NCBI GenBank assembly: GCA_963716725.1 | Contig: CAVQUB010000033.1 | Location: forward strand, 76,665-140,664 | DNA from: an uncultured delta proteobacterium | GTDB lineage: Bacteria > Myxococcota_A > Polyangia > Polyangiales > Polyangiaceae | Length of the DNA stretch: 64,000 bases | Reading direction: 5' to 3' | Shown here: piece after piece, positions 1 through 64,000 of the stretch | Position numbering within the stretch: position 1 is the stretch's first letter | Layout: the number at the start of each line of letters is the position of its first letter | Notes under the pieces: model-generated | Database searches by the model: none | What the model was told of the DNA's origin: nothing | The model's input: the letters and a program-made list of their open reading frames with translations, nothing else | Program-made: the position numbers and the translations under genes

Positions 1-20
1 TCCTGCCGGGCAGCGGCGAG

Positions 21-689
21 ATGTTCGACGCCATCGCTGATCGCTACGATCTGCTCAACCGGATCATCTCCCTCGGCATCGACCAGCGCTGGCGGGACCA
101 GGCGGTCCGGGCTCTGGAGGTCTCGGGCGCAGCCCGGGTGCTCGACGTAGCGACCGGCACCGGGGATCTGGCCCTGCGCATCGCGCGAGCGCTGCCCGAG
201 GCTGAGGTCGTCGGGGTGGATCCTTCGACACGCATGCTCGAGATCGGTCGCGCGAAAGTCGAGAAGGCGGGCCGAGGTGGGCGCATCACTTTGGAGCAGG
301 GCCGGGTGGAGTCGTTGCCCTTCGCCGACGCCAGCTTCGATGGCGTCACCATCGCCTTCGGGATCCGCAACGCCACGGATCGGGCGGGCGGGCTCCGCGA
401 GATGAGGCGCGTGACCCGGGCGGGCGGCAGGGTGGTGGTGCTCGAGCTCGGAGAGCCGGAGGGCGGGCCCTTCGCGGGCATCGCGCGCTGGCACATCCAC
501 AGCGTCGTGCCCTGGCTGGGCGGCGCGCTCTCCGGGAGGCGCGAGTACGAGTACCTGCAACGATCCATCGCCGCGTTCCCGCCGCGCGCAGAGTTCGCCC
601 GCATGATGTCGGACGCAGGGCTCGAAGACCTGAGCGTCGAGCCGCTCACCTTGGGCGTGGCGACGCTGTTCGTGGGGCGCGTGCCGTGA
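21..689 (+). CDS. menG: Demethylmenaquinone methyltransferase (UbiE/MenG family); true start may lie slightly upstream or outside the window
   Basis: MFDAIADRYDLLNRIISLGIDQRWR N-terminus, SAM-binding VLDVATGTGD, SFDGVTIAFGIRN, YEYLQRSI; first gene of the men cluster. Confidence 0.92.
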   Translation: MFDAIADRYDLLNRIISLGIDQRWRDQAVRALEVSGAARVLDVATGTGDLALRIARALPEAEVVGVDPSTRMLEIGRAKVEKAGRGGRITLEQGRVESLPFADASFDGVTIAFGIRNATDRAGGLREMRRVTRAGGRVVVLELGEPEGGPFAGIARWHIHSVVPWLGGALSGRREYEYLQRSIAAFPPRAEFARMMSDAGLEDLSVEPLTLGVATLFVGRVP

Positions 690-2017
690 GCTTCGAGCGG
701 GCGCTGCGCGCCGCGCGTTCGCGCTCCAGGTCGGGCGCCGACTGGGTTGCGATCACCGGCGAGGTCGAGGTCGAGCCAACGCAGGTCTCGGTAGCGCGTG
801 GCGTCGAGTGGTCTCTCTGGGACACGCGTGATCGCGGCGATCTTCCCAGCGAAGTCTGTCTGGGCGTGGGGGCCGCGGCGGTGGTGGAGAGCTCTGGCCC
901 GTCGCGCTTCGGCCTGGCACGAGCGGAGCTCTCCGAGCTCATGATGCGCATCGACGGCGCCGTCGAGGCTCGGGTGCGCGCGTTCGGCGGTTGCGCCTTC
1001 GAGCCGGGGTCGCTGGGACCATTCCGAGCGTTCGGGGATCTGCGCTTCGTAGTGCCACGCTGGACCTTCTCGCGGGCGGGGTCGCGGACGATGGCCACGC
1101 TCGTGACCGAGCCGAGACAGCTCGCCCTGCCGGACCCTCTGCTCCGGGAACTGGATGGATTGCTGGCTCGCCGGCCTCAGTGGAGCGCGACCGCGACTCG
1201 GGTGAGCGACGACGGGAGAGCTCGCTTCCTCCGGACCGCGCGCGAGGCCGTGGCCAGCGTCGAGGCCCATCGAGTCGACAAGGTCGTGGTGGTGCGCCGG
1301 GTCGTGGTCGAAGGCGCGATCGAGCCGCGCCAGCTGCTGGACGCGCTCGGAGAAGAATCTTCGGTGACCCGCTTTGCACTCTCGACCTCGGAGCATTGTT
1401 TCGTGGGAGCAACCCCCGAGCTGCTCGTCGCCTGGGACGGGCGCCTCGTTCGGAGCGAAGCGGTCGCCGGGACTCTCGCCCGAGGTCGCGATCTGCGCGA
1501 GCTTCGAGAGAGCGCCAAGGATCGACGTGAGCACGCCTACGTGGTTCGGGCCATCCACGCCGCCCTGGAGGGCGCGGGTGCGATTGTCTCGGCGGTCCGT
1601 GAGCCGGAGATCCGCAGCCTGCGCCACGTGCACCACTGGGTGACGCCCATCGACGGGCGGCTCGGCGCCGACGTGCACGTGCTCGATTTGCTGCGGGCGC
1701 TGCACCCAACGCCGGCGGTCCTGGGCGTGCCGGCAGACGCGGCGCGGAGCTTCTTGCGCCAGTTCGAGGGCATTGAGCGCGGTTGGTTCGCCGCGCCCGT
1801 GGGCTTCGTCGACGCGGGCGGCCGCGGGATCTTCATGGTCGCGCTGCGCTCGGCGTTGCTGTCGCCGAGGCGAGCCTGGGTCTTCGCAGGCGCGGGCGTC
1901 GTGCGAGGCTCGGTGGCCGAGGTCGAACTCGCGGAGACCGAGGCAAAGCTGACGACGATGCTCTCCGCGCTCGCCGCTTCGCGTCCGAGCCCGGACCAAG
2001 CACTGGGTGCACTTTGA
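686..2017 (+). CDS. menF: Isochorismate synthase (chorismate-binding enzyme)
   Basis: KVVVVR, FVGATPELL, AVAGT, KDRREH, LHPTPAV, ERGWFAAPVG, VALRSA, FAGAGVV motifs; GTGA overlap with the previous stop. Confidence 0.9.
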   Translation: MSFERALRAARSRSRSGADWVAITGEVEVEPTQVSVARGVEWSLWDTRDRGDLPSEVCLGVGAAAVVESSGPSRFGLARAELSELMMRIDGAVEARVRAFGGCAFEPGSLGPFRAFGDLRFVVPRWTFSRAGSRTMATLVTEPRQLALPDPLLRELDGLLARRPQWSATATRVSDDGRARFLRTAREAVASVEAHRVDKVVVVRRVVVEGAIEPRQLLDALGEESSVTRFALSTSEHCFVGATPELLVAWDGRLVRSEAVAGTLARGRDLRELRESAKDRREHAYVVRAIHAALEGAGAIVSAVREPEIRSLRHVHHWVTPIDGRLGADVHVLDLLRALHPTPAVLGVPADAARSFLRQFEGIERGWFAAPVGFVDAGGRGIFMVALRSALLSPRRAWVFAGAGVVRGSVAEVELAETEAKLTTMLSALAASRPSPDQALGAL

Positions 2018-3738
2018 CCACGTCGCTGGCGACGCGATGGGCGCGCTCCTTCATGAGCGCCCTCTGTAGCGCCGGCGTGACCTCGGTGGTCGCCAGCCCA
2101 GGTTCACGCTCGACAGCCTTGGTCTTGGCGGCGGCGGCGGAGCCTCGCCTCCGGATCGAGATGATCGTGGACGAACGGAGCGCGGCCTTCTTCGCCCTGG
2201 GCCAGGCCCGCGTCAGCGGTCGCCCCAGCGTGCTGGTGTGCACTTCCGGCAGCGCAGCGGCGCACTACTTTCCGGCCATCCTCGAGGCAGAGCGCGCGCT
2301 CTTGCCGCTGATCGCCGTGACCGCGGATCGCCCCTGGGAGCTCGGCATGTTCCACGCGAACCAAGCCTTCGACCAGACCAAGCTCTTCGGGGGGCACGTG
2401 AAGGCCAGCCTCGATTTGGGCGAACCGGACCCAGGGCGACTTCGCTACGTGTCGCGGGTCGCGGCGCTGGCCGTCCAACGGGCGACGTCTTCCGCTCCCG
2501 GTCCGGTGCATGTCAACGCGCGTTTCCGAAAGCCGCTCGAGCCCTCGGAACCCAGCTGGAATGACCTGAGCCCGGAGCCGCCCTGCATCGCGCACGCCGC
2601 GCCGGCATCGTCCTTCATCCCCGAAGCCGTCACGCAGGCGGTGAGAGGTGCCCGGCGCGGACTAGTGGTCATGGGGCCACGGCTCGGATCGTGTTGCCAG
2701 GACGAGCGCCAGCGCCGAGCTGTCGCCCGATTCGTGGTCGAACGGCGATTCTTGCTCGTGGCCGAGGTGACCAGCGGCGTTGCGCATGGGGCGACCTCTG
2801 CGCGACACGTGCTTCCGGCCTTCGACTCTTGGATCGAGCTAGCATGCGACGCGGGGGACGCTCCCGATCTGATCTTCGAGATCGGCAGCCCACCGACTTC
2901 CAGTGCCTGGGAGCGGGTGAGCCCCCGACTTGGCCGCATTGAGCGCATCGTGGTCGGGCAGTCCGGGCTGATCGATCCCACCGGCACGGCGAGCCAGGTG
3001 GTGATGGCCGATCCCGCGGGGTTTTTCGAGCGGCTCGAGACCGGCGGCGGCTGCGACGAGGCCTGGTGCGCGCGCATGACGGCGCTGGCTCAATCCGCCG
3101 AGGGCGCCCTGTCCGAGGCGCTGTCGGGCGCAATGCTGAGCGAGCCCTTCGTCGTGCGCAGCGTCATCGACAGCCTCCCGAGCGGCGCAGCTCTCGTGCT
3201 GGGCAACAGTTCGCCGGTCCGCGACGCCGAGCTGTTTGCGTCCCGATCCGAGCGCGACATCCGCGTATTGCACCAGCGCGGGCTGTCGGGGATCGACGGC
3301 TTGATCGCGGGCGCTGCCGGAGCCAGCACCGAGCTGCCCGCGGGCGTGCCGCTCGTGGCCCTGATCGGTGACGTCAGCGCGCTGCACGACGTCGGCTCGC
3401 TCGCGGTCGCGGCGCGAGTTCGAGCGCCGCTCACGCTCGTCGTGATCGACAACGGCGGCGGTCGGATCTTCTCCGAGCTCCCGGTGGCGGAGGTGATCGC
3501 CGCGACGGAGCTGGAGCGCCTGTTTCTGACGCCTCCGCCGGACTTCTTGCAGCACGCGGCCCGCGCGTTCGGGATCGCGTACGAGCGCATCGAGACCCGC
3601 GCCGCTCTGGCCGAGTCGCTGGCGCTGACTCCGGACGGCGCTCGCCTGCTGCACGTCGTGGTGCCGCCCGATGACGGCCGCCGGCGTCGTCGCACGGCTC
3701 GCGCCGCCGTGGCGCAATTCCACGGAGCGCAGCGGTGA
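2014..3738 (+). CDS. menD: SEPHCHC synthase (ThDP-dependent MenD)
   Basis: [68 protein letters not shown] start overlaps the menF stop (TTGA at 2014-2017), so the longer ORF call from 1783 is over-extended. Confidence 0.93.
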
Positions 3739-4529
3739 AGCCAAACTCGATGCTTCGGCAGGCGCGAGACGCCGCGGCCCCGCCGCTGGTGCTCTTGCAC
3801 GGCTTCATGGGAGCGCCCGCGTCGTGGTCGAGCGTGGTCGAGGCGTTGACGCACGCGGGCGCCGTGCATGCGCCTCTGCTCGCGGGTCACGGCTGCCCGC
3901 CTCGGGCCTTGCCTCGCGCTTTCTGGGACGTCGTGGACCAGTTGGCCGCGGAGCTGCCCGCGCAGTTCCACCTGGTCGGCTACTCGCTCGGTGGGCGACT
4001 CGCCCTGGGCCTCGCATGCCGCCATCCAACGCGCTGTCTGGGTCTGGTTGCCGTCGGCGCTCACCCCGGGATGGCAGTGCCCGAGCGAGCCGCCCGGGTG
4101 CGCTGGGAAGACGAGCGAGCGCTCGCGCTCGAGACCCAGGGACTGCCGGCTTTCGTCGACGGGTGGGAGGCGTTGCCCCTGTTTGCTTCTCAGGCCGCCT
4201 TGCCCACGGCGACGCGCCGGGCGCAGCGGCGCATTCGCGAGGCCCACGACGCCGGCGCGCTGGCGCAGGTGCTGCGCGTGCTCGGCACCGGCCGCATGCC
4301 AGAGCTCGAGCTCGAAGAGTGCCGTGCGCCGATAGTCTTGGTCAGCGGAGAATACGACCCGAGCGATGCCGCGGCCGCGGCGGTGGCGCGAATGCCGCGC
4401 GCCCGGCACGTCACGCTGCCGGGCGTCGGCCACAACCCCCTGATCGAAGCGCCGGAACGTCTGGCGCGGCTCATCGACGAAAGCTGCGGAGTCGGCTCCG
4501 AAGCTCGAACATTGGAGAATCACGCATGA
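3735..4529 (+). CDS. menH: SHCHC synthase (alpha/beta hydrolase)
   Basis: [19 protein letters not shown] nucleophile elbow, [17 protein letters not shown]; position between menD and menB. Confidence 0.88.
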
Positions 4530-5347
4530 CACTACCGAATTGGCAGAGGGCCGCCGGCTTCGAAGACGTGGTCTACGAGACCGCCGAAGGCATGGCAAAG
4601 ATCAGCATCAACCGTCCGGAGGTGCACAACGCCTTCCGCCCCCAGACCATCAAAGAGCTGATGCGCGCCTTCGAGGCGGCTCGCGAAGATCCCGAGGTCG
4701 GGGTGGTGATCTTGACGGGAGTCGGCGACCGGGCGTTTTGTTCCGGTGGCGATCAGCGCGTTCGCGGCGACGCCGGCTACGTCGGCGCCGACGGCGTGCC
4801 GCGGCTCAACGTGCTGGATCTCCAGCGGCAGATCCGCACCTTGCCCAAGCCCGTCGTGGCAATGGTGGCCGGCTTCGCCATCGGGGGCGGTCACGTGCTG
4901 CACGTCGTCTGCGATCTGACCATCGCCGCGGACAACGCGCGTTTCGGTCAGACGGGTCCCAAGGTCGGGAGCTTCGATGGCGGCTACGGCGCGTCGTATC
5001 TGGCTCGGATCGTGGGCCAAAAGAAGGCACGCGAGATCTGGTTCCTGTGCCGTCAATACGACGCCCAGGCGGCACTGAGCATGGGACTGGTCAACGCGGT
5101 CGTTCCCCTCGAGCGACTCGAAGAAGAGACCGTGAGCTGGTGTCGTGAGATGTTGGAGCTCAGCCCGCTGGCGCTGCGTTGCCTCAAGGCTTCGCTGAAC
5201 GCCGACTGCGATGGTCAAGCGGGCCTTCAAGAGCTGGCAGGCAACGCCACGCTGCTCTTCTACATGACCGCCGAAGGGCAAGAAGGGAAGAACGCCTTCC
5301 TCGAGCGTCGCAAGCCCGAGTTTGGGAAGTTCGGACGCCTGCCGTGA
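4526..5347 (+). CDS. menB: 1,4-dihydroxy-2-naphthoyl-CoA synthase
   Basis: [60 protein letters not shown] at 4526 overlaps the menH stop and has an upstream GGAG. Confidence 0.97.
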
Positions 5348-6273
5348 ATCCTGGGGAGCAGGCGGAGAGCTTCGCGGGCCCGGCGCTGCCCGAACCGGGC
5401 AGCATGGGCGCTTGGCTCATGGCGGCGCGGCCCCAGACGCTGCCCGTGGCGGTGGCGCCGGTGTGCGTCGGTATTGCCTTGGCGAGTGCGGCGGGCCGTG
5501 TGCGCCTTGGACCCGCGCTGGCGGCGCTCTTGGGCGCTCTGTTGATTCAGATCGGGACCAACTTTGCCAATGACGTGTTCGACCACGAGAAGGGCGCGGA
5601 CAGCCACGACCGTCTCGGCCCGGCCCGGGCGGCGGAGCGTGGGCTCTTGTCGGCGCGGGCACTCAAGCAGGCGATGGCGCTGGCCTTTGCCTGCGCGGTT
5701 CTGGTCGGTGTCTACCTGACCCAGATCGGCGGGTTGCCCATCGTGGTCATCGGACTCGCGTCCATTCTCAGCGGCGTCGTCTACACGGGGGGGCCCTTTC
5801 CGCTGGGCTACCACGGTCTGGGTGATCTGTTCGTGCTGGTCTTCTTCGGCTTCGTCGCGGTCTGCGGCACGACCTGGGTGACGGCGGGCATGCTGCCGCC
5901 GGCCGCCTGGGTCGCCAGCATCTCGGTCGGCGCGCTGGCGACCGCGGTGCTGGTCGTCAACAACGCGCGGGACGTCGTGACTGACCGTCGCGCGGGCAAG
6001 CACACCCTGGTGGTGCATTTCGGCCGGCGTTTTGCCAGCTTCGAATACGCGCTGCTGGTGGCCTCGGCCTACCTCGCGCCGCTGGCGATGGTCGGGCTCG
6101 GGCTCGCGCACCCCAGCGTGCTGCTCAGCTGGCTGAGCCTGCCTTGGGCCATCTGGCTGTGCCGCGCGTTCGCCAAGCGTCACGGTCGAGAACTGGGCCC
6201 GCTGCTGCCCGCCACGGCTCGGCTGCTGTTGGCTCACAGCGCGCTGTTCGCGCTGGGCATCGCTCTCCGATGA
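5344..6273 (+). CDS. menA: DHNA polyprenyltransferase (UbiA family)
   Basis: [48 protein letters not shown], multiple transmembrane segments; GTGA overlap with menB. Confidence 0.93.
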
Positions 6274-7331
6274 GCCGAAGCTTCTCTTGGCACGTCGAGG
6301 CCTGGGGCGGCGCGACGACCGGAGTCGCCAGCGCTCGCCGCGCCTTTGATCGTCGCGACGGGCTGCTGGTGGGTCTTCGCGATGCCGACGGAGCGCTCAG
6401 CTTCGGCGAGGCCACACCGCTGCCGGGCTTCGGTCACGACCAGCTGGAGGACGCACGTCGCGAGTTGGAGCCGGGTCGACTGCCGGCGCCGGTCGACGAC
6501 GTGGCGGGCGTGCAGGCGGCGATATCGAGCTTCCGATCTGCCAGCGCGCGCTTTGCCGTCGAGGTCGCGCTGCTCGGGCGCTTGGCCCGGCTCCGCGGGC
6601 TCTCACTCTCGGAGCTGCTCGGCGCCACCGCGACCACGGCCTCGCGCAGCGTGCTGGTCGGCTCGCTGGCGGACGACGAATTCATCGAGGCCTCGCGCAC
6701 CGCGGCACGCCGGGGCGCCCGAGCCGTCAAGCTCAAGGCGACGGGCAACGATCTCGCGGAAGAGGCGCGGCGCCTCACAGAGCTCGGCCGAGCCCTCGGT
6801 CCCGAGGTCGCCCTGCGCCTGGATCTCAACGGCGCCCTCGACGTCTCCGGGGCGCGCGTCGCCCTTGGCGTGTACGCCCGCGCCAAGGTCGAGCTCTGCG
6901 AAGAGCCCTGCGCTGGCGAGGCGCTGTTGTCGCTCGAAGACTGCGCGATTCCGTGGTTCGCGGACGAGTCGGCGCACTCCGATGAGTTGTTTGGGCGATT
7001 CGTCGCGCATCCGAGCTGCTCCGGCGTCGTGCTGAAGCCCACGGTCGTCGGCGGACTCGGTCGATCGCTGGTCCGAGCCCGAGACCTGCGCCGGGCCGGC
7101 AAGGACGCGCTGGTGACGCACGCCTTCGAGGGACCGGTGGCCCTCGCCGCCGTCGCGGAGCTCGCGCTGGCCGTTGGAGGAAGCCGCGCGCATGGCGTCG
7201 ATCGACACGCTGCGCTCGGCGCCTTCCCCCATGCCGAGCTGCCGCAGCTCCCGCACCAGGGACGCCCCCTGTCCGTGATCCGTGCGCAGGCCCCGAGCAT
7301 GGTCGAGTGGGAGGGCTCCTGGACGCACTGA
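6270..7331 (+). CDS. menC: o-succinylbenzoate synthase (enolase superfamily)
   Basis: GEATPLPGF, KLK, LRLDLNG, EEP, ADES, VVLKPTVVGG; ATGA overlap with menA. Confidence 0.85.
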   Translation: MSRSFSWHVEAWGGATTGVASARRAFDRRDGLLVGLRDADGALSFGEATPLPGFGHDQLEDARRELEPGRLPAPVDDVAGVQAAISSFRSASARFAVEVALLGRLARLRGLSLSELLGATATTASRSVLVGSLADDEFIEASRTAARRGARAVKLKATGNDLAEEARRLTELGRALGPEVALRLDLNGALDVSGARVALGVYARAKVELCEEPCAGEALLSLEDCAIPWFADESAHSDELFGRFVAHPSCSGVVLKPTVVGGLGRSLVRARDLRRAGKDALVTHAFEGPVALAAVAELALAVGGSRAHGVDRHAALGAFPHAELPQLPHQGRPLSVIRAQAPSMVEWEGSWTH

Positions 7332-8704
7332 GACTCCGGGAGGGTTCCCACTTCTCCCTGATCATCGGCGCGAGGGTTCTCGGCGGCGCGACGCTGATCG
7401 AGGCAGCGAGGCGCGTGCAGGGCGTGCTCGCTCGGCTCGGAGTCGAACCCCGGACGGTGATCGCCTTCGTGGCTCGGCTCGACGAACCGACGCTGCTGCT
7501 CACGGTCGCGGCGTTGGACGCCGGGATTTCGTTCTTGCCTCTGCACCCCCGGGCCTCGGCCTCGGAGCACGAGCACCTGATCCGCGCGGCTTCAGCGGTG
7601 GTGGTGGAGCCAACGGAGCTCGACCTCGGGCACCTGGTCGACCCCGGATGGCTCGCGCGGATGGCGGACGCTGCGCGGCAGCCCAGAGCAACGGCGGCGC
7701 TGGTCGCCACCTCGGGCACCTCCGGCGAGCCAAAGCTGGCGGTGCTGAGCCGCAAAGCATTCGTCGTGAGCGCCCACGCGAGCACGGCTCACCTAAGACT
7801 GCGCTCCGACGATCGCTGGCTCATGGGTCTGCCCTTTGCGCACGTTGGCGGGCTGTCCATCTTGACCCGAGGCCTCGTCGCCGGGCGCAGCGTCGTCGTT
7901 CACCGGGGGTTCGAGCCCGAAGCCGTCCTCGACTCGCTCGCGCGGCACGATGTCACGCTGATTTCGGTCGTCCCGTCCATGCTCGAGCCACTCCTCTCGG
8001 TCGACACCCGCGGCCTGCTCTCACGCCTCAGGGTGCTGCTCGTGGGCGGCGCTCACTGCGCGCGAGAGCTCCGACGGGAGGCCACCGCTCGGTGCCTCCC
8101 GCTGATCACCACCTACGGGTTGACCGAAGCCTGCTCGCAGGTGACCGCTCAGCGCCCGGGCAGCGCCCACGATCCTGACGGTCTCGACTCTGGTCACCCG
8201 TTGCCGGGGGTCGAGGTGCGCGTGGTCGACGGAGTCATCCAGGTCCGAACTCCGGCGTTGATGAGCGGGTATCACGGTGACGCTCCGCGCTCATGTGACG
8301 AGTTCTTCACCACCGGGGACTGCGGGGAAATTGACGCTTCAGGACGCTTGATCGTCTCGGGGCGATCCGATGACGTGGTCATCACCGGCGGCGAGAACGT
8401 GCACCCCGAGGCGGTCGAGCGGGTGCTCCGGGCCCAGCCCGGTGTGCGCGACGCGATCGTGTTCGGGGTGCCGCATCTGCGCCTGGGCCAGCAGGTGGCG
8501 GCGCTGCTGGTCCCCGAGCCGGGTCACCCCCCGCTCGCGGTGATGGAGCGGGCGCGCCGGGGAGCGGCCGCGGCGCTGGCGGGCTTTGCGCTTCCCCGGG
8601 CCGTCGCCTGCGTCGGCGCGGTGCCGCTGAACGCTCTTGGAAAACCCGACCGACGTCGCGCTCGGGAGGAGCACGCCTCGGCGCTCGAGCCCTGGGAGCA
8701 ATGA
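7307..8704 (+). CDS. menE: o-succinylbenzoate-CoA ligase (AMP-binding)
   Basis: TSGTSGEPK, PFAHVGGL, TYGLTEACSQ, TGD, GRSDDVVITGGENVHPE, GKPDR. Confidence 0.88.
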   Translation: MGGLLDALRLREGSHFSLIIGARVLGGATLIEAARRVQGVLARLGVEPRTVIAFVARLDEPTLLLTVAALDAGISFLPLHPRASASEHEHLIRAASAVVVEPTELDLGHLVDPGWLARMADAARQPRATAALVATSGTSGEPKLAVLSRKAFVVSAHASTAHLRLRSDDRWLMGLPFAHVGGLSILTRGLVAGRSVVVHRGFEPEAVLDSLARHDVTLISVVPSMLEPLLSVDTRGLLSRLRVLLVGGAHCARELRREATARCLPLITTYGLTEACSQVTAQRPGSAHDPDGLDSGHPLPGVEVRVVDGVIQVRTPALMSGYHGDAPRSCDEFFTTGDCGEIDASGRLIVSGRSDDVVITGGENVHPEAVERVLRAQPGVRDAIVFGVPHLRLGQQVAALLVPEPGHPPLAVMERARRGAAAALAGFALPRAVACVGAVPLNALGKPDRRRAREEHASALEPWEQ

Positions 8705-8706
8705 GC

Positions 8707-10908
8707 TCACTCGCGCAGTGACTGGACCTCGGCGTCCGTGCGCCGCAGGCGCCGGGCCAAGGCCCGGGCGAGACGGGCAAAGACCGTGGCGCCCACCACG
8801 GGATGGGCGCGGGACAGCTGGTTGACGCGCTCGCGGGACAGCACGAAGACGTCCGTGCGCTTCAGCGCCACGGCGTCGGCGGAGCGCGGTTCCCGGTCGA
8901 GAAACGCCATGTCTCCGAAGAAGTCACCGCGACCGAAGGACGCGACGTGCAGCGTCTTGCCCCCGGCCAGAGGCAAGAGAATGCGGACGGTGCCTCGGCG
9001 GATCACGAACAATTCGTCGCCGTGGTCACCGATGGAGAAGACCTTCTCGCCGGCCTCGTAGGACTTTTCTTCCAAGCAGGCAGCGACCTCGTCCAGGGCG
9101 CCGTCCTGCTCGATGTCGCGAAAGAGCTGGATCTGATCCAGCGTCAGCACGGCGGTGCGCGGCGGACGATTCGGCAGCGCCTGCTCCAGCACCTGATCTT
9201 CGACCCACTCCAGTGCTGCGTCCAGATCGTCGAAGGTCTCGATGCCTCCGCTGTCTTTCCCGATGTCCAGAGCCGCGAAGTAGGTCCGGACGTCCTGGCC
9301 CGTGGGGAGATTCACCGGGATGCCGCTCAGCACCAGACGACCCCCGTGCTCCTCGAGTCGCTGGTCCATTTGATCGAGCAGGCGCGCCGCTGTGTAGTCG
9401 ACCCCTTGCAGACGGTGCAGGTCCAAGACGACGAAATCCTGAGTCTCGAGATCCTTGGCCAACTCGGTGAAGAGGCGGTCCGTGGTGCCGAAGAAGAGAC
9501 TGCCCTGTAGCTCGCAGACCGTGGTGCGTGCACCGCGCTCGGCGAGCACGGCGGTCTCTTCGTCGACGCGGCGCTGCTTGGAGAAGATGCGGTCGCCATG
9601 GGTCTTGCGCCGCACGACCGAGGCGGCCATCTGCTCCCGCGCAAAGAGCAGCACCGCCAGCCCGAAGCCTGCGGCCGACGCCTGGACCAAGCCGACCGCC
9701 ACGGCGACGATCACCACCGCCGAGATGACGGCGAAGTCGAGCAAGGTCGAGCGGTTCTTGAGCAGCCCGAAGACCTTGCGATCGACCATGCGCACCGCGA
9801 TCACCAGCAGGATGCCGGACAGCGCGGCGACCGGGATCCAGGCCACGACGCGGGCCAGCGCGAGGAAGGCGATCAAACAAAAGATGCCCTCGAAGGTGCC
9901 GGAGAGACGTGTGCGCGCGCCGCTGGTGACGTTGATCAGCGTCGGTCCCATGGTCCCCGCCCCAGGCACGCCTCCGAAGATCGCGGTGACGGTGTTGCCG
10001 ATGCCCTGGGCGCGCAGTTCTCGATTGGAGTCGCTGCGTGAGCGCGTGAGCGCGTCCACGATCACCCCGGTCTTCAGCGTGTCGATGGAGAGCAACGCGG
10101 ACAGCGTGAGCGCCGGGACCACCAGGCCTCCCAGATCTGCCAGGCGGAAGCCGGCCAATGCGGCACCGCGCTCCTGAAGCCCTGACAGGACGCCGCCCAG
10201 CGAAGCGTTCAGGCTGCCCACGACCAGCGGGTTGCCAGTCAGCGTCCGCAACGACGGATCGATGGCGGCGAGCCCGGCGTAGGCCGCGCCTCCGCTGAAC
10301 AGGCCGATGATCGCGGCGGGCACGGCTTTGGTGATGCGGGGCGCCAGCACCACGCCAGCCACGGTGATGAGACCGACCACGATCGACGGCACGCGCCAAC
10401 CTTCCGGCGCGCTCAGCGCGGTGAGAAGTCGTGTCCCCGAGGCCACCCCGAGCAGCCCGGGGAGTTGCTTCACGAAGATCAACACCGCGACGCCGCTCAT
10501 GAAGCCCGAGACGACGGGGTAGGGGATGTACTTTATCACCTTGCCGCCGCCGAGCAGTCCATAGGCGATCTGGAGCAACCCCGAGAGCAACGCGACCGAC
10601 GTCATCAGCAAGAGCGCCGCTGCAGGATCGCGATCCCGAACGAGCTCTCCAGCGAGCGCGCCCATCACCGCTGCGGCAGGAGCGCAGGGAGCGGAGATCA
10701 ACCGCTGGGTTCCACCGAGCAGGGGGTTTACCACGCCCAAAAGCACCGCTCCGAGCATGCCGGCGACCGCGCCCAGCGCCGCGTTCGATCCGCCGAGAGG
10801 CGCGTAGATCGCAACCCCAAAGGCGATGGAGGACGGCAAGGCAACCAGCGCGGCGGCCAAGCCGCCCCAGGCGTCGGCGCCGAGGTCACCCGAGCGAGAG
10901 GTCGTCAC
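8707..10908 (-). CDS. SulP/SLC26 anion transporter with STAS and C-terminal cyclic-nucleotide-binding domains
   Basis: GGLAAALVALP, KYIPYPVVSGF, NRELRAQGIGN, STAS motif LQGSLFFG, cNMP motif GDFFGDMAFLDREPRSADAVA. Confidence 0.9.
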   Translation of the reverse strand: MTTSRSGDLGADAWGGLAAALVALPSSIAFGVAIYAPLGGSNAALGAVAGMLGAVLLGVVNPLLGGTQRLISAPCAPAAAVMGALAGELVRDRDPAAALLLMTSVALLSGLLQIAYGLLGGGKVIKYIPYPVVSGFMSGVAVLIFVKQLPGLLGVASGTRLLTALSAPEGWRVPSIVVGLITVAGVVLAPRITKAVPAAIIGLFSGGAAYAGLAAIDPSLRTLTGNPLVVGSLNASLGGVLSGLQERGAALAGFRLADLGGLVVPALTLSALLSIDTLKTGVIVDALTRSRSDSNRELRAQGIGNTVTAIFGGVPGAGTMGPTLINVTSGARTRLSGTFEGIFCLIAFLALARVVAWIPVAALSGILLVIAVRMVDRKVFGLLKNRSTLLDFAVISAVVIVAVAVGLVQASAAGFGLAVLLFAREQMAASVVRRKTHGDRIFSKQRRVDEETAVLAERGARTTVCELQGSLFFGTTDRLFTELAKDLETQDFVVLDLHRLQGVDYTAARLLDQMDQRLEEHGGRLVLSGIPVNLPTGQDVRTYFAALDIGKDSGGIETFDDLDAALEWVEDQVLEQALPNRPPRTAVLTLDQIQLFRDIEQDGALDEVAACLEEKSYEAGEKVFSIGDHGDELFVIRRGTVRILLPLAGGKTLHVASFGRGDFFGDMAFLDREPRSADAVALKRTDVFVLSRERVNQLSRAHPVVGATVFARLARALARRLRRTDAEVQSLRE

Positions 10909-10949
10909 CGCGCGGTTCTGCCTCTGCCGAAGTCTTCGGTCAATCCGGA

Positions 10950-11786
10950 TCAGGTCTTGCTGGCGACCGCGCGCAAGAGATGCCGCTGCGCAAATGCGAA
11001 CACCACCAGGGCCGGCGCGCTGAGCAATACGTTGCCGGCCATCACGATGTGCCAGCGCACGCCGGTGCCCTGCTCCCGCAGGAGCGCGATGCCCAGGGGC
11101 AGGGTGCGGACGGCGTCGTCGGTGGTCATCACCAGCGGCCAGAAGTAGTCGTTCCAGTGGTAGACGAAGCTGAACAGGAAGAACGAGACCAGCGTTGGCT
11201 TGAGCATGGGCCCGAGCAGGCCGTAGATGATGCGCAGCTCGCTGGCGCCGTCCATGCGCGCGGCCTCGATCAGCGAGTCCGGGACGCTCATCAGCGCCTG
11301 CCGGATCAAGAACGTGCCGAACGCACTGACGCCGAAGGGCAAAATCAGCGCGGTCATGGTGTTGACCAGGCCGAGATCGGCGAGCAGGGCGAAGACCGGC
11401 ACGAAGCGAACCTGGGCCGGGATCAACAGCGTGGCGACGACCAGAGCAAAGGCCAGGCCGCGCCCGGTGAACTGCAGCTTGGCGAGGGCGTAGCCGGCGG
11501 GCAGCGCCACACCGATCTGAACCGCCGCGATGCCGAGGGCCATCAGCGTGGTGTTCCAGAAGTAGCGAGCGAGCGGCATTGCCTCGAGCACCGCTCGATA
11601 GGCCCCGAGCTCGAAGCCCGAGGGCAGCGGTGCGGTCGGAGCCTTGACGATCTCGGGCAGCGTCTTGAAGCTGGTCGAGAGCATCCAGAGGTAGGGCAGG
11701 AGCCAGACCGCGGCGACGAGCAGCAGGACGAGGTTGACGATGCCGTCTCGCAGCGGGCTCCGAAGGGTTCGGCTCTCGCGAGTCAT
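10950..11786 (-). CDS. Carbohydrate/glycerol-3-phosphate ABC transporter permease (UgpE/MalG-like)
   Basis: EAA loop IEAARMDGAS, WNDYFWPL, hydrophobic helices; start could also be 11789. Confidence 0.9.
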   Translation of the reverse strand: MTRESRTLRSPLRDGIVNLVLLLVAAVWLLPYLWMLSTSFKTLPEIVKAPTAPLPSGFELGAYRAVLEAMPLARYFWNTTLMALGIAAVQIGVALPAGYALAKLQFTGRGLAFALVVATLLIPAQVRFVPVFALLADLGLVNTMTALILPFGVSAFGTFLIRQALMSVPDSLIEAARMDGASELRIIYGLLGPMLKPTLVSFFLFSFVYHWNDYFWPLVMTTDDAVRTLPLGIALLREQGTGVRWHIVMAGNVLLSAPALVVFAFAQRHLLRAVASKT

Positions 11787-12652
11787 CAAGCGGCCCCCTT
11801 CTTGCGCCAGGCCCAGAGCTGCAGCGCCGTGAGCACCAGCAACAGCAGGAAGAACACGACGACCAGGGCGCTGGCGCGACCGACCCGCAGGTTCAGGAAG
11901 ACCTGCTCGTAGATCGCGTACACGAACACACTGGTCGAGCGCACCGGACCTCCCTGGGTCATCACCCGGACCACGTCGAAGACCTGAAAGCTGATGATCA
12001 GGCTGGTGGTGCCGACGAAGGCGGCGGTGGGTCGGAGCAGCGGCCAGGTGACGTTGACGAAGCGTTGCCAGGCGCCGGCGCCGTCCAGCGACGCCGCCTC
12101 GTAGAGCGAGCGTGGGATGTCCTGCAGCCCGGCCAAGAACAGGACCATCGAGTAGCCGGCGATCTTCCAGATCGTGACGCCGCTGAGGGCGTAGAGCGCC
12201 GACTTGGGATTTCCGAGCCAGTTGGTGGTGGGGATGCCCAAGGCGCGACAGAGCGCCGTGAACGCGCCGGCGTCAGCGTCGAGGACCCAGAGCCAGAGCA
12301 GCGCGACGCTGACCCAGGACACGACGTAGGCACTGAACACGGCGCTGCGCACGAAGCCGGCGAAGCGCGTCGGTCGATTCAGGGCAAGGGCCAGCGCCAG
12401 CCCAAGGGCCATGGACCCCAGCACGACGACGGCGCTCATGATAAGCGTGGTGCTGAGCGCGTGGCCAAGCTCGCCGGTGTCGATGAGCGCGCGGTAGTTG
12501 TCGAGCCCCACGTAGCGGGGCGGCGTGAGCAAGTCCCACTCGTAGAGGCTGCTCTTGGCCGCCTGGAGCAGCGGCACGAAGAAGAACACCACGAGCAGGA
12601 CCACGGTCGGCGCGAGCATCCACGCCGGATCGATGCGGCGGCTCGGTCGCAT
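11786..12652 (-). CDS. Carbohydrate/glycerol-3-phosphate ABC transporter permease (UgpA/MalF-like)
   Basis: YVGLDNY, FLAGLQDIPRSLYEAASLDGA, MTQGGP; ATG at 12652 overlaps the stop of the substrate-binding gene. Confidence 0.9.
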   Translation of the reverse strand: MRPSRRIDPAWMLAPTVVLLVVFFFVPLLQAAKSSLYEWDLLTPPRYVGLDNYRALIDTGELGHALSTTLIMSAVVVLGSMALGLALALALNRPTRFAGFVRSAVFSAYVVSWVSVALLWLWVLDADAGAFTALCRALGIPTTNWLGNPKSALYALSGVTIWKIAGYSMVLFLAGLQDIPRSLYEAASLDGAGAWQRFVNVTWPLLRPTAAFVGTTSLIISFQVFDVVRVMTQGGPVRSTSVFVYAIYEQVFLNLRVGRASALVVVFFLLLLVLTALQLWAWRKKGAA

Positions 12653-13918
12653 CAGCGCCACCTCTTGGCGAGCCTGCGCGCCTCGTCGAGGGAGGCCCGC
12701 GTGTCCTTGCCGCCGAGCACCGCGCCCTCGAGTCGCGGCTGTACGATCTCGCGCTGCACTCGGAAGAGCTCTGGCGACCAGGGCCAAGGGCGGGCGACGT
12801 CGAGCTGGTCGAGGGCCACGCGATCGTTGGGGTGCCTCGCGTAGTAGCCGTCGGTCTCGAGCTTTGCGATGGCAGCGCGCGTCACCGGCATGTAGCCGGT
12901 CTTGGTCGCCCAGGAGATGGCGTTTTCGGTCTGGTGCATGAAGCGCAGAAAGGCCCAGGCGGTCGGTTTTTGCGCCTGGGGTGCGGCGCGCAGCATGATC
13001 CAATGGGTGCCACCGGTCGGCACCGCTCGTCGGATGCTCAGCCGGGCAGCGGCGCCGCGACGACGGGAAAGGGCGCGTTCTCTTCCAGGTATTTCAGGAA
13101 CGCGGTGCTGGTCCAGATCATCGCCACACGCGAGCCGAGGAAGTCCTGGTTGGTCTGCTCCCAGGCGTTGTAGTCGCGGCCCGGTGGCGGCTTCATCGAG
13201 CGGTCTTCGAGCACGAGCGTCTTCCAGAAGTCGAGGGCTCGGACGCCGGCCTCGCCGCCGAGGCTCACGCTGCCGTCGGGCTCGACCACGTCGCCGCCGG
13301 CCTGACCGACCAGCGCCGCCCAGAACCACCAGTCGATGGGACAACCGAAGCCGTAGCGCGTGGTGCGTCCGCCCTGGTTCTCGGTGAAGGCCCGCGCCGT
13401 CTCGCGCAGCTCGATCCAGGTCTTGGGCGCGGAGAGCTTTCGCTCGGCAAAGAGCTTGCCGTTCAGATAGGCGATCGGCGTCGAGCGATTGAAGGGCAGG
13501 GTGACCAGCGGCCGATCGGCCCCGCCGATCCACGATCCGGCCTGTCCGAGGGCCGGCACGATGTCGAGGTCTGCCGCGCCCGGATAGGCGTCGAGGGGCT
13601 CGAGCACGTCGGCCTGCGGCCAGATAGGGCACGACCTCACCGACCACGTGGGAGAGCGCCGGGGCGCTTCGAGCTGCGATGGCCGTGCGCAGTTTCGCCA
13701 GGCCTTCGAAGTAGTCGCCCTGATAGATGGCGCGTGATCCAGTGCTCGCTCTGCGACTGGTTGAACGCCTTGACCAGTCCCTCGAGCACCTGCCGATTCT
13801 TGCCGCCGTAGGTGAACCAGAGCGGTGCGCTCTTGCGGCCGGGCGGCGCAGCGCCCGAAGCGCAGCCCGCCAGGCTCGCGGCAGCCAGCGCGAGGAACGC
13901 GCGGCGGCCGACCGTCAC
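12652..13918 (-). CDS. ABC transporter substrate-binding lipoprotein (UgpB-like), interrupted by three apparent frameshifts (~13733, ~13620, ~13040)
   Basis: Twin-Arg lipoprotein leader [19 protein letters not shown], then [24 protein letters not shown] and TGYMPV motifs, which are colinear but spread over three frames. Confidence 0.8.
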
Positions 13919-14976
13919 AGCGCCTTCCCCGTGTCCCGATCGAACCAGCGCACGTGCTCCCGAGAGAAGCCCACCGGGACGGATTCGTCGACGCCCGGCG
14001 CATCGAAGCCGGCGACCTTGGCGCGCAGCGTGACCGCGTCGATGGCGAGCTCGAGGTGGGACTCGCTGCCGTGGGGCTCGCTGCTCACCGCCCGAGCCTC
14101 GGCGCGAACGAGGCCATCGGCGTCGGCGCCGACGCGCAGGTGCTCGGGCCGGATCCCGAGCACGAGCCGTTCCCCGCTCGGCAGGAGCCTCGAGCGCAAA
14201 TCCGCCTGCGCGCACGCGATCACCGTCGCGGTCGGCGTCGATCAGGTTCATCGGGGGCGAGCCGAAGAAGCTCGCGACGAAAGTCGTGGCCGGCGCCTCG
14301 TAGATGCGTCGCGGCGTGTCGACCTGCTCGAGGCGACCCGCGCGGATGACCGCCACCCGATTCGAGAGCGTCATCGCTTCGGCTTGATCGTGGGTCACGT
14401 AGAGCGCGGTGGCCTCGAGCCGGCGCAGCAGCTTGCCGAGTTCGACGCGCAGCTCCGCGCGCAGCGCGGCGTCCAGGTTCGAGAGCGGCTCGTCGAACAG
14501 GAACACCGCGGTTCGCGCACGATGGCGCGGCCCATCGCCACGCGTTGCTGCTCGCCTCCGGAGAGCTCGGCGGGTCGGCGGTCGAGCAAGCGCGTGATGC
14601 TCAGCAGCTCGGCGGTCTTCGCCACCGTCGCCTCCCGCACGCTCGCGGCGACGCCGCGCATCTTGAGCGGAAAGCCCATGATCTCCCGGACTCGCATGTG
14701 CGGGTAGAGCGCGAAGCCCTGAAAGACCATGGACACGTCGCGGGCCTGCGGCGGCACTCGAGTCATTTCCTTGCCGCCGATCAGGACCTTGCCCCGGTCT
14801 GGGAAGTCCAGGCCCGCCACCATGCGAAGCGTCGTGCTCTTTCCACAGCCGCTCGGCCCGACCAGGCTCACCACCTCGCCCCGAGCCACCTCCAGGCTGA
14901 CGTCATCGACGGCTGGGCGATCCGCCCCGGAAAAACGTCGTACCAATCCTTCGAGCTGGACGTCGGAAGCGGGCAC
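13915..14976 (-). CDS. ABC transporter ATPase (UgpC/MalK-like), interrupted by two apparent frameshifts (~14510, ~14185)
   Basis: Walker [10 protein letters not shown] and signature [14 protein letters not shown] in frame 1; [10 protein letters not shown] and YVTHDQ in frame 2; GIRPEH and TOBE-like tail in frame 3. Confidence 0.85.
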
Positions 14977-15018
14977 GCGGGAGGTATACGGGAAAACGTC
15001 GCGGAGCAGGAAATTCGC
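14969..15018 (+). repeat. Degenerate direct repeat A, copy 1 (left of the GH5 cassette)
   Basis: gcgggcacgcgg (14969-14980) and gtcgcggagcaggaaattcgc (14998-15018) recur exactly at 16625-16636 and 16647-16667. Confidence 0.85.
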
Positions 15019-15278
15019 GGGTTATGCCCTCGCGCTCCTCGCAGCGGCAGGCCCTGACGCCGCGCCTCGGACGCACGCCGAATGCTCCGGGCCCGAACCC
15101 GTGGTCGGGCTACGACCACTCGCCGGGACACTCACCCGTGGGAACGTATTCGCCGGAACGAATGCGGGAGATCGCGGTGGTTTTCACGCGGCGGCGATCC
15201 GGTCCAGCGCCTTGCGCGCGCTGTCGGCGTCGACGATGATGATGGCGGCTGTCCCAACCGCAACCAAAAGAGGCGAAG

Positions 15279-16601
15279 ATGGAGCCGACCTTTCCGCATG
15301 TCTCCCTTGCCCTGTCGCTTTCGATGGGACTCGCACTCAACATCGCCGCGTGCGGGGGCGACGACGGATCCGGCAGCGAGGGCGGAAGCGCAAGCGGCGG
15401 GGTTGGCGGTACCGGCGGACTGGGTGGGGCGAGCGGCGGCGCGGGTGGTGCCGGCGGCACCGGCGGCATCGGTGGTGGCGCGGGCGGCACCGGCGGTAGC
15501 GCGGGCGGTGCGGGCGGTGCGGGTGGTGCCGGCGGCGCGGGTGGCGCCGGCGGTGGCAGTGGGGGTGCAGTGGCCCGCCCGAGCTACAACACAGGCAAGG
15601 GTTTCTTCACGCTCGACGGCAAGCTCTACGACGCAAACGGCGTCGAGTTTCGCATCAAAGGCGCAAATCGCGCGCACTACGACGTTGCGCCGAAGGGTGC
15701 CGCGCTAGCGAAAATCAATGCGTTCCGCCTCGGGACTCCGCTCTGGTCGGGCCCGGGGGCCGCAGTCATCGCGGACGTCGATGCCATGATCGCAAATCAC
15801 ATCGTACCCATCCTGGGACTGTGGTTCACGACCTCCGACTACTCCGAGGCGGGCAACGTGACGTGCAAGCCCTCCACGGGCGCCGGCCTCAACGTCTTCA
15901 ACACCGCGGTGAGCCAGTGGGTCACTTGGTATTCGACCTACCAATCCAAGGGCTACGAAAAGTACATGCTGCTCAACATCGCCAACGAGTGGGGGAGCGC
16001 GTGGAGCGCTGGAGATACCAGCTTTCTCACGGCCTATCAGGGCGCCATCGACACCCTGCGCCAGAAGGGCTTCCTGGCGACGCTGGTCATCGATGCCGGC
16101 GGGTGCGGACAAGACCCAGCCTCGCTGTTGAAGTTCGCACAAGCCCTGTACGACCACGATCCCCAGCACAACATCCTCTTCGATTTGCACATCTACGGGA
16201 ACTTCTGCGAGACCAGCCAGGGCGTTTCGTGTCAGTCGTGGCAGACGCCGCTCATGGCCACGTTCGACAGCTTGAAGGCGATCAAGTCGCCGAGTCATGG
16301 CGCCATTCCTTTTCTCGTCGGCGAGTTCGGGCCGGGGAAAGGCATCGGTCCGTCTCCGACCCAGCTCACCCCTGGCTACATCATTCAGCAGGCGAACACG
16401 CATGGCTTTGGCTGGCTGGCGTGGGCTTGGGACGACAACAACTTGCCGAACTGCTCGGCGAACGACGACGGCTTCGGCATGCTCACCCATGCCTGTCAGG
16501 GCTATGCCGCGAGCGCCGATCTCACCGCCTTTGGCAAGGACGTCATCGAAACCCCAAGCTATGGCACCCAGGCCAACGCCGTCCCGGCGACCGTCTTCTA
16601 G
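15279..16601 (+). CDS. Glycoside hydrolase family 5 (beta-mannanase/cellulase-like) lipoprotein with a Gly-rich linker
   Basis: Lipobox IAAC, Gly/Ala linker, NIANEWG (acid/base Glu), IDAGGCGQD, FDLHIYG, VGEFG (nucleophile Glu), GWLAWAW. Confidence 0.88.
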   Translation: MEPTFPHVSLALSLSMGLALNIAACGGDDGSGSEGGSASGGVGGTGGLGGASGGAGGAGGTGGIGGGAGGTGGSAGGAGGAGGAGGAGGAGGGSGGAVARPSYNTGKGFFTLDGKLYDANGVEFRIKGANRAHYDVAPKGAALAKINAFRLGTPLWSGPGAAVIADVDAMIANHIVPILGLWFTTSDYSEAGNVTCKPSTGAGLNVFNTAVSQWVTWYSTYQSKGYEKYMLLNIANEWGSAWSAGDTSFLTAYQGAIDTLRQKGFLATLVIDAGGCGQDPASLLKFAQALYDHDPQHNILFDLHIYGNFCETSQGVSCQSWQTPLMATFDSLKAIKSPSHGAIPFLVGEFGPGKGIGPSPTQLTPGYIIQQANTHGFGWLAWAWDDNNLPNCSANDDGFGMLTHACQGYAASADLTAFGKDVIETPSYGTQANAVPATVF

Positions 16602-16624
16602 TGGCGCGCCCCCGGACGCGTCCG

Positions 16625-16667
16625 GCGGGCACGCGGTACGGAAAGGGTCGCGGAGCAGGAAATTCGC
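16625..16667 (+). repeat. Degenerate direct repeat A, copy 2 (right of the GH5 cassette)
   Basis: Matches 14969-15018; ends 3 nt before the ATG at 16671. Confidence 0.85.
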
Positions 16668-16670
16668 CGG

Positions 16671-17930
16671 ATGCGCCAGAAACATCACCCCGGAGAGGTC
16701 ATCGGCCTCGCGCTCTTCGCGGCCCTGGGCTGTGACTCCCGCACTTCCGACGCGCCTGCTCTCGCCAACCCGGCGGCGGCCCCGGACCCACTGACGGCGA
16801 CGGCCCGAGCGAGCAGCAGCTCCGGCCCCGCCACCAGCGCCGGCGCGCCGGCCGCGTCGAGGCCGCCGGTCTCGGCGAGCTGCGCTGCGGGAATGGCGAA
16901 GATCCAGGGTGGTCCGTTCAAGGTCGGCAGCGACTCGCCGAGTTCAGCCCTCGAAGAGAGGCCCCGCTTCGAGACCGAGGTCGCGGCCTTCTGCCTCGAT
17001 CTCACCGAGGTGACCGTCGACGCGTACGCCGCCTGCCAGGGCTCGGGGAAGTGCGACGCACCGAGTGCCGAAGGACGATTCTGCAACACGCGCTTCGAGG
17101 ATCGCGGCGACCATCCCATGAACTGCGTGTCCTGGTACCAGGCCAAGGCCCACTGCGAGGCGCGCGGCGCGCGCTTGCCAAGCGAGCTCGAGTGGGAGTA
17201 CGCGGCCCGTGGCGGCGGCGAGTACCGCGCGTATTCCTGGGGCCCGGAGCCGCCCGATGGCCGCACCTGCTGGAAGCACATCGGTGGCTCATGCAAGATC
17301 AAGAGCTTCGCTACAGGGGCCTTCGGTCTGTACGACATGATCGGCAACGTCTGGGAGTGGACCGACGATTGGTTCGGCGACTACCCGTGGCCGCCTCCGA
17401 CGGGCAGCAACAAGGTCTACCGGGGCGGGAGCTGGAGTCGGCGCTTCGAGAAGTGGATGAGCCCGAAGCTCCGAAATCGTTGGCCGCCCAAGCTGTCGGG
17501 GTCGCACCTCGGGTTTCGCTGCGCATCGACGCCCGCAGATGCCGCCTGCCCATTCGGCCGGAGCGCGGACGGAAAGCGCTGTCTGCACGGGATCCGCTCC
17601 GTCACCTGTGCGGGACGCACGCGGTGGAACGGACAGCGCTGCGCCAACGATGGCCAGAGCGAGTGCCCAGCGGGGCGCGAAAAGCTCGCCGGTCACGGCT
17701 GCGTGCTCAGGCTCGACCCGAGGGGCCCGGCGCCCTCCACGGGTGCGTCGCCCGTGACGCGTGCGCGCACGCCGGGCTTCGACGCGGACTGCCAGGCGAA
17801 CAAGCCCGGGCGACCGAGCGCCTACCGCTACAGCGGCGGGACGCATCATGGGCGTAACCAAGTGAGCGCCCGCGCGGGTTGCTCCAATCGTGATGTCGGA
17901 GTGGGATGGAACTCGACTTGTTGCCCATGA
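16671..17930 (+). CDS. FGE-sulfatase (SUMF1-like, C-type lectin fold) domain lipoprotein with a Cys-rich C-terminal extension
   Basis: Lipobox ALGC, TEVTVDAY, RLPSELEWEYAARG, FGLYDMIGNVWEW, RGGSW, GFRCA. Confidence 0.88.
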   Translation: MRQKHHPGEVIGLALFAALGCDSRTSDAPALANPAAAPDPLTATARASSSSGPATSAGAPAASRPPVSASCAAGMAKIQGGPFKVGSDSPSSALEERPRFETEVAAFCLDLTEVTVDAYAACQGSGKCDAPSAEGRFCNTRFEDRGDHPMNCVSWYQAKAHCEARGARLPSELEWEYAARGGGEYRAYSWGPEPPDGRTCWKHIGGSCKIKSFATGAFGLYDMIGNVWEWTDDWFGDYPWPPPTGSNKVYRGGSWSRRFEKWMSPKLRNRWPPKLSGSHLGFRCASTPADAACPFGRSADGKRCLHGIRSVTCAGRTRWNGQRCANDGQSECPAGREKLAGHGCVLRLDPRGPAPSTGASPVTRARTPGFDADCQANKPGRPSAYRYSGGTHHGRNQVSARAGCSNRDVGVGWNSTCCP

Positions 17931-18679
17931 AGCGTTTGACCCTCGCGTTGGCGGTGATGGCTGGCTGCGCCGGCAGCGCGCCGTCGTCCCCGACCCAGCC
18001 GGTGGCCAGCGCGCGTGCCAGCGCTGCGCCCGCGCCCAGCGCGATCCCCAGCGCCGAGCCCGCGGCGGCGCCCGCGGCGGCGCCCAGTTCGAGCAGCGCC
18101 CCTCCGCCCGTCGAGCCCGCGCCCCCCGCGGTGTCGGAGCCGGCGCCGCTGCCCCAGGACACCGTGGTGTTGCACGTCGGCGACTCGATGGCGGGTGCGC
18201 TGGGCGTCGCGCTGAACGAAGAGTTCAAGCGTCACAAGGTCAAGGGCATGCTGCGTTTCAAGACGGCGAGCTACATCCCGGGCTGGGCGGGCGGCATGGA
18301 GTTGCCCTTGCACCTGTCGCAGCTGAAGCCCGATCTGGTGCTGATCACGCTCGGCACCAACGAGGTCAAAATGCCCGACCCGACGCAGCGCGCGCCGCTG
18401 GTGAAGAAGATCGTCAAGATGATCGGGGATCGCCCCTGCGTGTGGATCGCGCCGCCGATCTGGACCCAAGAGCGGGGCCTCTATCAGGTGATCCGTGAGA
18501 ACGTCGCGCCCTGCCGATACATGGACACCGAGGTCGTGTACCCCGAGATGCCGCGCCTCAACGACAAGATCCACCCCACGATCAACGCCCGAAAGGAGTG
18601 GGCCAAGCGCGTGGTGGCGTGGCTCGCGCGAGAGCGGCGGCCGGTGCCCGGGAAACCTTGGGCCTTGGCGCCGGAGTGA
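17927..18679 (+). CDS. SGNH/GDSL-family hydrolase lipoprotein
   Basis: Lipobox MAGC, Pro/Ala linker, GDSM, LGTNE, DKIHP; ATGA overlap with the previous gene. Confidence 0.82.
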   Translation: MKRLTLALAVMAGCAGSAPSSPTQPVASARASAAPAPSAIPSAEPAAAPAAAPSSSSAPPPVEPAPPAVSEPAPLPQDTVVLHVGDSMAGALGVALNEEFKRHKVKGMLRFKTASYIPGWAGGMELPLHLSQLKPDLVLITLGTNEVKMPDPTQRAPLVKKIVKMIGDRPCVWIAPPIWTQERGLYQVIRENVAPCRYMDTEVVYPEMPRLNDKIHPTINARKEWAKRVVAWLARERRPVPGKPWALAPE

Positions 18680-18703
18680 GCGAGCGGCGGCCGCGCGACA
18701 GGA

Positions 18704-20122
18704 TCACCAGCGCTGGCCCGGCGGCGCGCCCAGGAGCGGGGGAGCGCCTCCGACCACGGGGCGGGTGACGATGGTCCGGGACAGCTCGGCGTAGAGTGCC
18801 TTCATCCGTGCCAGCTCCTTCGGGTGGGACTGGGACAGTTCCCGGGTCTCGGCGAAATCTTTGCTGACGTCGTAGAGCTGGAACCGCCAGTCGTCCCCGA
18901 AGGCGATCAGCTTGTAGTCGCCGTCGATCAGCGCGCGGCGCCGGTCCATCAGATCGCAGCGCGGCAAGTCGACGATGACCGGGCGCGGGCGAGCTTCGGC
19001 GCCGAAGACTTCGGGCACGAGACTCGTGCCCCGGTAGTGGTCCTTCAGCGGCAAGCCCAAGAGGTCGGCCATGGTCGGCGCGAGATCGATGGCCCCCCGC
19101 GAAGCCTCGATGCGCCGGGCTTCCGCGCCCGGGACATAGATGAAGAGCGGGACCCGAACCAACGCCTCCCAGACTTCATAGGCGTGCCGCTGATGATCGT
19201 GCTCGCCGAAGCCTTCGCCGTGATCGGCGGTGATCACCACGGCCAAGTTCTTGCCCCAGGGCTGCTTCAGGCACCAATCCACCAAGTCGCCCACCCACCG
19301 ATCAGTGAAGTGCACCTCGTTGTCGTAGAGATCGCGGCGGGCGTCGCCAAAGTCGGGAGCCTCCGCGTGTTTGATGTACGTGTAGTGGGGATCCAGGAAG
19401 TGGTAGTAAGCGAAGAAGGGCTTCTTGCCCTCGGGGTCGACGTTCGCGGGGTCGGACAGCATCTTCTTCGCGAGCGCGTTCAGGCGGTCGCTGGTGATGT
19501 CAGCAACCCCGGTGAAGTCGATGGCGGTGCCCTCCAGCAAGCGGAAATCATCGAAGCCCTGGTTCACGCCGTAGGGCGGCGTGAAGTAGCCGTGGCCGTT
19601 TCCCGCCAGCGTGCGTACTCCCTGCTCCTGAGCCCGCTCCGTGATGAACACGTTGTCGTCGAACCAGTGCGTGAAGAACCAGCCGTCGCGCTTCAGCGCG
19701 CTCGGATAGTCGCCCACGAGGGTGGGCACCACGCTCTTGGCGGTGTAGCTCGACATCGAGTAGGCGCGCGGATAGAGCGTCGCGCGTTTCGCGAACTTGG
19801 CCAGCCAAGGTGCGATCTCACGCGGGTAGCCGGTCCAGGGCATGTCGGCGCGAAGGCTGTCCACCATCAGGAACAGCACGTTGTAGGGCCGCTTTGGCTC
19901 GGGCTTGGCCGTAGCGGCCGCGTCCTGCAGCGCGGGCGGCGCGACCGCGGCACTGGCAGCGGTCGCCGGCGCTTCGGGCGGGCGGCTTCCGCCGAGAAGC
20001 CCAGAGCCGCGAGCCCCCAGGCCTGCGAGGGCGGCTAGGCCGAGGGCGCCCAGGATCCAGGTCCTCGACTTCGACGCCTTCGACTGGTTTTCGGCGGGGT
20101 GCTTCAAAACGCTGGGCAGCAT
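18704..20122 (-). CDS. Sulfatase/alkaline phosphatase superfamily protein, membrane-anchored
   Basis: NVLFLMVDSLRAD, HFLDPH, YDNEV, TADHGEGFGEH, RVPLFI; no CxPxR motif (SYTAKS at the equivalent position). Confidence 0.85.
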   Translation of the reverse strand: MLPSVLKHPAENQSKASKSRTWILGALGLAALAGLGARGSGLLGGSRPPEAPATAASAAVAPPALQDAAATAKPEPKRPYNVLFLMVDSLRADMPWTGYPREIAPWLAKFAKRATLYPRAYSMSSYTAKSVVPTLVGDYPSALKRDGWFFTHWFDDNVFITERAQEQGVRTLAGNGHGYFTPPYGVNQGFDDFRLLEGTAIDFTGVADITSDRLNALAKKMLSDPANVDPEGKKPFFAYYHFLDPHYTYIKHAEAPDFGDARRDLYDNEVHFTDRWVGDLVDWCLKQPWGKNLAVVITADHGEGFGEHDHQRHAYEVWEALVRVPLFIYVPGAEARRIEASRGAIDLAPTMADLLGLPLKDHYRGTSLVPEVFGAEARPRPVIVDLPRCDLMDRRRALIDGDYKLIAFGDDWRFQLYDVSKDFAETRELSQSHPKELARMKALYAELSRTIVTRPVVGGAPPLLGAPPGQRW

Positions 20123-21744
20123 AGATTATCGGAGCCCACTCGGCGCGCTCCGAGGGTCGGCGCGGTCGGCAGGCCCCGCGCGGCGACGGACGCTCGGGCC
20201 TGCCGCCGGGAGTAGACCGCGCGCTTGAGCTCGCGCCCGCTCCACAGATCTTTCAGCGCGAGACCGCGATGGCTGAGCGTCGGGAACTCCGCGCGCGGAT
20301 CCTTCTCGAGCCGACGCAACGCTCGGATGTAGTCGAGGTTGGCGACGACCTCTCGGGACCAGACCCAGTGTCGCGCCAGCGGCCACGAGACCGCGATCGC
20401 GGCCAGCACCGGCCGCGGCCAGTGCGGCAGCAGTCGGCGCAGTTGTTTCCAGGGGCTCTGCCCGGCGTAAAACCTCGGGTAGCAGCCCAGCGTGCCGAGA
20501 TACAGCTCGAGGGCGCTCATCTGCTTGGGATGGATCACGACGTGCTGCATGTCGTAGAGTTCCCAGTCCCGAGTGAAGATCCGCCCCTCGCGCTCGAGCT
20601 TCTTCCACATTGGCGTGCCGGGATAGGGCGTCAGCGGCATGAAACCCGCGAGGGTGCAGCCGATGCGGTGTGCGAAGCGCACCGTCTCGCCAAAGTCCTC
20701 CACCCGGTCGTGGTCGGTACCCGTGACGAAGAAGCCGTTGACCAAGATGTTGCGCGCGCGCAGGAGGGCCACGTCGCGCTCGACATCGCGCACCGTTTGC
20801 CCTTTGGACAGCGATTTCAGTGACAGATCGCGGACGGACTCGAAGCCGCAGCTCACGAAGGTGCAGTTGGTGCGGGCCATCAGCTCGAGCAGCTCCGGGT
20901 CGCGGGCCGCCTCGCAACGCAGCTGGGAGTGCCAGCCGAGCTTGGGCACCAGTCGGTGGTCGATGAGGGCGCTCAGAAGGGCCTTCAGATACGTACCGCC
21001 GACGGCGAGGCTGTCGTCCATGAAGAACAAGAACTGCCGCTCGGGATCCCAGCGGGCGCCCAGTTCGTCGACGACGCGGTCGACGCTGCGGTGGCGCAGA
21101 GATTGCCCAAACACCTTGGTAATCGAGCAGTAGTTGCAAGCTTGATCGCAGCCGCGGGTCGCTTGCGTGAAGTAGATGCTCGAGTTGAGCGGGTAGCGCA
21201 GGCGGCTGTCAGCGCCTTCGATCAGCTTCACATCGGGCCAGGGCAGGGCGTCGAGCTCGCTGGTGCACAGCGGCGTCCGCGCCGGGTTCGTCGTGACGCC
21301 GAGCGCGTGACGGAAGCTGAGGCCAGCGATACTCTCGAGCGACGCGCCGGACTCGAGGGCGCGGCAGAGTTCGCTCAAGGTGTGCTCGCCCTCGCCGCGC
21401 ACGACGTAGTCGGCGTGAGCGATGGCCTCGTCGGGGTTCAGGGTGGCGTGCGCGCCGCCGAGCACGACGGGGACACCGAGGGCGCGCACTGCGTCGGCGA
21501 TCCGATAGCCCTGAATCGCGTTGCAGGTCTGGATCGAGACGCCGACCAAGTTCGCGCCCGCGACCAGCTCCGGAACGAAGGGCGTGATCTGCTCGTCGGT
21601 GGCGCGGACGACGTGCCCCTCGCGTTCGAGCATTTGCTTGAGAATGGAGAGCCCGGCGTGGGTGCAGATCTGGCCGGGGACCTTCTGGGCCGACAGGTAA
21701 CCGGAGTAGCGGCGCATGGCTGGGTAGACGAGGACGACGCGCAT
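20104..21744 (-). CDS. B12-binding domain radical SAM protein
   Basis: VVLGGAHAT, VVRGEGE, TRGCDQACNYC, GFES, TPYPGT; start could also be 21756. Confidence 0.88.
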   Translation of the reverse strand: MRVVLVYPAMRRYSGYLSAQKVPGQICTHAGLSILKQMLEREGHVVRATDEQITPFVPELVAGANLVGVSIQTCNAIQGYRIADAVRALGVPVVLGGAHATLNPDEAIAHADYVVRGEGEHTLSELCRALESGASLESIAGLSFRHALGVTTNPARTPLCTSELDALPWPDVKLIEGADSRLRYPLNSSIYFTQATRGCDQACNYCSITKVFGQSLRHRSVDRVVDELGARWDPERQFLFFMDDSLAVGGTYLKALLSALIDHRLVPKLGWHSQLRCEAARDPELLELMARTNCTFVSCGFESVRDLSLKSLSKGQTVRDVERDVALLRARNILVNGFFVTGTDHDRVEDFGETVRFAHRIGCTLAGFMPLTPYPGTPMWKKLEREGRIFTRDWELYDMQHVVIHPKQMSALELYLGTLGCYPRFYAGQSPWKQLRRLLPHWPRPVLAAIAVSWPLARHWVWSREVVANLDYIRALRRLEKDPRAEFPTLSHRGLALKDLWSGRELKRAVYSRRQARASVAARGLPTAPTLGARRVGSDNLCCPAF

Positions 21745-21869
21745 GGAGCGGGGCATTGCAAGTCGCGCGCCCGGGGATTTCTTCGGCAGATCTCCCGGCC
21801 GTCGTCCAAGTTGCCGGTAACTCGGGGAGGGCAGGGAGCCTGCCGTCGCTGATGGACGCCGGACCGCGA

Positions 21870-22445
21870 TCAGCTCGCCTTGCCCGGAGCGTGGCGCCGG
21901 GCGATCCGCGTCGCGATTCCGCCGAGGGCCAGGCCCACGCCGCCACCCACGAAGAGCGCCACGAGCAGCGCCGCGATGAACGCATCGAGGGCGTCCTTGC
22001 CCACCTTTGCGTGGGTTGGGAGGTAGAGCGCGAGCGCCGTGACCATGCCCATCCATGCAGCGAAGGTGTTGGGTCGACCGCGACCCACTCCAGCGGCCTG
22101 CACGCCCGCGGCGAGGATCAGCGCGATGATCGAGAGGGCGCTGGTCACGCTGGTGGGCACGAGCGAGTAGAGGCTGACTTGGGGTGAGAGGGCGCGCGCG
22201 ATCGAAAGCTCCGCCGTCGCGGCGGCTAGCCCTCCGATGACCCACACCGCGTTCCAGAGCTTGCTGTGCCTGAAGGGCGCAGCGGCAACCGCGAGTGCCA
22301 GAACCGGAAAGCCATACATGAGCAGCACGCCGGCCACGGGTCGCGTGGCGTCGATGCGCGACGCGCCGTAGAGCAGGAGCCCACCTGCCAGGAGCCCGTG
22401 CACCCGGTAGCGGGCCCAGCCGGCCTCGTAGTCGAGATCGCTCAT
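21870..22445 (-). CDS. Integral membrane protein of unknown function
   Basis: About six hydrophobic segments; GAG-rich region before the ATG at 22445 not evident, so the start is approximate. Confidence 0.65.
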   Translation of the reverse strand: MSDLDYEAGWARYRVHGLLAGGLLLYGASRIDATRPVAGVLLMYGFPVLALAVAAAPFRHSKLWNAVWVIGGLAAATAELSIARALSPQVSLYSLVPTSVTSALSIIALILAAGVQAAGVGRGRPNTFAAWMGMVTALALYLPTHAKVGKDALDAFIAALLVALFVGGGVGLALGGIATRIARRHAPGKAS

Positions 22446-22515
22446 GCTTGGCGGCGTTCTGACACTTTCCGTCCGCGCTTGCCAGCCTTCGGGCGATGCG
22501 GCTATCTGGCCCACC

Positions 22516-22986
22516 ATGAAACCCGAACGGAGATTCTCGCGGGATGCAATCCTGGGCGCGACCGAGGCCCTAGCGTCTCAAAGCCGGCCGGTTCGCTTCC
22601 AAGATGTGGACGCCGCGGGGACCATCTTCTTTCCGAAGGTCTACGAGTATTTCTCGGACGCCTACCTCAATCTGCTCCTCGCGGCGGGGCTCGACGTGCC
22701 CGGCTCGCTTGCCCGCCGCGAGTCCGCTGCGCCGCTCGTTCACTCCGAGGCCGACTACCTGGCACCGCTCCGCTTCGGTGACGAGGTGGTGGTGGAGGTC
22801 GTGCTGGCTCGCGTCGGCGCGACGAGCACTGCCTACGCACACCGCATCCTCCGGCTCGACGGCACGGTAGCGGTGATCGGCCAGACCGTGCACGTGTGGG
22901 TGAGCGGCAAGACCTTCGAGCCCGTGCCGGTTCCGGATGCTTTGCGCGCGTATCTCGCCGGCAAGGTCGGTGTGATCTTGGACTAG
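22516..22986 (+). CDS. Hot-dog fold acyl-CoA thioesterase (4HBT/YbgC type); candidate DHNA-CoA thioesterase
   Basis: VRFQDVDAAG..FF, PLVHSEADYLAPLRFGD, TVHVWV. Confidence 0.82.
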   Translation: MKPERRFSRDAILGATEALASQSRPVRFQDVDAAGTIFFPKVYEYFSDAYLNLLLAAGLDVPGSLARRESAAPLVHSEADYLAPLRFGDEVVVEVVLARVGATSTAYAHRILRLDGTVAVIGQTVHVWVSGKTFEPVPVPDALRAYLAGKVGVILD

Positions 22987-22992
22987 GTCGGG

Positions 22993-24213
22993 TCAGCCCG
23001 GTCCGGGCTCGACGACGCGTCCGAGCGCCAGCACCAAGTTGCGCTTCTTGTCGCGAACCACGTAAAGGAAGGGACGCGTGGCGCGCACGTCGACCCCGCG
23101 AGTCTCGACCGGCTTGCCGTCGCCCTTGTTCTCCGCGGTAGCGCCTTCGTCCACGACCAAGCGGATCCGGTGGGGCACGCTGGAGAGGAAGAGCTGGCGC
23201 GTCCCTGTCATCGGGGAAAAATCGGCCTTTGTCTTGGCAAACGCCGCGTGGATCCCGATCTTCTGCAGTGGACCCGCGAGCTCAATCGCATCGCCAGCCG
23301 TGAAGCGCGGCAAGGTCAGAGTGGCTTCTTTTGGCGTGAGCCCGGCGAGCAATTGGTCGAGCTTCTTCTCGTCCAACGCGGCCTCGAAGGCGGGCAGCGG
23401 TCCCCGCGGCACGATCAGATCGAAGACGAAGTCCTCGGTGGCGTACTCGAGCTCGACCACCTGCGCTTCGGGGGTCTCGTTCACCAAGAGCTCGCCGCTG
23501 GTGCTCATGAGCATGACGTCCGCGCTCTTGCCGTCGGCCTTCTTGAACTTGCCGCGACTGGTATGCCCCAGATCGAAGGGATGGAGCCACGGTGCTTCGA
23601 AGTCGAGGGCGCTGACCAGCATCAGCTCGACGCCCGAGTCGACGCTGCCAGTGGGAAGGAACCCTTCGAGACGATCCGAGGTCTTGGTCTCGACCCAGCG
23701 ATTGACCTGGTCCCGGGCGGTGTCTGGCGCGGCGAAGTCCTTGGGCGAGACGGGCGCGTCGTAGTATCGCTGGAGCAACTCGATGAAGGCCTGGGCAGGT
23801 CTGCGTTCGGCCTGAGCAAAGAAGCCCTGTGCCACCCGCAGCTTGAAACTCGACGGCAGGGCGCCCCGAGGGGCCTTCCAGACCTCGAGCAGCGCTTGGT
23901 GGCTCTGATGAATGGCCGTGGGATCCCCCGAGAGACCGAGCACGGTCTCGATCTCGCCTGCGGTCTCGCCGCCCGCGCCTGCCCACGCCATGCTCAGCGC
24001 CATCCGAACGCCCGCCGGCGAAAACGCGAGGTTGCCATCGCGCTCGCGCAGGATCGACAGGAGGCGGAAGGCGAAGGCGCGATCGCCGGCCGCGAGGTGG
24101 GCCACATCCGCGCGCCCCACGGGCTTCGGCATCGGAGCCGGAGGCTGAAGCGCACGGCACGCAGCCACTGTCAGGGCCAGAGACCCGAGGATGAAGAGCC
24201 AGAGGGAGCGCAT
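22993..24213 (-). CDS. Serpin-family lipoprotein
   Basis: Lipobox VAAC, NLAFSPAG, GAGGET, VNRWVETKT, W.HPFD, LPRF, ADFSPMT, RPFLYVVRD, LALGRV. Confidence 0.88.
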   Translation of the reverse strand: MRSLWLFILGSLALTVAACRALQPPAPMPKPVGRADVAHLAAGDRAFAFRLLSILRERDGNLAFSPAGVRMALSMAWAGAGGETAGEIETVLGLSGDPTAIHQSHQALLEVWKAPRGALPSSFKLRVAQGFFAQAERRPAQAFIELLQRYYDAPVSPKDFAAPDTARDQVNRWVETKTSDRLEGFLPTGSVDSGVELMLVSALDFEAPWLHPFDLGHTSRGKFKKADGKSADVMLMSTSGELLVNETPEAQVVELEYATEDFVFDLIVPRGPLPAFEAALDEKKLDQLLAGLTPKEATLTLPRFTAGDAIELAGPLQKIGIHAAFAKTKADFSPMTGTRQLFLSSVPHRIRLVVDEGATAENKGDGKPVETRGVDVRATRPFLYVVRDKKRNLVLALGRVVEPGPG

Positions 24214-24278
24214 GCGTGGGGCGAACCTTCACGAAACCCCAGAGGGGCGTCAACCGTGGCCCTCGGGGCCCGGCCGAC

Positions 24279-24662
24279 TCAGCCGCCGTTCACCAGTAGG
24301 TCGAGCAGCCAGGCCCGGTGGGCTTCGGGAGCCAAATCGGCGACCGCGAGCGCAATGTGGGCGCGGCTCGCGTCGGCGGGGATCCCGAGCAGCGCCCACG
24401 TTCCCGCGGGGTCGACGCGGAGGTCGCGCCCTCGTTCCATGGAGAGCTGTCGACTCCGCGGGTAGACCGTGACGGTGAGGGGCGGGCGCAGGAGCGCAAG
24501 CGCGCGCATAGCGAAGGCGATGCAATCGAAGGTCTCGTCGCTCGAGCTATCGAGGGTTCGCTGCTCCTCGATGGCCCAGTGATGGTCGTCGTGGCTCTGG
24601 CTCAAGACGACCAGTTTGAACGAACCCGAGGCTTTAGCCCACGGCAAATCGGCGAGGCTCAC
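24279..24662 (-). CDS. Hypothetical protein
   Basis: 127-aa ORF whose GTG start overlaps the upstream stop by 4 nt. Confidence 0.55.
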   Translation of the reverse strand: MSLADLPWAKASGSFKLVVLSQSHDDHHWAIEEQRTLDSSSDETFDCIAFAMRALALLRPPLTVTVYPRSRQLSMERGRDLRVDPAGTWALLGIPADASRAHIALAVADLAPEAHRAWLLDLLVNGG

Positions 24663-25408
24663 TTCACGATGCGAGCGTCATCGAGGGAACGACCCATCGA
24701 AGCGATGACGCCCTCGGCGGTGACGACGATTTGCTTGCCGTCTTGGGGGGCTGCCTTCACGTCGTGCTTGATCTGCACGCCCACCCGCTTCGAAGCATCC
24801 TTCTCGTCGGCCACGCTGAGCGAGGCCACGGTCGCCGCCGGGGTGGCACCGCTGCGCACCGAGCTCATCACCTGGCCGCGGACGCGGACCTTCTTGCCGA
24901 TCCACTTGGAGCGGGCAGCGTCGATCCCGTCGAGCAGCTCGCCGACGGCGTAGATCCGGTCTGCTTCCGGACCGGGCGCTGCGGGGTCCTTGTCCGGCGG
25001 CGGGCGATCGAGGAAGAGGTAGCAGTCCTCGAACTCGAGGCTCTTCGCGCGCGAGTGCGTGACGGCGGGTGACAGCTCGCTGACCTTGTCTGACGACTCG
25101 CGGATCATCAGGTACGAGCACTGATCGGCTGCGGGGATCCCCCAGACCAGGCGGTCTGGCCCTTTCGTCGTCTCGGGGCCCAGCTTGGCGACGAGGGCGG
25201 CGCTCGCGGTCTTCCAGTCGTCACCCACCTTGACGGTGTCCTTCGCCGCCATCAGGCCATCGAGGGTCAGCGGTCCCGGGAGCGGAGGGGTTGCCGCGGA
25301 GGCAGCGGGCGCCGAGGCCGAGGTCGACGTGGACGGAGTGGCGCTGCCGGGCTTCGATTCACAGCCGAGCGCGAACACCAGCAGGATTGCCGAACTGGCT
25401 TTGAGCAT
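24659..25408 (-). CDS. Hypothetical lipoprotein, possibly with a C-terminal OB-fold-like domain
   Basis: Lipobox ALGC, Ser/Thr/Pro linker, GKKVRVRGQV strand. Confidence 0.7.
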   Translation of the reverse strand: MLKASSAILLVFALGCESKPGSATPSTSTSASAPAASAATPPLPGPLTLDGLMAAKDTVKVGDDWKTASAALVAKLGPETTKGPDRLVWGIPAADQCSYLMIRESSDKVSELSPAVTHSRAKSLEFEDCYLFLDRPPPDKDPAAPGPEADRIYAVGELLDGIDAARSKWIGKKVRVRGQVMSSVRSGATPAATVASLSVADEKDASKRVGVQIKHDVKAAPQDGKQIVVTAEGVIASMGRSLDDARIVK

Positions 25409-25514
25409 GGGACCCAAGGCTACTCTACTCCGGGTCGCGGGCGATGATGGTAGTCTGGCAGCGCAGGGCGCCCGCTCCTCGTTTCGGCGGCGCTAGCCCC
25501 GAACTCGAGCTGCA

Positions 25515-27332
25515 ATGAAGACCAGATCCGACCGCCCGATCGAGGCGCCGACCACCACCCTCAGCGACTCGCCGTCGGCCACGGAACGGAGCTTGCGCCC
25601 GATGGGGACCCCGGCGCCCATCGGCGCGCCGAGCCGTCCGCCGCCGCCGGCACTGAATGGCGATGGCGACGGGAAGCTTTCGCCGGAGGAGCTTCGAGCC
25701 CAGCTGTCCTACTTTCGCCAGAAGGCCATCCAGCTCGACGTGCTGGTGTTCGAGATGCGAGCGCTCCTGCAGTCCGGCAAGGGCTTCTCGGAGATCCTGA
25801 ACATCGAGCCGTTGCTCAAGTCCTTCATGGCGGTGTGTCGTGAGCGCTATGGCGCAGTGAACAGCGCGGTGCTCTTGCTCGACGATCTCGATCCGGAGAA
25901 CGTCTTCTATCGAGTCCGAGCGAGCCACGGGCTGGGAGAGTTCTACCTGGACAAGCGCGGGGAGCGCGAAGAGCTCCTCATGTTCAAGATCCCGCACGAC
26001 CAGGGGCTCCTGTGGCAGCTGATCCATCAGGGGGACGTGTTCAGCGTACGAGACATGCGCAAGCTACCGAGATTCAGGACGGCGTTCCGCCAGTGGAACC
26101 TGGGGATCTTGAGGTCGGACGTTTGGGTGCCGCTGATGCGCGGCGGACAGGTGCTGGGGGTTTTGACGCTGGGTGAGTGCGACGACGGATCTCAGATCCC
26201 CGAGCACGAGTTCGCGTTCTTGCAAGAGATCGCGGCGGTCGCAGCGACCAACATCGACTCGACGCTGAAGTACGAAAAGAACGAGCGGATCCTGAACAAT
26301 CTGCGCACGCTCTACGACGTCAATCAGCAGCTCGCGAACGTCAACGACTTCAAGAAGCTGACCATCGACATCCTGGCCACCGCCGTCGACGCCCTGCGCG
26401 CGCAGAAGGCCAACCTGATGCTCTACAACCCCGAAACGGAGCGCCTCGAGATCAAGGTGGTGTGGGGCAACATCCCCAAGGCGGTGCGCGACAGCATCAA
26501 CGACGGCCAGGCGGAGACCAAGACGTTTGCCATCGGCGAGGGTGTCGCCGGCTCGGCAGCCAAGCTGCGGCGGCCGGTGCGCATCAACGACCGCAGCCAG
26601 ATCGAGCAGGTGGGGAAGAATCTCGTGTACTGCATCATGAGCGTTCCGCTCCTCTACGGCAGCGACGTGATGGGGGTCATCACGTTGACCAACAAAGTGA
26701 AGATGGTGGAGGAGCAGCTCGAGCTGGATCTGGTCGGCCGCTTCGGCGATGATGACGCCCAGTTGTTGCTCGGTCTAGCCGATCAGGCGGCGGTCAACCT
26801 GCACAAGGCGAAGCTGTACAACGCCTCGATCACCGACCGTTTGACCGGACTCTTCAACGCGCGCCACTTCGAGCAGGCGTTCGAAGCGCTGCTGGAGCAG
26901 GCGCGCGACACGAACAAACCGCTGACCCTCGTCCTGACGGACATCGACCACTTCAAGCGTTTCAACGACACGCATGGACACAAGGCAGGCGACGTCGTGT
27001 TGGCCCGGACCGCTCGCACGTTGCGAGACGCGGTGCGAGCGGGGTCGCTCGACGCGGCGTTCCGGTACGGCGGCGAGGAGTTCTGCCTGCTGATGCCCGA
27101 TACGGACGCGGACACCGCTGCGGCCGCCATCGAGCTCTTGCGGAAGCGCGTCGAAGACGACCTGATCGAGTACGATGGCAAACAGCTCAAAGTGACGATT
27201 TCAGCTGGGATCGCCACATTTCCGTCCGCTGCAGCTTCGCGGTCGCTGCTCTTCGAGGCTGCGGACAAGGCGCTTTACGAGTCGAAGTCGGCTGGGCGCA
27301 ATCGCGTGACCCACGCGCCCGCGGGCAGCTGA
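25515..27332 (+). CDS. Diguanylate cyclase with two GAF-like sensor domains
   Basis: TDRLTGLFN, DIDHFKRFNDTHGHKAGD, RYGGEEF, ADKALYESK..GRN; GAF-type VPL..G.V.GV.TL motifs twice. Confidence 0.92.
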   Translation: MKTRSDRPIEAPTTTLSDSPSATERSLRPMGTPAPIGAPSRPPPPALNGDGDGKLSPEELRAQLSYFRQKAIQLDVLVFEMRALLQSGKGFSEILNIEPLLKSFMAVCRERYGAVNSAVLLLDDLDPENVFYRVRASHGLGEFYLDKRGEREELLMFKIPHDQGLLWQLIHQGDVFSVRDMRKLPRFRTAFRQWNLGILRSDVWVPLMRGGQVLGVLTLGECDDGSQIPEHEFAFLQEIAAVAATNIDSTLKYEKNERILNNLRTLYDVNQQLANVNDFKKLTIDILATAVDALRAQKANLMLYNPETERLEIKVVWGNIPKAVRDSINDGQAETKTFAIGEGVAGSAAKLRRPVRINDRSQIEQVGKNLVYCIMSVPLLYGSDVMGVITLTNKVKMVEEQLELDLVGRFGDDDAQLLLGLADQAAVNLHKAKLYNASITDRLTGLFNARHFEQAFEALLEQARDTNKPLTLVLTDIDHFKRFNDTHGHKAGDVVLARTARTLRDAVRAGSLDAAFRYGGEEFCLLMPDTDADTAAAAIELLRKRVEDDLIEYDGKQLKVTISAGIATFPSAAASRSLLFEAADKALYESKSAGRNRVTHAPAGS

Positions 27333-27396
27333 GGTCGAGCGCGCGAGCGCTATCCGAGCGCCACGTCTGCCCACAAGAACGCACCCGACTGGCGCG

Positions 27397-28257
27397 TCAC
27401 CGCGGCCCTGGTCCTCCTGCCGACGAGCCCAGCGTGACCGCCAAGAGCAGCGCGTCCACGCGCTCTGACCGCTGATCCGTCGCGCTCTGGAACCACTTTG
27501 CGTCGAAGCAGGCGCCGAGCGTGCGCGCGCCGCCGCAGAGCAGCGCCGACACGATGTTCACGCCTCCGCTCGCGTCCTCGCCTCGCGCTTCGATGTGGCT
27601 GAATTCGACCGCGAGGTCCAAGGGGCCCGCGCCCAGCGCGAGGTGCCCACCCCACTCGAAGGTGCCGCCGAGCTTGCGCCGATCGTCGCCCGGCTTCAGC
27701 CGCCCGGCCAGCACGGGGCCGCCGCGCGCGCTCAGCTCGAGGTGGAAGTCGCCGCGCAAGATCTGATAGCCGAGCTGGATCTGAGGCAGCTCGATCATCG
27801 AAGCGTAGAAGACCGGGTGACCCAGCAAGAAGCCACGGCCCCCGAGGCGAGAGAAGGGGCCGTGCCCCCTGCCGAGCTCCTGCATCAATCCGAGGCCGAT
27901 GTCGACACCGAGGCCACCTTCCATGCCGCCGCGACTGCCGCCGACGAAGGCGAAGTGGCCGGCGCGCGCGGTGACGCCGACCTCGTGATCAGTGAAGGTA
28001 GACATCGACACGGTCGAGAGGCTGACGCCGGCCTTCACGTCGCTGCCTTCGACGGCCGTCTCGTCAGCGCGTAGCCCGAAGATCCCGACCACGCGCCGGT
28101 CGCTCCGGACCTTCTCGCAGCGCGCCCCGGGTTGCAGACACCCGACGGCTACTGCCACCGTCGCATGGCCGCCGCCGTCGTCGGCGGCCACCACCAGCTC
28201 GTCGGCGATCCCCGGCGTCGACGCCAACAGCACGATCGAGAGGGCGCGGGCGCGCAT
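27397..28257 (-). CDS. Hypothetical exported protein, possibly an outer-membrane beta-barrel
   Basis: Signal-like N-terminus and Gly-rich alternating beta-strand pattern. Confidence 0.55.
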   Translation of the reverse strand: MRARALSIVLLASTPGIADELVVAADDGGGHATVAVAVGCLQPGARCEKVRSDRRVVGIFGLRADETAVEGSDVKAGVSLSTVSMSTFTDHEVGVTARAGHFAFVGGSRGGMEGGLGVDIGLGLMQELGRGHGPFSRLGGRGFLLGHPVFYASMIELPQIQLGYQILRGDFHLELSARGGPVLAGRLKPGDDRRKLGGTFEWGGHLALGAGPLDLAVEFSHIEARGEDASGGVNIVSALLCGGARTLGACFDAKWFQSATDQRSERVDALLLAVTLGSSAGGPGPR

Positions 28258-28261
28258 GGGC

Positions 28262-28960
28262 TCACTTGCCCGCGGCGGTGCGGATCGCAGCCTCGATGGC
28301 GGCGTCCTTCGCGGCGAGCTCGTCCGGCAGCTTCCCACACGCGCCGTAATCCGTGACCTTCACCACCGCTTCGGCGGGCTCGCGGAAACCGACGCTGTCG
28401 CGGGTGAGCTGCACCACCCCTGGCGACCAAGGAACGATGCGTTGGGCCGAGGTGCCAGGCGCGCTGACCAGGGCCATGACCGAGCAACCTGCCCCGGCCT
28501 TTGCGAACAGGATGCCGAGGGAGATGCCCTTGCAGCCGGCCTTGGGACACACGCGCTCGGGCTCGGGCCGCATGTCGATGGTGACCCTGCCGAGGACCTT
28601 GCGCGCGAGTTCCGCCAAGCGTGACTGCGCGCGGGCCGCGAGCTGGAGGGTCTCGGGATCGGGCTTGCCCGCGTCGCGGGGCAGCACGATGCGTGGCCAG
28701 AGCACCACCGCGCCCCCTTCGACGCCGGCGGATCGGCTGATCTCCGGCGCGTCGCCGGTCTGAGTCGCGCTGGGCGTCGCGGCGGGATCCGCGGTCGCCG
28801 CCGGTGGCGTGTACTCGGTGGTGACCGCCGGCGACGGTCCCGACCGCGCGGGCGTGACCGTGGGTGCGGGGTCTTCGGCCGGTTTCTGCGACGAAGCGTT
28901 GCAGGCCAAGAGCGCGAGGAGCACCAGCAGGGCCTGGGGGAGCGAAGCCTTGGTGATCAC
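28262..28960 (-). CDS. Hypothetical lipoprotein
   Basis: Lipobox LLAC, Pro/Thr/Ala linker, globular Cys-containing C-terminal domain; start inferred at GTG 28960. Confidence 0.65.
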   Translation of the reverse strand: MITKASLPQALLVLLALLACNASSQKPAEDPAPTVTPARSGPSPAVTTEYTPPAATADPAATPSATQTGDAPEISRSAGVEGGAVVLWPRIVLPRDAGKPDPETLQLAARAQSRLAELARKVLGRVTIDMRPEPERVCPKAGCKGISLGILFAKAGAGCSVMALVSAPGTSAQRIVPWSPGVVQLTRDSVGFREPAEAVVKVTDYGACGKLPDELAAKDAAIEAAIRTAAGK

Positions 28961-29073
28961 CGCGCAACGGTCGATGGAAGTGCCCGCGCTTGTCAACCGG
29001 ACGGTCGCGCTGGAGGCCCCCGGGCTTCGACGCGTGTCTGTGGTGTCTGGGCGTGGGACTTGGATCACGACGC

Positions 29074-29772
29074 TCACTCGCGCTGTCGGCGCCCACGTCC
29101 GCCGCCACCGGAACCCATGCCGAGCTTCTTGTCGTCGTCGAGGGCTTTGTACTTGTCCATCTGACCGGAATCCAGGATCTGACCGAGCTTGCCTTCGGCC
29201 TTCTCGCGCTCCGTGCGCGCGCGATCCCGCCACTCGGCGCGAGTGCCGGGGCCCGCGTCGGCGTCCCGCGCGTTGCGCAGGGAATCGGAGTAGTCCTGCA
29301 TCACCTGAGCGACCTTCTGCTTCTGCGCGTCGCTGAGGCCGAGCGCCGTGGTCATCTCGGCGCTCCACGCCGCCGCCAATTGCTTGCGTCGCTCGGCGCC
29401 GCGAGCCCCGCGCTCCTCGCGCCGTTCGTCCTCGAGTTGCTCGATGACGTCGCGCACCGCCAGCTGGAACACCGGATCGTCGATGGTCGGCCGGCCGCCG
29501 TTCGGGGAGGGCGGCGCAGTGTCGTCGCCGGCCGGCGCGGCGTTGGCCACGGCGCGTTCGAGGCGTCGAGTGCGCTCGGTGCGTGACGAGTTCTGCTCGA
29601 GCTCGGCGATGCGTTTCTCCAGATCGCTGCTGTCCGAGGTCGCCCCGGCCTCACGCGTCGCGGAGGTCGCCGGGGGAGGGGATCGCTGGGTCAGTCGGAC
29701 CACCGCGCCGCCGGCCACGCCCCCGAGGAGAGCCGCTATGACCGCCGTCGCTACCGGTGAGAGCTGTGCCAT
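29074..29772 (-). CDS. Hypothetical membrane-anchored helical protein (LTxxQ-like repeats)
   Basis: N-terminal transmembrane segment, coiled coil, LGLSDAQK and ILDSGQ motifs. Confidence 0.65.
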   Translation of the reverse strand: MAQLSPVATAVIAALLGGVAGGAVVRLTQRSPPPATSATREAGATSDSSDLEKRIAELEQNSSRTERTRRLERAVANAAPAGDDTAPPSPNGGRPTIDDPVFQLAVRDVIEQLEDERREERGARGAERRKQLAAAWSAEMTTALGLSDAQKQKVAQVMQDYSDSLRNARDADAGPGTRAEWRDRARTEREKAEGKLGQILDSGQMDKYKALDDDKKLGMGSGGGGRGRRQRE

Positions 29773-29809
29773 GGCGAGAGCATGCCACCGGCATCGACGG
29801 CGTTAAACC

Positions 29810-31616
29810 TCACTTGATCGTCTTGTGGACCAGACACGCAAAGCGGTCGCCGCTGTTGCAGGCGCGCTGCAGGTCCATGGTCGCTCCGGCCTTCTGGCCC
29901 TGCGCCGCGGTGACGACCCCGAGGCGCGTGCACGCGCGGCCGTCGTTCTTGGAGCACGCTTGCCGCCAGGCGCTCATGTCGGCGGCGTTTGGCATCACTC
30001 CAGAAGTCCCGCCGTACAGGACCTTCATTGCGGCGCAAGCGAAGGCATTCCGGCGCACGCACGCCATGTTGAAGCTGCGCTTGGCGCTGTCGCCACCGCC
30101 GCCGGCCTTGCCCGCCTCCAGTCGGCCCAAGTCCGCGCAGGCCTCGGCATTGCCCATGTAACAACCGCGCCGGTAGTGCATCTCGGCGATGATCGCGTTC
30201 TTGCCCGTGCCCTTGCCGGCCTCATGCATCTGCCCGAGCTCACTGCAAGCGACGCCATCCGCGCCCCGACAGGCCTTGGTGTAGAGCTGGAGCGCGACGC
30301 CCAGATCCTGAGTCACTCCGTCACCGGCTGCGTACAGGCGCGCGGCGTGGCCGCAGCTCTTGTCATAGCCGCCGTCGCAGCCGAGCTTCAGCTTTTCCGC
30401 CGCCTTAGCGGTGTCCTTGTTTGCCAGCAGGATGGCTCCCAGAAAACCGCAAGCCTCTGCGCCGCCATCGGCGCAGGCCTTGTCGAAGAGCTCGCTGGCC
30501 TTGGCCTCGTCCTTCGCCACGCCGTTTCCGTCGGCGAGCATTCGGCCTTGGTTCACGCAACCCGGCACGTCTCCGCCGGCGCAGGCCTTCTCGAAGAGCT
30601 GAGCGGCCTTGGCCGCGTCCTTGCTCGCGCCGTCTCCGGTGGCGTGCATCACGCCGAGGGCGCTGGCAGCTCCCGGCGTGGTTCTTCCCGCACTGCGCTT
30701 CACACTCGCTGGCGTTGCCCGGCTTGCATTGGTAGGCGGGCGCGTCGGCGGCCTTGGTGCACTTGCCTTCGGCCATCACCAGCCCGGCTGGGCACCCGCC
30801 CTCGCGCTTCGCCAGTTCGACCGCCGGTTCTTTGGGCGCTTTTTCGTCTGGCGCCTTCTCCTGGGTGATCGGCGCCAGCAACAGCCGCACCGGCGCGCCG
30901 CATTGATCCGGCGCGCTGTCGCCCTTGGAGGTCGCCGCCTTGCACGCGTTGAGGTCACCGTCCTTGTTTTGCACCTGGCGCTTGCTGGCCGACGCTCCGG
31001 AGGTCTCGGCGCCGAAGAACTCGGCGGCCGCCTTGGCTTCGCCGCTGGTGTTGCTCTCCATCACGAAGGCCCCGACGGTCGCGCCGCGCACGAAGTGGGT
31101 GGCGCCTTGGCACTTGCCGGCGAGATCGGCCTTGGTCGGCTCGCTCCAGGTGGTCTTCTGCTTGCCCACCATCACCATTGCCACGTCGAGCGACGAGCCG
31201 CGCTTGAGCTCCGCGCTGAGCTTCACGCCGCTGAGGGGGAGGTTCGCGCGAACTTCGTCGGAGTTGTTGAGGCGCACGACCTGCTCCTTGCGGGTCATGC
31301 CCATGTAGCCGTAGGTGCCGTCGATGCGGCAGTCCTTGAGCAGCTTGATGCCTTCGCAGCTGTAGCTGACCACCGCGACGCCTTCCTTCATCGCGATCTC
31401 GAGATCTCCGCGCTGGTCGGGCTTCCAGTCCACGACCAAGGGCTCGCCGCCCTCTCCGACGCCCGCGCATTTGCCTTCTTCGAGCGCCTCGCCGGCGGTC
31501 GCCTCCTTGGGTCGCACCGCGTTGCCGACGCCGCCGGTGCCACAGGCGGCGAGGCCGGTCGCGGCGGTGAGGGTCAGCAGCATGCGAGAAGTGAAAGCTC
31601 GGGTCCGGTTCGACAT
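29810..31616 (-). CDS. Sel1-repeat (HcpA-like) lipoprotein with one apparent frameshift near 30666
   Basis: Lipobox LAAC; the N-terminal domain (ORF 30405..31658) continues into KAC..G....C..LG repeats (ORF 29810..30703). Confidence 0.82.
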
Positions 31617-31717
31617 GGCGCGCATGATACGCCGAGCGGTGGGCCGGGGAAGGGGCACGAAACGCCGTTCGCCATGACTTTGACCGGCCCGGGACGAGCA
31701 CGTACGCTCCCCGGCGA

Positions 31718-32671
31718 ATGCGCAAACGAGCCTGGTTGGCCATCGCGATCACCGCGACTGCGGGGGCGTGCGCGTTTCATTTCAGCCTCTCATCGGCCGA
31801 AGCTCAGAGCGCACGTGGAGCCTTGGCTCATGGCCTGGCCGCGCCGGGCCAGCAACTGAGCGGGCCGGTCGTCGATGCCCTGAGGCGCGAACGCGCGGAG
31901 GCCAGCGCTCGCGAACAGGAGCGAGATCGCCTCGACGCTCAGCTTCGGCCCATGCCGGATCTCACGCAGACCGATCCCACGCTGGGTCTGCCCGGAGGCG
32001 GCGATGCTTGGTGTGGTCCGGTCGCCGTCTCGAACGCGCTGGCGTGGCTCTCGACCCAGGGGCGAGAGACGCTGATCCCCGGGGGCGATTCGCCGCGCGC
32101 CCAGCAGATCGATCTGATCCGCAAGATCGGCTCGGCGCGCTACATGGGCACGACCCCGAACGGCGGCACCGGTACCAACAACCTGCTCCGAGGTCTGCAC
32201 GCCTTCATGCGCGACAGCGGCTGGGGCTACCGACGCCTGCAGTACCAAGGCTGGCGCGGTCATCCGGCGCGCTTCACGACGCGCGTGAAGTCCGCCGAAG
32301 TCGCCTTCATCGCCCAGGCGCTGTCCGAAGGGGGGCTCGCCGTGATCCACGCGGGCTGGTACACGCCCGCCAAATGGGGCGGAGATTTCTTCCGGCGCCA
32401 TGGCGGACACTGGCTCACCGTCGTGGGCGCAAACGTCGACGAGACCGGTCACGCGGCAGAAGACACGCTGGTCGTCCACGATCCGGCGCCCTACGCCGGT
32501 GCCGAGGGAGCGCGGCACTTCGTCAAGCTCTCGACTCTGCAAACTGGCTGGCTTTTGGCCGAAGACGGCGCCTTTCCGGCCAAGGGCTACCGGAGCCTCG
32601 GGGGCGGCATGAAGATCAAAAAGGACGGCGACATTGCGGTGCTCGACGGCGCCGTGGTGCTCGTTCCCTGA
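31718..32671 (+). CDS. Exported papain-like (C39-like) cysteine peptidase-fold protein
   Basis: Q...GDAWCGPVAVSNAL (Cys), GGHWLTVVG (His), VVHDP (Asp); N-terminal signal. Confidence 0.65.
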   Translation: MRKRAWLAIAITATAGACAFHFSLSSAEAQSARGALAHGLAAPGQQLSGPVVDALRRERAEASAREQERDRLDAQLRPMPDLTQTDPTLGLPGGGDAWCGPVAVSNALAWLSTQGRETLIPGGDSPRAQQIDLIRKIGSARYMGTTPNGGTGTNNLLRGLHAFMRDSGWGYRRLQYQGWRGHPARFTTRVKSAEVAFIAQALSEGGLAVIHAGWYTPAKWGGDFFRRHGGHWLTVVGANVDETGHAAEDTLVVHDPAPYAGAEGARHFVKLSTLQTGWLLAEDGAFPAKGYRSLGGGMKIKKDGDIAVLDGAVVLVP

Positions 32672-32684
32672 GCGCTGGACACAC

Positions 32685-32701
32685 TACTACGTCTGGTAGT
32701 A
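32685..32701. promoter_or_regulatory. BlaI-type operator 1 (TACTAC-N5-GTAGTA)
   Basis: Perfect 6-5-6 inverted repeat TACTAC gtctg GTAGTA, 19 nt upstream of the BlaI-family ATG. Confidence 0.8.
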
Positions 32702-32720
32702 CATCTTGGATGTGCCGACC

Positions 32721-33110
32721 ATGTCGCTGATCCCGCTGGGCGAGCTCGAGTCCGCCGTGCTGGAGGTGCTCTGGAGCAGCCCGTCCGGGCTCCCGGTGCG
32801 CGACGTGCTGGCCCGTGTTCGGCGCAAGCCGGCCCTCGCTTACACGACGGTGCTGACGGTCCTCGACCGCCTGCACGGCAAAGGCGTGGTGGTTCGCGAG
32901 AAGGACGGCAAGGCCTATCGCTACGCGCCGACCGTGACCCGTGAGGCGTGGTTCGGCGAGCGAGCGGCTCGCGCTCTCGCCAGCGCGAAGCCCGGTGCCG
33001 ACGACGCCCTGCTGGTCGCGTTCCTCGACAGCACGGAGCGCGTCGACCCGGATCTGCTCGACAAACTCTCGGCGTTGATCGCGGCGCGGCGCAAAGGGAA
33101 GGCGAAGTGA
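32721..33110 (+). CDS. BlaI/MecI/CopY family transcriptional repressor
   Basis: LGELESAVLEVLW, LAYTTVLTVLDRLHGKGVVVREKDGKAYRY. Confidence 0.93.
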   Translation: MSLIPLGELESAVLEVLWSSPSGLPVRDVLARVRRKPALAYTTVLTVLDRLHGKGVVVREKDGKAYRYAPTVTREAWFGERAARALASAKPGADDALLVAFLDSTERVDPDLLDKLSALIAARRKGKAK

Positions 33111-34081
33111 CCTCGCTCGCTGTGACGACGGCGGCGGTGTTCGTCGCGATGACGCTGGCCGCGGGGGCGTTGGTGTCCCTCGCAGCACGTTTCGTGCGCA
33201 GAGCCGCGTGGACCCGTGCCTCCACGCCCTGGGCGCTCTCCATCGTCCTCCCCCTCGTCGTGGGGCTGCTCGGCTGCGTCGCGCTGGTATTGCCGACCTC
33301 GCTCACCGGGTGCCACTGCCTCACGCACGCTCACCACCCTCATGTGTGCCTCGCGCACGCGGCCCTCGCTGAGCCGCTGCTCATGCCCGCGCTGGCGTTG
33401 CTCGGGGTCTGGTTCGTGTTCGCGCTGCCCGGTGCAATTCGGTTGACGCTTGCGCTGCTCGAGTCCTCCGGCCGGATCCGCCAGGTCCGCCGCATCACGC
33501 CGGAGCGAATCGGTGAGATCGACGTGCGCTTCGTGGATTCGGGCATGCCCACGGCCTTCACGGCCGGTGCCCTCTCGCCGGTCATCGTCTTCGATCGCGC
33601 GCTCTGGGCCGCGCTGGGCGAACGGGATCGCGATGTGGTGTTGCAGCACGAGAGGGGCCACGTCGAGCGCGGCGATCCGCTCACCTCGCTGGTGCTGCGC
33701 GGCTGCCTGGCCCTGCAACCTTGGCTGCCCCGCTCGCTGTTTTCCCGCTGGAAGCACGCAGCGGAGTTGCACTGCGACCGCCACGCTGCCGAACGGATCG
33801 GCGACGCCTCCGCGGCCGCCGAGGCGCTGGTCAGCGTGGGTCGATTGCGGATCACGCCGCCACGTCCTGACGAGGCGTTGCTCGGGGTGTTCGGCGCTGA
33901 AGGGATCGAAGACCGCGTCTCGGCGCTGCTCGACGACGAGCGCGGCGCGCGCGCTTCGCGGCGCAACGACGTGATCGCGATCTTGGTCCCAGCCTTGGGC
34001 GCGCTGGCGCTCGTCTTGGTGTGGCCCGGGGATCTCCTCCACCACGCCGTCGAGTCCGTGATCGGGCTTTTGCACCGCTGA
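33107..34081 (+). CDS. M56 (BlaR1-like) membrane zinc peptidase lacking a penicillin-binding sensor domain
   Basis: Transmembrane helices, AFTAG, VLQHERGH (HExxH), ELHCDRHA, IEDRV; GTGA overlap with the BlaI-family gene. Confidence 0.88.
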   Translation: MTSLAVTTAAVFVAMTLAAGALVSLAARFVRRAAWTRASTPWALSIVLPLVVGLLGCVALVLPTSLTGCHCLTHAHHPHVCLAHAALAEPLLMPALALLGVWFVFALPGAIRLTLALLESSGRIRQVRRITPERIGEIDVRFVDSGMPTAFTAGALSPVIVFDRALWAALGERDRDVVLQHERGHVERGDPLTSLVLRGCLALQPWLPRSLFSRWKHAAELHCDRHAAERIGDASAAAEALVSVGRLRITPPRPDEALLGVFGAEGIEDRVSALLDDERGARASRRNDVIAILVPALGALALVLVWPGDLLHHAVESVIGLLHR

Positions 34082-34092
34082 GGGGATCTGCA

Positions 34093-35400
34093 ATGCGGCC
34101 AATGAATCGAGCAGCCATATTTTCAAGTACTACGCGGCGTAGTATTGCCGCCGCGGGCGCGCTGCTGCTGCTCGCGGTCGCGCGCCCTGCGCCCGCTGAC
34201 GTGGCGCTCGACGAGACGGGGGGCGCGGCTCGGATCTGCGGCGCCGGGCCGACCCGCACCGTGGCACGCGCCCTCGTCGCGCGCGCCGAAGCCGAGACCG
34301 AGGCCGCCAAGGTGCTGCCCAATCCCGAGCTCGTGGTCGAGCACGAGCGCATCTTCACTTCGGGCGGAGGCCACGAGACCACTGCCGGTGTGGGCGTGCC
34401 CCTGGGCATTGGGGGCCGCCGCTCCCTCGTGCGCGAAGCCGCCGGGGTCCGCCGGTCCGCCGCGCGCGCGGAGGCGAGCTTGCTGTTGATCCAGCAGTCC
34501 CTCGAGTTTCGAGCGCGTTTCGTCGAAGCCGCCACCGGGGCCGCGCGGGTGGAGGTCTTGGAAGAGCAGCAGCGTGCGCTGGACGATCTCGCCAGGATCA
34601 TTCGTGCGTTGTCCAAGGGCGGCGAGGTGGCGGGCTACGACCTGCTCCGACAACAAACGCAAGCGCGAGCGCATCTCCGCACGCTGAGTGGAGCCAAGGG
34701 TCGCGCCGCCTCATCGCGGCGCTGGCTCGAAGCCTGGGCCCAGTCGCCGGTGCGGCTGCCGACCGGGGATCTCGCGGGGCTTGGCGGGGGCGCGGGCGTC
34801 TTGGCCAAGGTCAGTGCTGCGCGTCGCAGCGAGCACCCGCGTGTCCGCGCCCTCGAAGCGAACGCTCAGGCCGCCGGCCTCGAGGCCCGCGCCGCGCGCC
34901 GCCGCGCCGTGCCCGACATCGGGGTCTTCCTCGGCTATCGCACGGTCACCGAGGGCTCAGGGGGGAGCGCGCGGACCGGTCACGGCCTGCGCGCGGGAGT
35001 GACCGTACCGCTGACCTTCTTCGACCACGGGCAAGGCGAGGCCGCGCGTGCCGACGCCGAGGCCCTGGTCGCTCGGTCCACTGCCTCGCACTTTCGTCGC
35101 GACGGATTTGCCCGAATCGACGCGCTCTCCGCACAGCTCGCGTTGCTCGAGAAGAGCCGGCCCGACGCGGCGCTGACCGCGAGGGACGCGAACGTGGTGC
35201 GAGACAAAGCCAAGCAGCTGTACGCCGCGGGTGAGCTCTCGATCACAGAGCTCCTCGAGGCCTTCCGGGCCGCGGAGGAGGCGCAGCTGGCGCGGATCGA
35301 ACTGGCCGAAGAGATCGCCGCCACCCGGCTCGGGCTGATGCGCGCGCTCGGCACACAGCTCGATCCTCGGCTCGATGCCGCCTGCGGGAACCAACCGTGA
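34093..35400 (+). CDS. TolC/CzcC-family outer membrane efflux protein (start 34093 or 34102)
   Basis: Signal peptide, LPNPEL, HPRVRA, VPLTFFDHGQG, YAAGELSITELL. Confidence 0.85.
   Translation: MRPMNRAAIFSSTTRRSIAAAGALLLLAVARPAPADVALDETGGAARICGAGPTRTVARALVARAEAETEAAKVLPNPELVVEHERIFTSGGGHETTAGVGVPLGIGGRRSLVREAAGVRRSAARAEASLLLIQQSLEFRARFVEAATGAARVEVLEEQQRALDDLARIIRALSKGGEVAGYDLLRQQTQARAHLRTLSGAKGRAASSRRWLEAWAQSPVRLPTGDLAGLGGGAGVLAKVSAARRSEHPRVRALEANAQAAGLEARAARRRAVPDIGVFLGYRTVTEGSGGSARTGHGLRAGVTVPLTFFDHGQGEAARADAEALVARSTASHFRRDGFARIDALSAQLALLEKSRPDAALTARDANVVRDKAKQLYAAGELSITELLEAFRAAEEAQLARIELAEEIAATRLGLMRALGTQLDPRLDAACGNQP
34128..34144. promoter_or_regulatory. BlaI-type operator 2 (TACTAC-N5-GTAGTA)
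   Basis: TACTAC gcggc GTAGTA, with arms identical to operator 1, at the 5' end of the efflux operon. Confidence 0.75.
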
Positions 35401-36920
35401 TGCGCTGCGCGCTGCTGCTCGTGGTCATCATCATCGTCGCCGGGTGCGGGCGCGACGCCACCCACGATGGTCATGATCACGGGTCGGCGAAGGGCGAGGC
35501 CGAGCCCCTGTCGATCACCCAGTGGACCGAGAAGCACGAGCTCTTCGTGGAGTTCCCTGTCCCGGTGGCCGGCAAGCTGGTCGAATACCACGCGCACGTG
35601 ACCTCCCTCGACGGCTTCCGGCCGCTGACCGAGGGCAGCTTCCAGGTGCGCTGGCTGACGCCCGCGGGCGTTGCCGCCGAGACCAAGGTCGATGGCGTCA
35701 AGCGCGCGGGGATCTTCACGCCCGCCGGGCCCGCACCCGCGGCGGGGACGTACACGCTGAAGATGAGCGTCCAGCACGGGGCCGTCAGCGACGAGTTCGA
35801 CTGCGGGAGCATCGTCGTTGGGGACTCGGCGGGCCCGCCGGAGGCCGAAGCGCCGAGCGCGACCATCACCTTCTTGAAAGAGTCGCAGTGGAAGATCGCG
35901 TTCGGCACCGCGAGGGCCAGCGAGCGTCCGTTGACGAAAGAGATCGAGCTGCCCGCCACTGTGGAGCCGGCGGGCACCGACCAATTGGTGATCGGCGCAC
36001 CGACCGGTGGACGTTTCTTCCACAACCCAAAGATCGGGCTGGCCGAAGGTCGCCCGATCCGCAAGGGGGACGTGGTCGGGAGCGTCGCGCCCACGGTCGC
36101 CGGTGAGGACTACAGCCGACTCACGCTCGCCGTCGACGAAGCGCGGCTCGCGCTGGGCCAAGTCGAGCGAGAGACCAAGCGGGTGGAGCCCTTGGTGATG
36201 GAGGGGCTGCTGCCGGAGCGGCGGCTGCTCGAGCTGCGGAACGAGCGCGAGACCCAGAGCGCGCGCTTGTCGGCGGCCAAGAGCCGCGTGGGGCGCGTCT
36301 TGGCGCCGGGAGGCGCGGGCGGCTTGCCGATCCGATCGACCATCGCCGGCATCGTCTCGCGGGTCCTGATCCCCAACGGGGAGCCGGTCGACGCCGGGGC
36401 GGCGCTGCTGCGCATCGGCGGGACCAGCAGCGTGTGGGTGAGATTGCGGTTCGTGGCACGACCCGCCGCGGAGCTGGCGGGCGCGTCAGCCGCCGGCGTG
36501 CGGTTGCCGAACGGGTCGCGCCTCGACATCGCCAGTGCGGGCGCGCGACTGCTCTCGGTCGCTCCAGTCATCGATCCGGCATCACGTATCGCCACCTGGG
36601 TGATCGAGGTGCCGCCCGCAAAGGACCAGGCGTCCCTCGAGGCGGGCATGCAGGTGGTAGTCATGCTGGGGATCGGCAAGCCCCGCACGGTGCTGGCGGT
36701 GCCGAAGAGCGCGGTGGTCGAGATCAACACCCGTCCATTCGTCTTCGTGCAGGTGGACGGTGAGCACTTCGAGAAGCGTGCGGTGACCCTCGGTGACGCC
36801 GACGCGGCGCACGTCGAGATCAGCTCCGGCGTCGCCGTGGGCGAGCGCGTCGTGACCACCGGGGGCTTCGACGTTCACCTCGGCTCGCTGATGGGCAGCG
36901 TCGAGTCGCACCGACACTAG
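35397..36920 (+). CDS. RND efflux periplasmic adaptor (CzcB-like)
   Basis: Lipobox VAGC, His-rich THDGHDHG, ELFVEFP, FLKESQW, LAVPKSAV, GERVVTTG, C-terminal HRH. Confidence 0.9.
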   Translation: MMRCALLLVVIIIVAGCGRDATHDGHDHGSAKGEAEPLSITQWTEKHELFVEFPVPVAGKLVEYHAHVTSLDGFRPLTEGSFQVRWLTPAGVAAETKVDGVKRAGIFTPAGPAPAAGTYTLKMSVQHGAVSDEFDCGSIVVGDSAGPPEAEAPSATITFLKESQWKIAFGTARASERPLTKEIELPATVEPAGTDQLVIGAPTGGRFFHNPKIGLAEGRPIRKGDVVGSVAPTVAGEDYSRLTLAVDEARLALGQVERETKRVEPLVMEGLLPERRLLELRNERETQSARLSAAKSRVGRVLAPGGAGGLPIRSTIAGIVSRVLIPNGEPVDAGAALLRIGGTSSVWVRLRFVARPAAELAGASAAGVRLPNGSRLDIASAGARLLSVAPVIDPASRIATWVIEVPPAKDQASLEAGMQVVVMLGIGKPRTVLAVPKSAVVEINTRPFVFVQVDGEHFEKRAVTLGDADAAHVEISSGVAVGERVVTTGGFDVHLGSLMGSVESHRH

Positions 36921-36928
36921 GAGCCTCA

Positions 36929-39900
36929 GTGTTCGACGCGATCATCCGAGGCTCACTCCGGCACGTCTGGCTGGTCATCGCCGCCACGTTGGTGCTGGTC
37001 GGCCTCGGCATCAACGCGCTCCGTCGGATGCCCGTCGACGTGCTCCCGGAGCTCGCCGCGCCCTCGGTGACGGTGGTGACCGAGACCGGCGGCATGGCGC
37101 CGGAGGAGGTCGAGAAGCTGGTCACGGTGCCCCTCGAGCAGGCGCTGAACGGCGCGCCGGGCCTGCGGCGGCTCCGCTCGAGCTCCGTCGTCGGCGTCTC
37201 GCTGATCTGGGTCGAGTTCGACTGGGACGTCGCGCCGCTCACCGCACGTCAGGTCGTTGCCGAGAAGCTCGCGGCTTCGCGCTCCACGCTCCCTCGGGGC
37301 ATCGAGCCGCTGATGTCGCCGGCCTCCTCGATCATGGGGGAGATCATGTTCGTCGCGCTGACCGGGAGCGACGACGTCAGCGACACCGCGCTGCGTGACG
37401 CGGCCGAGTGGCAGGTCCGCCGGCGTCTCTTGTCGGTGCCCGGAGTCGCCCAGGTCGTGCCGATTGGCGGCGCGGTGAAGCAGGTCCAGATCGAGCTGTC
37501 GCCCAACGCGCTCATGCAAGCGCGGGTCGGGGTTCAGCAGGTGCTCGCGGCGCTGGATGGCGTTTCGGACAGCACGCCGGGTGGCTTCCACGTCGCGGGT
37601 GACCAGGAGTACCTGATCCGCGGGGTCGGCCGCTCCGCGAGCCTGGACGATCTTCGGCAGACGGTCATCGGTGAGCGCGACGGCGTGAATATCTTGCTGC
37701 GCGATGTGGCCAAGGTCGACTTCGGCGAGGCCATCCGTCGCGGTGCTGCCGCCGCCGACGGGAAGCGCGCCGTGGTGCTCAAGGTGCAGAAGCAGCCTCA
37801 GGCCAACACGCTCGAGCTCACCGAGCGCGTGGACGAGGCGCTGAGCGCCCTCGAGCCGGGGCTTCCTCCCGGGATTTCGCTGCACCGAAAGGGCTTCCGA
37901 CAAGCCGACTTCATCAAGGTGGCGCTCAAGAACGTGAACGCCTTGCTGCGGGACGGCGCGATCTTGGTGGTGATCGTGCTCGCGCTGTTCTTGATGAGCT
38001 GGCGCACCACGCTCATCTCGGTGCTCGCGCTGCCGCTCTCGCTCTTGGCGGGCATCGTGGTCTTGCACCTGAGCGGCGCGTCCATCAACACCATGACGCT
38101 GGGCGGGCTCGCCATCGCCATCGGTGAGCTGGTCGACGACGCCATCATCGACGTCGAGAACGTGTACCGGAGGCTGCGCGAGAACGCGGCGCTGCCCGAG
38201 GCCGAGCGGCGGCCGACGCGGGAGGTGGTGTACCTGGCGTCGCGTGAGATCCGCGGGTCGGTGGTGTTCGCCACGCTGATCATCTTGATGGTCTTCGCGC
38301 CGCTGTTCTTTTTGAGCGGGATCGAAGGCCGGCTGCTCGTGCCCCTCGGCGTGGCCTACGTGACGAGCATCTCCGCTTCGCTGGTGGTCGCGCTCAGCAT
38401 CACGCCGGTGCTGTGCTGGTTGCTGCTCGGGCGCACGGGATCTGCGCTGGCGGCGGACGGCCGAGTGGTCCGAACTCTGAAGGGCGTCTACCGCCCCACG
38501 GTCCGCGCGACGCTGCGCTACCCCGTGCCCATCGCCTTGGCTTCGATTTGCGGCGCAGCGGCGGCGATGATCGCCCTGGCCAACTTCGGGCGCAGCTTCT
38601 TGCCCGAGTTCAACGAGGGATCGCTCAACATCGCCGCGGCCACCGCGCCGGGAACCTCTCTGGAGACCTCGAACGCCATCGTCGGCCGACTCGAGCGCTA
38701 CCTGGTCGAGCACCCTGCGGTGACCTCGGTGATCCGCAGCACTGGGCGGGCCGAACGTGACGAGCACGCGATGGACGTCAATTTCTCCGAGCTCGAGGTC
38801 GGGCTGAAATTGAAGCGGGGTCAGCGCGAGGAGGTCTTGCGGGACATCCGCCAGCACGTCACCGGGATCCCTGGCCTGTCGGTCAACGTCGGCCAACCCA
38901 TCAGCCATCGCATCGAGCACCTGGTCAGCGGGGTCCGCGCCAGCGTTGCCGTCAAGATCTTCGGCCAGGATCTCGACCAGCTCCGAACGCTCGGTCAGCG
39001 CGCCGAGGCGACGCTGGGCTCGGTGCCCGGACTGGTCGACGTGGCGCTGGAACAACAGACGGAGATCCCGCAGATCGTGATCCGGCCCAAGGCGACGGAG
39101 CTCGGCGCCTTCGGGCTGACTCCGGGCGAGCTGTCGCGTTTCGTGGAGACCGCGATGGTCGGCCGGAAGGTCGCCGACTTCTGGCAGGCCGAGCGGGTTC
39201 ACGACGTCGTGGTCCGCTTTCCCGAGAGCCACCGATCGGACTTCGAGTCACTGGCCCGTACCCCGGTCGATGTGCGAGGGGAACGCTTCGCGGAGCTCCG
39301 CTCGATAGCGCGGGTGGAGAAGACCATGGGGCCGAACCTGATCAACCGCGAGAACGTCCAGCGCCGGATCTTGGTCACCGCCAACGTCTCCGGGCGCGAC
39401 GTGAAGAGCGCCGCGGCTGACGCGCTGGCGGCCGTGAAAAATGGCGTGCCCATGCCGCCGGGCTACCACGTCGAGCTGGGCGGGGAGTTCGAGCGAGAGG
39501 CCGCCGCGACTCGCACCATCGTCGCGCTCTCGGCCCTGGCCATCGTCGGTATGTTCGCCCTGCTCTGGGTGGCCTTCCGTTCGTGGCGGGACGCGCTGAT
39601 GGTGATGGTGAACCTGCCCCTCGCGCTGGTGGGCGGGGTCGTCGCGGTCTGGATCGGCGGCGCCGTGGTGACGCTGGCCTCGCTGGTGGGCTTCATCACC
39701 CTCTTCGGCATCGCCGCGCGAAACGGCATCATGATGCTGACCCACTACCGTCACCTGCTGCGAGCTGGGTACAGCACCGAAGCCGCGGTGCTCGCCGGGA
39801 GCGTCGAGCGGCTGGTGCCGATCCTGATGACCGCGCTCACCGCGGCCTTGGCGCTGATCCCCATCGTGCTCAGCGCCGGCGAGCCCGGTGCCGAGCTTCA

Positions 39901-40033
39901 GGCGCCCATGTCAGCGGTGATCTTGGGCGGTCTGACCAGCTCGACCCTGCTCAACCTGCTGGTGATTCCGGCATTGTTTGCGCGATTCTCTCGGCCCACG
40001 CCGGCGCTCGCCGAATCGCCCGCGGTCGGCTAG
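36929..40033 (+). CDS. Heavy-metal efflux RND permease (CzcA/CusA family)
   Basis: MPVDVLPE, NTMTLGGLAIAIGELVDDAIIDVEN, FLPEFNEG, GQPISHRI, ERLVPILMTA. Confidence 0.95.
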   Translation: MFDAIIRGSLRHVWLVIAATLVLVGLGINALRRMPVDVLPELAAPSVTVVTETGGMAPEEVEKLVTVPLEQALNGAPGLRRLRSSSVVGVSLIWVEFDWDVAPLTARQVVAEKLAASRSTLPRGIEPLMSPASSIMGEIMFVALTGSDDVSDTALRDAAEWQVRRRLLSVPGVAQVVPIGGAVKQVQIELSPNALMQARVGVQQVLAALDGVSDSTPGGFHVAGDQEYLIRGVGRSASLDDLRQTVIGERDGVNILLRDVAKVDFGEAIRRGAAAADGKRAVVLKVQKQPQANTLELTERVDEALSALEPGLPPGISLHRKGFRQADFIKVALKNVNALLRDGAILVVIVLALFLMSWRTTLISVLALPLSLLAGIVVLHLSGASINTMTLGGLAIAIGELVDDAIIDVENVYRRLRENAALPEAERRPTREVVYLASREIRGSVVFATLIILMVFAPLFFLSGIEGRLLVPLGVAYVTSISASLVVALSITPVLCWLLLGRTGSALAADGRVVRTLKGVYRPTVRATLRYPVPIALASICGAAAAMIALANFGRSFLPEFNEGSLNIAAATAPGTSLETSNAIVGRLERYLVEHPAVTSVIRSTGRAERDEHAMDVNFSELEVGLKLKRGQREEVLRDIRQHVTGIPGLSVNVGQPISHRIEHLVSGVRASVAVKIFGQDLDQLRTLGQRAEATLGSVPGLVDVALEQQTEIPQIVIRPKATELGAFGLTPGELSRFVETAMVGRKVADFWQAERVHDVVVRFPESHRSDFESLARTPVDVRGERFAELRSIARVEKTMGPNLINRENVQRRILVTANVSGRDVKSAAADALAAVKNGVPMPPGYHVELGGEFEREAAATRTIVALSALAIVGMFALLWVAFRSWRDALMVMVNLPLALVGGVVAVWIGGAVVTLASLVGFITLFGIAARNGIMMLTHYRHLLRAGYSTEAAVLAGSVERLVPILMTALTAALALIPIVLSAGEPGAELQAPMSAVILGGLTSSTLLNLLVIPALFARFSRPTPALAESPAVG

Positions 40034-40042
40034 CTTTCCGGC

Positions 40043-40864
40043 ATGTCATCGCTCGGTCGGATCGCTCTCGCTGCGTTGCCCTGCGCGTTCTTGGTGTCTT
40101 CGTTCTTCGCCTGCGGTGGTCCCTCGCAACGCAGCTGCGCTTCCGAGGCGCCCTGGAGCGGCACCTGCAAGCTCAAGTCGGTGGTGAAAATCCGACACAC
40201 CGAGCTCCCGGTGCCTCACGGGATCTTCGAGGTCATCTACGAGCCACAGTCGAACCCATCGAATCCGAACTTCACTCCGCCGGCCCTGCGCGAAGAGATC
40301 CGAGTGCTCGCGTCGCAGGAGCTGGAGCTGGACGACTACTTCAAGAAGAACGAGACGGCCCCGTGTCAGATGGCGGCTTCGCCCCAGGGCACCTGCCAGC
40401 CGGGCGCGGTGAGCATCGCCTTGCCGCAGTTCCAACCCACCGGAGCGACGCCCTCGCAAGAGATCCGCGGCTGCGCCCAGATCGAGTCCCAGGCCAGCCA
40501 AGACCGCCTGCCGGAGCTCAGCAAGAACGCTCAGCAGATGCCCGAGATCATGCTCTTCGGCGAGTCTTCCGCCGCCACGACCCCCGAGATCGTTCAGGCT
40601 GCGCAAGCTGTGGCGCAGCGGATCAAGTCGTCCCCGGGGATCGAGTGCGTGGCCGTCGTCGGCCAAGTCTCTCCGGGCGAGCAGGGCGCGGTCGCGACCG
40701 AGCGCGCCAAGGCTATTCGTCAGATCCTGCTTCAGAACGGCGTCGAGCCCGCGCGTCTCACGACCATCACCGTCACCGCTGCGGTCTACGGCGGCGGCAC
40801 CGAGGCCCCGCCGCCCGATCCCGCCAAGCGCCGCGTCACGCTTCGAGTGCTGTTGGCGCGCTGA
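40043..40864 (+). CDS. Lipoprotein with a C-terminal OmpA-like domain
   Basis: Lipobox FFAC, ERAKAIRQILLQNGVEPARL, KRRVTL. Confidence 0.7.
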   Translation: MSSLGRIALAALPCAFLVSSFFACGGPSQRSCASEAPWSGTCKLKSVVKIRHTELPVPHGIFEVIYEPQSNPSNPNFTPPALREEIRVLASQELELDDYFKKNETAPCQMAASPQGTCQPGAVSIALPQFQPTGATPSQEIRGCAQIESQASQDRLPELSKNAQQMPEIMLFGESSAATTPEIVQAAQAVAQRIKSSPGIECVAVVGQVSPGEQGAVATERAKAIRQILLQNGVEPARLTTITVTAAVYGGGTEAPPPDPAKRRVTLRVLLAR

Positions 40865-40968
40865 GCAGGCGTCGACGGGTCAGGTTGATGCGCTCGCCGG
40901 TCAGGGCGGGCTGTTTCGGCACGCCGTGGCGCAGCTCCGCCACGATGCAGGCGAGACGTCGACGCGAC

Positions 40969-41643
40969 TCACGCCTTGGTCTTCGCGGGCACCTTGGGCT
41001 GCTTCTTATCCATTTCTTTGAAGCGCCGCTCCAGCTCTTTCATGCGCTTTTCCATCCGCTTCGGATCCGCCGGCTGGTCCTGACCGTCGTTCGGCCACTT
41101 CCACTGCCACTGCTTGAAGAAGCGCTTCGAGTTGCCGGGCGCCGTGCCCTTGAACAGATCACCGAAGCCGTCGAACGAAAAGTCGAAGTCCAGATCGCCA
41201 TCGGTCGGCGCATCGCTGTCGAGCTTGGCCTGCAGCTGGATCGTGCGTCGAGCGCGCACGACGGTGACGGGCACCAGCTCGCCGGACTTCTTGTCGGCCA
41301 GCGCCCTCGACACGTCGCTCGGTCCGTCCACGGGCTCGCCGCCGACGCGCGTGATCACGTCACCGACCTTGAGACCAGCCTTCGCCGCCGGAGTCCCCGC
41401 TTCGACACGCTGCACGAGGATGCCGGCGTCCTTGGGCGCGCCGAAGTGGTCGCGCAACTCTTCGGTCATGTCGGTGGCGTGCGCGCCGAGGCGGCCCTTG
41501 CCGCTCTTGAACGAGAAGCTCCACGACGACGCCGGGGGTTTGGCCGGCGCGGCGGCCGGCGGCTTCGGCTTCGCCTTGGGTTGGGCGACCGCGGGTGCGG
41601 AAACCAGGAGGGCGGCGATGAAGAGGGCGACTGGGGCTCTCAT
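40969..41643 (-). CDS. Exported PDZ-domain protein
   Basis: Signal peptide, GRLG, GILVQRVEAGTPAAKAGLKVGDVITRVGG. Confidence 0.85.
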   Translation of the reverse strand: MRAPVALFIAALLVSAPAVAQPKAKPKPPAAAPAKPPASSWSFSFKSGKGRLGAHATDMTEELRDHFGAPKDAGILVQRVEAGTPAAKAGLKVGDVITRVGGEPVDGPSDVSRALADKKSGELVPVTVVRARRTIQLQAKLDSDAPTDGDLDFDFSFDGFGDLFKGTAPGNSKRFFKQWQWKWPNDGQDQPADPKRMEKRMKELERRFKEMDKKQPKVPAKTKA

Positions 41644-41692
41644 GGCGGGCCAAGCGTAGCACTGGGTCCGCGGCGTGCCGTGGCGGCGGTGA

Positions 41693-42265
41693 TCAGAGCC
41701 TCACGTCCGCCCACAACACCCCGAGATCGAGCGCGAAGGCGTCGAAGGGCTCGGCCCGTACGGTCTCGTCCCTCTGATGCACCGACAGAATGGAATAGCG
41801 TCCAGCCTCTAGCCGGAGCACTTCGAGCAGGCGGGCCAGCGGATCCACGAGCCAGACGTGTGGCACGAGCTCGCGAGCGTAGACTGGAAGCTTGTCGGCG
41901 CGGTCGACACGCGCCGTGGTCGGCGACAGCACCTCACACACCCAGTCTGGCGCGAGCGTGAAGTAGGGCTGTTCGTTGGTCAGCTCTGGGAGCCGCGCCT
42001 TGCGCCAACCGGCCAAGTCGGGGACGAGCACGTCGTCGCCCAGATGAAGCTCGGGCTCGTCGAGAAGGATCCAGCCCCCGGGCCCACCTCGGCCTCGCTT
42101 GAACGGAGGACCGAGCTCTTCGCCGAGCGCCGACGAAGCGGCGGCGTGGGGCTTCGCGGGGCGCGGAGAGAGGCGCAGCTCGCCGTCGAGGATTTCCGCG
42201 ACCAGATGCTTGGGCGCGCGCAAGAGGTCCTCGTACGTTGCCCGGCGCCGCGCGGGAGCGACCAT
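41693..42265 (-). CDS. Uma2 (DUF820) family endonuclease-like protein
   Basis: ATYEDL, AEILDGEL..SPRP, EPELHL, VPDLAGWR, APDWVCEVLSP, WLVDP. Confidence 0.92.
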   Translation of the reverse strand: MVAPARRRATYEDLLRAPKHLVAEILDGELRLSPRPAKPHAAASSALGEELGPPFKRGRGGPGGWILLDEPELHLGDDVLVPDLAGWRKARLPELTNEQPYFTLAPDWVCEVLSPTTARVDRADKLPVYARELVPHVWLVDPLARLLEVLRLEAGRYSILSVHQRDETVRAEPFDAFALDLGVLWADVRL

Positions 42266-42310
42266 GACGCAAGCATACGGCCCGACGTGACGCGCGCGCA
42301 ACGACGGCCG

Positions 42311-43698
42311 TCAGGCCCAGCCAGACTTTGGCGCGATCTTCGGCCAGGGACGCGCGCTCTCGATGCTCGCCGCGAGCTCGAGCAACAACCGGTCACGCCC
42401 GTGCGCCGCAGAGAGCTGAACCCCGATCGGGGTCCCGACGGAGCTCATGCCCCCGGGCAGCGAGATCGCGGGCGCGCCGGCCGCGTTCTGCAGCGGAGTG
42501 AAGGGAATGTACTGTCGGACCCGGTCGAACACGGTGTCAAAGCCGAGCTTTGGCGAGAAGTGCCCGAGGGGCGGGGGTGGGTGTGCCGTGGTCGGCGAGA
42601 TCAGTACGTCGACGGAGTTCATGGCCTCGGCGTACGTTCGGGTGAAGCCGCGGAGTCGGCGCGTGGCACCGAGGACTCTTCCCACGCGCGAGGTGAATGC
42701 GCTCGACAACCCTCGAGCCCACGGCTCGAGCTGCGCGCGGTCGAATCTCCAGTGCAACGTGACGGGTGCGGTCGCGATCTGGAGCCAGGCGACCATGGTC
42801 CAGTAGTCCAGAAAGTCGTCACTGACCTGCCCGTCGAAGGGACAATCGATCTCCTCGACCGTGTGTCCAAGCGACTCGACGAGCTTGCCCAGGGCTAGCG
42901 CCGCGTCGCGGTGTTCGGGATCCACCGGCGTGCCCAGGGGCGCGTCGGTGAAGACCGCGACGCGCAGACCTCGGGGGGCTCGGGCGCCATTGGGCCCATG
43001 GCCGGCACGCCCTTCGGTGGACGATGCGACTCGAGCGCCTGGTGGAACGCCGCGGTGTCCCGCACCGAGCGCGAGACGACGCCGTGCACGGCGATGTTGA
43101 CCGGCAGCAGCTCCGAGCCCTCCATGTCGAAGCGTCGACGAGACGGCTTCAGCCCCACGAGGCCGCAGCAGGCAGCGGGGATCCGGATCGATCCGCCGCC
43201 GTCAATGGCGTGTGCGATGGGCACGACGCCGGCCGCCACCAGGCAGGCCGCGCCCCCCGAGGAGCCACCGGACGATCGCGACGGCACCCACGGATTGCGG
43301 CAGGGGTCGCGGTCGAGAGGCTCGGTGGTGCCCGTGAGCCCCAGCTCGGGGGTTGCGCTCTTTCCCAGCGTCACGAAGCCCAGCGCTTCGATGTCTCGCA
43401 CCGAAGGATCCGTGCGGCGCGACTCGTACGCGCCGGCGCCGCGCGAGCCCCAGGTCGTCCTCACGCCGGCGAGCTGGGCCAGATCCTTGATGAAGCTCGG
43501 CACGCCGGCGAAGGGTGCGGGGCCCAGATTGCGCAGTTGTTCGCGGGCGCGATCGAAGGTGGCGGTCACCACCGCGCCCAGGGGACGGGCCTCTTCTGCG
43601 CGGACGATCGCGGCTTCGACAACTTCGCCCACAGACACCTCGCGGAGGCGAATGCGCTCTGCCGTTTCGACGGCGTCCCAACTCGCAAGCTCCTTCAT
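42311..43698 (-). CDS. Amidase signature family protein with one apparent frameshift in a G6 run (42973-42978)
   Basis: GVPSFIKDL, GKSATPELG, GGSSGG, DGGGSIRIPAACCG, then in another frame FTPLQNAAGAPAISLP and PIGVQL. Confidence 0.88.
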
Positions 43699-43707
43699 CG
43701 TGACTCT

Positions 43708-44211
43708 CTAACGCACCCGCAGCCAGCGCTGACCTTCGAGCGTGTACTCGATGCTGTAGTTCTCGTCGTCGAGGGGCGCGATCTGCCGCTTGGTGCCGCC
43801 CGACTTTTCGAAGGTCCACTTCTCGTCCCACTTTTCGTCGCGATCGAGATCGATCTTGGCGCGGTTGACGCGGCTCTCACCGGCGTCCTTGTACAGGTTC
43901 ACCTTGTACCTTCGCCCGCGCACCGCGTCCTTGACCTTGTCGCCCGAGATCGGGACCGCGGCGGCGGCGATGATCGCGCGATCCATCTCGCCGAGCGGTA
44001 GCTCCTTGGTCCCGACCGAGGCGGTCGCGGTCGGTGGGGGGGCGGTCGTCGCCACTGGCTCTGCGACCGGAACCGCGACTGCCGGCGGCACTGGCTCGGC
44101 CACCGGAACCGCCGGCCGCGTGGCCAGGAACACCACGCAGGTCCCGAACCCACCCAGCACCACCAGGAGCCCGCCGCCGATCAGCAGGCCTTTGAACGTA
44201 TTGTACTTCAC
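43708..44211 (-). CDS. Hypothetical single-pass membrane protein with a Pro/Ala linker and an acidic C-terminal domain
   Basis: Transmembrane segment GLLIGGGLLVVLGGFGTCVVFLA, KIDLDRDEKWDEKW; GTG overlaps the upstream stop. Confidence 0.75.
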   Translation of the reverse strand: MKYNTFKGLLIGGGLLVVLGGFGTCVVFLATRPAVPVAEPVPPAVAVPVAEPVATTAPPPTATASVGTKELPLGEMDRAIIAAAAVPISGDKVKDAVRGRRYKVNLYKDAGESRVNRAKIDLDRDEKWDEKWTFEKSGGTKRQIAPLDDENYSIEYTLEGQRWLRVR

Positions 44212-45128
44212 GCCGCGCCTCCCAACGCCTCGCGCGCCATCATGCCACGGGCGATGGGCACGGAGCAGTAGCAGTGTCGATACAAACAAGGCTCCGGCGC
44301 GGTCAGGATCCGGAAGCTCGGATCGAGGAAGTTCCCGAGCTTGCCCAGGGATCGCTCGCGTTCGGGGTTCGGGATCTTGCCGGAACCCACGCGCAGCGCC
44401 GTGAGCACGCTTCGGCGCGCCGGGTAGCAGCGATAGACCTCGCCTCGATCATCCATGACGAAGAAGCGCGCCCCGGCCCAACACGCCCTTCCGAAGAAGT
44501 CGTAGGCCATGGCCCCGAGGCCGTTGTGGCCCCCGAGTTCCTCGATCAGCGCGACGTCCGCCGGCTCGTAGTCGACGATGTGACCCTCGTCGCGCTCGGG
44601 CTGGATTTTGAGGGAGATGCCTGCGTCGGCGAACAGCCTCGCGAGCTCAGGGAGCCGTGGCAGCGAGGCGGCGGTGGCGACGGTGGTCACGCAGAGGCTC
44701 GCGCTCGTGTCTGCGAGCCGTGAAGCGATCCGCTGCGCGCGCTTGGCGAAGGCGCCCACGTCGTCCACGTACTCGAGGTGCAAGCTGGCCGACAGCACGC
44801 CCAAGCGGCCCGCGGCAGCGTCGAGGAAGCGATCGAGCTCGGCGTCGGTGGCCGAGAGGTTCGTGACCACCGAAATCCGCAGCTCGAGCGCCGCCAGACC
44901 GGTCACGATCTCGATGAAGCGCGGGTGCACGAAGGGCTCGCCGCCGGAGAGCTTGATCTCCCACGATCCCGGCAGGCGGCCGAAGGCCCGCAGGAACGCC
45001 GGCGTGTCCCTGGCCCACCGCCCGCGGTCGTCCTTCATGCGCTGGGAGCAGTAGCTGCAGCGGAAGTTGCACGAGGTGCACACGTTCCAGGCGATCACGC
45101 CCTCGGTCGGCTCCGGCGGCGCGTTCAC
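44208..45128 (-). CDS. Radical SAM protein with a Cys-rich (Twitch-like) C-terminus (rSAM-3)
   Basis: WNVCTSCNFRCSYC, LSGGEPF, VVTNLS, CWAG...GEVYRC...CLYRHCYC; GTG overlaps the upstream stop. Confidence 0.88.
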   Translation of the reverse strand: MNAPPEPTEGVIAWNVCTSCNFRCSYCSQRMKDDRGRWARDTPAFLRAFGRLPGSWEIKLSGGEPFVHPRFIEIVTGLAALELRISVVTNLSATDAELDRFLDAAAGRLGVLSASLHLEYVDDVGAFAKRAQRIASRLADTSASLCVTTVATAASLPRLPELARLFADAGISLKIQPERDEGHIVDYEPADVALIEELGGHNGLGAMAYDFFGRACWAGARFFVMDDRGEVYRCYPARRSVLTALRVGSGKIPNPERERSLGKLGNFLDPSFRILTAPEPCLYRHCYCSVPIARGMMAREALGGAA

Positions 45129-45973
45129 GGCGAGACTCCCTCGATCATGCCGCGATTGGCGGGCACCGCGCAGGGGCAGATGGAATAGCTGCACTCGCTC
45201 GCGGCGGTGCGGCGCTGAAAGCTGCCGTCGAGCACGTTTCCCAAGGCCCCCTCGGAGAAGCGCTTCGACGTTCGGCAGCTCCAAGCGTCGCCGCGTTGGG
45301 TGAGCACGAAGTAGTCGGCGCCAGCCCAGCAGCGCTTGCCAAGGTGGCTTGGCGCCATGTTGGCGGCGCGGGAGGTCGGGGCCTCGCCCACCAAGACGCG
45401 CAGCTTCAGCCGGTCGTCTGCGTCGTAGTCGAAGACGCCGCCCTTGGTCTTGAGCACCTGCGGGAACAAATGAAGGCCCACGGCTTCGAGCGCCGCTCGC
45501 GCGCGAGCCACGCGATCGAGCTCGGCGGGGACGAGCACGGTGTTGATCACCAGCCGTGCTTCGGGGTCCATCAGTTCCCGCAGCCGCCGCGCCTTGTCGA
45601 CGAACTCGCTCACCTCGACGTGCTCGAAGTGCAGGCTCGCGCTCACGATCTCGAGTCGCCCCCGGGTGAGGCGGGCGAAGCGCTCGAGCAGATCGAGCGG
45701 CGCCGACAGGTTGGTGAGCACCGAGATCCGGTGAGCGGTGCGCTCGATCAGCCCGGGGACGATGCGCGCCAAGAATCCCCGAAAGGCGAAGGGCTCGCCC
45801 CCAGTCATCTTGATCTCCCAGCTCGGGGTCAGGGCCGAGAAGAAGTCGAGGAAACCGTCCAGATCCGCCTCCGTGGGGTGCCCGGTGCGGTATTTCTTGC
45901 TCTGGATGCAGTAGCTGCAGTCGTAATTGCAGACGCCGCACACCTGCCACTCGACGGTGGGTCGGCGGCTCAA
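45125..45973 (-). CDS. Radical SAM protein with a Cys-rich (Twitch-like) C-terminus (rSAM-2)
   Basis: WQVCGVCNYDCSYC, MTGGEPF, VLTNLS, CWAG...GDAWSC...CSYSICPC; TTG overlaps the upstream stop. Confidence 0.88.
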   Translation of the reverse strand: MSRRPTVEWQVCGVCNYDCSYCIQSKKYRTGHPTEADLDGFLDFFSALTPSWEIKMTGGEPFAFRGFLARIVPGLIERTAHRISVLTNLSAPLDLLERFARLTRGRLEIVSASLHFEHVEVSEFVDKARRLRELMDPEARLVINTVLVPAELDRVARARAALEAVGLHLFPQVLKTKGGVFDYDADDRLKLRVLVGEAPTSRAANMAPSHLGKRCWAGADYFVLTQRGDAWSCRTSKRFSEGALGNVLDGSFQRRTAASECSYSICPCAVPANRGMIEGVSP

Positions 45974-47049
45974 GTCTCGCCTCCACGGCCGATGACCTCC
46001 AGAAAACGCTGCTTGCCGTAGCGCTCGGCGAAACGCGCGCCGAGCTCGACGTTCTGGCTGAGCTTGCCGCACTGGTGGCAGCCGTCGAAGTATTCGCCGC
46101 GACGCAGGCGCGCTCGGAGCGCGTTCCAAGCGTCGCCGCGCCACAGATCGCTGAACCGCGCCTCGCTCAGCCTGCCCACCACCACCTCGGTGTTGCAGCA
46201 ATACAGGACCGTGCCGTCGACGGTGATCCGCGAGTAGGCGTAGCCCATGAAGCAGCCGATGTCCGCGATGGGCGCGGTGGATCGGCCGCCGGCCCGGAGC
46301 TGCTCCGCGAAGACCACGAGGTTCGTCGAAACGCCGAGGGCTCGCGCGAGTTCGAGCGCGCGGGGCACGCCGTCGTCGGAAAGCTGGGCGCGCTGCTCCT
46401 CGCCGATGCCACAGGTCTCGGTGCCGCCGCGCAGGCTCGCGAGCTTGAAGGTCACCGCCAGCGCGTTGGCGTCTTTGGCGAGCTGGATCATCTCCGGCAG
46501 CTCGTGGGCGTTGGTCTCGCACACCACCTGCACGTGTTTGTAGCGCCGTCCGGCCTCGCGGAAGCGCGCCAGCGCCGAGTGCAGGCGGGACCACTCGTCG
46601 CCGCGGAAGCTTGGGTGAAACGCCCGGTAAGAAGCCTCGCTCGCGCCGTGAATGCCGATCAAGAGCTGATCGACGCTCAGCTCGATCAAGCGTTCGGGAT
46701 CGGCGGCCGCGAGGTTGGTGATGATCGTCAGCTGAAGCCCGCGGGCTTTCACCGCGGCGATCATCCGGTAGATGTCCGGGTGGGTGAAGGGTTCGCCCAT
46801 GCCGCTCAGGATGATCTTGCGGAAGCCGCCGAGACTCCCGATGTCTTCGAGCAGCGCTTCGAGCGCTTCGAGCGAGAGCCGGCCGCGTTTCCAGTCGCTG
46901 GTTCGAGCCAGCCGGAGCAGCGGCGAGTGATCCCAGCAGGTGATGCAGTTGGTGTTGCAGCCGTTGGTGACGTCGACGTGCACCGTCTCGGGGCCCGCGA
47001 GCACGCGGCCCTGATCGAGGCTCAGCAGCGCGGCGGGCAGCTGCTTCAC
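45970..47049 (-). CDS. Radical SAM protein with a SPASM/Twitch domain (rSAM-1)
   Basis: TNGCNTNCITC, SGMGEPFTHP, ITN, CFMG..ITVDGTVLYCC...CHQC. Confidence 0.9.
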   Translation of the reverse strand: MKQLPAALLSLDQGRVLAGPETVHVDVTNGCNTNCITCWDHSPLLRLARTSDWKRGRLSLEALEALLEDIGSLGGFRKIILSGMGEPFTHPDIYRMIAAVKARGLQLTIITNLAAADPERLIELSVDQLLIGIHGASEASYRAFHPSFRGDEWSRLHSALARFREAGRRYKHVQVVCETNAHELPEMIQLAKDANALAVTFKLASLRGGTETCGIGEEQRAQLSDDGVPRALELARALGVSTNLVVFAEQLRAGGRSTAPIADIGCFMGYAYSRITVDGTVLYCCNTEVVVGRLSEARFSDLWRGDAWNALRARLRRGEYFDGCHQCGKLSQNVELGARFAERYGKQRFLEVIGRGGET

Positions 47050-48482
47050 GGCGCAGGCTCCGAGCGCAGCAGGGCCTCGGCGACGGCGTCGCGCCGGCGG
47101 GCGACGCTGGGCTCCGGGTTCTTGCGCAGCGCTTCTCGGGCGACCTCGCAGGCGCGTGGGGCTGGCAGCTTCGCGTCGCGCGCGAGCTCGAACAGCGCCT
47201 GAGAGCGTTGCAACAACTCGCCGAGCTCCCGGGCCGGGCTGGCACGTCCGCCGTCGCCGTCGAGCAGGTGCATCATCCCGATCAGCTGGGCCTCGTCGAC
47301 CTCGAGCGCCCGCGCCTGCTCGATCAGGGCATCGCTGACCGCGACCTCGGCGCGATCGATGTCGCTGGTGGGCAGGCAGGTGCGCAAGAGCTCCGCCGCG
47401 GCGACTCGCGCGCAGTTCTTCGGGACCAGCTTCTTTGCGGCCAGCGCCGCTGCCCGGTGGGTCGCCGGCTCGAGCAGATCGGCGACCGCGGCGGTCAGAT
47501 CGGTCGGTGGCGCGTCGTGGGAGAGCATGCGTGCCGCACCGGCGCGCACCGCGCGCATCGCCCGCGAGCCCTGATCGTCCGCGATCTTGTCCTGCGGAAC
47601 GAACACCGTCGGCACTCCCGCCAACATCAGCTCGACGGCGCTGTTGTAGCCCGCCGCGCTGACGGCCACGTCGAAGGCGGCGCCGAGCTCCGCCGCCGGT
47701 TCGTTGACCAGCGGCGTGATCCGCGGGTGGCGCGGCACGCGTCCGCGATAGAGGGGCCCAGTGCCGAGCACGAGGACCATCGCCGGATCGAAGGCCAGCA
47801 GCGCCTCGACCGAGCGGATCAGCTGGGCCTCGGCCCCGGCGTCGCCGCCCCCGCCGGCCGACACGTACACGACGCGCGCGTCGCGAGCGATGCCGAGGCG
47901 GTCCCGGGCCGCGTCGCGGGTCATCAGCTCGACGCGTTCGCGCACGGCGATGGGCCCCACGAAACGAGTGCGCGGCCGCGCGGCGTCGGGGATCAGGACG
48001 GACGACTCACCCTCGTGCTCGGGCACGATCACCGTGTCGTAGAGCGGCAGGAGCGTCTGCACGTCGGGGCGCCGCGCGAAGTCGTCGAGCATCGGGCGGT
48101 AGATGAGCGCGCGCTTCTTGCAGAGGTCGAGCACGCCCATGAGCTCGCCGAAGGAGCCGCGCGGGAAGGTGTCCACCACGAACAGATCCGGTCGCACCAG
48201 CCCGATCGAGTGCCAGACCCATTGCTTTGCGAGGGCGAGGTAGGTCGCCTTGTCGATCCCGGCGGCCCCGACCACGGTCTTCGATGGCAGCTTGAAGGAA
48301 GCAAAGCCTTCGGAGAGCGGCAGGCCCTCGGCCTCGCTCGAGGTCAGGAAGTAGATCTCGGCGCGCACGTCGGCCCAGGCCGCGTAGCGCCGGATCCAAC
48401 GGCTGATGGCCACCAGCCGCGTGAGGTGTCCCGCGCCGGAGCCGTTCACCGCGTAGTTCACCACCCGCAGACTGCGTTTCAT
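47046..48482 (-). CDS. GT-B fold glycosyltransferase (MurG/GT28 C-terminal-like)
   Basis: NGSGAGHLTR, PDLFVVDTFP, VSAGGGG, DVAVSAAGYNS..E....GVPTVFVP, DDQ..RA. Confidence 0.85.
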   Translation of the reverse strand: MKRSLRVVNYAVNGSGAGHLTRLVAISRWIRRYAAWADVRAEIYFLTSSEAEGLPLSEGFASFKLPSKTVVGAAGIDKATYLALAKQWVWHSIGLVRPDLFVVDTFPRGSFGELMGVLDLCKKRALIYRPMLDDFARRPDVQTLLPLYDTVIVPEHEGESSVLIPDAARPRTRFVGPIAVRERVELMTRDAARDRLGIARDARVVYVSAGGGGDAGAEAQLIRSVEALLAFDPAMVLVLGTGPLYRGRVPRHPRITPLVNEPAAELGAAFDVAVSAAGYNSAVELMLAGVPTVFVPQDKIADDQGSRAMRAVRAGAARMLSHDAPPTDLTAAVADLLEPATHRAAALAAKKLVPKNCARVAAAELLRTCLPTSDIDRAEVAVSDALIEQARALEVDEAQLIGMMHLLDGDGGRASPARELGELLQRSQALFELARDAKLPAPRACEVAREALRKNPEPSVARRRDAVAEALLRSEPAP

Positions 48483-49780
48483 GAGGCGTCTCTTCCGAGA
48501 TCGGCGACGTCGTCCGGCACGCCGGCGGCGGCCGCGGCGGCGAGCAGATCGTCGTCATCGCGCTCTTGCTGTTGCCAGCGATACTGGGGATTTTCTCGGC
48601 GGAATTGCTGAACCTCCGGGATGAAGTCGCCGTCGAGCCGCCCGTTGGTCATCACGTCCCACCACAGCAGGCCCGCGCCGATGGGGGCCAGGTGATAGGC
48701 GTTGAAGCCGTACACGGCGCCGTAGGTCTTCTCGAAACGGCTCCAGCGCTTGCGATGCGCTTCGGAGCGATCGCGGAACCTGCGCTGGAAGCCCTCGACG
48801 GGGAAGCGGGTGCCGGCCTTTTTCGGGCGACTGAGCTTGCCCATGTCGCGATCGAGCTTGCCCAAGGCCGTCTTGGCGTCCTGCTCGAATTCGCTGACGA
48901 AGTGCGCGTAGATCCCGTCGAGGTAGCGCCCCTTCGCCGTCACGCCGATCAGGCGCTTGTAGGCGAGGTCGATCTCCGGCACCGGCGCGAGCCTCGGCGC
49001 GAGGGCCTCTGGCGGGCACTCGAGCATGAAGGTGGCGAGCCGCTGGCGAACGTGATCGAGCCAGCGCGGTTCGAGAGAGGCGAGGGCGGTGCTGATCTCT
49101 TGGTGCTCGCGCTCGAGGGCCTCGCCGGCGGCGATCTCGGCCTGCAAGCGGCTGATCTCGGCCTGCAGCGGGCCCACCGACTGATAGGCCCGACCGTACT
49201 CCTCGCGCACCTGCGAGAAGAACTGTTTTTCGGGAAAGCGCGCCAAGATCTCGTCGCCGGCCTTCCAATCGGCGTAGTAGCTCATGCGCCAGAAGCCGGT
49301 GGAGTAGCCGGTGGTGCCGTACCCGCTCTCCATCAGGCTCGCCATGCGGGCGTGAGCGCAGCGAGTGAGCACCTCCATCAGCGGCGCCAGGTGTTCCTGC
49401 ATTTCCCAGAGCGCCCGGGGCAGGGAGCCCGTGTTCGGGTGGCGCAGCAATTCCCGCTGCGCGAAGCGCACGTCCGCCTCGATCTGCGCCAACCGGCCGC
49501 TGCGCTTCTGTCGCTCGTTCTCCATCATGGCGAGGGGGTTCTCGGCGCCGAGGGCGGTGAAACCGGTGACGCGGATCGCGTAGTCGATCCACTCGGCGGA
49601 GAGCGAGCGGACCAAGGTCGTTCCGAGGTCGCTCACTGCCTGCGCATAGGCGCGCTCGAGCTCCCCGCGACGCTGGTGGTGCACGGTGGCGTAGTGCTGC
49701 GCCACGCCGAGCTCGTGGGTCAAGGCGGCGTGCTGGTGCCGCGCCGCCTGCATGAACTGGGAGACGTCGTAGTCGCTCAC
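48479..49780 (-). CDS. Hypothetical coiled-coil-rich protein
   Basis: 433-aa ORF coupled by 4-nt overlaps on both sides; helical heptads, aromatic motif GYGTTGYSTGFWRMSYYADWK, acidic tail. Confidence 0.75.
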   Translation of the reverse strand: MSDYDVSQFMQAARHQHAALTHELGVAQHYATVHHQRRGELERAYAQAVSDLGTTLVRSLSAEWIDYAIRVTGFTALGAENPLAMMENERQKRSGRLAQIEADVRFAQRELLRHPNTGSLPRALWEMQEHLAPLMEVLTRCAHARMASLMESGYGTTGYSTGFWRMSYYADWKAGDEILARFPEKQFFSQVREEYGRAYQSVGPLQAEISRLQAEIAAGEALEREHQEISTALASLEPRWLDHVRQRLATFMLECPPEALAPRLAPVPEIDLAYKRLIGVTAKGRYLDGIYAHFVSEFEQDAKTALGKLDRDMGKLSRPKKAGTRFPVEGFQRRFRDRSEAHRKRWSRFEKTYGAVYGFNAYHLAPIGAGLLWWDVMTNGRLDGDFIPEVQQFRRENPQYRWQQQERDDDDLLAAAAAAGVPDDVADLGRDAS

Positions 49781-50115
49781 GCCAGTCGCCCTCGATCACG
49801 GAGCAGCGCCAAGAAGCCCCGCGCCGCTGCCTCGAGCGGCTCGCGATCGGGGATGTCGGCCTCGTCGATCAAGAAGATGAACAGCTCTTCGGCCTGCATC
49901 CGGGTCTCGAGCTCGTCGATCACCGCCGGGGTGAACTCGGCGCGATCGCCGGCTTCGGTCGTGATGAACTCAAAGCCAATGCGCGCCTTCGGATCGAAGC
50001 CGTCGAGGGAGACCGTCACGCCGCCTTCGCTGAAGGCGTAGTCGCGCTCGATCTCGAGCCCGGCCGATTTGAAGACCGCCGCGAGGATCTCGGAACCGTC
50101 GTGTTCGTTCAGCAT
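49777..50115 (-). CDS. Small acidic hypothetical protein, possibly restriction-endonuclease-like (PD-(D/E)XK/DUF559-type) fold
   Basis: 112-aa ORF with SLDGFDPKARIGFEF; first gene of the operon, preceded by TATCCT 9 nt before the ATG. Confidence 0.65.
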   Translation of the reverse strand: MLNEHDGSEILAAVFKSAGLEIERDYAFSEGGVTVSLDGFDPKARIGFEFITTEAGDRAEFTPAVIDELETRMQAEELFIFLIDEADIPDREPLEAAARGFLALLRDRGRLA

Positions 50116-50128
50116 GAGGGCACGAGGA

Positions 50129-50177
50129 TACTCAAATCACGACGACTTTGGGCTCGCGCGCGAGTTCGTGGCACAAC
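50129..50177 (+). repeat. Degenerate direct repeat B, copy 1
   Basis: tactcaaatcacgacgactttgggctcgcgcgcgagttcgtggcacaac; 41/49 identical, ungapped, to 52891-52939. Confidence 0.88.
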
Positions 50178-50258
50178 TTTGGCTTTGCTCGCGACCCGCC
50201 GGGCTGCGCCCCCGAGTCGATCGGGGGCGGCGCCGCTGGCCATGCGCCGAGCTCGCGA

Positions 50259-51068
50259 TCAGCCAGAGCAGATTTTGGCCGTCGCCCCGTTGGTCGCCGT
50301 GGCGGACTGGCAACTCGTACCTGGATACGCCGCGCAAGTGAGCGCGGAATTGCATCCCGGGAAACAGGTGTTGAAGCCGGCCGCGGTCTTCATGCACCAG
50401 TTCAAGCCGCCGGCCGAGTTGAGGCCACAGTCCAGGTTGTGGCTGCACGTCTGCGTGCACCAGGTGCCGTTGCACTTGCCTTCGCCGCAGTCCGAGTCCG
50501 AGTCGCAGGGATCGCCGATCCCGCCAGGTGCTGCGCAGGCGGAAGCGGGCCCGCAGGCTCTCTTGCCGTTGTCCAGTTCAGCGCAACAACCGCTGTTGCA
50601 TTCGGAGTCGCTGGTGCAGGAATCCGCGCACATGCTGCCAGTCGAATAGTTGACGCAGAAGCCGCTGCCTTGCTGGAAGTTGCAGCACTCGCTGTTTGTG
50701 GTGCAGCTCTTGCTCGTCGGCGTGCACGACGGCGCTCCGCCACTCGACGGCGCTCCGCCACTCGACGGCGCTCCGCCACTCGACGGCGCTCCGCCACTCG
50801 ACGGCCCTCCGCCACTCGACGGCCCTCCGCCGAACGAGGGCTTTCCGCCGGTTCCGCTGCTCGCGCAGGAACACGGCGAGAACCCGTCCCCCTGCGGGTT
50901 GCAGGTTTGCCAGCCATTGCAGCCGCTCGGCCCCACGCACGCCTTGGTCTCGTTCGGGACGCAGTGCTCGCCCTCACCTCCGCCGCCCCCGCTGCCGGAC
51001 GAGCATCCAGCCATCGCCGCGAGAAGTCCGAACATCAATCCCAGTTTCCCAACGAATGCAGTTGTCAT
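50259..51068 (-). CDS. Cys-rich lipoprotein with an SSGG(A/G)P repeat linker
   Basis: Lipobox MAGC, many C..xxxDC..xxC modules; start could also be 51083. Confidence 0.8.
   Translation of the reverse strand: MTTAFVGKLGLMFGLLAAMAGCSSGSGGGGGEGEHCVPNETKACVGPSGCNGWQTCNPQGDGFSPCSCASSGTGGKPSFGGGPSSGGGPSSGGAPSSGGAPSSGGAPSSGGAPSCTPTSKSCTTNSECCNFQQGSGFCVNYSTGSMCADSCTSDSECNSGCCAELDNGKRACGPASACAAPGGIGDPCDSDSDCGEGKCNGTWCTQTCSHNLDCGLNSAGGLNWCMKTAAGFNTCFPGCNSALTCAAYPGTSCQSATATNGATAKICSG
50728..50835. repeat. 18-bp coding tandem repeat, about 6 copies (gacggc[g/c]ctccgccactc)
   Basis: Visible tandem array encoding SSGGAP/SSGGGP on the minus strand. Confidence 0.92.
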
Positions 51069-51339
51069 CGACGATTCCTCCATACGGTTTCGCGCGCCTC
51101 AGGGCGGCGCACCGGCTGTTGCACCCCGCGTACCAACACGCGGCATCCAAAATGCCCGGAAAAACCCTGGGGAATTCGTGCCTGAACGGTATCTGAACGG
51201 TTCGCTTGGGCGCGCGCGGAGCCGGCGCCAGATGCCCGGTGCCACTCGGGTTCATGCTACGTTCACGACGCGACGACGCGACGGCGCCGCACCGGGGATC
51301 AAGTTGACCGTGGGCAACAAGGAACGCGAAGGTTCGACG

Positions 51340-52887
51340 TTGAACCAAGCCACCCTCGATCCGCTCAGCCTTGCGGGGACGAAGTCCGATTCGCGGGAAG
51401 CGGTGCTGACGGTCGTCTCCCACGCTGACCTCTCGCGCGTCGGCGAGCGAGTCGTACTGACAGGGCTTCTCGGCCGCGCAGCGTGGCAGTTGTCGCGAGT
51501 CGAACCCGAGTTCCGCGCTGACGATGGTCGTCTCGGGCCGCTGAGCGATCCTCACCTGAGCCGCGATGCCATCCGGTTCTCCGTCGATCCCGCGGGCGTT
51601 CGGATTGATTGCCGTTCGACTTCCATGTCGGTCGCCGTGGACGGCGAGCGCGTCCCTGCGATGTTCTGGGTTGGGCTCGAGCGGCTCGAGCGCGGGGTTC
51701 CCATCGAGCTCGCCGGGCGCGTCGTGCTGCTCCTCCACACGACTCAGTTCGTTCAGCGCCCGGCAAACGCTCACCCGCGCATCATCGGAGCCTCTGGCGC
51801 CATTTCGCTGCTCATCGCGGACATCGAAGCTGCTGCCTCACACCTTTCGCCGGTGCTCCTGCGTGGCGAGAGCGGTAGCGGAAAGGAGCTCGTGGCCCGC
51901 GCCATCCACGATGCCAGCCGGCGCGCCTCGGGTCCGTACGTGTCGGTGAACATGGCCGCGATTCCGTCCAGTACGGCGGCCGCAGAGCTGTTCGGCTACA
52001 AGAAGGGTGCATTCACCGGCGCCACCGACTCCCACGGCGGATGGTTCGGCCGAGCGGAGGGCGGGACGTTGTTCCTGGACGAAATTGCCGAGGCTCCCGA
52101 GGAAATTCAGCCGATGCTCCTCCGTGTTCTCGAAAGTGGAGAAGCGCAGCCGGTGGGGGGGCAGGGGGCAAGGAGGGTCGACGTGCGCGTCGTGGCGGCC
52201 ACAGATGCTGATCTGACCGCACAAGCCAGCGCGGGCCGGTTTCGTTTTCCGCTCCTCCAGCGCCTCGGCGGTCACGTGGTACCCGTGCCCCCGCTCCGTG
52301 AGCGCCTCAGCGATCTCGGCGTGCTCCTTGTCCACTTTCTGCGGCGCGAGGCGGCTGCGCTTGGACAGAGCGTTCCGGGGCCGAGCGCAGCGCGTCACCC
52401 TTGGCTGCCCACAGATGTGGTGTTGAGAGCCTTGGCTTACGATTGGCCCGGCAACGTTCGCGAGTTGCTCAACTTCGCCCGGGAGCTCGTGCTCACGAAT
52501 CGAGATCAGCCGACGCTGAGCGTCGGCCGCACCTTCGACGTTTTGCTGCCGCGCCCCGCCGCGCCCCGCGCAGCTCGGCCGGATGTCGCCCCACAGCCGC
52601 ACCCACTCGGCGAAAGGCACCCGATCACCGACGACGTGCTGGTCACCACCTTGCGCGCGAATCGCTGGCAGGTGGGTGCCACCGCGCGCGCCTTGGGAAT
52701 AGCCAAGAACACGCTCTACCAGCTGATGGAGCGCTGCGAGGGACTGCGCAAAGCTCGGGACTTGTCCCAGAGCGAGATCGAGAGCTGCAGTGCGGCCTGC
52801 GCTGGCGACACCACGGCCATGGCGGCGCGTCTCGAGGTGTCGGAGCGTGGCCTCAAGTTGCGCATGCACGATTTCGGAATCGACTGA
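51340..52887 (+). CDS. Sigma-54-dependent enhancer-binding protein with an FHA-like N-terminus (start approximate, 51304-51340)
   Basis: DPHLSR (FHA-like), GESGSGKE, ELFGYKKGAFTGA, GGTLFLDEI, WPGNVREL, C-terminal HTH ATARALGIAKNTLY. Confidence 0.9.
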   Translation: MNQATLDPLSLAGTKSDSREAVLTVVSHADLSRVGERVVLTGLLGRAAWQLSRVEPEFRADDGRLGPLSDPHLSRDAIRFSVDPAGVRIDCRSTSMSVAVDGERVPAMFWVGLERLERGVPIELAGRVVLLLHTTQFVQRPANAHPRIIGASGAISLLIADIEAAASHLSPVLLRGESGSGKELVARAIHDASRRASGPYVSVNMAAIPSSTAAAELFGYKKGAFTGATDSHGGWFGRAEGGTLFLDEIAEAPEEIQPMLLRVLESGEAQPVGGQGARRVDVRVVAATDADLTAQASAGRFRFPLLQRLGGHVVPVPPLRERLSDLGVLLVHFLRREAAALGQSVPGPSAARHPWLPTDVVLRALAYDWPGNVRELLNFARELVLTNRDQPTLSVGRTFDVLLPRPAAPRAARPDVAPQPHPLGERHPITDDVLVTTLRANRWQVGATARALGIAKNTLYQLMERCEGLRKARDLSQSEIESCSAACAGDTTAMAARLEVSERGLKLRMHDFGID

Positions 52888-52890
52888 GGC

Positions 52891-52939
52891 TACTCAGATC
52901 ACGACAACTTTGGGCCCGAACCCCGGTTCGTGGCACAAC
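52891..52939 (+). repeat. Degenerate direct repeat B, copy 2
   Basis: tactcagatcacgacaactttgggcccgaaccccggttcgtggcacaac; ends 7 nt before the ATG at 52947. Confidence 0.88.
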
Positions 52940-52946
52940 CCCCAGG

Positions 52947-53855
52947 ATGTCCGGCTCGAGGAGCGCGATCGCACTGCTGGCAGCGGTGGTCGGCTGTCAG
53001 CCGGCCCGCGCCGACGATCCGACGCCAGCCGCACCGCCGTCCACGCCACCCGCGACGAGCGCCTCCGCGGTCATGGCCCCGGCGCCGCCCGCGCCCATCG
53101 CGAGCGTTGCGCCTCCGACTCCTGCGCCCGGACCTTGTCCCGGCGAGATGCTCCGCGTTGGCAAGATCTGCGTGGACAAGTGGGAGGCGCACCTGGTCGT
53201 GCCCGGCGCGCCCGATCGCGTGCACCCGCACAACCAACGCCCCGAGGTCGGTGTCACCTACGCGGCGCGCTCCGCCAACGGCGTCTTCCCCCAGGCCTAC
53301 ATCAACCGGATCGAGTCCCGCGCGGCCTGCGAGGCCGCGGGCAAGCGCCTGTGCACCCTGGGCGAGTGGTACCGGGCGTGCCGCGGCGCCAAGGGATCGA
53401 CCTGGCCCTACGCCTGGCACGAGAAGCGAGGCGCGTGCAACGTGCGCAAGGAGCATCTCTTGGGCAGGCTCTTCGGCAATGATCCGCGTCGCTGGGACTA
53501 CTTCAAACACTTCAACGCGCCCGAGCTGAACACCACCCCGGGCGGGCTCGCCAAGACCGGCGAGCACGCTGAGTGCACCAACCCCGCCGGCACCTTCGAC
53601 ATGGTGGGCAACGTGCACGAGTGGGTCAGCGACGTGGTGGACAAGTCCCTCGAACAGAAGCTGCCGCTGCGCGATGACCTCCGGGGACGCATCGACGCCA
53701 ACACCGGCCACGGCATCTTCATGGGCGGCTTCTACTCGACCGGCGACGAACACGGCGAGGGCTGCGCCTTCGTGACCATCGGCCACGAGCCCAAGTACCA
53801 CGACTACTCGACGGGTTTTCGCTGCTGCAAAGCTGTCACTTCAGCATCGGAATGA
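52947..53855 (+). CDS. FGE-sulfatase (SUMF1-like) domain lipoprotein
   Basis: Lipobox VVGC, CVDKWE, GKRLCTLGEWYRAC, FDMVGNVHEW, GGFY, TGFRCC. Confidence 0.85.
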   Translation: MSGSRSAIALLAAVVGCQPARADDPTPAAPPSTPPATSASAVMAPAPPAPIASVAPPTPAPGPCPGEMLRVGKICVDKWEAHLVVPGAPDRVHPHNQRPEVGVTYAARSANGVFPQAYINRIESRAACEAAGKRLCTLGEWYRACRGAKGSTWPYAWHEKRGACNVRKEHLLGRLFGNDPRRWDYFKHFNAPELNTTPGGLAKTGEHAECTNPAGTFDMVGNVHEWVSDVVDKSLEQKLPLRDDLRGRIDANTGHGIFMGGFYSTGDEHGEGCAFVTIGHEPKYHDYSTGFRCCKAVTSASE

Positions 53856-54330
53856 GGCCGCCCAGCCCGCGGATGCCGGCCTGCACCGCCTGCGCCTGAG
53901 TGATCTCGCCCTTGACCGTGAAGGGCACGTCGAAGTTGAGCTTCGCGCTGCCCATCTTTGCCGTGCCGTCGAAGGTGTAGGGCACGGGCTTGCCGCTGGC
54001 GGCGAGGGGAGCGAGCGCACCGAGCTGGGTCCACGGCACGCTGAGCGCGGCGGGCAGACGCGTGGTGGCGCGGGCTGGCACGCTGCCCTTGGGCTCCGAT
54101 CGCGCGCGGCCGACCTCGACCCCGGCGCCGAGCTTCAGCGTTCCGTTGACCTCTTGCACGATCAGGGGGAACGCATTCTTGTTTTCGACATCGAGCTCGA
54201 GCGCGAGCTCCACGCCGAGCGGCGTCACCGAGGTCACGCGCGCCGCGTGAGGCGTGATCTTGGGTGGCTCGGGCTTCGAACACGCGCCGATGCAGAGCGC
54301 GGTGGCGATGGCGAACAGGTGGGGGCGCAT
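53836..54330 (-). CDS. LEA type 2 / WHy domain lipoprotein
   Basis: Lipobox IGAC, LDVENKNAFPL (NPN-like motif), beta-rich pattern. Confidence 0.78.
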   Translation of the reverse strand: MRPHLFAIATALCIGACSKPEPPKITPHAARVTSVTPLGVELALELDVENKNAFPLIVQEVNGTLKLGAGVEVGRARSEPKGSVPARATTRLPAALSVPWTQLGALAPLAASGKPVPYTFDGTAKMGSAKLNFDVPFTVKGEITQAQAVQAGIRGLGGLIPMLK

Positions 54331-54627
54331 CCGGTGGGTATACATCAACGCGGTCGGTCCATCCGGCACGGGGGCTGAGGGGGAACGCCCAGCACCACCC
54401 AGAGCCGCAGGTTCCAGGCCATCGCGCTGCTGAGTGCCCTTGCGGACCGCGAAGCCAGCATCCTCGAGCCGTCCGATGCCAGACCGCTCCTTTGCGCTCC
54501 AGCTGGCTGAGCGCCCCACGCTTGGCTCCGTCGGATCGATGGGCAGTGGCGATCGCCACTGGCGAAAGGCCTTCGCCACGGCCAGTGACGGCCCCAGGTG
54601 CCGAGATCACACCCAAGCTTCGGGGGC

Positions 54628-55773
54628 ATGCGGCTTGCACACCCGCGGCTCGTGTCCCGCAAACTCAGCCTGCTCACCTTCGCTCTCATCGCCTGCTCCG
54701 GCGAGCCCCCTACCGCCGTGGCGCCAATCTCCCCGGACGCGCTCGATGGCGGCGTTAGCGCAACGCCCTCGCGGGTCGACGCGTGCGTGAGGCCAGCCGA
54801 GCCACTGCCCGCCGTCGGTTTCGCCCGCCACGCGTCGGGTGATCTCGTCGCGTTCGAGCCCGCGACGGGACGCGAGCTCGCGCGCCACCCGTTCGGCTCC
54901 GAGATCCTCGATCTCGATTGGGACGCGCGGACCCGACGCCTGCTGGTCACCACCACCGAGGCGTTCGACGTCGAGGGTAGCCGCGTTCACGCGCTGTCGC
55001 TCGACGTCGCCCAGTTCACTCACGAAGCGAGCTCGGAGGTGTTCCCCGGGGAGGTACGCGCCGTCGCGACCCCCACGCGAGTCTTGGTCGTCGGCGTGGA
55101 GCTCGGCAGCACCTGGTACGAGCTCGACGACGAGCTGTCCGTGGTCGGCAAGAGCGGGGACCTGCCCCAGCCGGTGCTCCTGGCAGAGCCGGACGCGGTC
55201 TCGTTGCTGGCGCTCCGGCGCGAAGATCACGCCGATCTCGTCTACCGCGTGAGTGGCTTCGGCGCAGGCTGGACCAGCGTCGAGCTCGCGCTGCCGCGGC
55301 CCTCGCCCGAGCGCGGCGTCGTGATCGCCGTAGCCGGCGCGCACGCTTGGCTCCTGAAGCGCGGGAGCTCACCCGAGGCCTTCGAGGTCGCGGATCTGGA
55401 GACAGCTGGCCTTCCCTCTTCCAGCCCCCCGAGCTTCCGACCGGTGCCAGGGCGCTGCGGACTGGGTGCGCCGCACTCCCTGGTCGCAGGCGCGTCGGGA
55501 TGTGCACTGGTCACCGTCACCGGCCCGGCGCTCGACCGGCTCGCCGTCATCCCGACCACACACGCTGGGACCATGCGCTGCGCGACGCTGGGTGCGCCGC
55601 TCGCTCGCGCAGACGTCTGGGTGCCGCGCAACCTGCGCGTCGATCCCGGCGGACGGCGGGCCTGGGTCGCCACCGCGGGCGGGGTGGAGTCGTTCGCGCT
55701 CGATCTCTCCGCAGAGAAGCTCTCGAGCTTCGACGGCGCCGAGCTCCGCGCGCCGCTGGCGCTCGCGCGCTAG
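54628..55773 (+). CDS. Hypothetical lipoprotein, probably a beta-propeller
   Basis: Lipobox LIAC, propeller-like strands (LDWDARTRRLLVT, VDPGGRRAWVAT). Confidence 0.65.
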   Translation: MRLAHPRLVSRKLSLLTFALIACSGEPPTAVAPISPDALDGGVSATPSRVDACVRPAEPLPAVGFARHASGDLVAFEPATGRELARHPFGSEILDLDWDARTRRLLVTTTEAFDVEGSRVHALSLDVAQFTHEASSEVFPGEVRAVATPTRVLVVGVELGSTWYELDDELSVVGKSGDLPQPVLLAEPDAVSLLALRREDHADLVYRVSGFGAGWTSVELALPRPSPERGVVIAVAGAHAWLLKRGSSPEAFEVADLETAGLPSSSPPSFRPVPGRCGLGAPHSLVAGASGCALVTVTGPALDRLAVIPTTHAGTMRCATLGAPLARADVWVPRNLRVDPGGRRAWVATAGGVESFALDLSAEKLSSFDGAELRAPLALAR

Positions 55774-57725
55774 TTACACTTCACGACCGGTGCGAGCGGC
55801 GAGAAGCCCTTGGTCTTCTTCGGAGAGCAGGCGTTCACGCTCAGGCAGCTGACCTTCGTGGTCGTGGTCTGGAAACAGGCCTGCCCTGCGGTGCACGCCG
55901 GGGTGCAGGCGCTCGCCGCAACCTGTGGTACCGCGGTGCGCTTGAAGCACCCCTGGCTCGCGCTGCAAGCAGGTGTGCAGCTACCGGCCGGCAGCTCGGC
56001 GAGATTGTCGAGGTCCAGGAGCGCGCCGTCGAGCGCGGTCTTGATCTGAGCGAAGGTCTGGTTCAGCTTGGCGGCGCTGCTGGGCTCCGCCACGCACAGG
56101 AATTTCCCGCGGCCGCAGATGTCGATGTTCTCGCACCCCGGGCTGGCTGGGCCCGCCGCCTTGAGCTGGTCGTCACCGAACAGCGGCACGCCTCCCACCA
56201 TCACCAGGCGGACGTCCTTGGGGCGCGCGGCCACGATGGCGTCGTAGGGCTTCGTGACGTCTCCGCCCACGACGAACAGGTCCGCCTTCAGGTTCACGGC
56301 GATGCTGCCGAGGGTGCTGCTCAAGCCCAGCGCAGCCGCGCCGTTCTTGGTGGCCATCTGCACGATCTGCTTGGTGGTGATCTTGTCGCCCCAGCGCGAA
56401 TTATCCCAGTTGTCGGCGAACCGAAGCTCGTCGAGCATGTTCTGACTGCCTCCCATCGACCAGTCAGGGCCCATCGCTACTGTGACGCCTGCGGCCAGCG
56501 CGGCCGGGATGTCCGTGGTCTTGCCGTAGAGCGCAACGTTGGAGGCGGGCGACCAGGTGAGCTTCATGCCAGCCGTTGCCATGGTCTGGAACTGCGTGGC
56601 GGCGAACGCGGTGCCGTGGGTGATGGTGGTCTTCGGCGCGAGCAGGCAGCCGTCCGGAGTGGTGACCGTGTTCAGCGTCGAGAACTCGCCCAAGGCGACG
56701 CTGTCGACCCCCTCCCCGACGTGGATCAGGTACGCATCCGTGGCGCCGCTGGTGAAGTTGTTGCAGACGCCGTCGGCGCTGCTGGCAGACGGCGGGAAAA
56801 TCGCGCTCGTCTGGATCTTGTCGCCCGGGAGGTCGTTCTGCGTGACATCGATGGACCGGGACAGAGACGCGTAACAGGCGCTCGAAGTCCCGGGCAATCC
56901 CACGATCGACGTCGTCCCGGCGACCATGCCCTTGAGCTCTCCCCACTTGTCCAGCTCGCAGTCGAGGGTGCCGGTACCGTCGTAGGTTTGAGGGCACCAG
57001 ATGGGCTTGCCTTGTGATGCGTCCTCCAGACATTGCTTGTAGTCGAGCATCAGGCCGTACTCGGACTCGGCGGTCCACTGGGTGTGGTTCTTGTAGCGGC
57101 AGACGTTGTCGACGCAGTCGCACTTCCCCCCGGAGCAGTAGCCGGTGACACAGTTGGCCGCGCTGGCGCAGGTCGGCGGGAGCTGCGGCACCCAGTCGTC
57201 GTTGTCGAAGATGTCGAACAAGATGTGGTTGTGCGTATCGATGAGGCCCGGTGCGATGATGCCGTTGGTGTTGATGACCGTGGCCCCGGTCGCGCCGCTC
57301 TGGCCCGCGCACGTCGTGCCCGGCGCAGCGCACGTGATCGTGTCGCTCTCGACGAGCACCTGGCCGTCGTAGCTCGTGTCAGGGGTGACCACCGTTCCGA
57401 TCAAGAGGAAGCGGTTTGTCGCGCCGGGAACGATCGTGGCGTTACCTCCGACGTTGCCGCTGCCGCCGATACCACCGCCGCCGGTGCCACCGCCGCCGCT
57501 CGGAGTGCCGCCGCCGCCGCCCGCTCCCGCCACGAGGCCCCCGGCACCGGCGAGACCGGCCGTTCCGCCGCTACCTCCGGCACCACCCCCACCCGTATTG
57601 CCAACGTTGCCGAAGTTGCCGGAGCCACCGAGGCCGCCGCCGCCGGGCGCCGAGCCATCGCCGCCACAGCTCGGCAGAACGGCGAACCCGACGACGGTGA
57701 GCGCAAAGAAGACGACTGGACGCAT
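55770..57725 (-). CDS. Amidohydrolase-superfamily lipoprotein with a Gly-rich linker and Cys-rich inserts
   Basis: Lipobox LPSC, PGLIDTHNH, IHVGEG, ITHG, WSPASN, MGPDW, GSIAVNLKADL. Confidence 0.85.
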   Translation of the reverse strand: MRPVVFFALTVVGFAVLPSCGGDGSAPGGGGLGGSGNFGNVGNTGGGGAGGSGGTAGLAGAGGLVAGAGGGGGTPSGGGGTGGGGIGGSGNVGGNATIVPGATNRFLLIGTVVTPDTSYDGQVLVESDTITCAAPGTTCAGQSGATGATVINTNGIIAPGLIDTHNHILFDIFDNDDWVPQLPPTCASAANCVTGYCSGGKCDCVDNVCRYKNHTQWTAESEYGLMLDYKQCLEDASQGKPIWCPQTYDGTGTLDCELDKWGELKGMVAGTTSIVGLPGTSSACYASLSRSIDVTQNDLPGDKIQTSAIFPPSASSADGVCNNFTSGATDAYLIHVGEGVDSVALGEFSTLNTVTTPDGCLLAPKTTITHGTAFAATQFQTMATAGMKLTWSPASNVALYGKTTDIPAALAAGVTVAMGPDWSMGGSQNMLDELRFADNWDNSRWGDKITTKQIVQMATKNGAAALGLSSTLGSIAVNLKADLFVVGGDVTKPYDAIVAARPKDVRLVMVGGVPLFGDDQLKAAGPASPGCENIDICGRGKFLCVAEPSSAAKLNQTFAQIKTALDGALLDLDNLAELPAGSCTPACSASQGCFKRTAVPQVAASACTPACTAGQACFQTTTTKVSCLSVNACSPKKTKGFSPLAPVVKCN

Positions 57726-57899
57726 AGCCTGATGGAAGCTCGTCTGGCGAGCGGAGGCAAGCCGGCTAGCTACGTTCCCACTCTTGATCGGAAGTCGGTG
57801 AGCCGAGCGCAGGCTTTGCCGGGCAGTGAGAGAGTCTGGGGCAAAGGCGGGGGCGAGGACGGGGGGAGGTGACGCCACACCGTCCTCACGCTCTCCCCG

Positions 57900-58175
57900 C
57901 AGCCTGCAGCGCCTTGTCGAGCTCGGCGAGCACCAGCGTGCTCGGAGTACCCGAGCCGCTCCGTGCAGTACGCGAACATCGAGGTGCAGGCCTCGCCAAG
58001 ATTGAGCCGCCGCCGCTCGACCTCGCCCAGACAGGCAATGACCTCGGCGATGGCTCGGCGCTCGTCGCGACGAACCTCCGGCAAGCGCGCGATGAGCTCG
58101 GCATCGGTGAGAGCAGCGAGGCGAGGGCGAGGGCGAGGGCGAGGGCGAGGGCGAGGGCGAGGGCGAGGCGTGCAT
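57900..58175 (-). pseudogene. Truncated N-terminal remnant of a DUF222/HNH-endonuclease-type gene
   Basis: LTDAELIARL...EVIACLGEVERRRL...ACTSMFAYCTERLGYSE resembles the N-terminus of myxobacterial DUF222-HNH proteins; out of frame with the nearest ATG (58175), and similarity stops after YSE. Confidence 0.65.
58121..58168. repeat. Hexanucleotide microsatellite (gcgagg)x8
   Basis: Eight perfect tandem copies. Confidence 0.95.
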
Positions 58176-58384
58176 GTCTTCGCATAACACGCGATTTCTC
58201 GACCTTGCCGCTGCCACGCTGGACGCGTTTCGAGCACTCGGACGCGTCGAAAGTCGTCGCGCATGCGAAACGAGGCGAGCGCTCGACCTCGTGCGTGCGA
58301 GGGCCGACTTTCGCGCACTCGACGAAGCGCGAACGCGAGTCGTCCGAAAACTCGTCAATTAACCGGCCAATCGTGCCGCGCTCC

Positions 58385-59767
58385 TCAGCGCGGAGATTTG
58401 CGAAGCAGTCTGCGGAGATCGGCTTGCAGTCGGCGGACACGTCGGACGAGCATGCGTGCGGAGTCGCGATCGAGCCCATCGTCTTGGGTGCGCTTCTGCA
58501 CGTATCTAGCGAGGTCGGCCAGCAACTTGAGGGGCTCCGGAGCGGGGGGTGAGGCGGTAGCAGCCGTGGGAGTGATCATGGGGTAGCGCTCGGCAATTCG
58601 CTCGAGTGCCGCGGCGAATTCGGCGAACACGGTGGTGCCGGTGATCTCCGCGTATCGCAGGGTCATGCGGTAGTCGGTGTGGCCGAGCAATCGCATGACC
58701 GAGGGAAGGCTCATTCCTGCGGCCAGGAGCGATGTCGCGTAGGTGTGACGGAGGCGATGCGTCGTCATCGGTTCGGCGAACTGAATGCCACGGCAGGCCT
58801 CGCGAAGTGCTTCTCTATAGGACCCGTAAAGGGTCTTGCGACCGGCGGCAGTTGCGAGCAGCAGGGTGCGCTTACGCGGGCCTGTCCGCCGCAATCTGGA
58901 GACGAGCGTGACGGTGCGCGGATCGAGCGGGACCAGCCGCTCGGTGGCGAGCTTGCCGAGCGGGACCTTGAGCAGGGTGTTGCCGCTGTGGTCGGTGCGG
59001 ATGCAGTGGTACGGTAATGCGATGAGCTCGCCGATGCGAAGTCCGGTGCGTCGCATCAGGAGCAAACCGAGCTGATACATGCACCCGGACTTCTTGAACC
59101 GGCGCTGAAGGAGGAGGTCGGTGTCAGGAGGAACCGGGCGAGGCAGGTACTTGGGGAGCTTCGGCAGGTCGCTGCCACGGATCAATGTGTCGGCGGGCAC
59201 AGAGAGCACGCGCTGCTCTTCGAGCGACTCGAGGTACGCGCGGATGTTCTGGATGGCGTGAACTCGGGTGCAGGCAGCGAGGTGGCGAGCGTGGAGCCAG
59301 GCGAGCCAGGACTCGATGTGTGAACGCTCCAGGCCGACGAGAGACACATGGTTGGCGTTGAGCCAGATGTGAAACTGTCGGAGATGGGTTTGATAGGCGC
59401 GTACGGTCTGCAGCGAGTGCGTGGGTTTGAGCAATTCGAGGAAGCGGCTGGCATGTGGTGGCAGCGGGAAATTCGAACGCGGCCAAGCGCAACGCGGGTC
59501 GAAGCCGAGGAGACCACGTGCATGAAGCCACTCGAAATACATCAGGGCGAGGCGGCGTTGGCGGGCGCGCACATGCTCGGGCACCGGCGCCTTGGATGGC
59601 TGCTGAAGGAAGCGATCGATTTCCGAGCTCTCGAGCTGCAGGATCGGCCGGCAGCTGGCCTTCAACCAAAGGTGAAATTGGCTCAGAACGCCGCGCGCTC
59701 TCGGCTCGCGCTGCAAGAATTCGAGCGCGAAAGGGGGCAGATGGGCGAGGGGGTCGCGGCGCGCCAT
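58385..59767 (-). CDS. Tyrosine recombinase with an extended N-terminus
   Basis: TGLRIGEL (R), GKLATER (K), THRLRH (HxxR), LLGH (H), MTLRY (Y). Confidence 0.93.
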   Translation of the reverse strand: MARRDPLAHLPPFALEFLQREPRARGVLSQFHLWLKASCRPILQLESSEIDRFLQQPSKAPVPEHVRARQRRLALMYFEWLHARGLLGFDPRCAWPRSNFPLPPHASRFLELLKPTHSLQTVRAYQTHLRQFHIWLNANHVSLVGLERSHIESWLAWLHARHLAACTRVHAIQNIRAYLESLEEQRVLSVPADTLIRGSDLPKLPKYLPRPVPPDTDLLLQRRFKKSGCMYQLGLLLMRRTGLRIGELIALPYHCIRTDHSGNTLLKVPLGKLATERLVPLDPRTVTLVSRLRRTGPRKRTLLLATAAGRKTLYGSYREALREACRGIQFAEPMTTHRLRHTYATSLLAAGMSLPSVMRLLGHTDYRMTLRYAEITGTTVFAEFAAALERIAERYPMITPTAATASPPAPEPLKLLADLARYVQKRTQDDGLDRDSARMLVRRVRRLQADLRRLLRKSPR

Positions 59768-59776
59768 GATGCAATC

Positions 59777-60826
59777 TCATTGCCGATAGCGGGCGGCGAT
59801 TTTCTTGAGCGCGCGCCGGAACTCGTCGGCCACGTCGGCCATGGACAACCGTACGTACTGCAGTGTTGTCTTCAGATCGGCATGGCCCATCATCTGTTGC
59901 AGAACGGGCAAGCGCACACCAGCGCGCGCCATGTCGGCCCCGAACGTGTGTCGAAACCGGTGGGGGTTGGCGATCGCGAGCACGCGCCGGCGACGACGAT
60001 GCCGGAACAAGCTCCTCAGTCCAGCCGGCGTCATGGGCTGGCCGCGGCGCTTACCCTGTAAGACGACGAACAGACTCGGCTTGCTACACTGCCTGGGCCT
60101 CTCGAGCTCGAGGTACCGCCGCAACGTGCGTGAGAGCACGAGCGGCAAGGGCAGTGCGCGGTCGCGCTGCCCTTTGCCGCAGACGCGAACACGGCCGTCG
60201 CTGAAAACGACGTCGGCAAGCTCGAGCCCGAGAACTTCAGCCGAGCGAAGGCCGCACAGGAGCATGAAATGGGTGATGGCGAAATCCCTGTAGCGGGTGA
60301 GACTGCGAAGGAACGCTCGCACCTGCTCGGGCGTGAGCGGCTCGACGAGCTTGCGCGGCTCTTGGACACGGAGCTTGAGCACGCCGCGTCGTCGGAGCCG
60401 GTGAATGCCGAGGTAGTGATCACGACCGGGCCCCTTGTAGTGCGCAGCGGGCAAGCTCACGCGAGAGCCGACGCCGAGCTCTCGATTCATCCAGAAGCGA
60501 TACAGAAGGCGGGCTGTGGTCAACCGGCGATTGATTGAGCGTGGCTCTGCGCCGGCCTTGCGTTGCGCTGCGATGAACCCCAACAAGTCGCGTGCCTCGA
60601 GCTGCCGAAGCGAGCGCCCCTCAGCACGCATCCATCGATAGAGCAGCAGCAGATCATATGCGTACGCCCGGACCGTACGCCGGGATAATCCGCGGACCCC
60701 GAGTGCCGAGAGAAACTCATGAACCTCGGCGACCACGCCATTGGCATCCACGAGCGAATGGCCAATCTCCGAGTGCGCGACCACGCGCAAGGCGGTACCG
60801 AGGTCGCATTGCAGGCTGCTGCTCAT
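59777..60826 (-). CDS. Tyrosine recombinase (XerC/D-like)
   Basis: SRRTVRAYAYDL, CGLRSAE, GKGQRDR, PHRFRH, MMGH, TTLQY. Confidence 0.93.
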   Translation of the reverse strand: MSSSLQCDLGTALRVVAHSEIGHSLVDANGVVAEVHEFLSALGVRGLSRRTVRAYAYDLLLLYRWMRAEGRSLRQLEARDLLGFIAAQRKAGAEPRSINRRLTTARLLYRFWMNRELGVGSRVSLPAAHYKGPGRDHYLGIHRLRRRGVLKLRVQEPRKLVEPLTPEQVRAFLRSLTRYRDFAITHFMLLCGLRSAEVLGLELADVVFSDGRVRVCGKGQRDRALPLPLVLSRTLRRYLELERPRQCSKPSLFVVLQGKRRGQPMTPAGLRSLFRHRRRRRVLAIANPHRFRHTFGADMARAGVRLPVLQQMMGHADLKTTLQYVRLSMADVADEFRRALKKIAARYRQ

Positions 60827-61122
60827 GGCACTGCACGTCGCTGGTGCGCTCGGATGCCGTGGTGCACGGTGGCGTGATCGCGACGGAACAGCGATGCAAT
60901 CTCCAGGAGGCTGTAATGGCGATCGGACTGATTACGAATCAGCCACCAGAGCTCCTGGCGTGCACGTGACACGCTCGAGGTCCGAGCTCGGCCGCAGAGC
61001 TCTTCCCGAACCACGCCACGACGACGGCAGACGTCCTCGAGCAAGGGCGTGAGATTGCGCACCTCGAGCGCTGCGAGGACGGCCGTGGCGCTGCTCGCGC
61101 CGTCGGGGCTGGGCGCGGTCAT
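60823..61122 (-). CDS. Stand-alone DnaA C-terminal (domain IV)-like helix-turn-helix protein
   Basis: ELCGRART..VSRARQELWWLIR...YSLLEIASLFRRDHATVHHGIR parallels the DnaA signature (R.RQ.AMY..R..T..SL..IG..F..RDH.TV.H). Confidence 0.8.
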   Translation of the reverse strand: MTAPSPDGASSATAVLAALEVRNLTPLLEDVCRRRGVVREELCGRARTSSVSRARQELWWLIRNQSDRHYSLLEIASLFRRDHATVHHGIRAHQRRAVP

Positions 61123-61493
61123 CGAGGCACTCCGAAGAGCAGCATCTGCCTCAAATCGCAGAATTCACCGACGCCCACGAGGTCGCGATGACGGCGACGA
61201 ACGCGAGCGGGCGGTGGTACCCAGTCCACGGTGTACAGCGGCGCCCCGTTGTCGATTGGGATCCCATCGTAGGCTGACAAGTCCGCTTCGACGCCCCGCT
61301 CTTCCGCAGCGAGCGCAACGCGGACCGGTTGCCCCTGCCACAGCGCCAGCGCCTCGAGCAGAAGCGGCAACGCCCGAGGGTGCGTCGGCGGGCGCAGCAA
61401 CCGGGCCTTTAGAATCGTCTCGCTCGGGCCGGCCATTGCGAGCACGCGCATCTCCTGGGGCCCAGGTGCAACGCCCATCCAAATCGAGCTCAT
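61119..61493 (-). CDS. Hypothetical mobile-element accessory protein
   Basis: MSSIWMGVAPGP...ILKARL...HPRALPLLLEALALWQG; stop overlaps the next ATG by 4 nt. Confidence 0.7.
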   Translation of the reverse strand: MSSIWMGVAPGPQEMRVLAMAGPSETILKARLLRPPTHPRALPLLLEALALWQGQPVRVALAAEERGVEADLSAYDGIPIDNGAPLYTVDWVPPPARVRRRHRDLVGVGEFCDLRQMLLFGVPR

Positions 61494-61809
61494 GGGTCGA
61501 CTCCCGCTCCGAGCTCGATGCCGCCCCAACGACGGCCTCGGCTACGAACGGGACGACCATCTCACGATGGCCAAGTTTTTCGGCTGTGCTGTGCGTTACA
61601 TTTTTCTGCTGCTCACGCCAGCGAGCCACTCGCGCCGCCGTCGTCGTGTGCCCCAGCTTGCTGCGGCGGTACCGGCGCACGGACGCTTCGCGCGACAAGC
61701 GTCGGCACTCCGGGTCGCAGAACAGCCTGCCGAAGTTGCACGCCGGGCAAACGTCGAGCACGTTGTGGCATCCATCGCGAGAGCACTTCGCCTGCTGAAG
61801 AACGACCAC
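61165..61809 (-). CDS. Cys-rich putative zinc-finger protein with a basic helix; the real 3' end may be near 61490 if a frameshift is present
   Basis: CSRDGC..LDVCPAC..GRLFCDPECRR, then RRYRRS..RVARWR; the ORF tail overlaps the next gene extensively. Confidence 0.6.
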   Translation of the reverse strand: MVVLQQAKCSRDGCHNVLDVCPACNFGRLFCDPECRRLSREASVRRYRRSKLGHTTTAARVARWREQQKNVTHSTAEKLGHREMVVPFVAEAVVGAASSSERESTHELDLDGRCTWAPGDARARNGRPERDDSKGPVAAPADAPSGVAASARGAGAVAGATGPRCARCGRAGRRSGLVSLRWDPNRQRGAAVHRGLGTTARSRSSPSSRPRGRR

Positions 61810-62335
61810 CGCTGCGAATGCAGAAAGCTGGCCGCAGCAAGGGATGGCATGCGAAGGTAGCGCCGTCGAACGCGACCACCGCGACGACCTGAGGGCTCGG
61901 AAGTGACTATCCGGGCCCTCTTACTTTCTTCCGCCGCGATCATCGCGATTCCGACACGGCACGGGCCAACTCGGGGCAGAGGGAACAGAACGAATCGCCC
62001 ATATCGGCGACCCGAGATTGGCCGGTTAGATCTCAACACAATTCGCCGGTCCAGACCGGCTAAAGAGGTAACAAATCAAGCCGGCCACACAGCTGACAAA
62101 CCGGACCGGCCACATGGGTGCCAAGCCGGACCGACGGGGCCTTCTACGAGCGGCGCAGGTTCACCGCGATTCGCCCTCCGCTGCCAGCACGGTCGCAAGC
62201 GCTACGGCCAGAACGGCTCCGGCGGCACGCCGTCAGCCTCTCCGCGCACACCCGAGCCGCGCGTTCATGCCCACGCGCGTGCACCTGCACCGCTGGTTGC
62301 GAGCGCTGGTGCGCCCGCCCTATACTGGAGGGACC

Positions 62336-62660
62336 TTGCACGACACGTCGCCCGCCGCCGAGACGCCATTCGAACTGCTCGCGGAGAGGTCGCCCGTTGA
62401 GCGCCTGGCGATTGCGCTTCGGTTGAGCACCATGGTGAGAACGCTTGCCGAGGCCGATCAGGGGCCGACGCCCCTCGCTCGCCGACCGCGCTGTGCGGAA
62501 CAGACTGGCGGACCGGCTCTACGGCCAGAAGTGGCGGAGGAGGTCTTTCCGGTCGAAGGGGCCACCCTCACCGCGCACACCCCAGCCGCGCACCCATGCC
62601 GACGCGCGTGCTCATGCCCACGGTGTGGCCGGTGATTGGCTCTTTTTCGAGACGAAGTAG
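62336..62660 (+). pseudogene. Small helical protein gene with a frameshift (antitoxin-like 'DTSP' family, by recollection)
   Basis: GGAGG then TTG; HDTSPAA...SPVERLAIALRLSTMVRTLAEA continues in another frame as RPSLADRAVRNRLADRLYG. Confidence 0.5.
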
Positions 62661-62886
62661 TTGGTCGGGAAGGCGCCGACCCGATAGCTGCGCACGACGG
62701 AGGCGTCGAACGGCATTCAGTGGCGATTGCACGCGCCTTCAGCGCGCAGCCGGGAAGCGGAGGCACGTGACCTTCCCCCCGACGCGAGTGTTCCTCGCGC
62801 GCGCGCCGCGGCGTGCGTCTCGTTTTCCGGCTGCCTGCGGTCGACAGGCGTGCATGTGCAGGGGTTCTGGTACCTTTCGGCACGAA

Positions 62887-64000
62887 ATGACCGCCGACTC
62901 TGCCGCCGAAGGCCTCGCCGCGCCAACAGCCCTGAGCGGCCGCAGGGCGCCCCATGTGGAGCCGCCTCGCCGCATCGGCCGCCAACTCTCCGCCGCATTC
63001 TTGATCGTCTGGATCATCGCGGCGGGGCTCAGCGTCGTGCACCTCACGCTGCTGCGGGGGGTGAACGCCAACTTGGAACAATATGCGTGCCGACGAGATG
63101 GCGATCGGGGACAGCTTGGGCCTCGCGGCCGCGATTCGCGAGCAGTACATCCACGTGGCCCACTGCATCGTGCACGGCAACCTGGACCACTTGCCGCACT
63201 ACGAGCACTGGGCTGCGAAGGTCAGCGTCGCGGCGAGCACGCTCCGCGGCGCCGTTCCCGCGTCGGAGCGCCGCCGCGTCGACTCCATCGGCGACGCGAG
63301 TCGCAAGGTGGATTCGGATTCCGCGGCGAAATCGTGCCGGCCCTCGGGCAGCGTGATCTGGCGGCGATCGCTACCCTCCACGCCCGCATCGAGGAGCTGT
63401 CGATGGCTGCGGCGGCGGAAGCTGATCTCGTGGCGCGGGGCGTGGAGGACCTGATGGCTGGGGCCCACATGCACGCCATCTCCGCCGCGCGCATGGCATG
63501 GTGGTCGAGCATCGCCGGCATCGCGCTCTTGGCCGCGGTCGCAGCGGCGCTCGCGCTCAGCTTGCGCCGGGTGGTGTTGCGACCCCTCGCCACCCTGACC
63601 GCGGCAGCGCAGCGCTTGGGGACGGGTGATCTGGGACACCCGCGTCGGCGAGGTCGGCCAGGGTGAGTTGGGGCTCTTGGCCCACGCCTTCGATAGGATG
63701 GCCGAGCAGCTCAGACTTCATCAGAAGCAGCTGGTGGCGAATGAGCGGATGGCCGCCATCGGGCAGCTCGCCGCGGGGGTGGCCCACGAGATCAACAATC
63801 CCATCGCCGTGATTCGGGGCTACGTCGCCACCATGCGCAAGGAAGCGGACGGACGATCTGGCCGGGGAGCTCGCCATCCTCGACGAAGAGGCCGTCGCCT
63901 GCCAGCGCATCGCCGAGGATTCCTCTCGAGGTGGACGCAAAATCCGGCGAGCTGGTCGTCGAGCGTGCTCCGATGGACGAGGTGGTCCGCCAGGCCGCCG
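62887..64000 (+). CDS. HAMP-domain sensor histidine kinase, multiply frameshifted and truncated by the window end
   Basis: Two transmembrane segments, [23 protein letters not shown]...[14 protein letters not shown]-box [15 protein letters not shown]; frame switches near 63080, 63325, 63645 and later. Confidence 0.82.

Follow-up and report, generated by a model that had tools for sequence, protein, structure and literature searches.

What might a bacterium make with a glycosyltransferase, three radical SAM (rSAM) enzymes and three proteins of no recognized family, all encoded in a single tightly coupled operon? This question is raised by a locus in a 64,000-nucleotide stretch of DNA (here called the window) from an uncultured member of the Polyangiaceae.

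Operon layout and recurrence in other genomes

In the window, seven minus-strand genes, g1 to g7 (Table 1), occupy positions 43708-50115, and at each of the six junctions the stop of one gene and the start of the next overlap by 4 nt, the shared letters being, in the order g1 to g7, GTGA, ATGA, GTGA, TTGA, GTGA, and GTGA. The initial annotation had described a coupled operon of this kind, and the gene calls and the six junctions agree with it. Its domain calls also hold, since Pfam places Glyco_tran_28_C in g3, Radical_SAM and SPASM in g4, and Radical_SAM in g5 and g6; the same search returned no family for g1, g2, and g7. Equally sound were its descriptions of g1 as acidic (pI 4.27), of g7 as membrane-anchored (a single hydrophobic segment from residue 9, where hydropathy peaks at 2.24), of g5 and g6 as paralogues (38% identity, E 1e-51), and of g2 as helical, a confident all-helical AF2 model having been obtained (pLDDT 93.7, pTM 0.80).

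Table 1. Genes of the cassette in the window.
Gene	Position	Strand	Product length (aa)	Start codon
g1	49777-50115	-	112	ATG
g2	48479-49780	-	433	GTG
g3	47046-48482	-	478	ATG
g4	45970-47049	-	359	GTG
g5	45125-45973	-	282	TTG
g6	44208-45128	-	306	GTG
g7	43708-44211	-	167	GTG

We find the cassette again in 52 metagenome-assembled genomes of about ten phyla, the groups represented being Myxococcota, Spirochaetota, Planctomycetota, Acidobacteriota, Cyanobacteria, Armatimonadota, Chlorobiota/Bacteroidota, Actinomycetota, and Clostridia. Twenty-two of the 52 related loci are complete and colinear, and six more, cut by a contig end, are colinear as far as they reach. Because the same gene order recurs in loci from several phyla, the arrangement goes beyond chance; the homologues are not scattered but share a conserved neighborhood, as expected of the dedicated unit first proposed. 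Overlaps of 4 nt are also found elsewhere (20 of 23 g1-g2 junctions, 16 of 24 for g4-g5, and 13 of 22 for g6-g7), start codons in the related loci having been picked by a heuristic. The flanks, on the other hand, are unrelated between loci (84 flanking ORFs scanned). An amidase ORF, which starts at 43698, 9 nt past the g7 stop, had been noted behind the seven genes; this ORF is broken here into two reading frames, and nothing in the 52 loci matches it at or above the print threshold of 40 bits, so that the amidase lies outside the unit. None of the seven proteins reaches the cut-off of a characterized family, and every NCBIfam match of the glycosyltransferase and the rSAMs falls far below its own, which places these enzymes outside any characterized pathway, as had been suspected. 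No description of this cassette was found in the literature, and it appears to be undescribed.

The seven genes had been regarded as one unit. Their order is indeed conserved, but the functional core is smaller, comprising only g2 and g3. In 50 of the 51 loci holding DNA after g2, g3 follows directly; two loci (L049 and L052) contain these two genes and then 8 kb of unrelated DNA, and the rSAMs are missing from at least ten loci that hold at least 5 kb of downstream DNA. The variants comprise g2-g3, g1-g2-g3, g2-g3-g7(-g4'), and the full seven genes; in the Armatimonadota variant the sole rSAM is a g4 relative, 37-38% identical. The three rSAMs, g7, and g1 are optional modules. The best explanation for this distribution is a self-contained cassette that has spread horizontally and whose obligatory core is the g2/g3 protein pair.

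The g2/g3 core and the radical SAM enzymes

The g3 protein matches Glyco_tran_28_C with E 2.5e-8 (34.6 bits, cut-off 22), and scores 36.9 bits with the NCBIfam model of MurG (cut-off 250) and 27.4 with that of MGT (cut-off 260). Against PDB, the g3 family profile finds the UDP-glucosyltransferase YjiC (1.6e-8) and MurG (5.4e-8), with the donor-binding half alone aligned. It is a predicted GT-B glycosyltransferase, GT1/GT28-like, followed by a helical and variable C-terminal extension of 90-200 aa. In 25 sequences, 47 columns are invariant, including H19, D99, D104, and the G210-G213 run; His19 sits in an N-terminal Gly-rich loop. In the GT1 mechanism, a His-Asp dyad deprotonates the acceptor hydroxyl. 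The protein collection contains at least 449 clusters of g3 relatives, none with more than a generic name.

The partner g2, read as a soluble helical protein, belongs to no Pfam, NCBIfam, or PADLOC family. Its relatives form 97 clusters at 90% identity, each annotated as hypothetical, and 564 representatives at 50% identity (E<=1e-3). Its model has no Foldseek match at E<=1e-3 in PDB or BFVD, and its profile finds nothing below E 0.047 among PDB sequences. W373, W374, G384, V390, D431, and S433 are invariant in 74 sequences, the last two lying in an acidic tail that is disordered, spans residues 420-433 here, and ends in D-A-S. A C-terminal [D/E]-x-Ser is present in 50 of 51 loci (the remaining one ends in D-A-T), in 96 of the 97 clusters, and in 136 of 139 further representatives, where two of the three exceptions are fragments whose alignment stops at profile positions 296 and 248, and the third ends at about 406. 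Across the 51 loci the motif is encoded by six Ser codons and all three stop codons, at junctions ranging from an overlap to a gap of about 80 nt; since it is kept whatever the codon, the stop, or the junction, it is selected at the protein level. It is also retained in the g2-g3, g1-g2-g3, and g2-g3-g7 loci, which have no rSAM, and therefore tracks the glycosyltransferase and not the rSAMs. The tail has a pLDDT below 50, extends 13-174 aa past the last conserved motif, and is rich in Ala (18.5%) and Asp (15.8%), as expected for a flexible arm. Among the acceptors initially offered (a lipid, a nucleoside or nucleic acid, or the co-encoded protein), these data favor the last, as g2 adjoins the glycosyltransferase and exposes this motif on a disordered tail; g2 is thus proposed as acceptor or scaffold. 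The initial annotation saw no short RiPP precursor gene, which is literally true, although g2 itself bears a precursor-like C-terminal motif.

Regarding the rSAMs, g4 (Radical_SAM 7.7e-17, SPASM 1.4e-9) has an auxiliary-cluster domain of the SPASM/Twitch type but lacks a recognition domain at its N-terminus, and its best NCBIfam matches are all far under cut-off (e.g., 81.7 vs 380 bits). The nearest NCBIfam model for g5 (Radical_SAM 2e-8) is the STM4011 family (62.1 bits, cut-off 200), which also matches g6 (Radical_SAM 7.4e-13) with 51.5 bits, the viperin model giving g6 46.5 bits (cut-off 180); the best PDB sequence matches of g6, PqqE (2e-8) and the cytosylglucuronate decarboxylase BlsE (8e-6), cover the rSAM core only. 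Each enzyme has a CxxxCxxC triad and five further Cys, at least 95% conserved: C31, C35, C38, C266, C284, C285, C324, and C327 in g4 (32 sequences); C15, C19, C22, C215, C233, C261, C266, and C268 in g5 (25 sequences); and, in the same pattern as g5, C20, C24, C27, C216, C234, C281, C286, and C288 in g6 (23 sequences). The triads begin at residues 15-31, too close to the N-terminus for a RiPP recognition element to fit in front of them. Such a short N-terminus is the layout of rSAMs acting on sugars or small groups, and BlsE, matched by g6, is an rSAM of this kind with a sugar-nucleoside substrate; a sugar may likewise be the substrate of the three enzymes here.

Possible functions of the cassette

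The analysis shows how the genes are arranged and conserved, that g2 and g3 pair as a core, and which C-terminal motif, folds, and Fe-S motifs the proteins have; beyond this, we tentatively infer that g3 may glycosylate the terminal serine of the g2 tail and that the rSAMs may tailor the attached sugar. In this favored explanation, g3 would use a nucleotide sugar to produce an O-glycosylated terminal serine, recognizing the invariant acidic residue two positions upstream together with the free C-terminus. In the extended version found in the window, the three rSAMs, each with an auxiliary Fe-S cluster and no peptide-recognition domain, would then modify the tethered sugar by oxidation, rearrangement, or C-C chemistry; g2 would therefore be their substrate or carrier arm. 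The g1 protein might be an accessory domain working physically with g2, and g7 a membrane-anchored partner with its acidic domain outside the cytoplasm. Several observations count against this model. PqqE, which acts on a peptide, outscores BlsE for g6, and the likeness to sugar enzymes is confined to the generic core. No product-releasing peptidase is conserved with the cassette, and the invariant C-terminal tripeptide might have another role, as a signal for docking, degradation, or regulation.

Another difficulty for a cytoplasmic glycosylation of g2 is g7, whose conserved domain is predicted to be extracytoplasmic and would be left unexplained. From its N-terminus onward, this protein has a stub (M-K-Y-x-T-F), a single transmembrane segment that bears a Cys close to the outer end, a linker rich in Pro and Ala, and an acidic domain of about 90 aa. 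The stub and the acidic domain are conserved, with T5, F6, R117, K119, D121, E130, D148, and W163 invariant in an alignment of 22 sequences, none of which matches Pfam; no PDB sequence relative at E<=1 and no Atlas match were found. Besides the full cassette, the g2-g3-g7(-g4') variants contain the gene, which is duplicated in tandem in six loci. Its location would suit a glycolipid or envelope-sugar pathway, an unlikely alternative in which g3 would act on a membrane lipid like MurG or MGDG synthase, the rSAMs would remodel the lipid-linked sugar, g7 would handle or bind the product outside, and g2 would be a scaffold or regulator docking through an unmodified tail. The only family matches of g3 are donor domains of the GT28/MurG and GT1 types, but g3 matches neither the GT28 domain of the N-terminal half nor the MurG equivalog model. 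Lipid chemistry is also hinted at by PlsC-type acyltransferase genes directly after the cassette (same strand in L040 and L044, opposite strand in L011), to which a fatty-acid hydroxylase (L051) and carotenoid genes (L017) can be added; however, in the scan of 84 flanking ORFs such neighbors number only about 5, and the flanks are otherwise heterogeneous. Moreover, the g2-g3 and g1-g2-g3 variants lack g7, and such a pathway would not account for a disordered tail that almost always ends in [D/E]-x-Ser-COOH.

The g2 tail and its motif would serve equally a pathway to a small molecule (natural product or cofactor), in which a sugar-derived product would be built on the C-terminal residue of a g2 carrier and freed by a host hydrolase, as with mycofactocin or the LysW and pearlin scaffolds. 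The mycofactocin system shows the same gene grammar of an rSAM-SPASM, a glycosyltransferase, and a C-terminal core motif, and an amidase does lie close to g7 in the window. Nevertheless, this possibility is quite improbable: no hydrolase, including the frame-broken amidase, is conserved with the cassette, a folded and conserved protein of 430 aa is costly as a single-use precursor, and the mycofactocin maturase model reaches 31-34 bits against a cut-off of 265.

The g1 protein matches no family in Pfam, NCBIfam, or PADLOC, and of 20 members of its own family none matches Pfam; it is encoded in 14 of the 22 complete loci as well as in the g1-g2-g3 variants. It is tied to g2 by a natural fusion in one lineage, where protein P0236 resembles g1 in residues 1-105 (48% identity, E 9e-26) and corresponds to g2 in residues 121-549; the same fused frame occurs in L013. 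Its AF2 model (pLDDT 93.2, pTM 0.85) suggests, through weak matches, a restriction-endonuclease-like fold (alpha-beta-beta-beta-alpha-beta-alpha). Foldseek gives no PDB match at E<=1e-3; the best ones (E 0.008-0.05) are mostly PD-(D/E)xK nucleases, namely I-Bth0305I (TM 0.57/0.63), PvuRts1I, Vsr, XisH, and AbaSI, the first in rank being a mitoribosomal large-subunit protein. E4, D38, D41, E49, D57, and D84 are invariant. The (D/E)xK motif of these nucleases carries a Lys, which g1 does not have at the expected position. This nuclease-like fold hints at nucleic acids, against the glycosylation of g2; but a conflict or defence system, in which g2 and g1 would sense or bind an invader, viperin-like rSAMs and g3 would produce or alter nucleotides or nucleic acids, and g7 would act as a membrane effector, is very improbable, because the patchy spread, unrelated flanks, and modular core-plus-accessory layout, the resemblance of g1 to nucleases (some of them modification-dependent), and the weak pVip matches of the rSAMs (31-51 bits, PADLOC) are offset by the absence of any PADLOC match for g1, g2, g3, and g7, by pVip matches to the generic rSAM core only (NCBIfam viperin, 30-46 bits vs 180), by the lack of a defence-island or prophage theme in the scanned flanks, and by the weak g1 match and its missing Lys.

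Comparison with known systems

Of the named models, the STM4011 family (NF038073) comes closest to g5 and g6 and aligns over nearly their full length, although scores so far below the cut-off exclude both from it. This family is itself uncharacterized; full-text searching gave only three papers that name a locus tag (STM4011, STM4013, or STM4015), and in none of them does it stand in the title or abstract. Other auxiliary-cluster rSAMs, such as BtrN and BlsE, which act on sugars, or the anaerobic sulfatase-maturating enzyme, which acts on proteins and has no recognition domain, share with g4, g5, and g6 the short N-terminus before CxxxCxxC and the Cys-rich C-terminal auxiliary-cluster domain. 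The likeness to BlsE is limited to the rSAM core (its NCBIfam model reaches 27-29 bits against 400), and it supports no functional assignment. MurG (GT28) and the GT1 UDP-glycosyltransferases YjiC and OleD have in common with g3 the GT-B architecture, an aligned C-terminal donor half, and a Gly-rich N-terminal loop with a His, but differ in the rest of the sequence, in lacking the helical C-terminal extension, and in having no obligatory partner gene such as g2.

The LysW amino-group carrier and the pearlin scaffold peptides offer a terminal residue to co-encoded enzymes on an acidic flexible C-terminal arm. Their likeness to g2 is one of concept alone, with no relation in sequence or fold, and their ATP-grasp or PEARL ligases are absent from the cassette. 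Finally, the mycofactocin system (precursor MftA, rSAM-SPASM MftC, glycosyltransferase MftF) differs in its precursor, a peptide of about 30 aa instead of a folded protein; in its MftB-type chaperone/recognition element, MftE peptidase, and MftD, all absent here; in MftF, a GT-A/GT2 enzyme, whereas g3 is GT-B; and in that here the rSAMs are optional and the glycosyltransferase obligatory. In both systems, nevertheless, a ribosomal product whose extreme C-terminus carries a conserved motif is encoded beside an rSAM-SPASM and a glycosyltransferase, and for both, chemistry at that C-terminus is proposed.

The cassette and its surroundings in the window

The seven minus-strand genes of the cassette (g1–g7) have been found to be coupled as the initial annotation described, with a 4-nt stop/start overlap at each junction. 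Lists of open reading frames (ORFs) are full of shadow frames because the G+C content of the window is ~69%, and the gene calls were settled by reading each junction in turn. Other assignments of that annotation also hold: the amidase ORF begins 9 nt past g7, g1 is acidic (pI 4.27), g7 has one hydrophobic segment close to its N-terminus, g5 and g6 are paralogues (38% identity, E 1e-51), and Pfam recognizes Radical_SAM in g4, g5, and g6, with SPASM in addition in g4, and a C-terminal domain of the GT28 type in g3. Neither Pfam nor NCBIfam contains a family matched by g1, g2, or g7. A scan of window positions 40500-51500 detected no promoter-like site and only 3 sites resembling terminators (5.0 expected), and the sigma-54-type match found just upstream of g1 is not above chance (3 matches vs. 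4.46 expected).

Coordinates of the cassette genes, of their neighbors in the window, and of individual features in related loci (L handles)
Feature	Sequence	Position	Strand	Description
g1	window	49777-50115	minus	112 aa, ATG start
g2	window	48479-49780	minus	433 aa, GTG start
g3	window	47046-48482	minus	478 aa, ATG start
g4	window	45970-47049	minus	359 aa, GTG start
g5	window	45125-45973	minus	282 aa, TTG start
g6	window	44208-45128	minus	306 aa, GTG start
g7	window	43708-44211	minus	167 aa, GTG start
Amidase	window	42311-43698	minus	split between frames into ORFs 42895-43698 and 42311-42925, which overlap
Uma2-family gene	window	41693-42301	minus	restriction-endonuclease-like; 9 nt after amidase
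RND efflux operon	window	34021-40033	plus	outer-membrane factor / HlyD / AcrB-type; further downstream
Cys-rich protein gene	window	50259-51083	minus	upstream of g1; 274 aa, acidic, hydrophobic N-terminus
Tandem repeat	window	50727-50831		18 bp, 5.8 copies, 98% match; within Cys-rich protein gene
Sigma-54-type match	window	50169-50183	plus	-24/-12-like; opposite strand to cassette
Sigma-54 enhancer-binding protein	window	50650-52887	plus	near cassette
Sigma-54 enhancer-binding protein	L020	12739-15234		near cassette
Sigma-54 enhancer-binding protein	L043	10445-13705		near cassette
Sigma-54 enhancer-binding protein	L047	8494-11622		near cassette
g1-g2 fusion	L013	7395-9044		in frame, 549 aa, protein P0236
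g3	L008	11366-12959		frame-broken
Insert	L003	6048-7856		1.8 kb, separating g5 and g6
Intervening DNA	L027	8719-11826		~3.1 kb, separating g4 and g5, with Peptidase_M15 ORF
Gap	L043	7495-8114		0.6 kb, separating g4 and g5
PlsC-type acyltransferase	L040	14371-15612	plus	directly after cassette, same strand; Armatimonadota
PlsC-type acyltransferase	L044	13838-15079	plus	directly after cassette, same strand; Armatimonadota
PlsC-type acyltransferase	L011	16371-17315	minus	directly after cassette, opposite strand; Myxococcota
Carotenoid genes	L017	6631-9295		CrtC-type hydratase and phytoene-desaturase-type oxidase directly after g1-g2-g3; single case

In the window, the cassette is surrounded by an RND efflux operon, a Uma2-family gene, and genes for a PDZ protein, a sigma-54 activator, and a secreted protein rich in Cys. 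The two ORFs of the amidase match positions 1-212 and 250-445 of the 445 positions of Pfam Amidase, and the gene is either a frameshifted pseudogene or the product of an assembly error. The Cys-rich protein matches no Pfam or NCBIfam family, and the repeat within its gene encodes a Gly/Pro/Ser-rich hexapeptide array.

Distribution, core, and terminal motif

A profile of g2 homologues has retrieved 52 loci from a species-level genome collection (185,579 species), which were sorted by tblastn of the seven window proteins and the amidase, followed by gene calling. They are labeled as Myxococcota/Polyangia, Spirochaetota, Planctomycetota, Acidobacteriota, Gloeobacterales, Armatimonadota, Chlorobiota/Bacteroidota, Actinomycetota, and Clostridia. 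All 52 come from metagenome-assembled genomes (MAGs), which may be the reason why the cassette has remained unstudied; the records are titled MAG or uncultured isolate, apparently with no cultured strain among them. The gene order, whose conservation the initial annotation had left to be checked, proved to be kept: g2-g3-g4-g5-g6-g7 follow one another in 22 of the 52 loci (with g1 in front in 14), tight junctions are found in related loci as well, and six more loci are colinear up to the contig end. Shorter forms are also present. For example, four Armatimonadota loci contain g2-g3-g7 plus one g4-like radical SAM (rSAM) gene, four contain g2-g3-g7 alone, four contain g1-g2-g3 followed by 7-8 kb of unrelated DNA, and three contain only g2-g3 with unrelated DNA downstream (8 kb each in L049 and L052, 1.4 kb in L045). 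The remaining nine are unclassified, the contig end being too close. Where DNA extends past the g2 stop, g3 directly follows in 50 of 51 loci, the exception (L037) having only 196 nt beyond g2. The core of the cassette is g2 plus g3, and the rSAM genes, g1, and g7 are optional modules around it.

The amidase was considered as an eighth member and rejected, since none of the 52 loci gave a tblastn match at the 40-bit print threshold. All-against-all clustering of ORFs detected no genes common to the loci beyond g1–g7, and the extra clusters that it produced were antisense shadows of cassette genes. Of the 159 ORFs that flank the loci most closely, 84 were surveyed with Pfam and turned out to be unrelated housekeeping, transport, and regulatory genes.

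The core protein g2 matched no PADLOC model either. An exhaustive profile search has delimited a family of 564 representatives at 50% identity (473 with E<=1e-10), nearly all of 415-450 aa; longer fused forms (759-2165 aa) were looked for and none was found, an absence that constitutes weak evidence. The AlphaFold2 model, based on 74 sequences (pLDDT 93.7, pTM 0.80), is made of long helices and ends in 14 disordered residues. Foldseek comparison of this model with PDB and BFVD gave nothing at E<=1e-3, the top rows being coiled-coil proteins with TM 0.1-0.23 that were taken as noise. Likewise, the g2 profile found nothing under E 0.047 among PDB sequences, and in the ESM Atlas only unnamed hypothetical-protein clusters, i.e., its own family.

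The disordered tail consists of an Ala/Asp-rich linker, variable in length and sequence, that leads to a C-terminal [D/E]-x-Ser tripeptide. This end has been found in 50 of 51 related loci (D-A-T in the remaining one), in 96 of 97 clusters at 90% identity (one exception), and in 136 of 139 further representatives, where the exceptions are two truncated fragments and one protein ending early. The possibility that the terminal serine is an artefact arising from the ATGA shared with the g3 start was considered and rejected. The residue is encoded by all six codons, including AGC/AGT, it is followed by all three stop codons, including TAA/TAG, and g3 starts anywhere from a 4-nt overlap with g2 to ~80 nt downstream; because of this variety, the motif is no by-product of the overlapping start. 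In addition, it is kept in loci without any rSAM gene and therefore tracks the glycosyltransferase. Overall, g2 is a new protein, and its C-terminus defines the family.

Of the seven proteins, the glycosyltransferase g3 is the most conserved. Clustering at 90% identity divides its family into at least 449 clusters, and the top 120 of these show 54-98% identity over the catalytic portion and bear only generic names. The alignment contains 47 invariant columns, including a His (H19) in an N-terminal Gly-rich loop, two Asp at about residue 100, and a Gly run (G210-G213). The initial annotation had called g3 a GT-B glycosyltransferase and had pointed to MurG-like GT-B enzymes, and the GT-B assignment stands: the family profile aligns with the solved enzymes YjiC (1.6e-8), MurG (5.4e-8), and OleD (2.8e-3) over the donor-binding half only, and this Rossmann-half similarity together with the N-terminal loop places g3 by sequence in the GT-B superfamily. 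Membership in MurG/GT28 does not stand. Glyco_tran_28_C of Pfam scores 34.6 bits with the N-terminal GT28 domain unmatched, and the MurG equivalog TIGR01133 scores 36.9 bits vs. a cut-off of 250, over the last third only; the NCBIfam macrolide-GT model is also far under its cut-off. Since the donor half aligns and these models remain so distant, g3 is, by sequence, a GT-B nucleotide-sugar transferase outside any characterized family. A prediction of the g3-g2 complex, run with no controls, scored 0.00 vs. a mark of 0.32 and counts neither for nor against binding.

Optional modules around the core

The three rSAM proteins belong to the superfamily, with Radical_SAM Pfam scores of 62.4 (g4), 35.0 (g5), and 49.4 bits (g6) vs. 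a cut-off of 29.5. Their CxxxCxxC triads (C31/35/38, C15/19/22, and C20/24/27, respectively) are at least 95% conserved among 32, 25, and 23 homologues, and because they begin as early as residues 15-31, an N-terminal domain for peptide recognition would have no space. Each protein has five conserved C-terminal Cys, and g4 scores 38.5 bits vs. 21.5 for Pfam SPASM. A full SPASM domain has seven Cys and two clusters, while Twitch has fewer Cys and one cluster; g4–g6 probably carry an auxiliary-cluster domain, which may bind one or two clusters. The nearest named relatives of g5 and g6 are in the uncharacterized STM4011 family (NF038073), of which they are not members (62.1 and 51.5 bits vs. a cut-off of 200), and those of g4 are assorted SPASM maturases, far under cut-off. 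Matches in PDB to PqqE, BlsE, and viperins cover the generic rSAM core only. Similarly, g4–g6 score 30-46 bits vs. 180 for the viperin model NF038283, which leaves them outside the pVips, and 31-51 bits for PADLOC pVip, mainly over the N-terminal rSAM core.

The confident model of g1 has the order alpha-beta-beta-beta-alpha-beta-alpha, and its best Foldseek matches are mostly PD-(D/E)xK nucleases, although weak ones (E 0.008-0.05, TM 0.5-0.63). In these nucleases, the core runs alpha-beta-beta-beta-alpha-beta and bears acidic residues together with the Lys of (D/E)xK. The order of g1 fits this core, and several of its acidic residues are invariant, D38, D41, and E49 among them, with no conserved Lys after E49. 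The protein is physically tied to g2 by a natural in-frame fusion in a Treponemataceae MAG, in one spirochaete lineage. The N-terminal stub of g7, six residues long, is unusually conserved; it is followed by a transmembrane segment that has a Cys near its end, and a linker rich in Pro and Ala then leads to a conserved acidic domain of ~90 aa. No relative of g7 was found among known families, PDB, or the Atlas (nothing at E<=1 in a PDB profile search). In six loci (L005, L006, L007, L014, L032, and L050) it is doubled, either in tandem or within a single two-domain ORF.

Proposed function and comparison with known systems

The simplest model that accounts for the strict pairing of g2 and g3, and for a flexible arm whose terminal tripeptide is invariant, is one in which g3 would attach a sugar to the last serine of g2 and, where rSAMs exist, these would then tailor the tethered sugar. 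We advance it tentatively, as a reading with a good but not an even chance: the acceptor would be g2, the modified residue its last one, and the chemistry a radical remodeling of carbohydrate. What the data establish directly are the gene structure with its conservation, the pairing of g2 and g3, the terminal motif, the folds, and the Fe-S motifs. The model does not explain the extracytoplasmic domain of g7 or the nuclease-like fold of g1. A more elaborate version is rather doubtful. In it, g2 would be a scaffold of new fold, a private GT-B enzyme would install a sugar on the hydroxyl (or carboxylate) of the invariant serine, and the three rSAMs would rebuild it, yielding a prosthetic group or a tethered metabolite without precedent. 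The result would be a "swinging-arm" carbohydrate carrier, analogous to acyl and amino-group carrier proteins, that has spread horizontally across some ten phyla, so far in uncultured bacteria only.

Alternatively, the cassette might encode a pathway for a glycolipid or an envelope sugar, in which g2 would serve as a scaffold; the PlsC-type neighbors found in three loci are a possible lipid link, and this reading is unlikely. A carrier-based small-molecule pathway, in which the product would be released, seems improbable. Finally, a conflict or defense system is very improbable: g1, g2, g3, and g7 match 0 families of PADLOC-DB 2.0, the rest show generic rSAM similarity, and the flanking ORFs surveyed have no common theme and no defense or prophage theme.

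Under the glycosylation model, the conserved tripeptide on a disordered tail and its private glycosyltransferase offer a direct experimental handle, and g4–g6 would be candidates for new radical carbohydrate chemistry, two of them (g5 and g6) being related to a group without assigned function. The g2 family is large, yet PDB and BFVD contain no structural relative of this core protein. Even if the glycosylation model is wrong, the cassette would still be a gene module that is widespread and lacks an explanation, and its minimal core is well defined.

With respect to known systems, the initial annotation recognized no named pathway with this content, and neither the family searches nor the full-text search results, among which the cassette and a function for the STM4011 family are not described, suggest one; none of the rSAMs and g3 reaches the cut-off of a characterized pathway family. 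The absence of a short RiPP precursor was also borne out, as no short conserved ORF lies alongside the cassette and the candidate substrate is the folded g2; none of the seven proteins has a PqqD-type Pfam match indicative of a RiPP recognition element. The closest grammar is that of mycofactocin, in which a core motif at the C-terminus goes together with a glycosyltransferase and an rSAM-SPASM enzyme. However, every membership feature tested fails: the maturase MftC (TIGR03962) gives 31.3 bits with g4 and 33.9 with g6 vs. a cut-off of 265, MftA, MftB, MftD, and MftE are absent among the cassette genes in Pfam/NCBIfam searches, and the role of the "precursor" would fall to a protein of 433 aa that is folded. 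The enzymes fall within known superfamilies and outside characterized families. As to its kind, the cassette is filed among systems in which enzymes tailor a ribosomal product at its C-terminus, with a real chance that it represents a categorically new protein-tethered carbohydrate system.

Follow-up and report, generated by a model that had tools for sequence, protein, structure and literature searches.

An uncultured delta proteobacterium (Polyangiaceae) carries a discrete mobile unit of 3,674 bp, which is very probably an autonomous transposon of the Tn554 superfamily, whose two tyrosine recombinases, RecA (TnpA-like) and RecB (TnpB-like), would bind 13-bp arms at its ends and which would move by delivering its joined ends into a target. 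The unit occupies positions 58360-62033 of the window, a stretch of 64,000 nt (assembly GCA_963716725.1, here G000, contig CAVQUB010000033.1, positions 76,665-140,664 of the forward strand) from a genome assembly of 84% completeness and 3.9% contamination. Its limits were fixed by further copies and by empty sites, and enclose five minus-strand genes (Table 1). The element is real and recently active, and no description of the family or of its end motif was found in the literature searched.

Table 1. Features of the element and its surroundings (window coordinates).
Feature	Position	Strand	Remark
Target: HNH-endonuclease-like repeat gene (diverged member), 5' part and upstream region	57770-58359	-	from paralogue matches
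CAAT, left copy of flanking repeat	58356-58359		crossover must lie here
Left terminal inverted repeat, TAACCGGCCAATC	58360-58372	+	RecB-side end; presumed recombinase-binding arm
RecB, long tyrosine recombinase, 460 aa	58385-59767	-	counterpart of the long Tn554-type recombinase
RecA, short tyrosine recombinase, 349 aa	59777-60826	-	counterpart of the short Tn554-type recombinase
HTH, DnaA domain IV-like, 99 aa	60823-61122	-	Pfam Bac_DnaA_C, 8.4e-13; 4-nt overlap with each neighbour
g2, conserved, RuvC/YqgF-type (RNase H-like) fold, 124 aa	61119-61493	-	from homologues
Zn ORF, Cys-rich, 214 aa	61165-61809	-	six-Cys N-terminal domain (~93 aa), then ~105 codons overlapping g2 in another frame
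5' leader, non-coding, right repeat to first gene	61810-62015	-	promoter presumed
Right terminal inverted repeat	62016-62028	-	Zn-side end
GATCT	62029-62033		5 nt of element outside the right repeat; part of the 9-nt spacer, with the flanking repeat
CAAC, right copy of flanking repeat	62034-62037		CAA in common with the left copy

The initial annotation had placed five genes inside a perfect 13-bp inverted pair, with the left repeat 12 nt past the RecB stop, and both observations were borne out, both repeats being exact and all genes lying on the minus strand. These two sites are the only ones in the window, even when up to two mismatches are allowed; 0.5 sites are expected by chance, and two or more appeared in 10 of 100 shuffles, so that the argument for terminal repeats is one of position rather than of count. 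The repeats had also been taken as the ends of the element, which is correct on the left, while on the right the other copies and empty sites put the end 5 nt further out, after a GATCT that is identical across all copies in G000 and in its congener G003. The earlier statement that no target duplication is visible had to be withdrawn, as a direct repeat of 3-4 nt is present (CAAT and CAAC in the window, CAAT on both sides of the C1 copy). A sigma-70-like promoter was looked for in the leader and was not found.

Four occurrences of the element are found in G000, on contigs C33 (the window copy), C1, C31 and C15. The C1 copy is 99.5% identical to the window copy over a block of exactly 58353-62036, has all five ORFs open and interrupts an SGL-family gene (Pfam SGL, 1.4e-49). 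The same gene is uninterrupted at this exact point in the four congeners G001, G002, G003 and G005, where it reads ...GACGGCAA(T/C)CTCTA..., and the occupied site reads GACGG CAAT[TAACCGG...GGTTAGATCT]CAAT CTCTAT. The C31 copy (98.5%) and the C15 copy (96%, truncated by the contig end) are both frameshifted, and C31 agrees with the window copy in both flanks, starting at 58030 and continuing up to the contig end; it could therefore represent another strain or a segmental duplicate, not a separate transposition. Independent junctions were recovered from public assemblies of four studies, two of them with the C1-type flank (X5 and X6), one with the C15-type flank (X1) and one with the right half of the canonical HNH-repeat site (X7, GAAGAAAATGGGGATGCGG), and whole metagenome contigs of 3.3-4.0 kb start and stop at the arms. 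These multiple copies, precise empty sites and independent insertions elsewhere uphold the earlier proposal of a compact, self-contained transposon, as opposed to a part of a prophage or ICE. A search of the contigs, as distinct from the reads, of four public runs yielded neither a circular junction nor an excision product.

The window copy lies just upstream of an HNH-endonuclease-like repeat gene, and at least seven paralogues of this region in G000, together with many in congeners, match the flank up to window position 58358 and then stop. The two copies in G003 have about 200 nt of the 57770-58359 flank in common with it, and the left flank of these three copies reads GAAAAC(T/C)CGTCAAT or GGAAACCCGTCAAT; two further loci (L118 and L123) read GAAAATCCGTCAAT, and one contig (L051) ends in GTCAAT. 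Unoccupied GGAAACGCGTCAA|GAAAGAAATGG sites are present in at least five copies of a 3.5-kb repeat of G000. The overlap used by tyrosine recombinases is usually 6-8 nt, and the identity shared by target and spacer in the clade of the element, 3-4 nt, is below this.

Both recombinases possess Phage_integrase and SAM-like domains (Pfam), and their genes are separated by 9 nt. The catalytic set R-K-HxxR-H-Y had been noted in both proteins and is well substantiated: RecB residues R244, K272, H337, R340, H363 and Y372 are invariant among 34 homologues, and the alignment of RecA with XerA (4a8e) spans the GLR, GKG, HxxR, GH and Y motifs. RecB contains an internal repeat (7e-6), and its first 100 aa resemble an additional core-binding domain. 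In a Rhodococcus tnpA-tnpB-DUF6262 module, the short recombinase is matched by RecA (35% identity, 1e-49) and the long one by RecB (34%, 1e-38), while the cross pairs are weaker (8e-12 and 4e-13), which makes the two pairs reciprocal best matches. Among plasmid records, all 37 RecA matches at E <= 1e-20 were actinobacterial, and the RecB search returned 47 actinobacterial records and one from Shinella. Moreover, the motif of the present element, TAACCGGCCAA, is common to actinobacterial Tn554-related elements (TAACCGGCYAA): in three of them (L104-L106), TAACCGGCTAA or TGACCGGCTAA precedes the short recombinase and TTAGCCGGTCA or TTAGCCGGATA follows the TnpC-like gene. The reciprocal best recombinases, the same gene order and the same terminal motif, at both actinobacterial ends, therefore indicate, at the level of sequence, that the element is a diverged lineage within the Tn554 superfamily and not the distinct family that had been proposed. 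This link runs via the actinobacterial relatives and passages of Van Houdt et al. 2012 (PMC3414803), not via staphylococcal Tn554 itself.

With Tn554 and its actinobacterial relatives the element shares the co-oriented short and long recombinases and, as in Tn554, a preferred site accompanied by secondary ones. It differs from the Tn554 family of Staphylococcus and Enterococcus (tnpA, tnpB, tnpC) in its shorter RecB (460 aa against ~630-655 aa in the long recombinase of the family and its relatives), in its perfect 13-bp inverted ends, in its targets (the site upstream of the HNH repeat and the SGL gene, against radC (att554)), in having no passenger genes, and in its three unrelated accessory genes, which lie upstream of the recombinases and not downstream as in the Tn554 type. 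The tnpC gene of the family is likewise absent: none of the five ORFs matched DUF6262 (Pfam), the room between the RecB stop and the end repeat is just 12 nt, and an actinobacterial TnpC-like protein found no tblastn match in 79 metagenome relatives. The accessory set thus fits neither Tn554 nor the RIT elements with their three recombinases, as had been recognised from the start. The TnCentral preprint reports circular forms of Tn554 and describes the family as 'restricted to the Firmicutes', while the host here looks like a Polyangiaceae-type myxobacterium.

A metagenome scan returned at least 534 relatives; end motifs and accessory genes were counted in 79 metagenome relatives. Of these 79 loci, 50 have the terminal motif, with at most one mismatch, on the RecB side and 24 have it on both sides, against an estimated chance rate of ~0.004 per locus. 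The spacing is also fixed: in 25 elements, the four nucleotides that follow the RecB-side arm agree at 77 of 100 positions with the four found 9-6 nt ahead of the other arm, compared with 18-31 of 100 at eight other offsets, and arms and spacing are kept even where RecB identity falls to 30-35%. Tn554-type transposons are best known from Firmicutes, as vehicles for drug-resistance genes; the recombinase pair of this type together with the end motif defines a far larger family, free of passenger genes, among bacteria of soil and water. Owing to their size of 3-4 kb, clean ends, fixed 9-nt spacing and recognisable targets, such elements offer a minimal system for mechanistic work.

The route of movement that we infer, with its protein-arm contacts, cleavage positions, circle and cut-out or copy-out mode, would run as follows. 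RecA and RecB would bind the 13-bp inverted arms at both ends, and the ends would recombine into a circle carrying GATTGGCCGGTTA-GATCTCAAT-TAACCGGCCAATC, in which two inverted arms flank a 9-nt spacer in the manner of lox or FRT sites. The circle would then recombine with a target in which 3-4 nt (TCAA or CAAT) agree with the spacer, preferably GAAAAYNCGTCAA just upstream of the HNH-endonuclease-like repeat gene and occasionally other sites. A replicative copy-out variant, in which the ends would be linked through a single strand and replication would complete the circle, while the donor stays in place and replication-type accessory genes serve the replication step, is possible but on balance doubtful. 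Idola et al. 2023 (PMC10214605) make the case for copy-out in the SE elements and describe the route of Tn554 as not settled. The three to four copies in the genome, the DnaG-type primase immediately upstream of RecA in 30 of the 79 relatives and the DnaA-domain-IV HTH of the present element speak for it; nevertheless, the present data fit copy-out and cut-out alike, the element shows no enrichment of DnaA boxes, and the Zn-side spacer nucleotides are constant within the clade, against a carried footprint of the SE/Tn554 type. The HTH, in addition, occurs in no examined copies other than those of G000 and G003 and found no tblastn match in 68 g2-bearing loci and the 79 relatives; it is therefore not essential to the family and is a recent addition to the element.

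The other two accessory genes of the transposon, the Zn ORF and g2, overlap by 329 nt in different frames. The gene formerly listed as unknown at 61119-61529 truly starts, by homologue comparison, at the ATG at 61493, and strand 1 of the g2 fold bears no conserved acidic residue. The pair is a cassette that was either taken from IS21-type insertion sequences or passed on to them: in 53 of the 68 g2-bearing loci Zn and g2 are followed by an IS21-type istA-istB, a tree requires at least five switches between the chemically unrelated IS21-type (DDE) and Tn554-type (tyrosine-recombinase) classes, and sister clades carry the DnaG-type primase in place of the cassette. Polyangia IS21-family elements place the same overlapping pair upstream of istA-istB, and g2 of the present element is 66% identical to that of an IS21-type locus (L030) and 62% to that of the IS21-type copy in G000 itself. 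These insertion sequences are distinguished by TG...CA ends and a 6-bp target duplication at unrelated sites, and membership of their family was rejected, the IstA DDE transposase and IstB ATPase being absent from the element. It is conceivable, though rather unlikely, that Zn/g2 is a portable helper cassette, which, together with the sister-clade primase and the DnaA-like HTH, acts on the abutted or joined ends shared by both classes and on their replication, not on strand-transfer chemistry; Tn554-type transposons would then be replicative, and helper genes would form a transposase-independent layer of transposition control. In any case, the exchange bears on the traffic of accessory functions between transposon classes, and the recurring primase and HTH helpers and the exchanged cassette provide handles on the question of self-copying.

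A decayed, immobile remnant, with copies due to segmental duplication or assembly redundancy and inverted repeats as relics, would account for the shared flanks of C31 and the frameshifts in C31 and C15, yet it is highly improbable in view of the intact C1 copy in an unrelated gene, the precise empty sites, the four kinds of flank among independent assemblies, and the arms and spacing conserved among distant relatives. Least probable of all is a cassette that inverts or is resolved, or the terminal part of some larger ICE, prophage, RIT or GInt island, for although inverted recombinase sites and Xer-like recombinases are known from inversion switches and integrative islands, relatives either have or lack exactly 3.68 kb and show no inversion, metagenome contigs are bounded by the arms, the recombinase genes number only two, and the flanking genes are ordinary (the HNH repeat gene, a histidine-kinase-like ORF and the SGL gene).

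Among the classes compared, prophages and ICEs were set aside, as the empty site shows a 3.68-kb insert and no larger conserved unit. RIT elements are similarly compact, with Xer-like recombinases between inverted repeats, and the two core-binding domains given for RitA in the corresponding part of Smyshlyaev 2021 resemble the apparent layout of RecB; compared by description, they have three recombinases (ritA, ritB, ritC) and ~34-bp repeats (note to Table 1 of Idola 2023), against two Phage_integrase ORFs and 13-bp repeats here. SE elements (intA-tfp-intB-srap) likewise combine one ordinary and one larger recombinase, and their joined ends, like lox/FRT-type sites, are inverted repeats around a short spacer. 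Judged by gene layout, the present element is not one of them, with no gene between the recombinases, no tfp or srap and a spacer of 9 nt instead of 6, and no carried 6-bp footprint of the SE type is visible in its ends. A further parallel is found in the primase-carrying two-recombinase elements (~3.96 kb, L146-L187), which are equally compact and have the RecA-RecB pair, the same arms and the 9-nt spacing. As accessory genes they carry a small ORF and the DnaG-type primase instead of Zn, g2 and HTH, and their RecB is 32-37% identical to that of the present element.

The two-recombinase element near the end of contig C33 is genuine and has been active recently; it constitutes a new variant in the Tn554 superfamily that combines a defined target with conserved lox-like ends and a modular helper set. 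As determined from a copy on contig C1 of the same genome (G000) and from empty sites, it measures 3,674 bp, from 58360 to 62033 of the window, and on the right extends 5 nt (GATCT) past the inverted repeat. The perfect 13-nt inverted pair around five genes described in the initial annotation was confirmed, both repeats being exact with five minus-strand ORFs between them, as were the R-K-HxxR-H-Y residues of both recombinases, which are invariant among 34 homologues of RecB and align with XerA in RecA. The absence of a target duplication, claimed at the same time, was not borne out, as direct repeats flank the element, CAAT/CAAT in the C1 copy and CAAT/CAAC in the window copy.

Features of the two-recombinase element (window coordinates)
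Feature	Coordinates	Strand	Length	Remark
Left inverted repeat, TAACCGGCCAATC	58360-58372		13 nt	perfect; partner at 62016-62028
RecB, long tyrosine recombinase	58385-59767	minus	460 aa	
RecA, short tyrosine recombinase	59777-60826	minus	349 aa	
HTH, DnaA-IV-like	60823-61122	minus	99 aa	
g2	61119-61493	minus	124 aa	conserved
Zn ORF, Cys-rich	61165-61809	minus	214 aa	
Right inverted repeat	62016-62028			exact partner of TAACCGGCCAATC

Phage_integrase and SAM-like core-binding domains were detected by Pfam in RecA and RecB, and HTH matched Bac_DnaA_C (8.4e-13); no significant Pfam match was obtained for the Zn ORF or g2. Against NCBIfam and PHROGs, the recombinases displayed only generic Xer/integrase likeness, under every curated NCBIfam cut-off. 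The operon is tightly packed, since HTH overlaps each neighbour by 4 nt and the RecA-RecB gap is 9 nt. No sigma-70-like promoter was found by a promoter scan of 58300-62100, and DnaA boxes for HTH gave no signal, TTATCCACA with up to two mismatches occurring 41 times in the window versus 35 expected and only twice inside the element.

Other copies and empty sites, proposed in the initial annotation as a check on the ends, were both recovered. In G000, whose assembly is 84% complete and whose contig C33 ends with the window, the element occurs at four places: C33 (the window), C1, C31 and C15. The C1 copy (C1:194468-198151) is 99.5% identical to the window copy with all five ORFs open, the C31 copy (98.5%) has three frameshifted genes, and the C15 copy (96%) is truncated by the contig end. 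The C1 copy is decisive for a discrete unit, because its identity with the window copy spans exactly 58353-62036. It splits a SMP-30/gluconolactonase-family gene (Pfam SGL, 1.4e-49, in the G001 orthologue), which is uninterrupted, with a precise empty site, in four congeners (G001, G002, G003 and G005). In three of these genomes the empty site reads ...AAGGACGG(C/T)AA(T/C)CTCTA... (encoding KKDGNLYFTDP) and in G002 ...GACGGCACGCTCTA... (encoding KKDGTLYFTDP), while the occupied site on C1 reads GACGG-CAAT-[TAACCGG...GGTTAGATCT]-CAAT-CTCTAT. The C31 copy may be a strain variant or segmental duplicate and not a separate insertion, as it has both flanks in common with the window copy, from 58030 to the contig end. 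Two further copies, 80-83% identical to the window copy, are carried by G003, one intact and one degenerate; a solo right end in that genome (C22:748331-748585, ~255 nt including the arm, flank CAAGAAGAATCGTGC) is what a deletion has left of a copy at another HNH-type site.

The element also occurs, with further flanks, on contigs of public runs belonging to four studies; a C1-type flank is present in two of these contigs (X5 and X6) and a C15-type flank in another (X1), and the flank in a fourth (X7), GAAGAAAATGGGGATGCGG, is the right-hand half of the site left unoccupied in the HNH repeats of G000. No joined or excised ends were seen in the contigs of four public runs, which are not expected to show rare circles, and no RNA runs were among the listed sequencing runs holding the element. 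A reading of the right flank as a second element was rejected, the window and C15 right flanks being ~75% alike over 110 nt. This likeness recurs near the end of a gene that we take to be thioredoxin-like, and the X1 contig joins a C15-type copy to an HNH-type left flank, which indicates that the window and C15 loci are paralogous target regions. In the right-flank intergenic region, repeats of a 55-nt sequence (62234-62288 and 62563-62617) lie beside the 3' end of the thioredoxin-like gene; these and further repeats in the paralogous loci (C31, C15) are 82-84% identical. The element was also rejected as an inversion switch and as a prophage or ICE fragment.

The left flank of the window copy (57770-58359) belongs, as a diverged member, to a repeated family of HNH-endonuclease-like genes; seven or more G000 paralogues and many in congeners match it to 58358 and no further. 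Canonical family members sit in a 3.5-kb unit with at least seven G000 copies at 97-99% identity (C5:604755-608292; also on C2, C3, C4, C6, C21 and at C33:25344-28831), which comprises a 489-aa HNH-endonuclease-like ORF that narrowly misses the Pfam HNH cut-off (3.4e-4), a transposase of the IS5/IS1182 type (DUF772, DDE_Tnp_1) interrupted by a frameshift, and a leader with a variable tandem repeat and the preferred target of the element. In the unit copies the unoccupied site, GGAAACGCGTCAA|GAAAGAAATGG, precedes the HNH ORF by 14 nt. The sequence at occupied sites is GAAAACTCGTCAAT in the window copy, GAAAACCCGTCAAT and GGAAACCCGTCAAT in G003, GAAAATCCGTCAAT in the related loci L118 and L123, and ...GTCAAT in the related locus L051. 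From these occupied and unoccupied sequences it follows that the preferred target of the element is GAAAAYNCGTCAA ahead of HNH repeat genes, with occasional insertion elsewhere, for instance in the SGL gene (GAAGGACGGCAAT). Within the HNH-like gene of the window, a (GCGAGG)n-like hexamer tandem repeat occupies 58116-58168, near the point (58030) where C31/C33 homology breaks; C4, C23, G002 and G003 also contain almost identical runs.

For RecB there are at least 120 clusters of proteins with identities of 53% or higher; nearly all are located on contigs of 1.2-6 kb, and their names do not go beyond 'XerD' or 'tyrosine recombinase'. RecB was detected at E <= 1e-30 in two of 401 genomes sampled across the phylum, G000 included, a rarity among assembled genomes that is probably due to the poor assembly of repeats. 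A metagenome scan with a RecB alignment gave at least 534 relatives, of which 79 loci were kept. RecA immediately precedes RecB in 72/79, the remaining seven having at most 520 nt upstream of RecB. The gene directly before RecA encodes a primase of the DnaG type (CHC2 zinc ribbon, DNAG_N and Toprim) in 30/79 loci; g2 is carried by seven loci and something undetected by 17, and 18 have no room. The primase loci (L164:1225-5192 and 29 others) form a sister clade whose elements measure ~3.96 kb and share the end motif, and in which a 113-aa ORF and the primase precede the recombinase pair. In one relative (L075:8253-9578), the RecB gene is split by a ~1.3-kb insertion with 24-nt inverted repeats (83% complementary).

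An 11-nt arm with at most one mismatch is situated just after RecB in 50 of the 79 metagenome loci and at both ends in 24, with arm-to-arm sizes of 2.9-4.1 kb. In 25 elements, the 4 nt that follow the arm on the RecB side agree at 77/100 positions with the 4 nt located 9-6 nt before the other arm, compared with 18-31/100 at eight other offsets, so that joined ends would always consist of two inverted arms and a 9-nt spacer. The ends of the element would thereby join into GATTGGCCGGTTA-GATCTCAAT-TAACCGGCCAATC, and in a circle 62033 would be joined to 58360 through ...GGCCGGTTAGATCTCAATTAACCGGCC.... Inverted arms around a short spacer are the layout of lox and FRT sites, and it is mainly on this likeness that a circular intermediate is proposed. 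Spacer positions 2-4 are the portion common to the target. Since the 5 nt adjoining the Zn-side arm (AGATC) are constant in this clade, no carried footprint of the Tn554/SE type is visible in the spacer. Judged from these sequences, crossover would have to be confined to 3-4 nt, which is atypical for tyrosine recombinases. A replicative reading and the roles of the helper genes are likewise what we infer.

Among PLSDB plasmids, RecB matched 48 records at E <= 1e-8 (47 actinobacterial) and RecA 37 at E <= 1e-20 (all actinobacterial), the matches falling in modules in which a short and a long recombinase (~637-655 aa for the latter) are combined with a DUF6262 protein. RecA resembles the short Rhodococcus recombinase (35% identity, 1e-49; 8e-12 to the long one), and RecB the long one (34% identity, 1e-38; 4e-13 to the short one). 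These modules, which Van Houdt et al. 2012 (PMC3414803) describe as Tn554-related, have TAACCGGCTAA or TGACCGGCTAA on their upstream side and TTAGCCGGTCA or TTAGCCGGATA on their downstream side. The common recombinase pair, gene order and end motif thus place the element, by sequence, in the Tn554 superfamily, Tn554 itself being represented here by its actinobacterial relatives and by descriptions. The distinct family outside Tn554 and RIT that had been claimed therefore stands only in part: the element possesses neither the tnpC nor the radC target by which the strict Tn554 family is defined in the TnCentral preprint, and it is rejected as a RIT element, RIT being set apart by description, but its pair, order and end motif are those of the superfamily. 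It also falls outside the SE elements and the IS21 family. The first 100 residues of RecB resemble its own core-binding domain (7e-6), an apparent second domain like the doubling described for RitA by Smyshlyaev et al. 2021. The literature searched on Tn554-, RIT- and DUF6262-type elements and circular intermediates contained no description of the family, and the end-motif strings returned unrelated primer-type matches only, among the matches listed.

The Zn/g2 part of the helper set is shared with IS21-type elements. Among 68 g2-bearing loci in species genomes, IS21-type istA is next in 53 (istB also detected in 36), the recombinase pair in three and something else in nine, three being too short. 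A tree built from 57 g2 rows (12 recombinase-type, 45 IS21-type), from which hits below 96 residues or with stops and the 'other' and 'short' loci were left out, requires at least five switches of element type on well-supported branches, and the window g2 is 66% identical to IS21-borne g2 versus 53% to that of L051, though the L051 RecA is 80% identical; both observations argue for repeated swapping of the cassette between IS21-type and recombinase transposons. An IS21-type element also resides in G000 (C1:286798-289900), with a Zn ORF (212 aa), g2 (122 aa, 62% identical to that of the window), istA (514 aa) and an istB-like ORF. A role of Zn/g2 as target selector was rejected, as three IS21-type copies in one genome, with TG...CA ends and 6-bp duplications, occupy unrelated sites. 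Several g2-element contigs of 3-4 kb (L033, L051, L056, L062, L069, L073 and L074) are binned to genomes of Actinomycetota, Gemmatimonadota, Verrucomicrobiota, Planctomycetota or Pseudomonadota; short repeat contigs may have been misassigned here, in which case these bins would not show true hosts.

Among the loci examined, only those of G000 and G003 had HTH. The g2 family numbers 216 clusters, all 'hypothetical' and named from Myxococcales and Polyangiaceae assemblies, with no family in Pfam, NCBIfam or PHROGs. AlphaFold modelled g2 (pLDDT 75.8) with the topology of an RNase H-like fold, for which Foldseek found nothing in the PDB at E <= 1e-3. VIA-align returned the Cas12i RuvC domain (Z 9.6), Poxvirus resolvase (9.3), the Tex/Spt6 YqgF domain (8.7-8.8), Ydc2 (8.2) and RuvC (7.9), scores from which the modelled g2 is grouped with RuvC-type domains at moderate confidence. 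As strand 1 has no conserved acidic residue, g2 may bind DNA instead of cutting it. For the Zn ORF, a single sub-threshold Pfam match (MSSP, E 0.028) was obtained; its N-terminus recurs in the protein atlas in unnamed clusters only (145-207 aa), and no short proteins (30-116 aa) like it were found. GC3 is normal for coding in the Zn frame over 61530-61809 only. Across g2, ~105 codons of the Zn ORF are open in a second frame in 49-51 of 52 loci, counting the window (61165-61529) and 51 related ones. The Zn frame is open for at least 250 nt into g2 in 51/52 loci, versus 6/52 for the other frame, and for at least 290 nt in 49/52, versus 11.6/52 expected from synonymous-codon shuffles, a contrast overstated by the kinship of the loci. 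Despite that kinship, the Zn frame across g2 looks maintained, either as an overlapping gene or for the product of a programmed frameshift.
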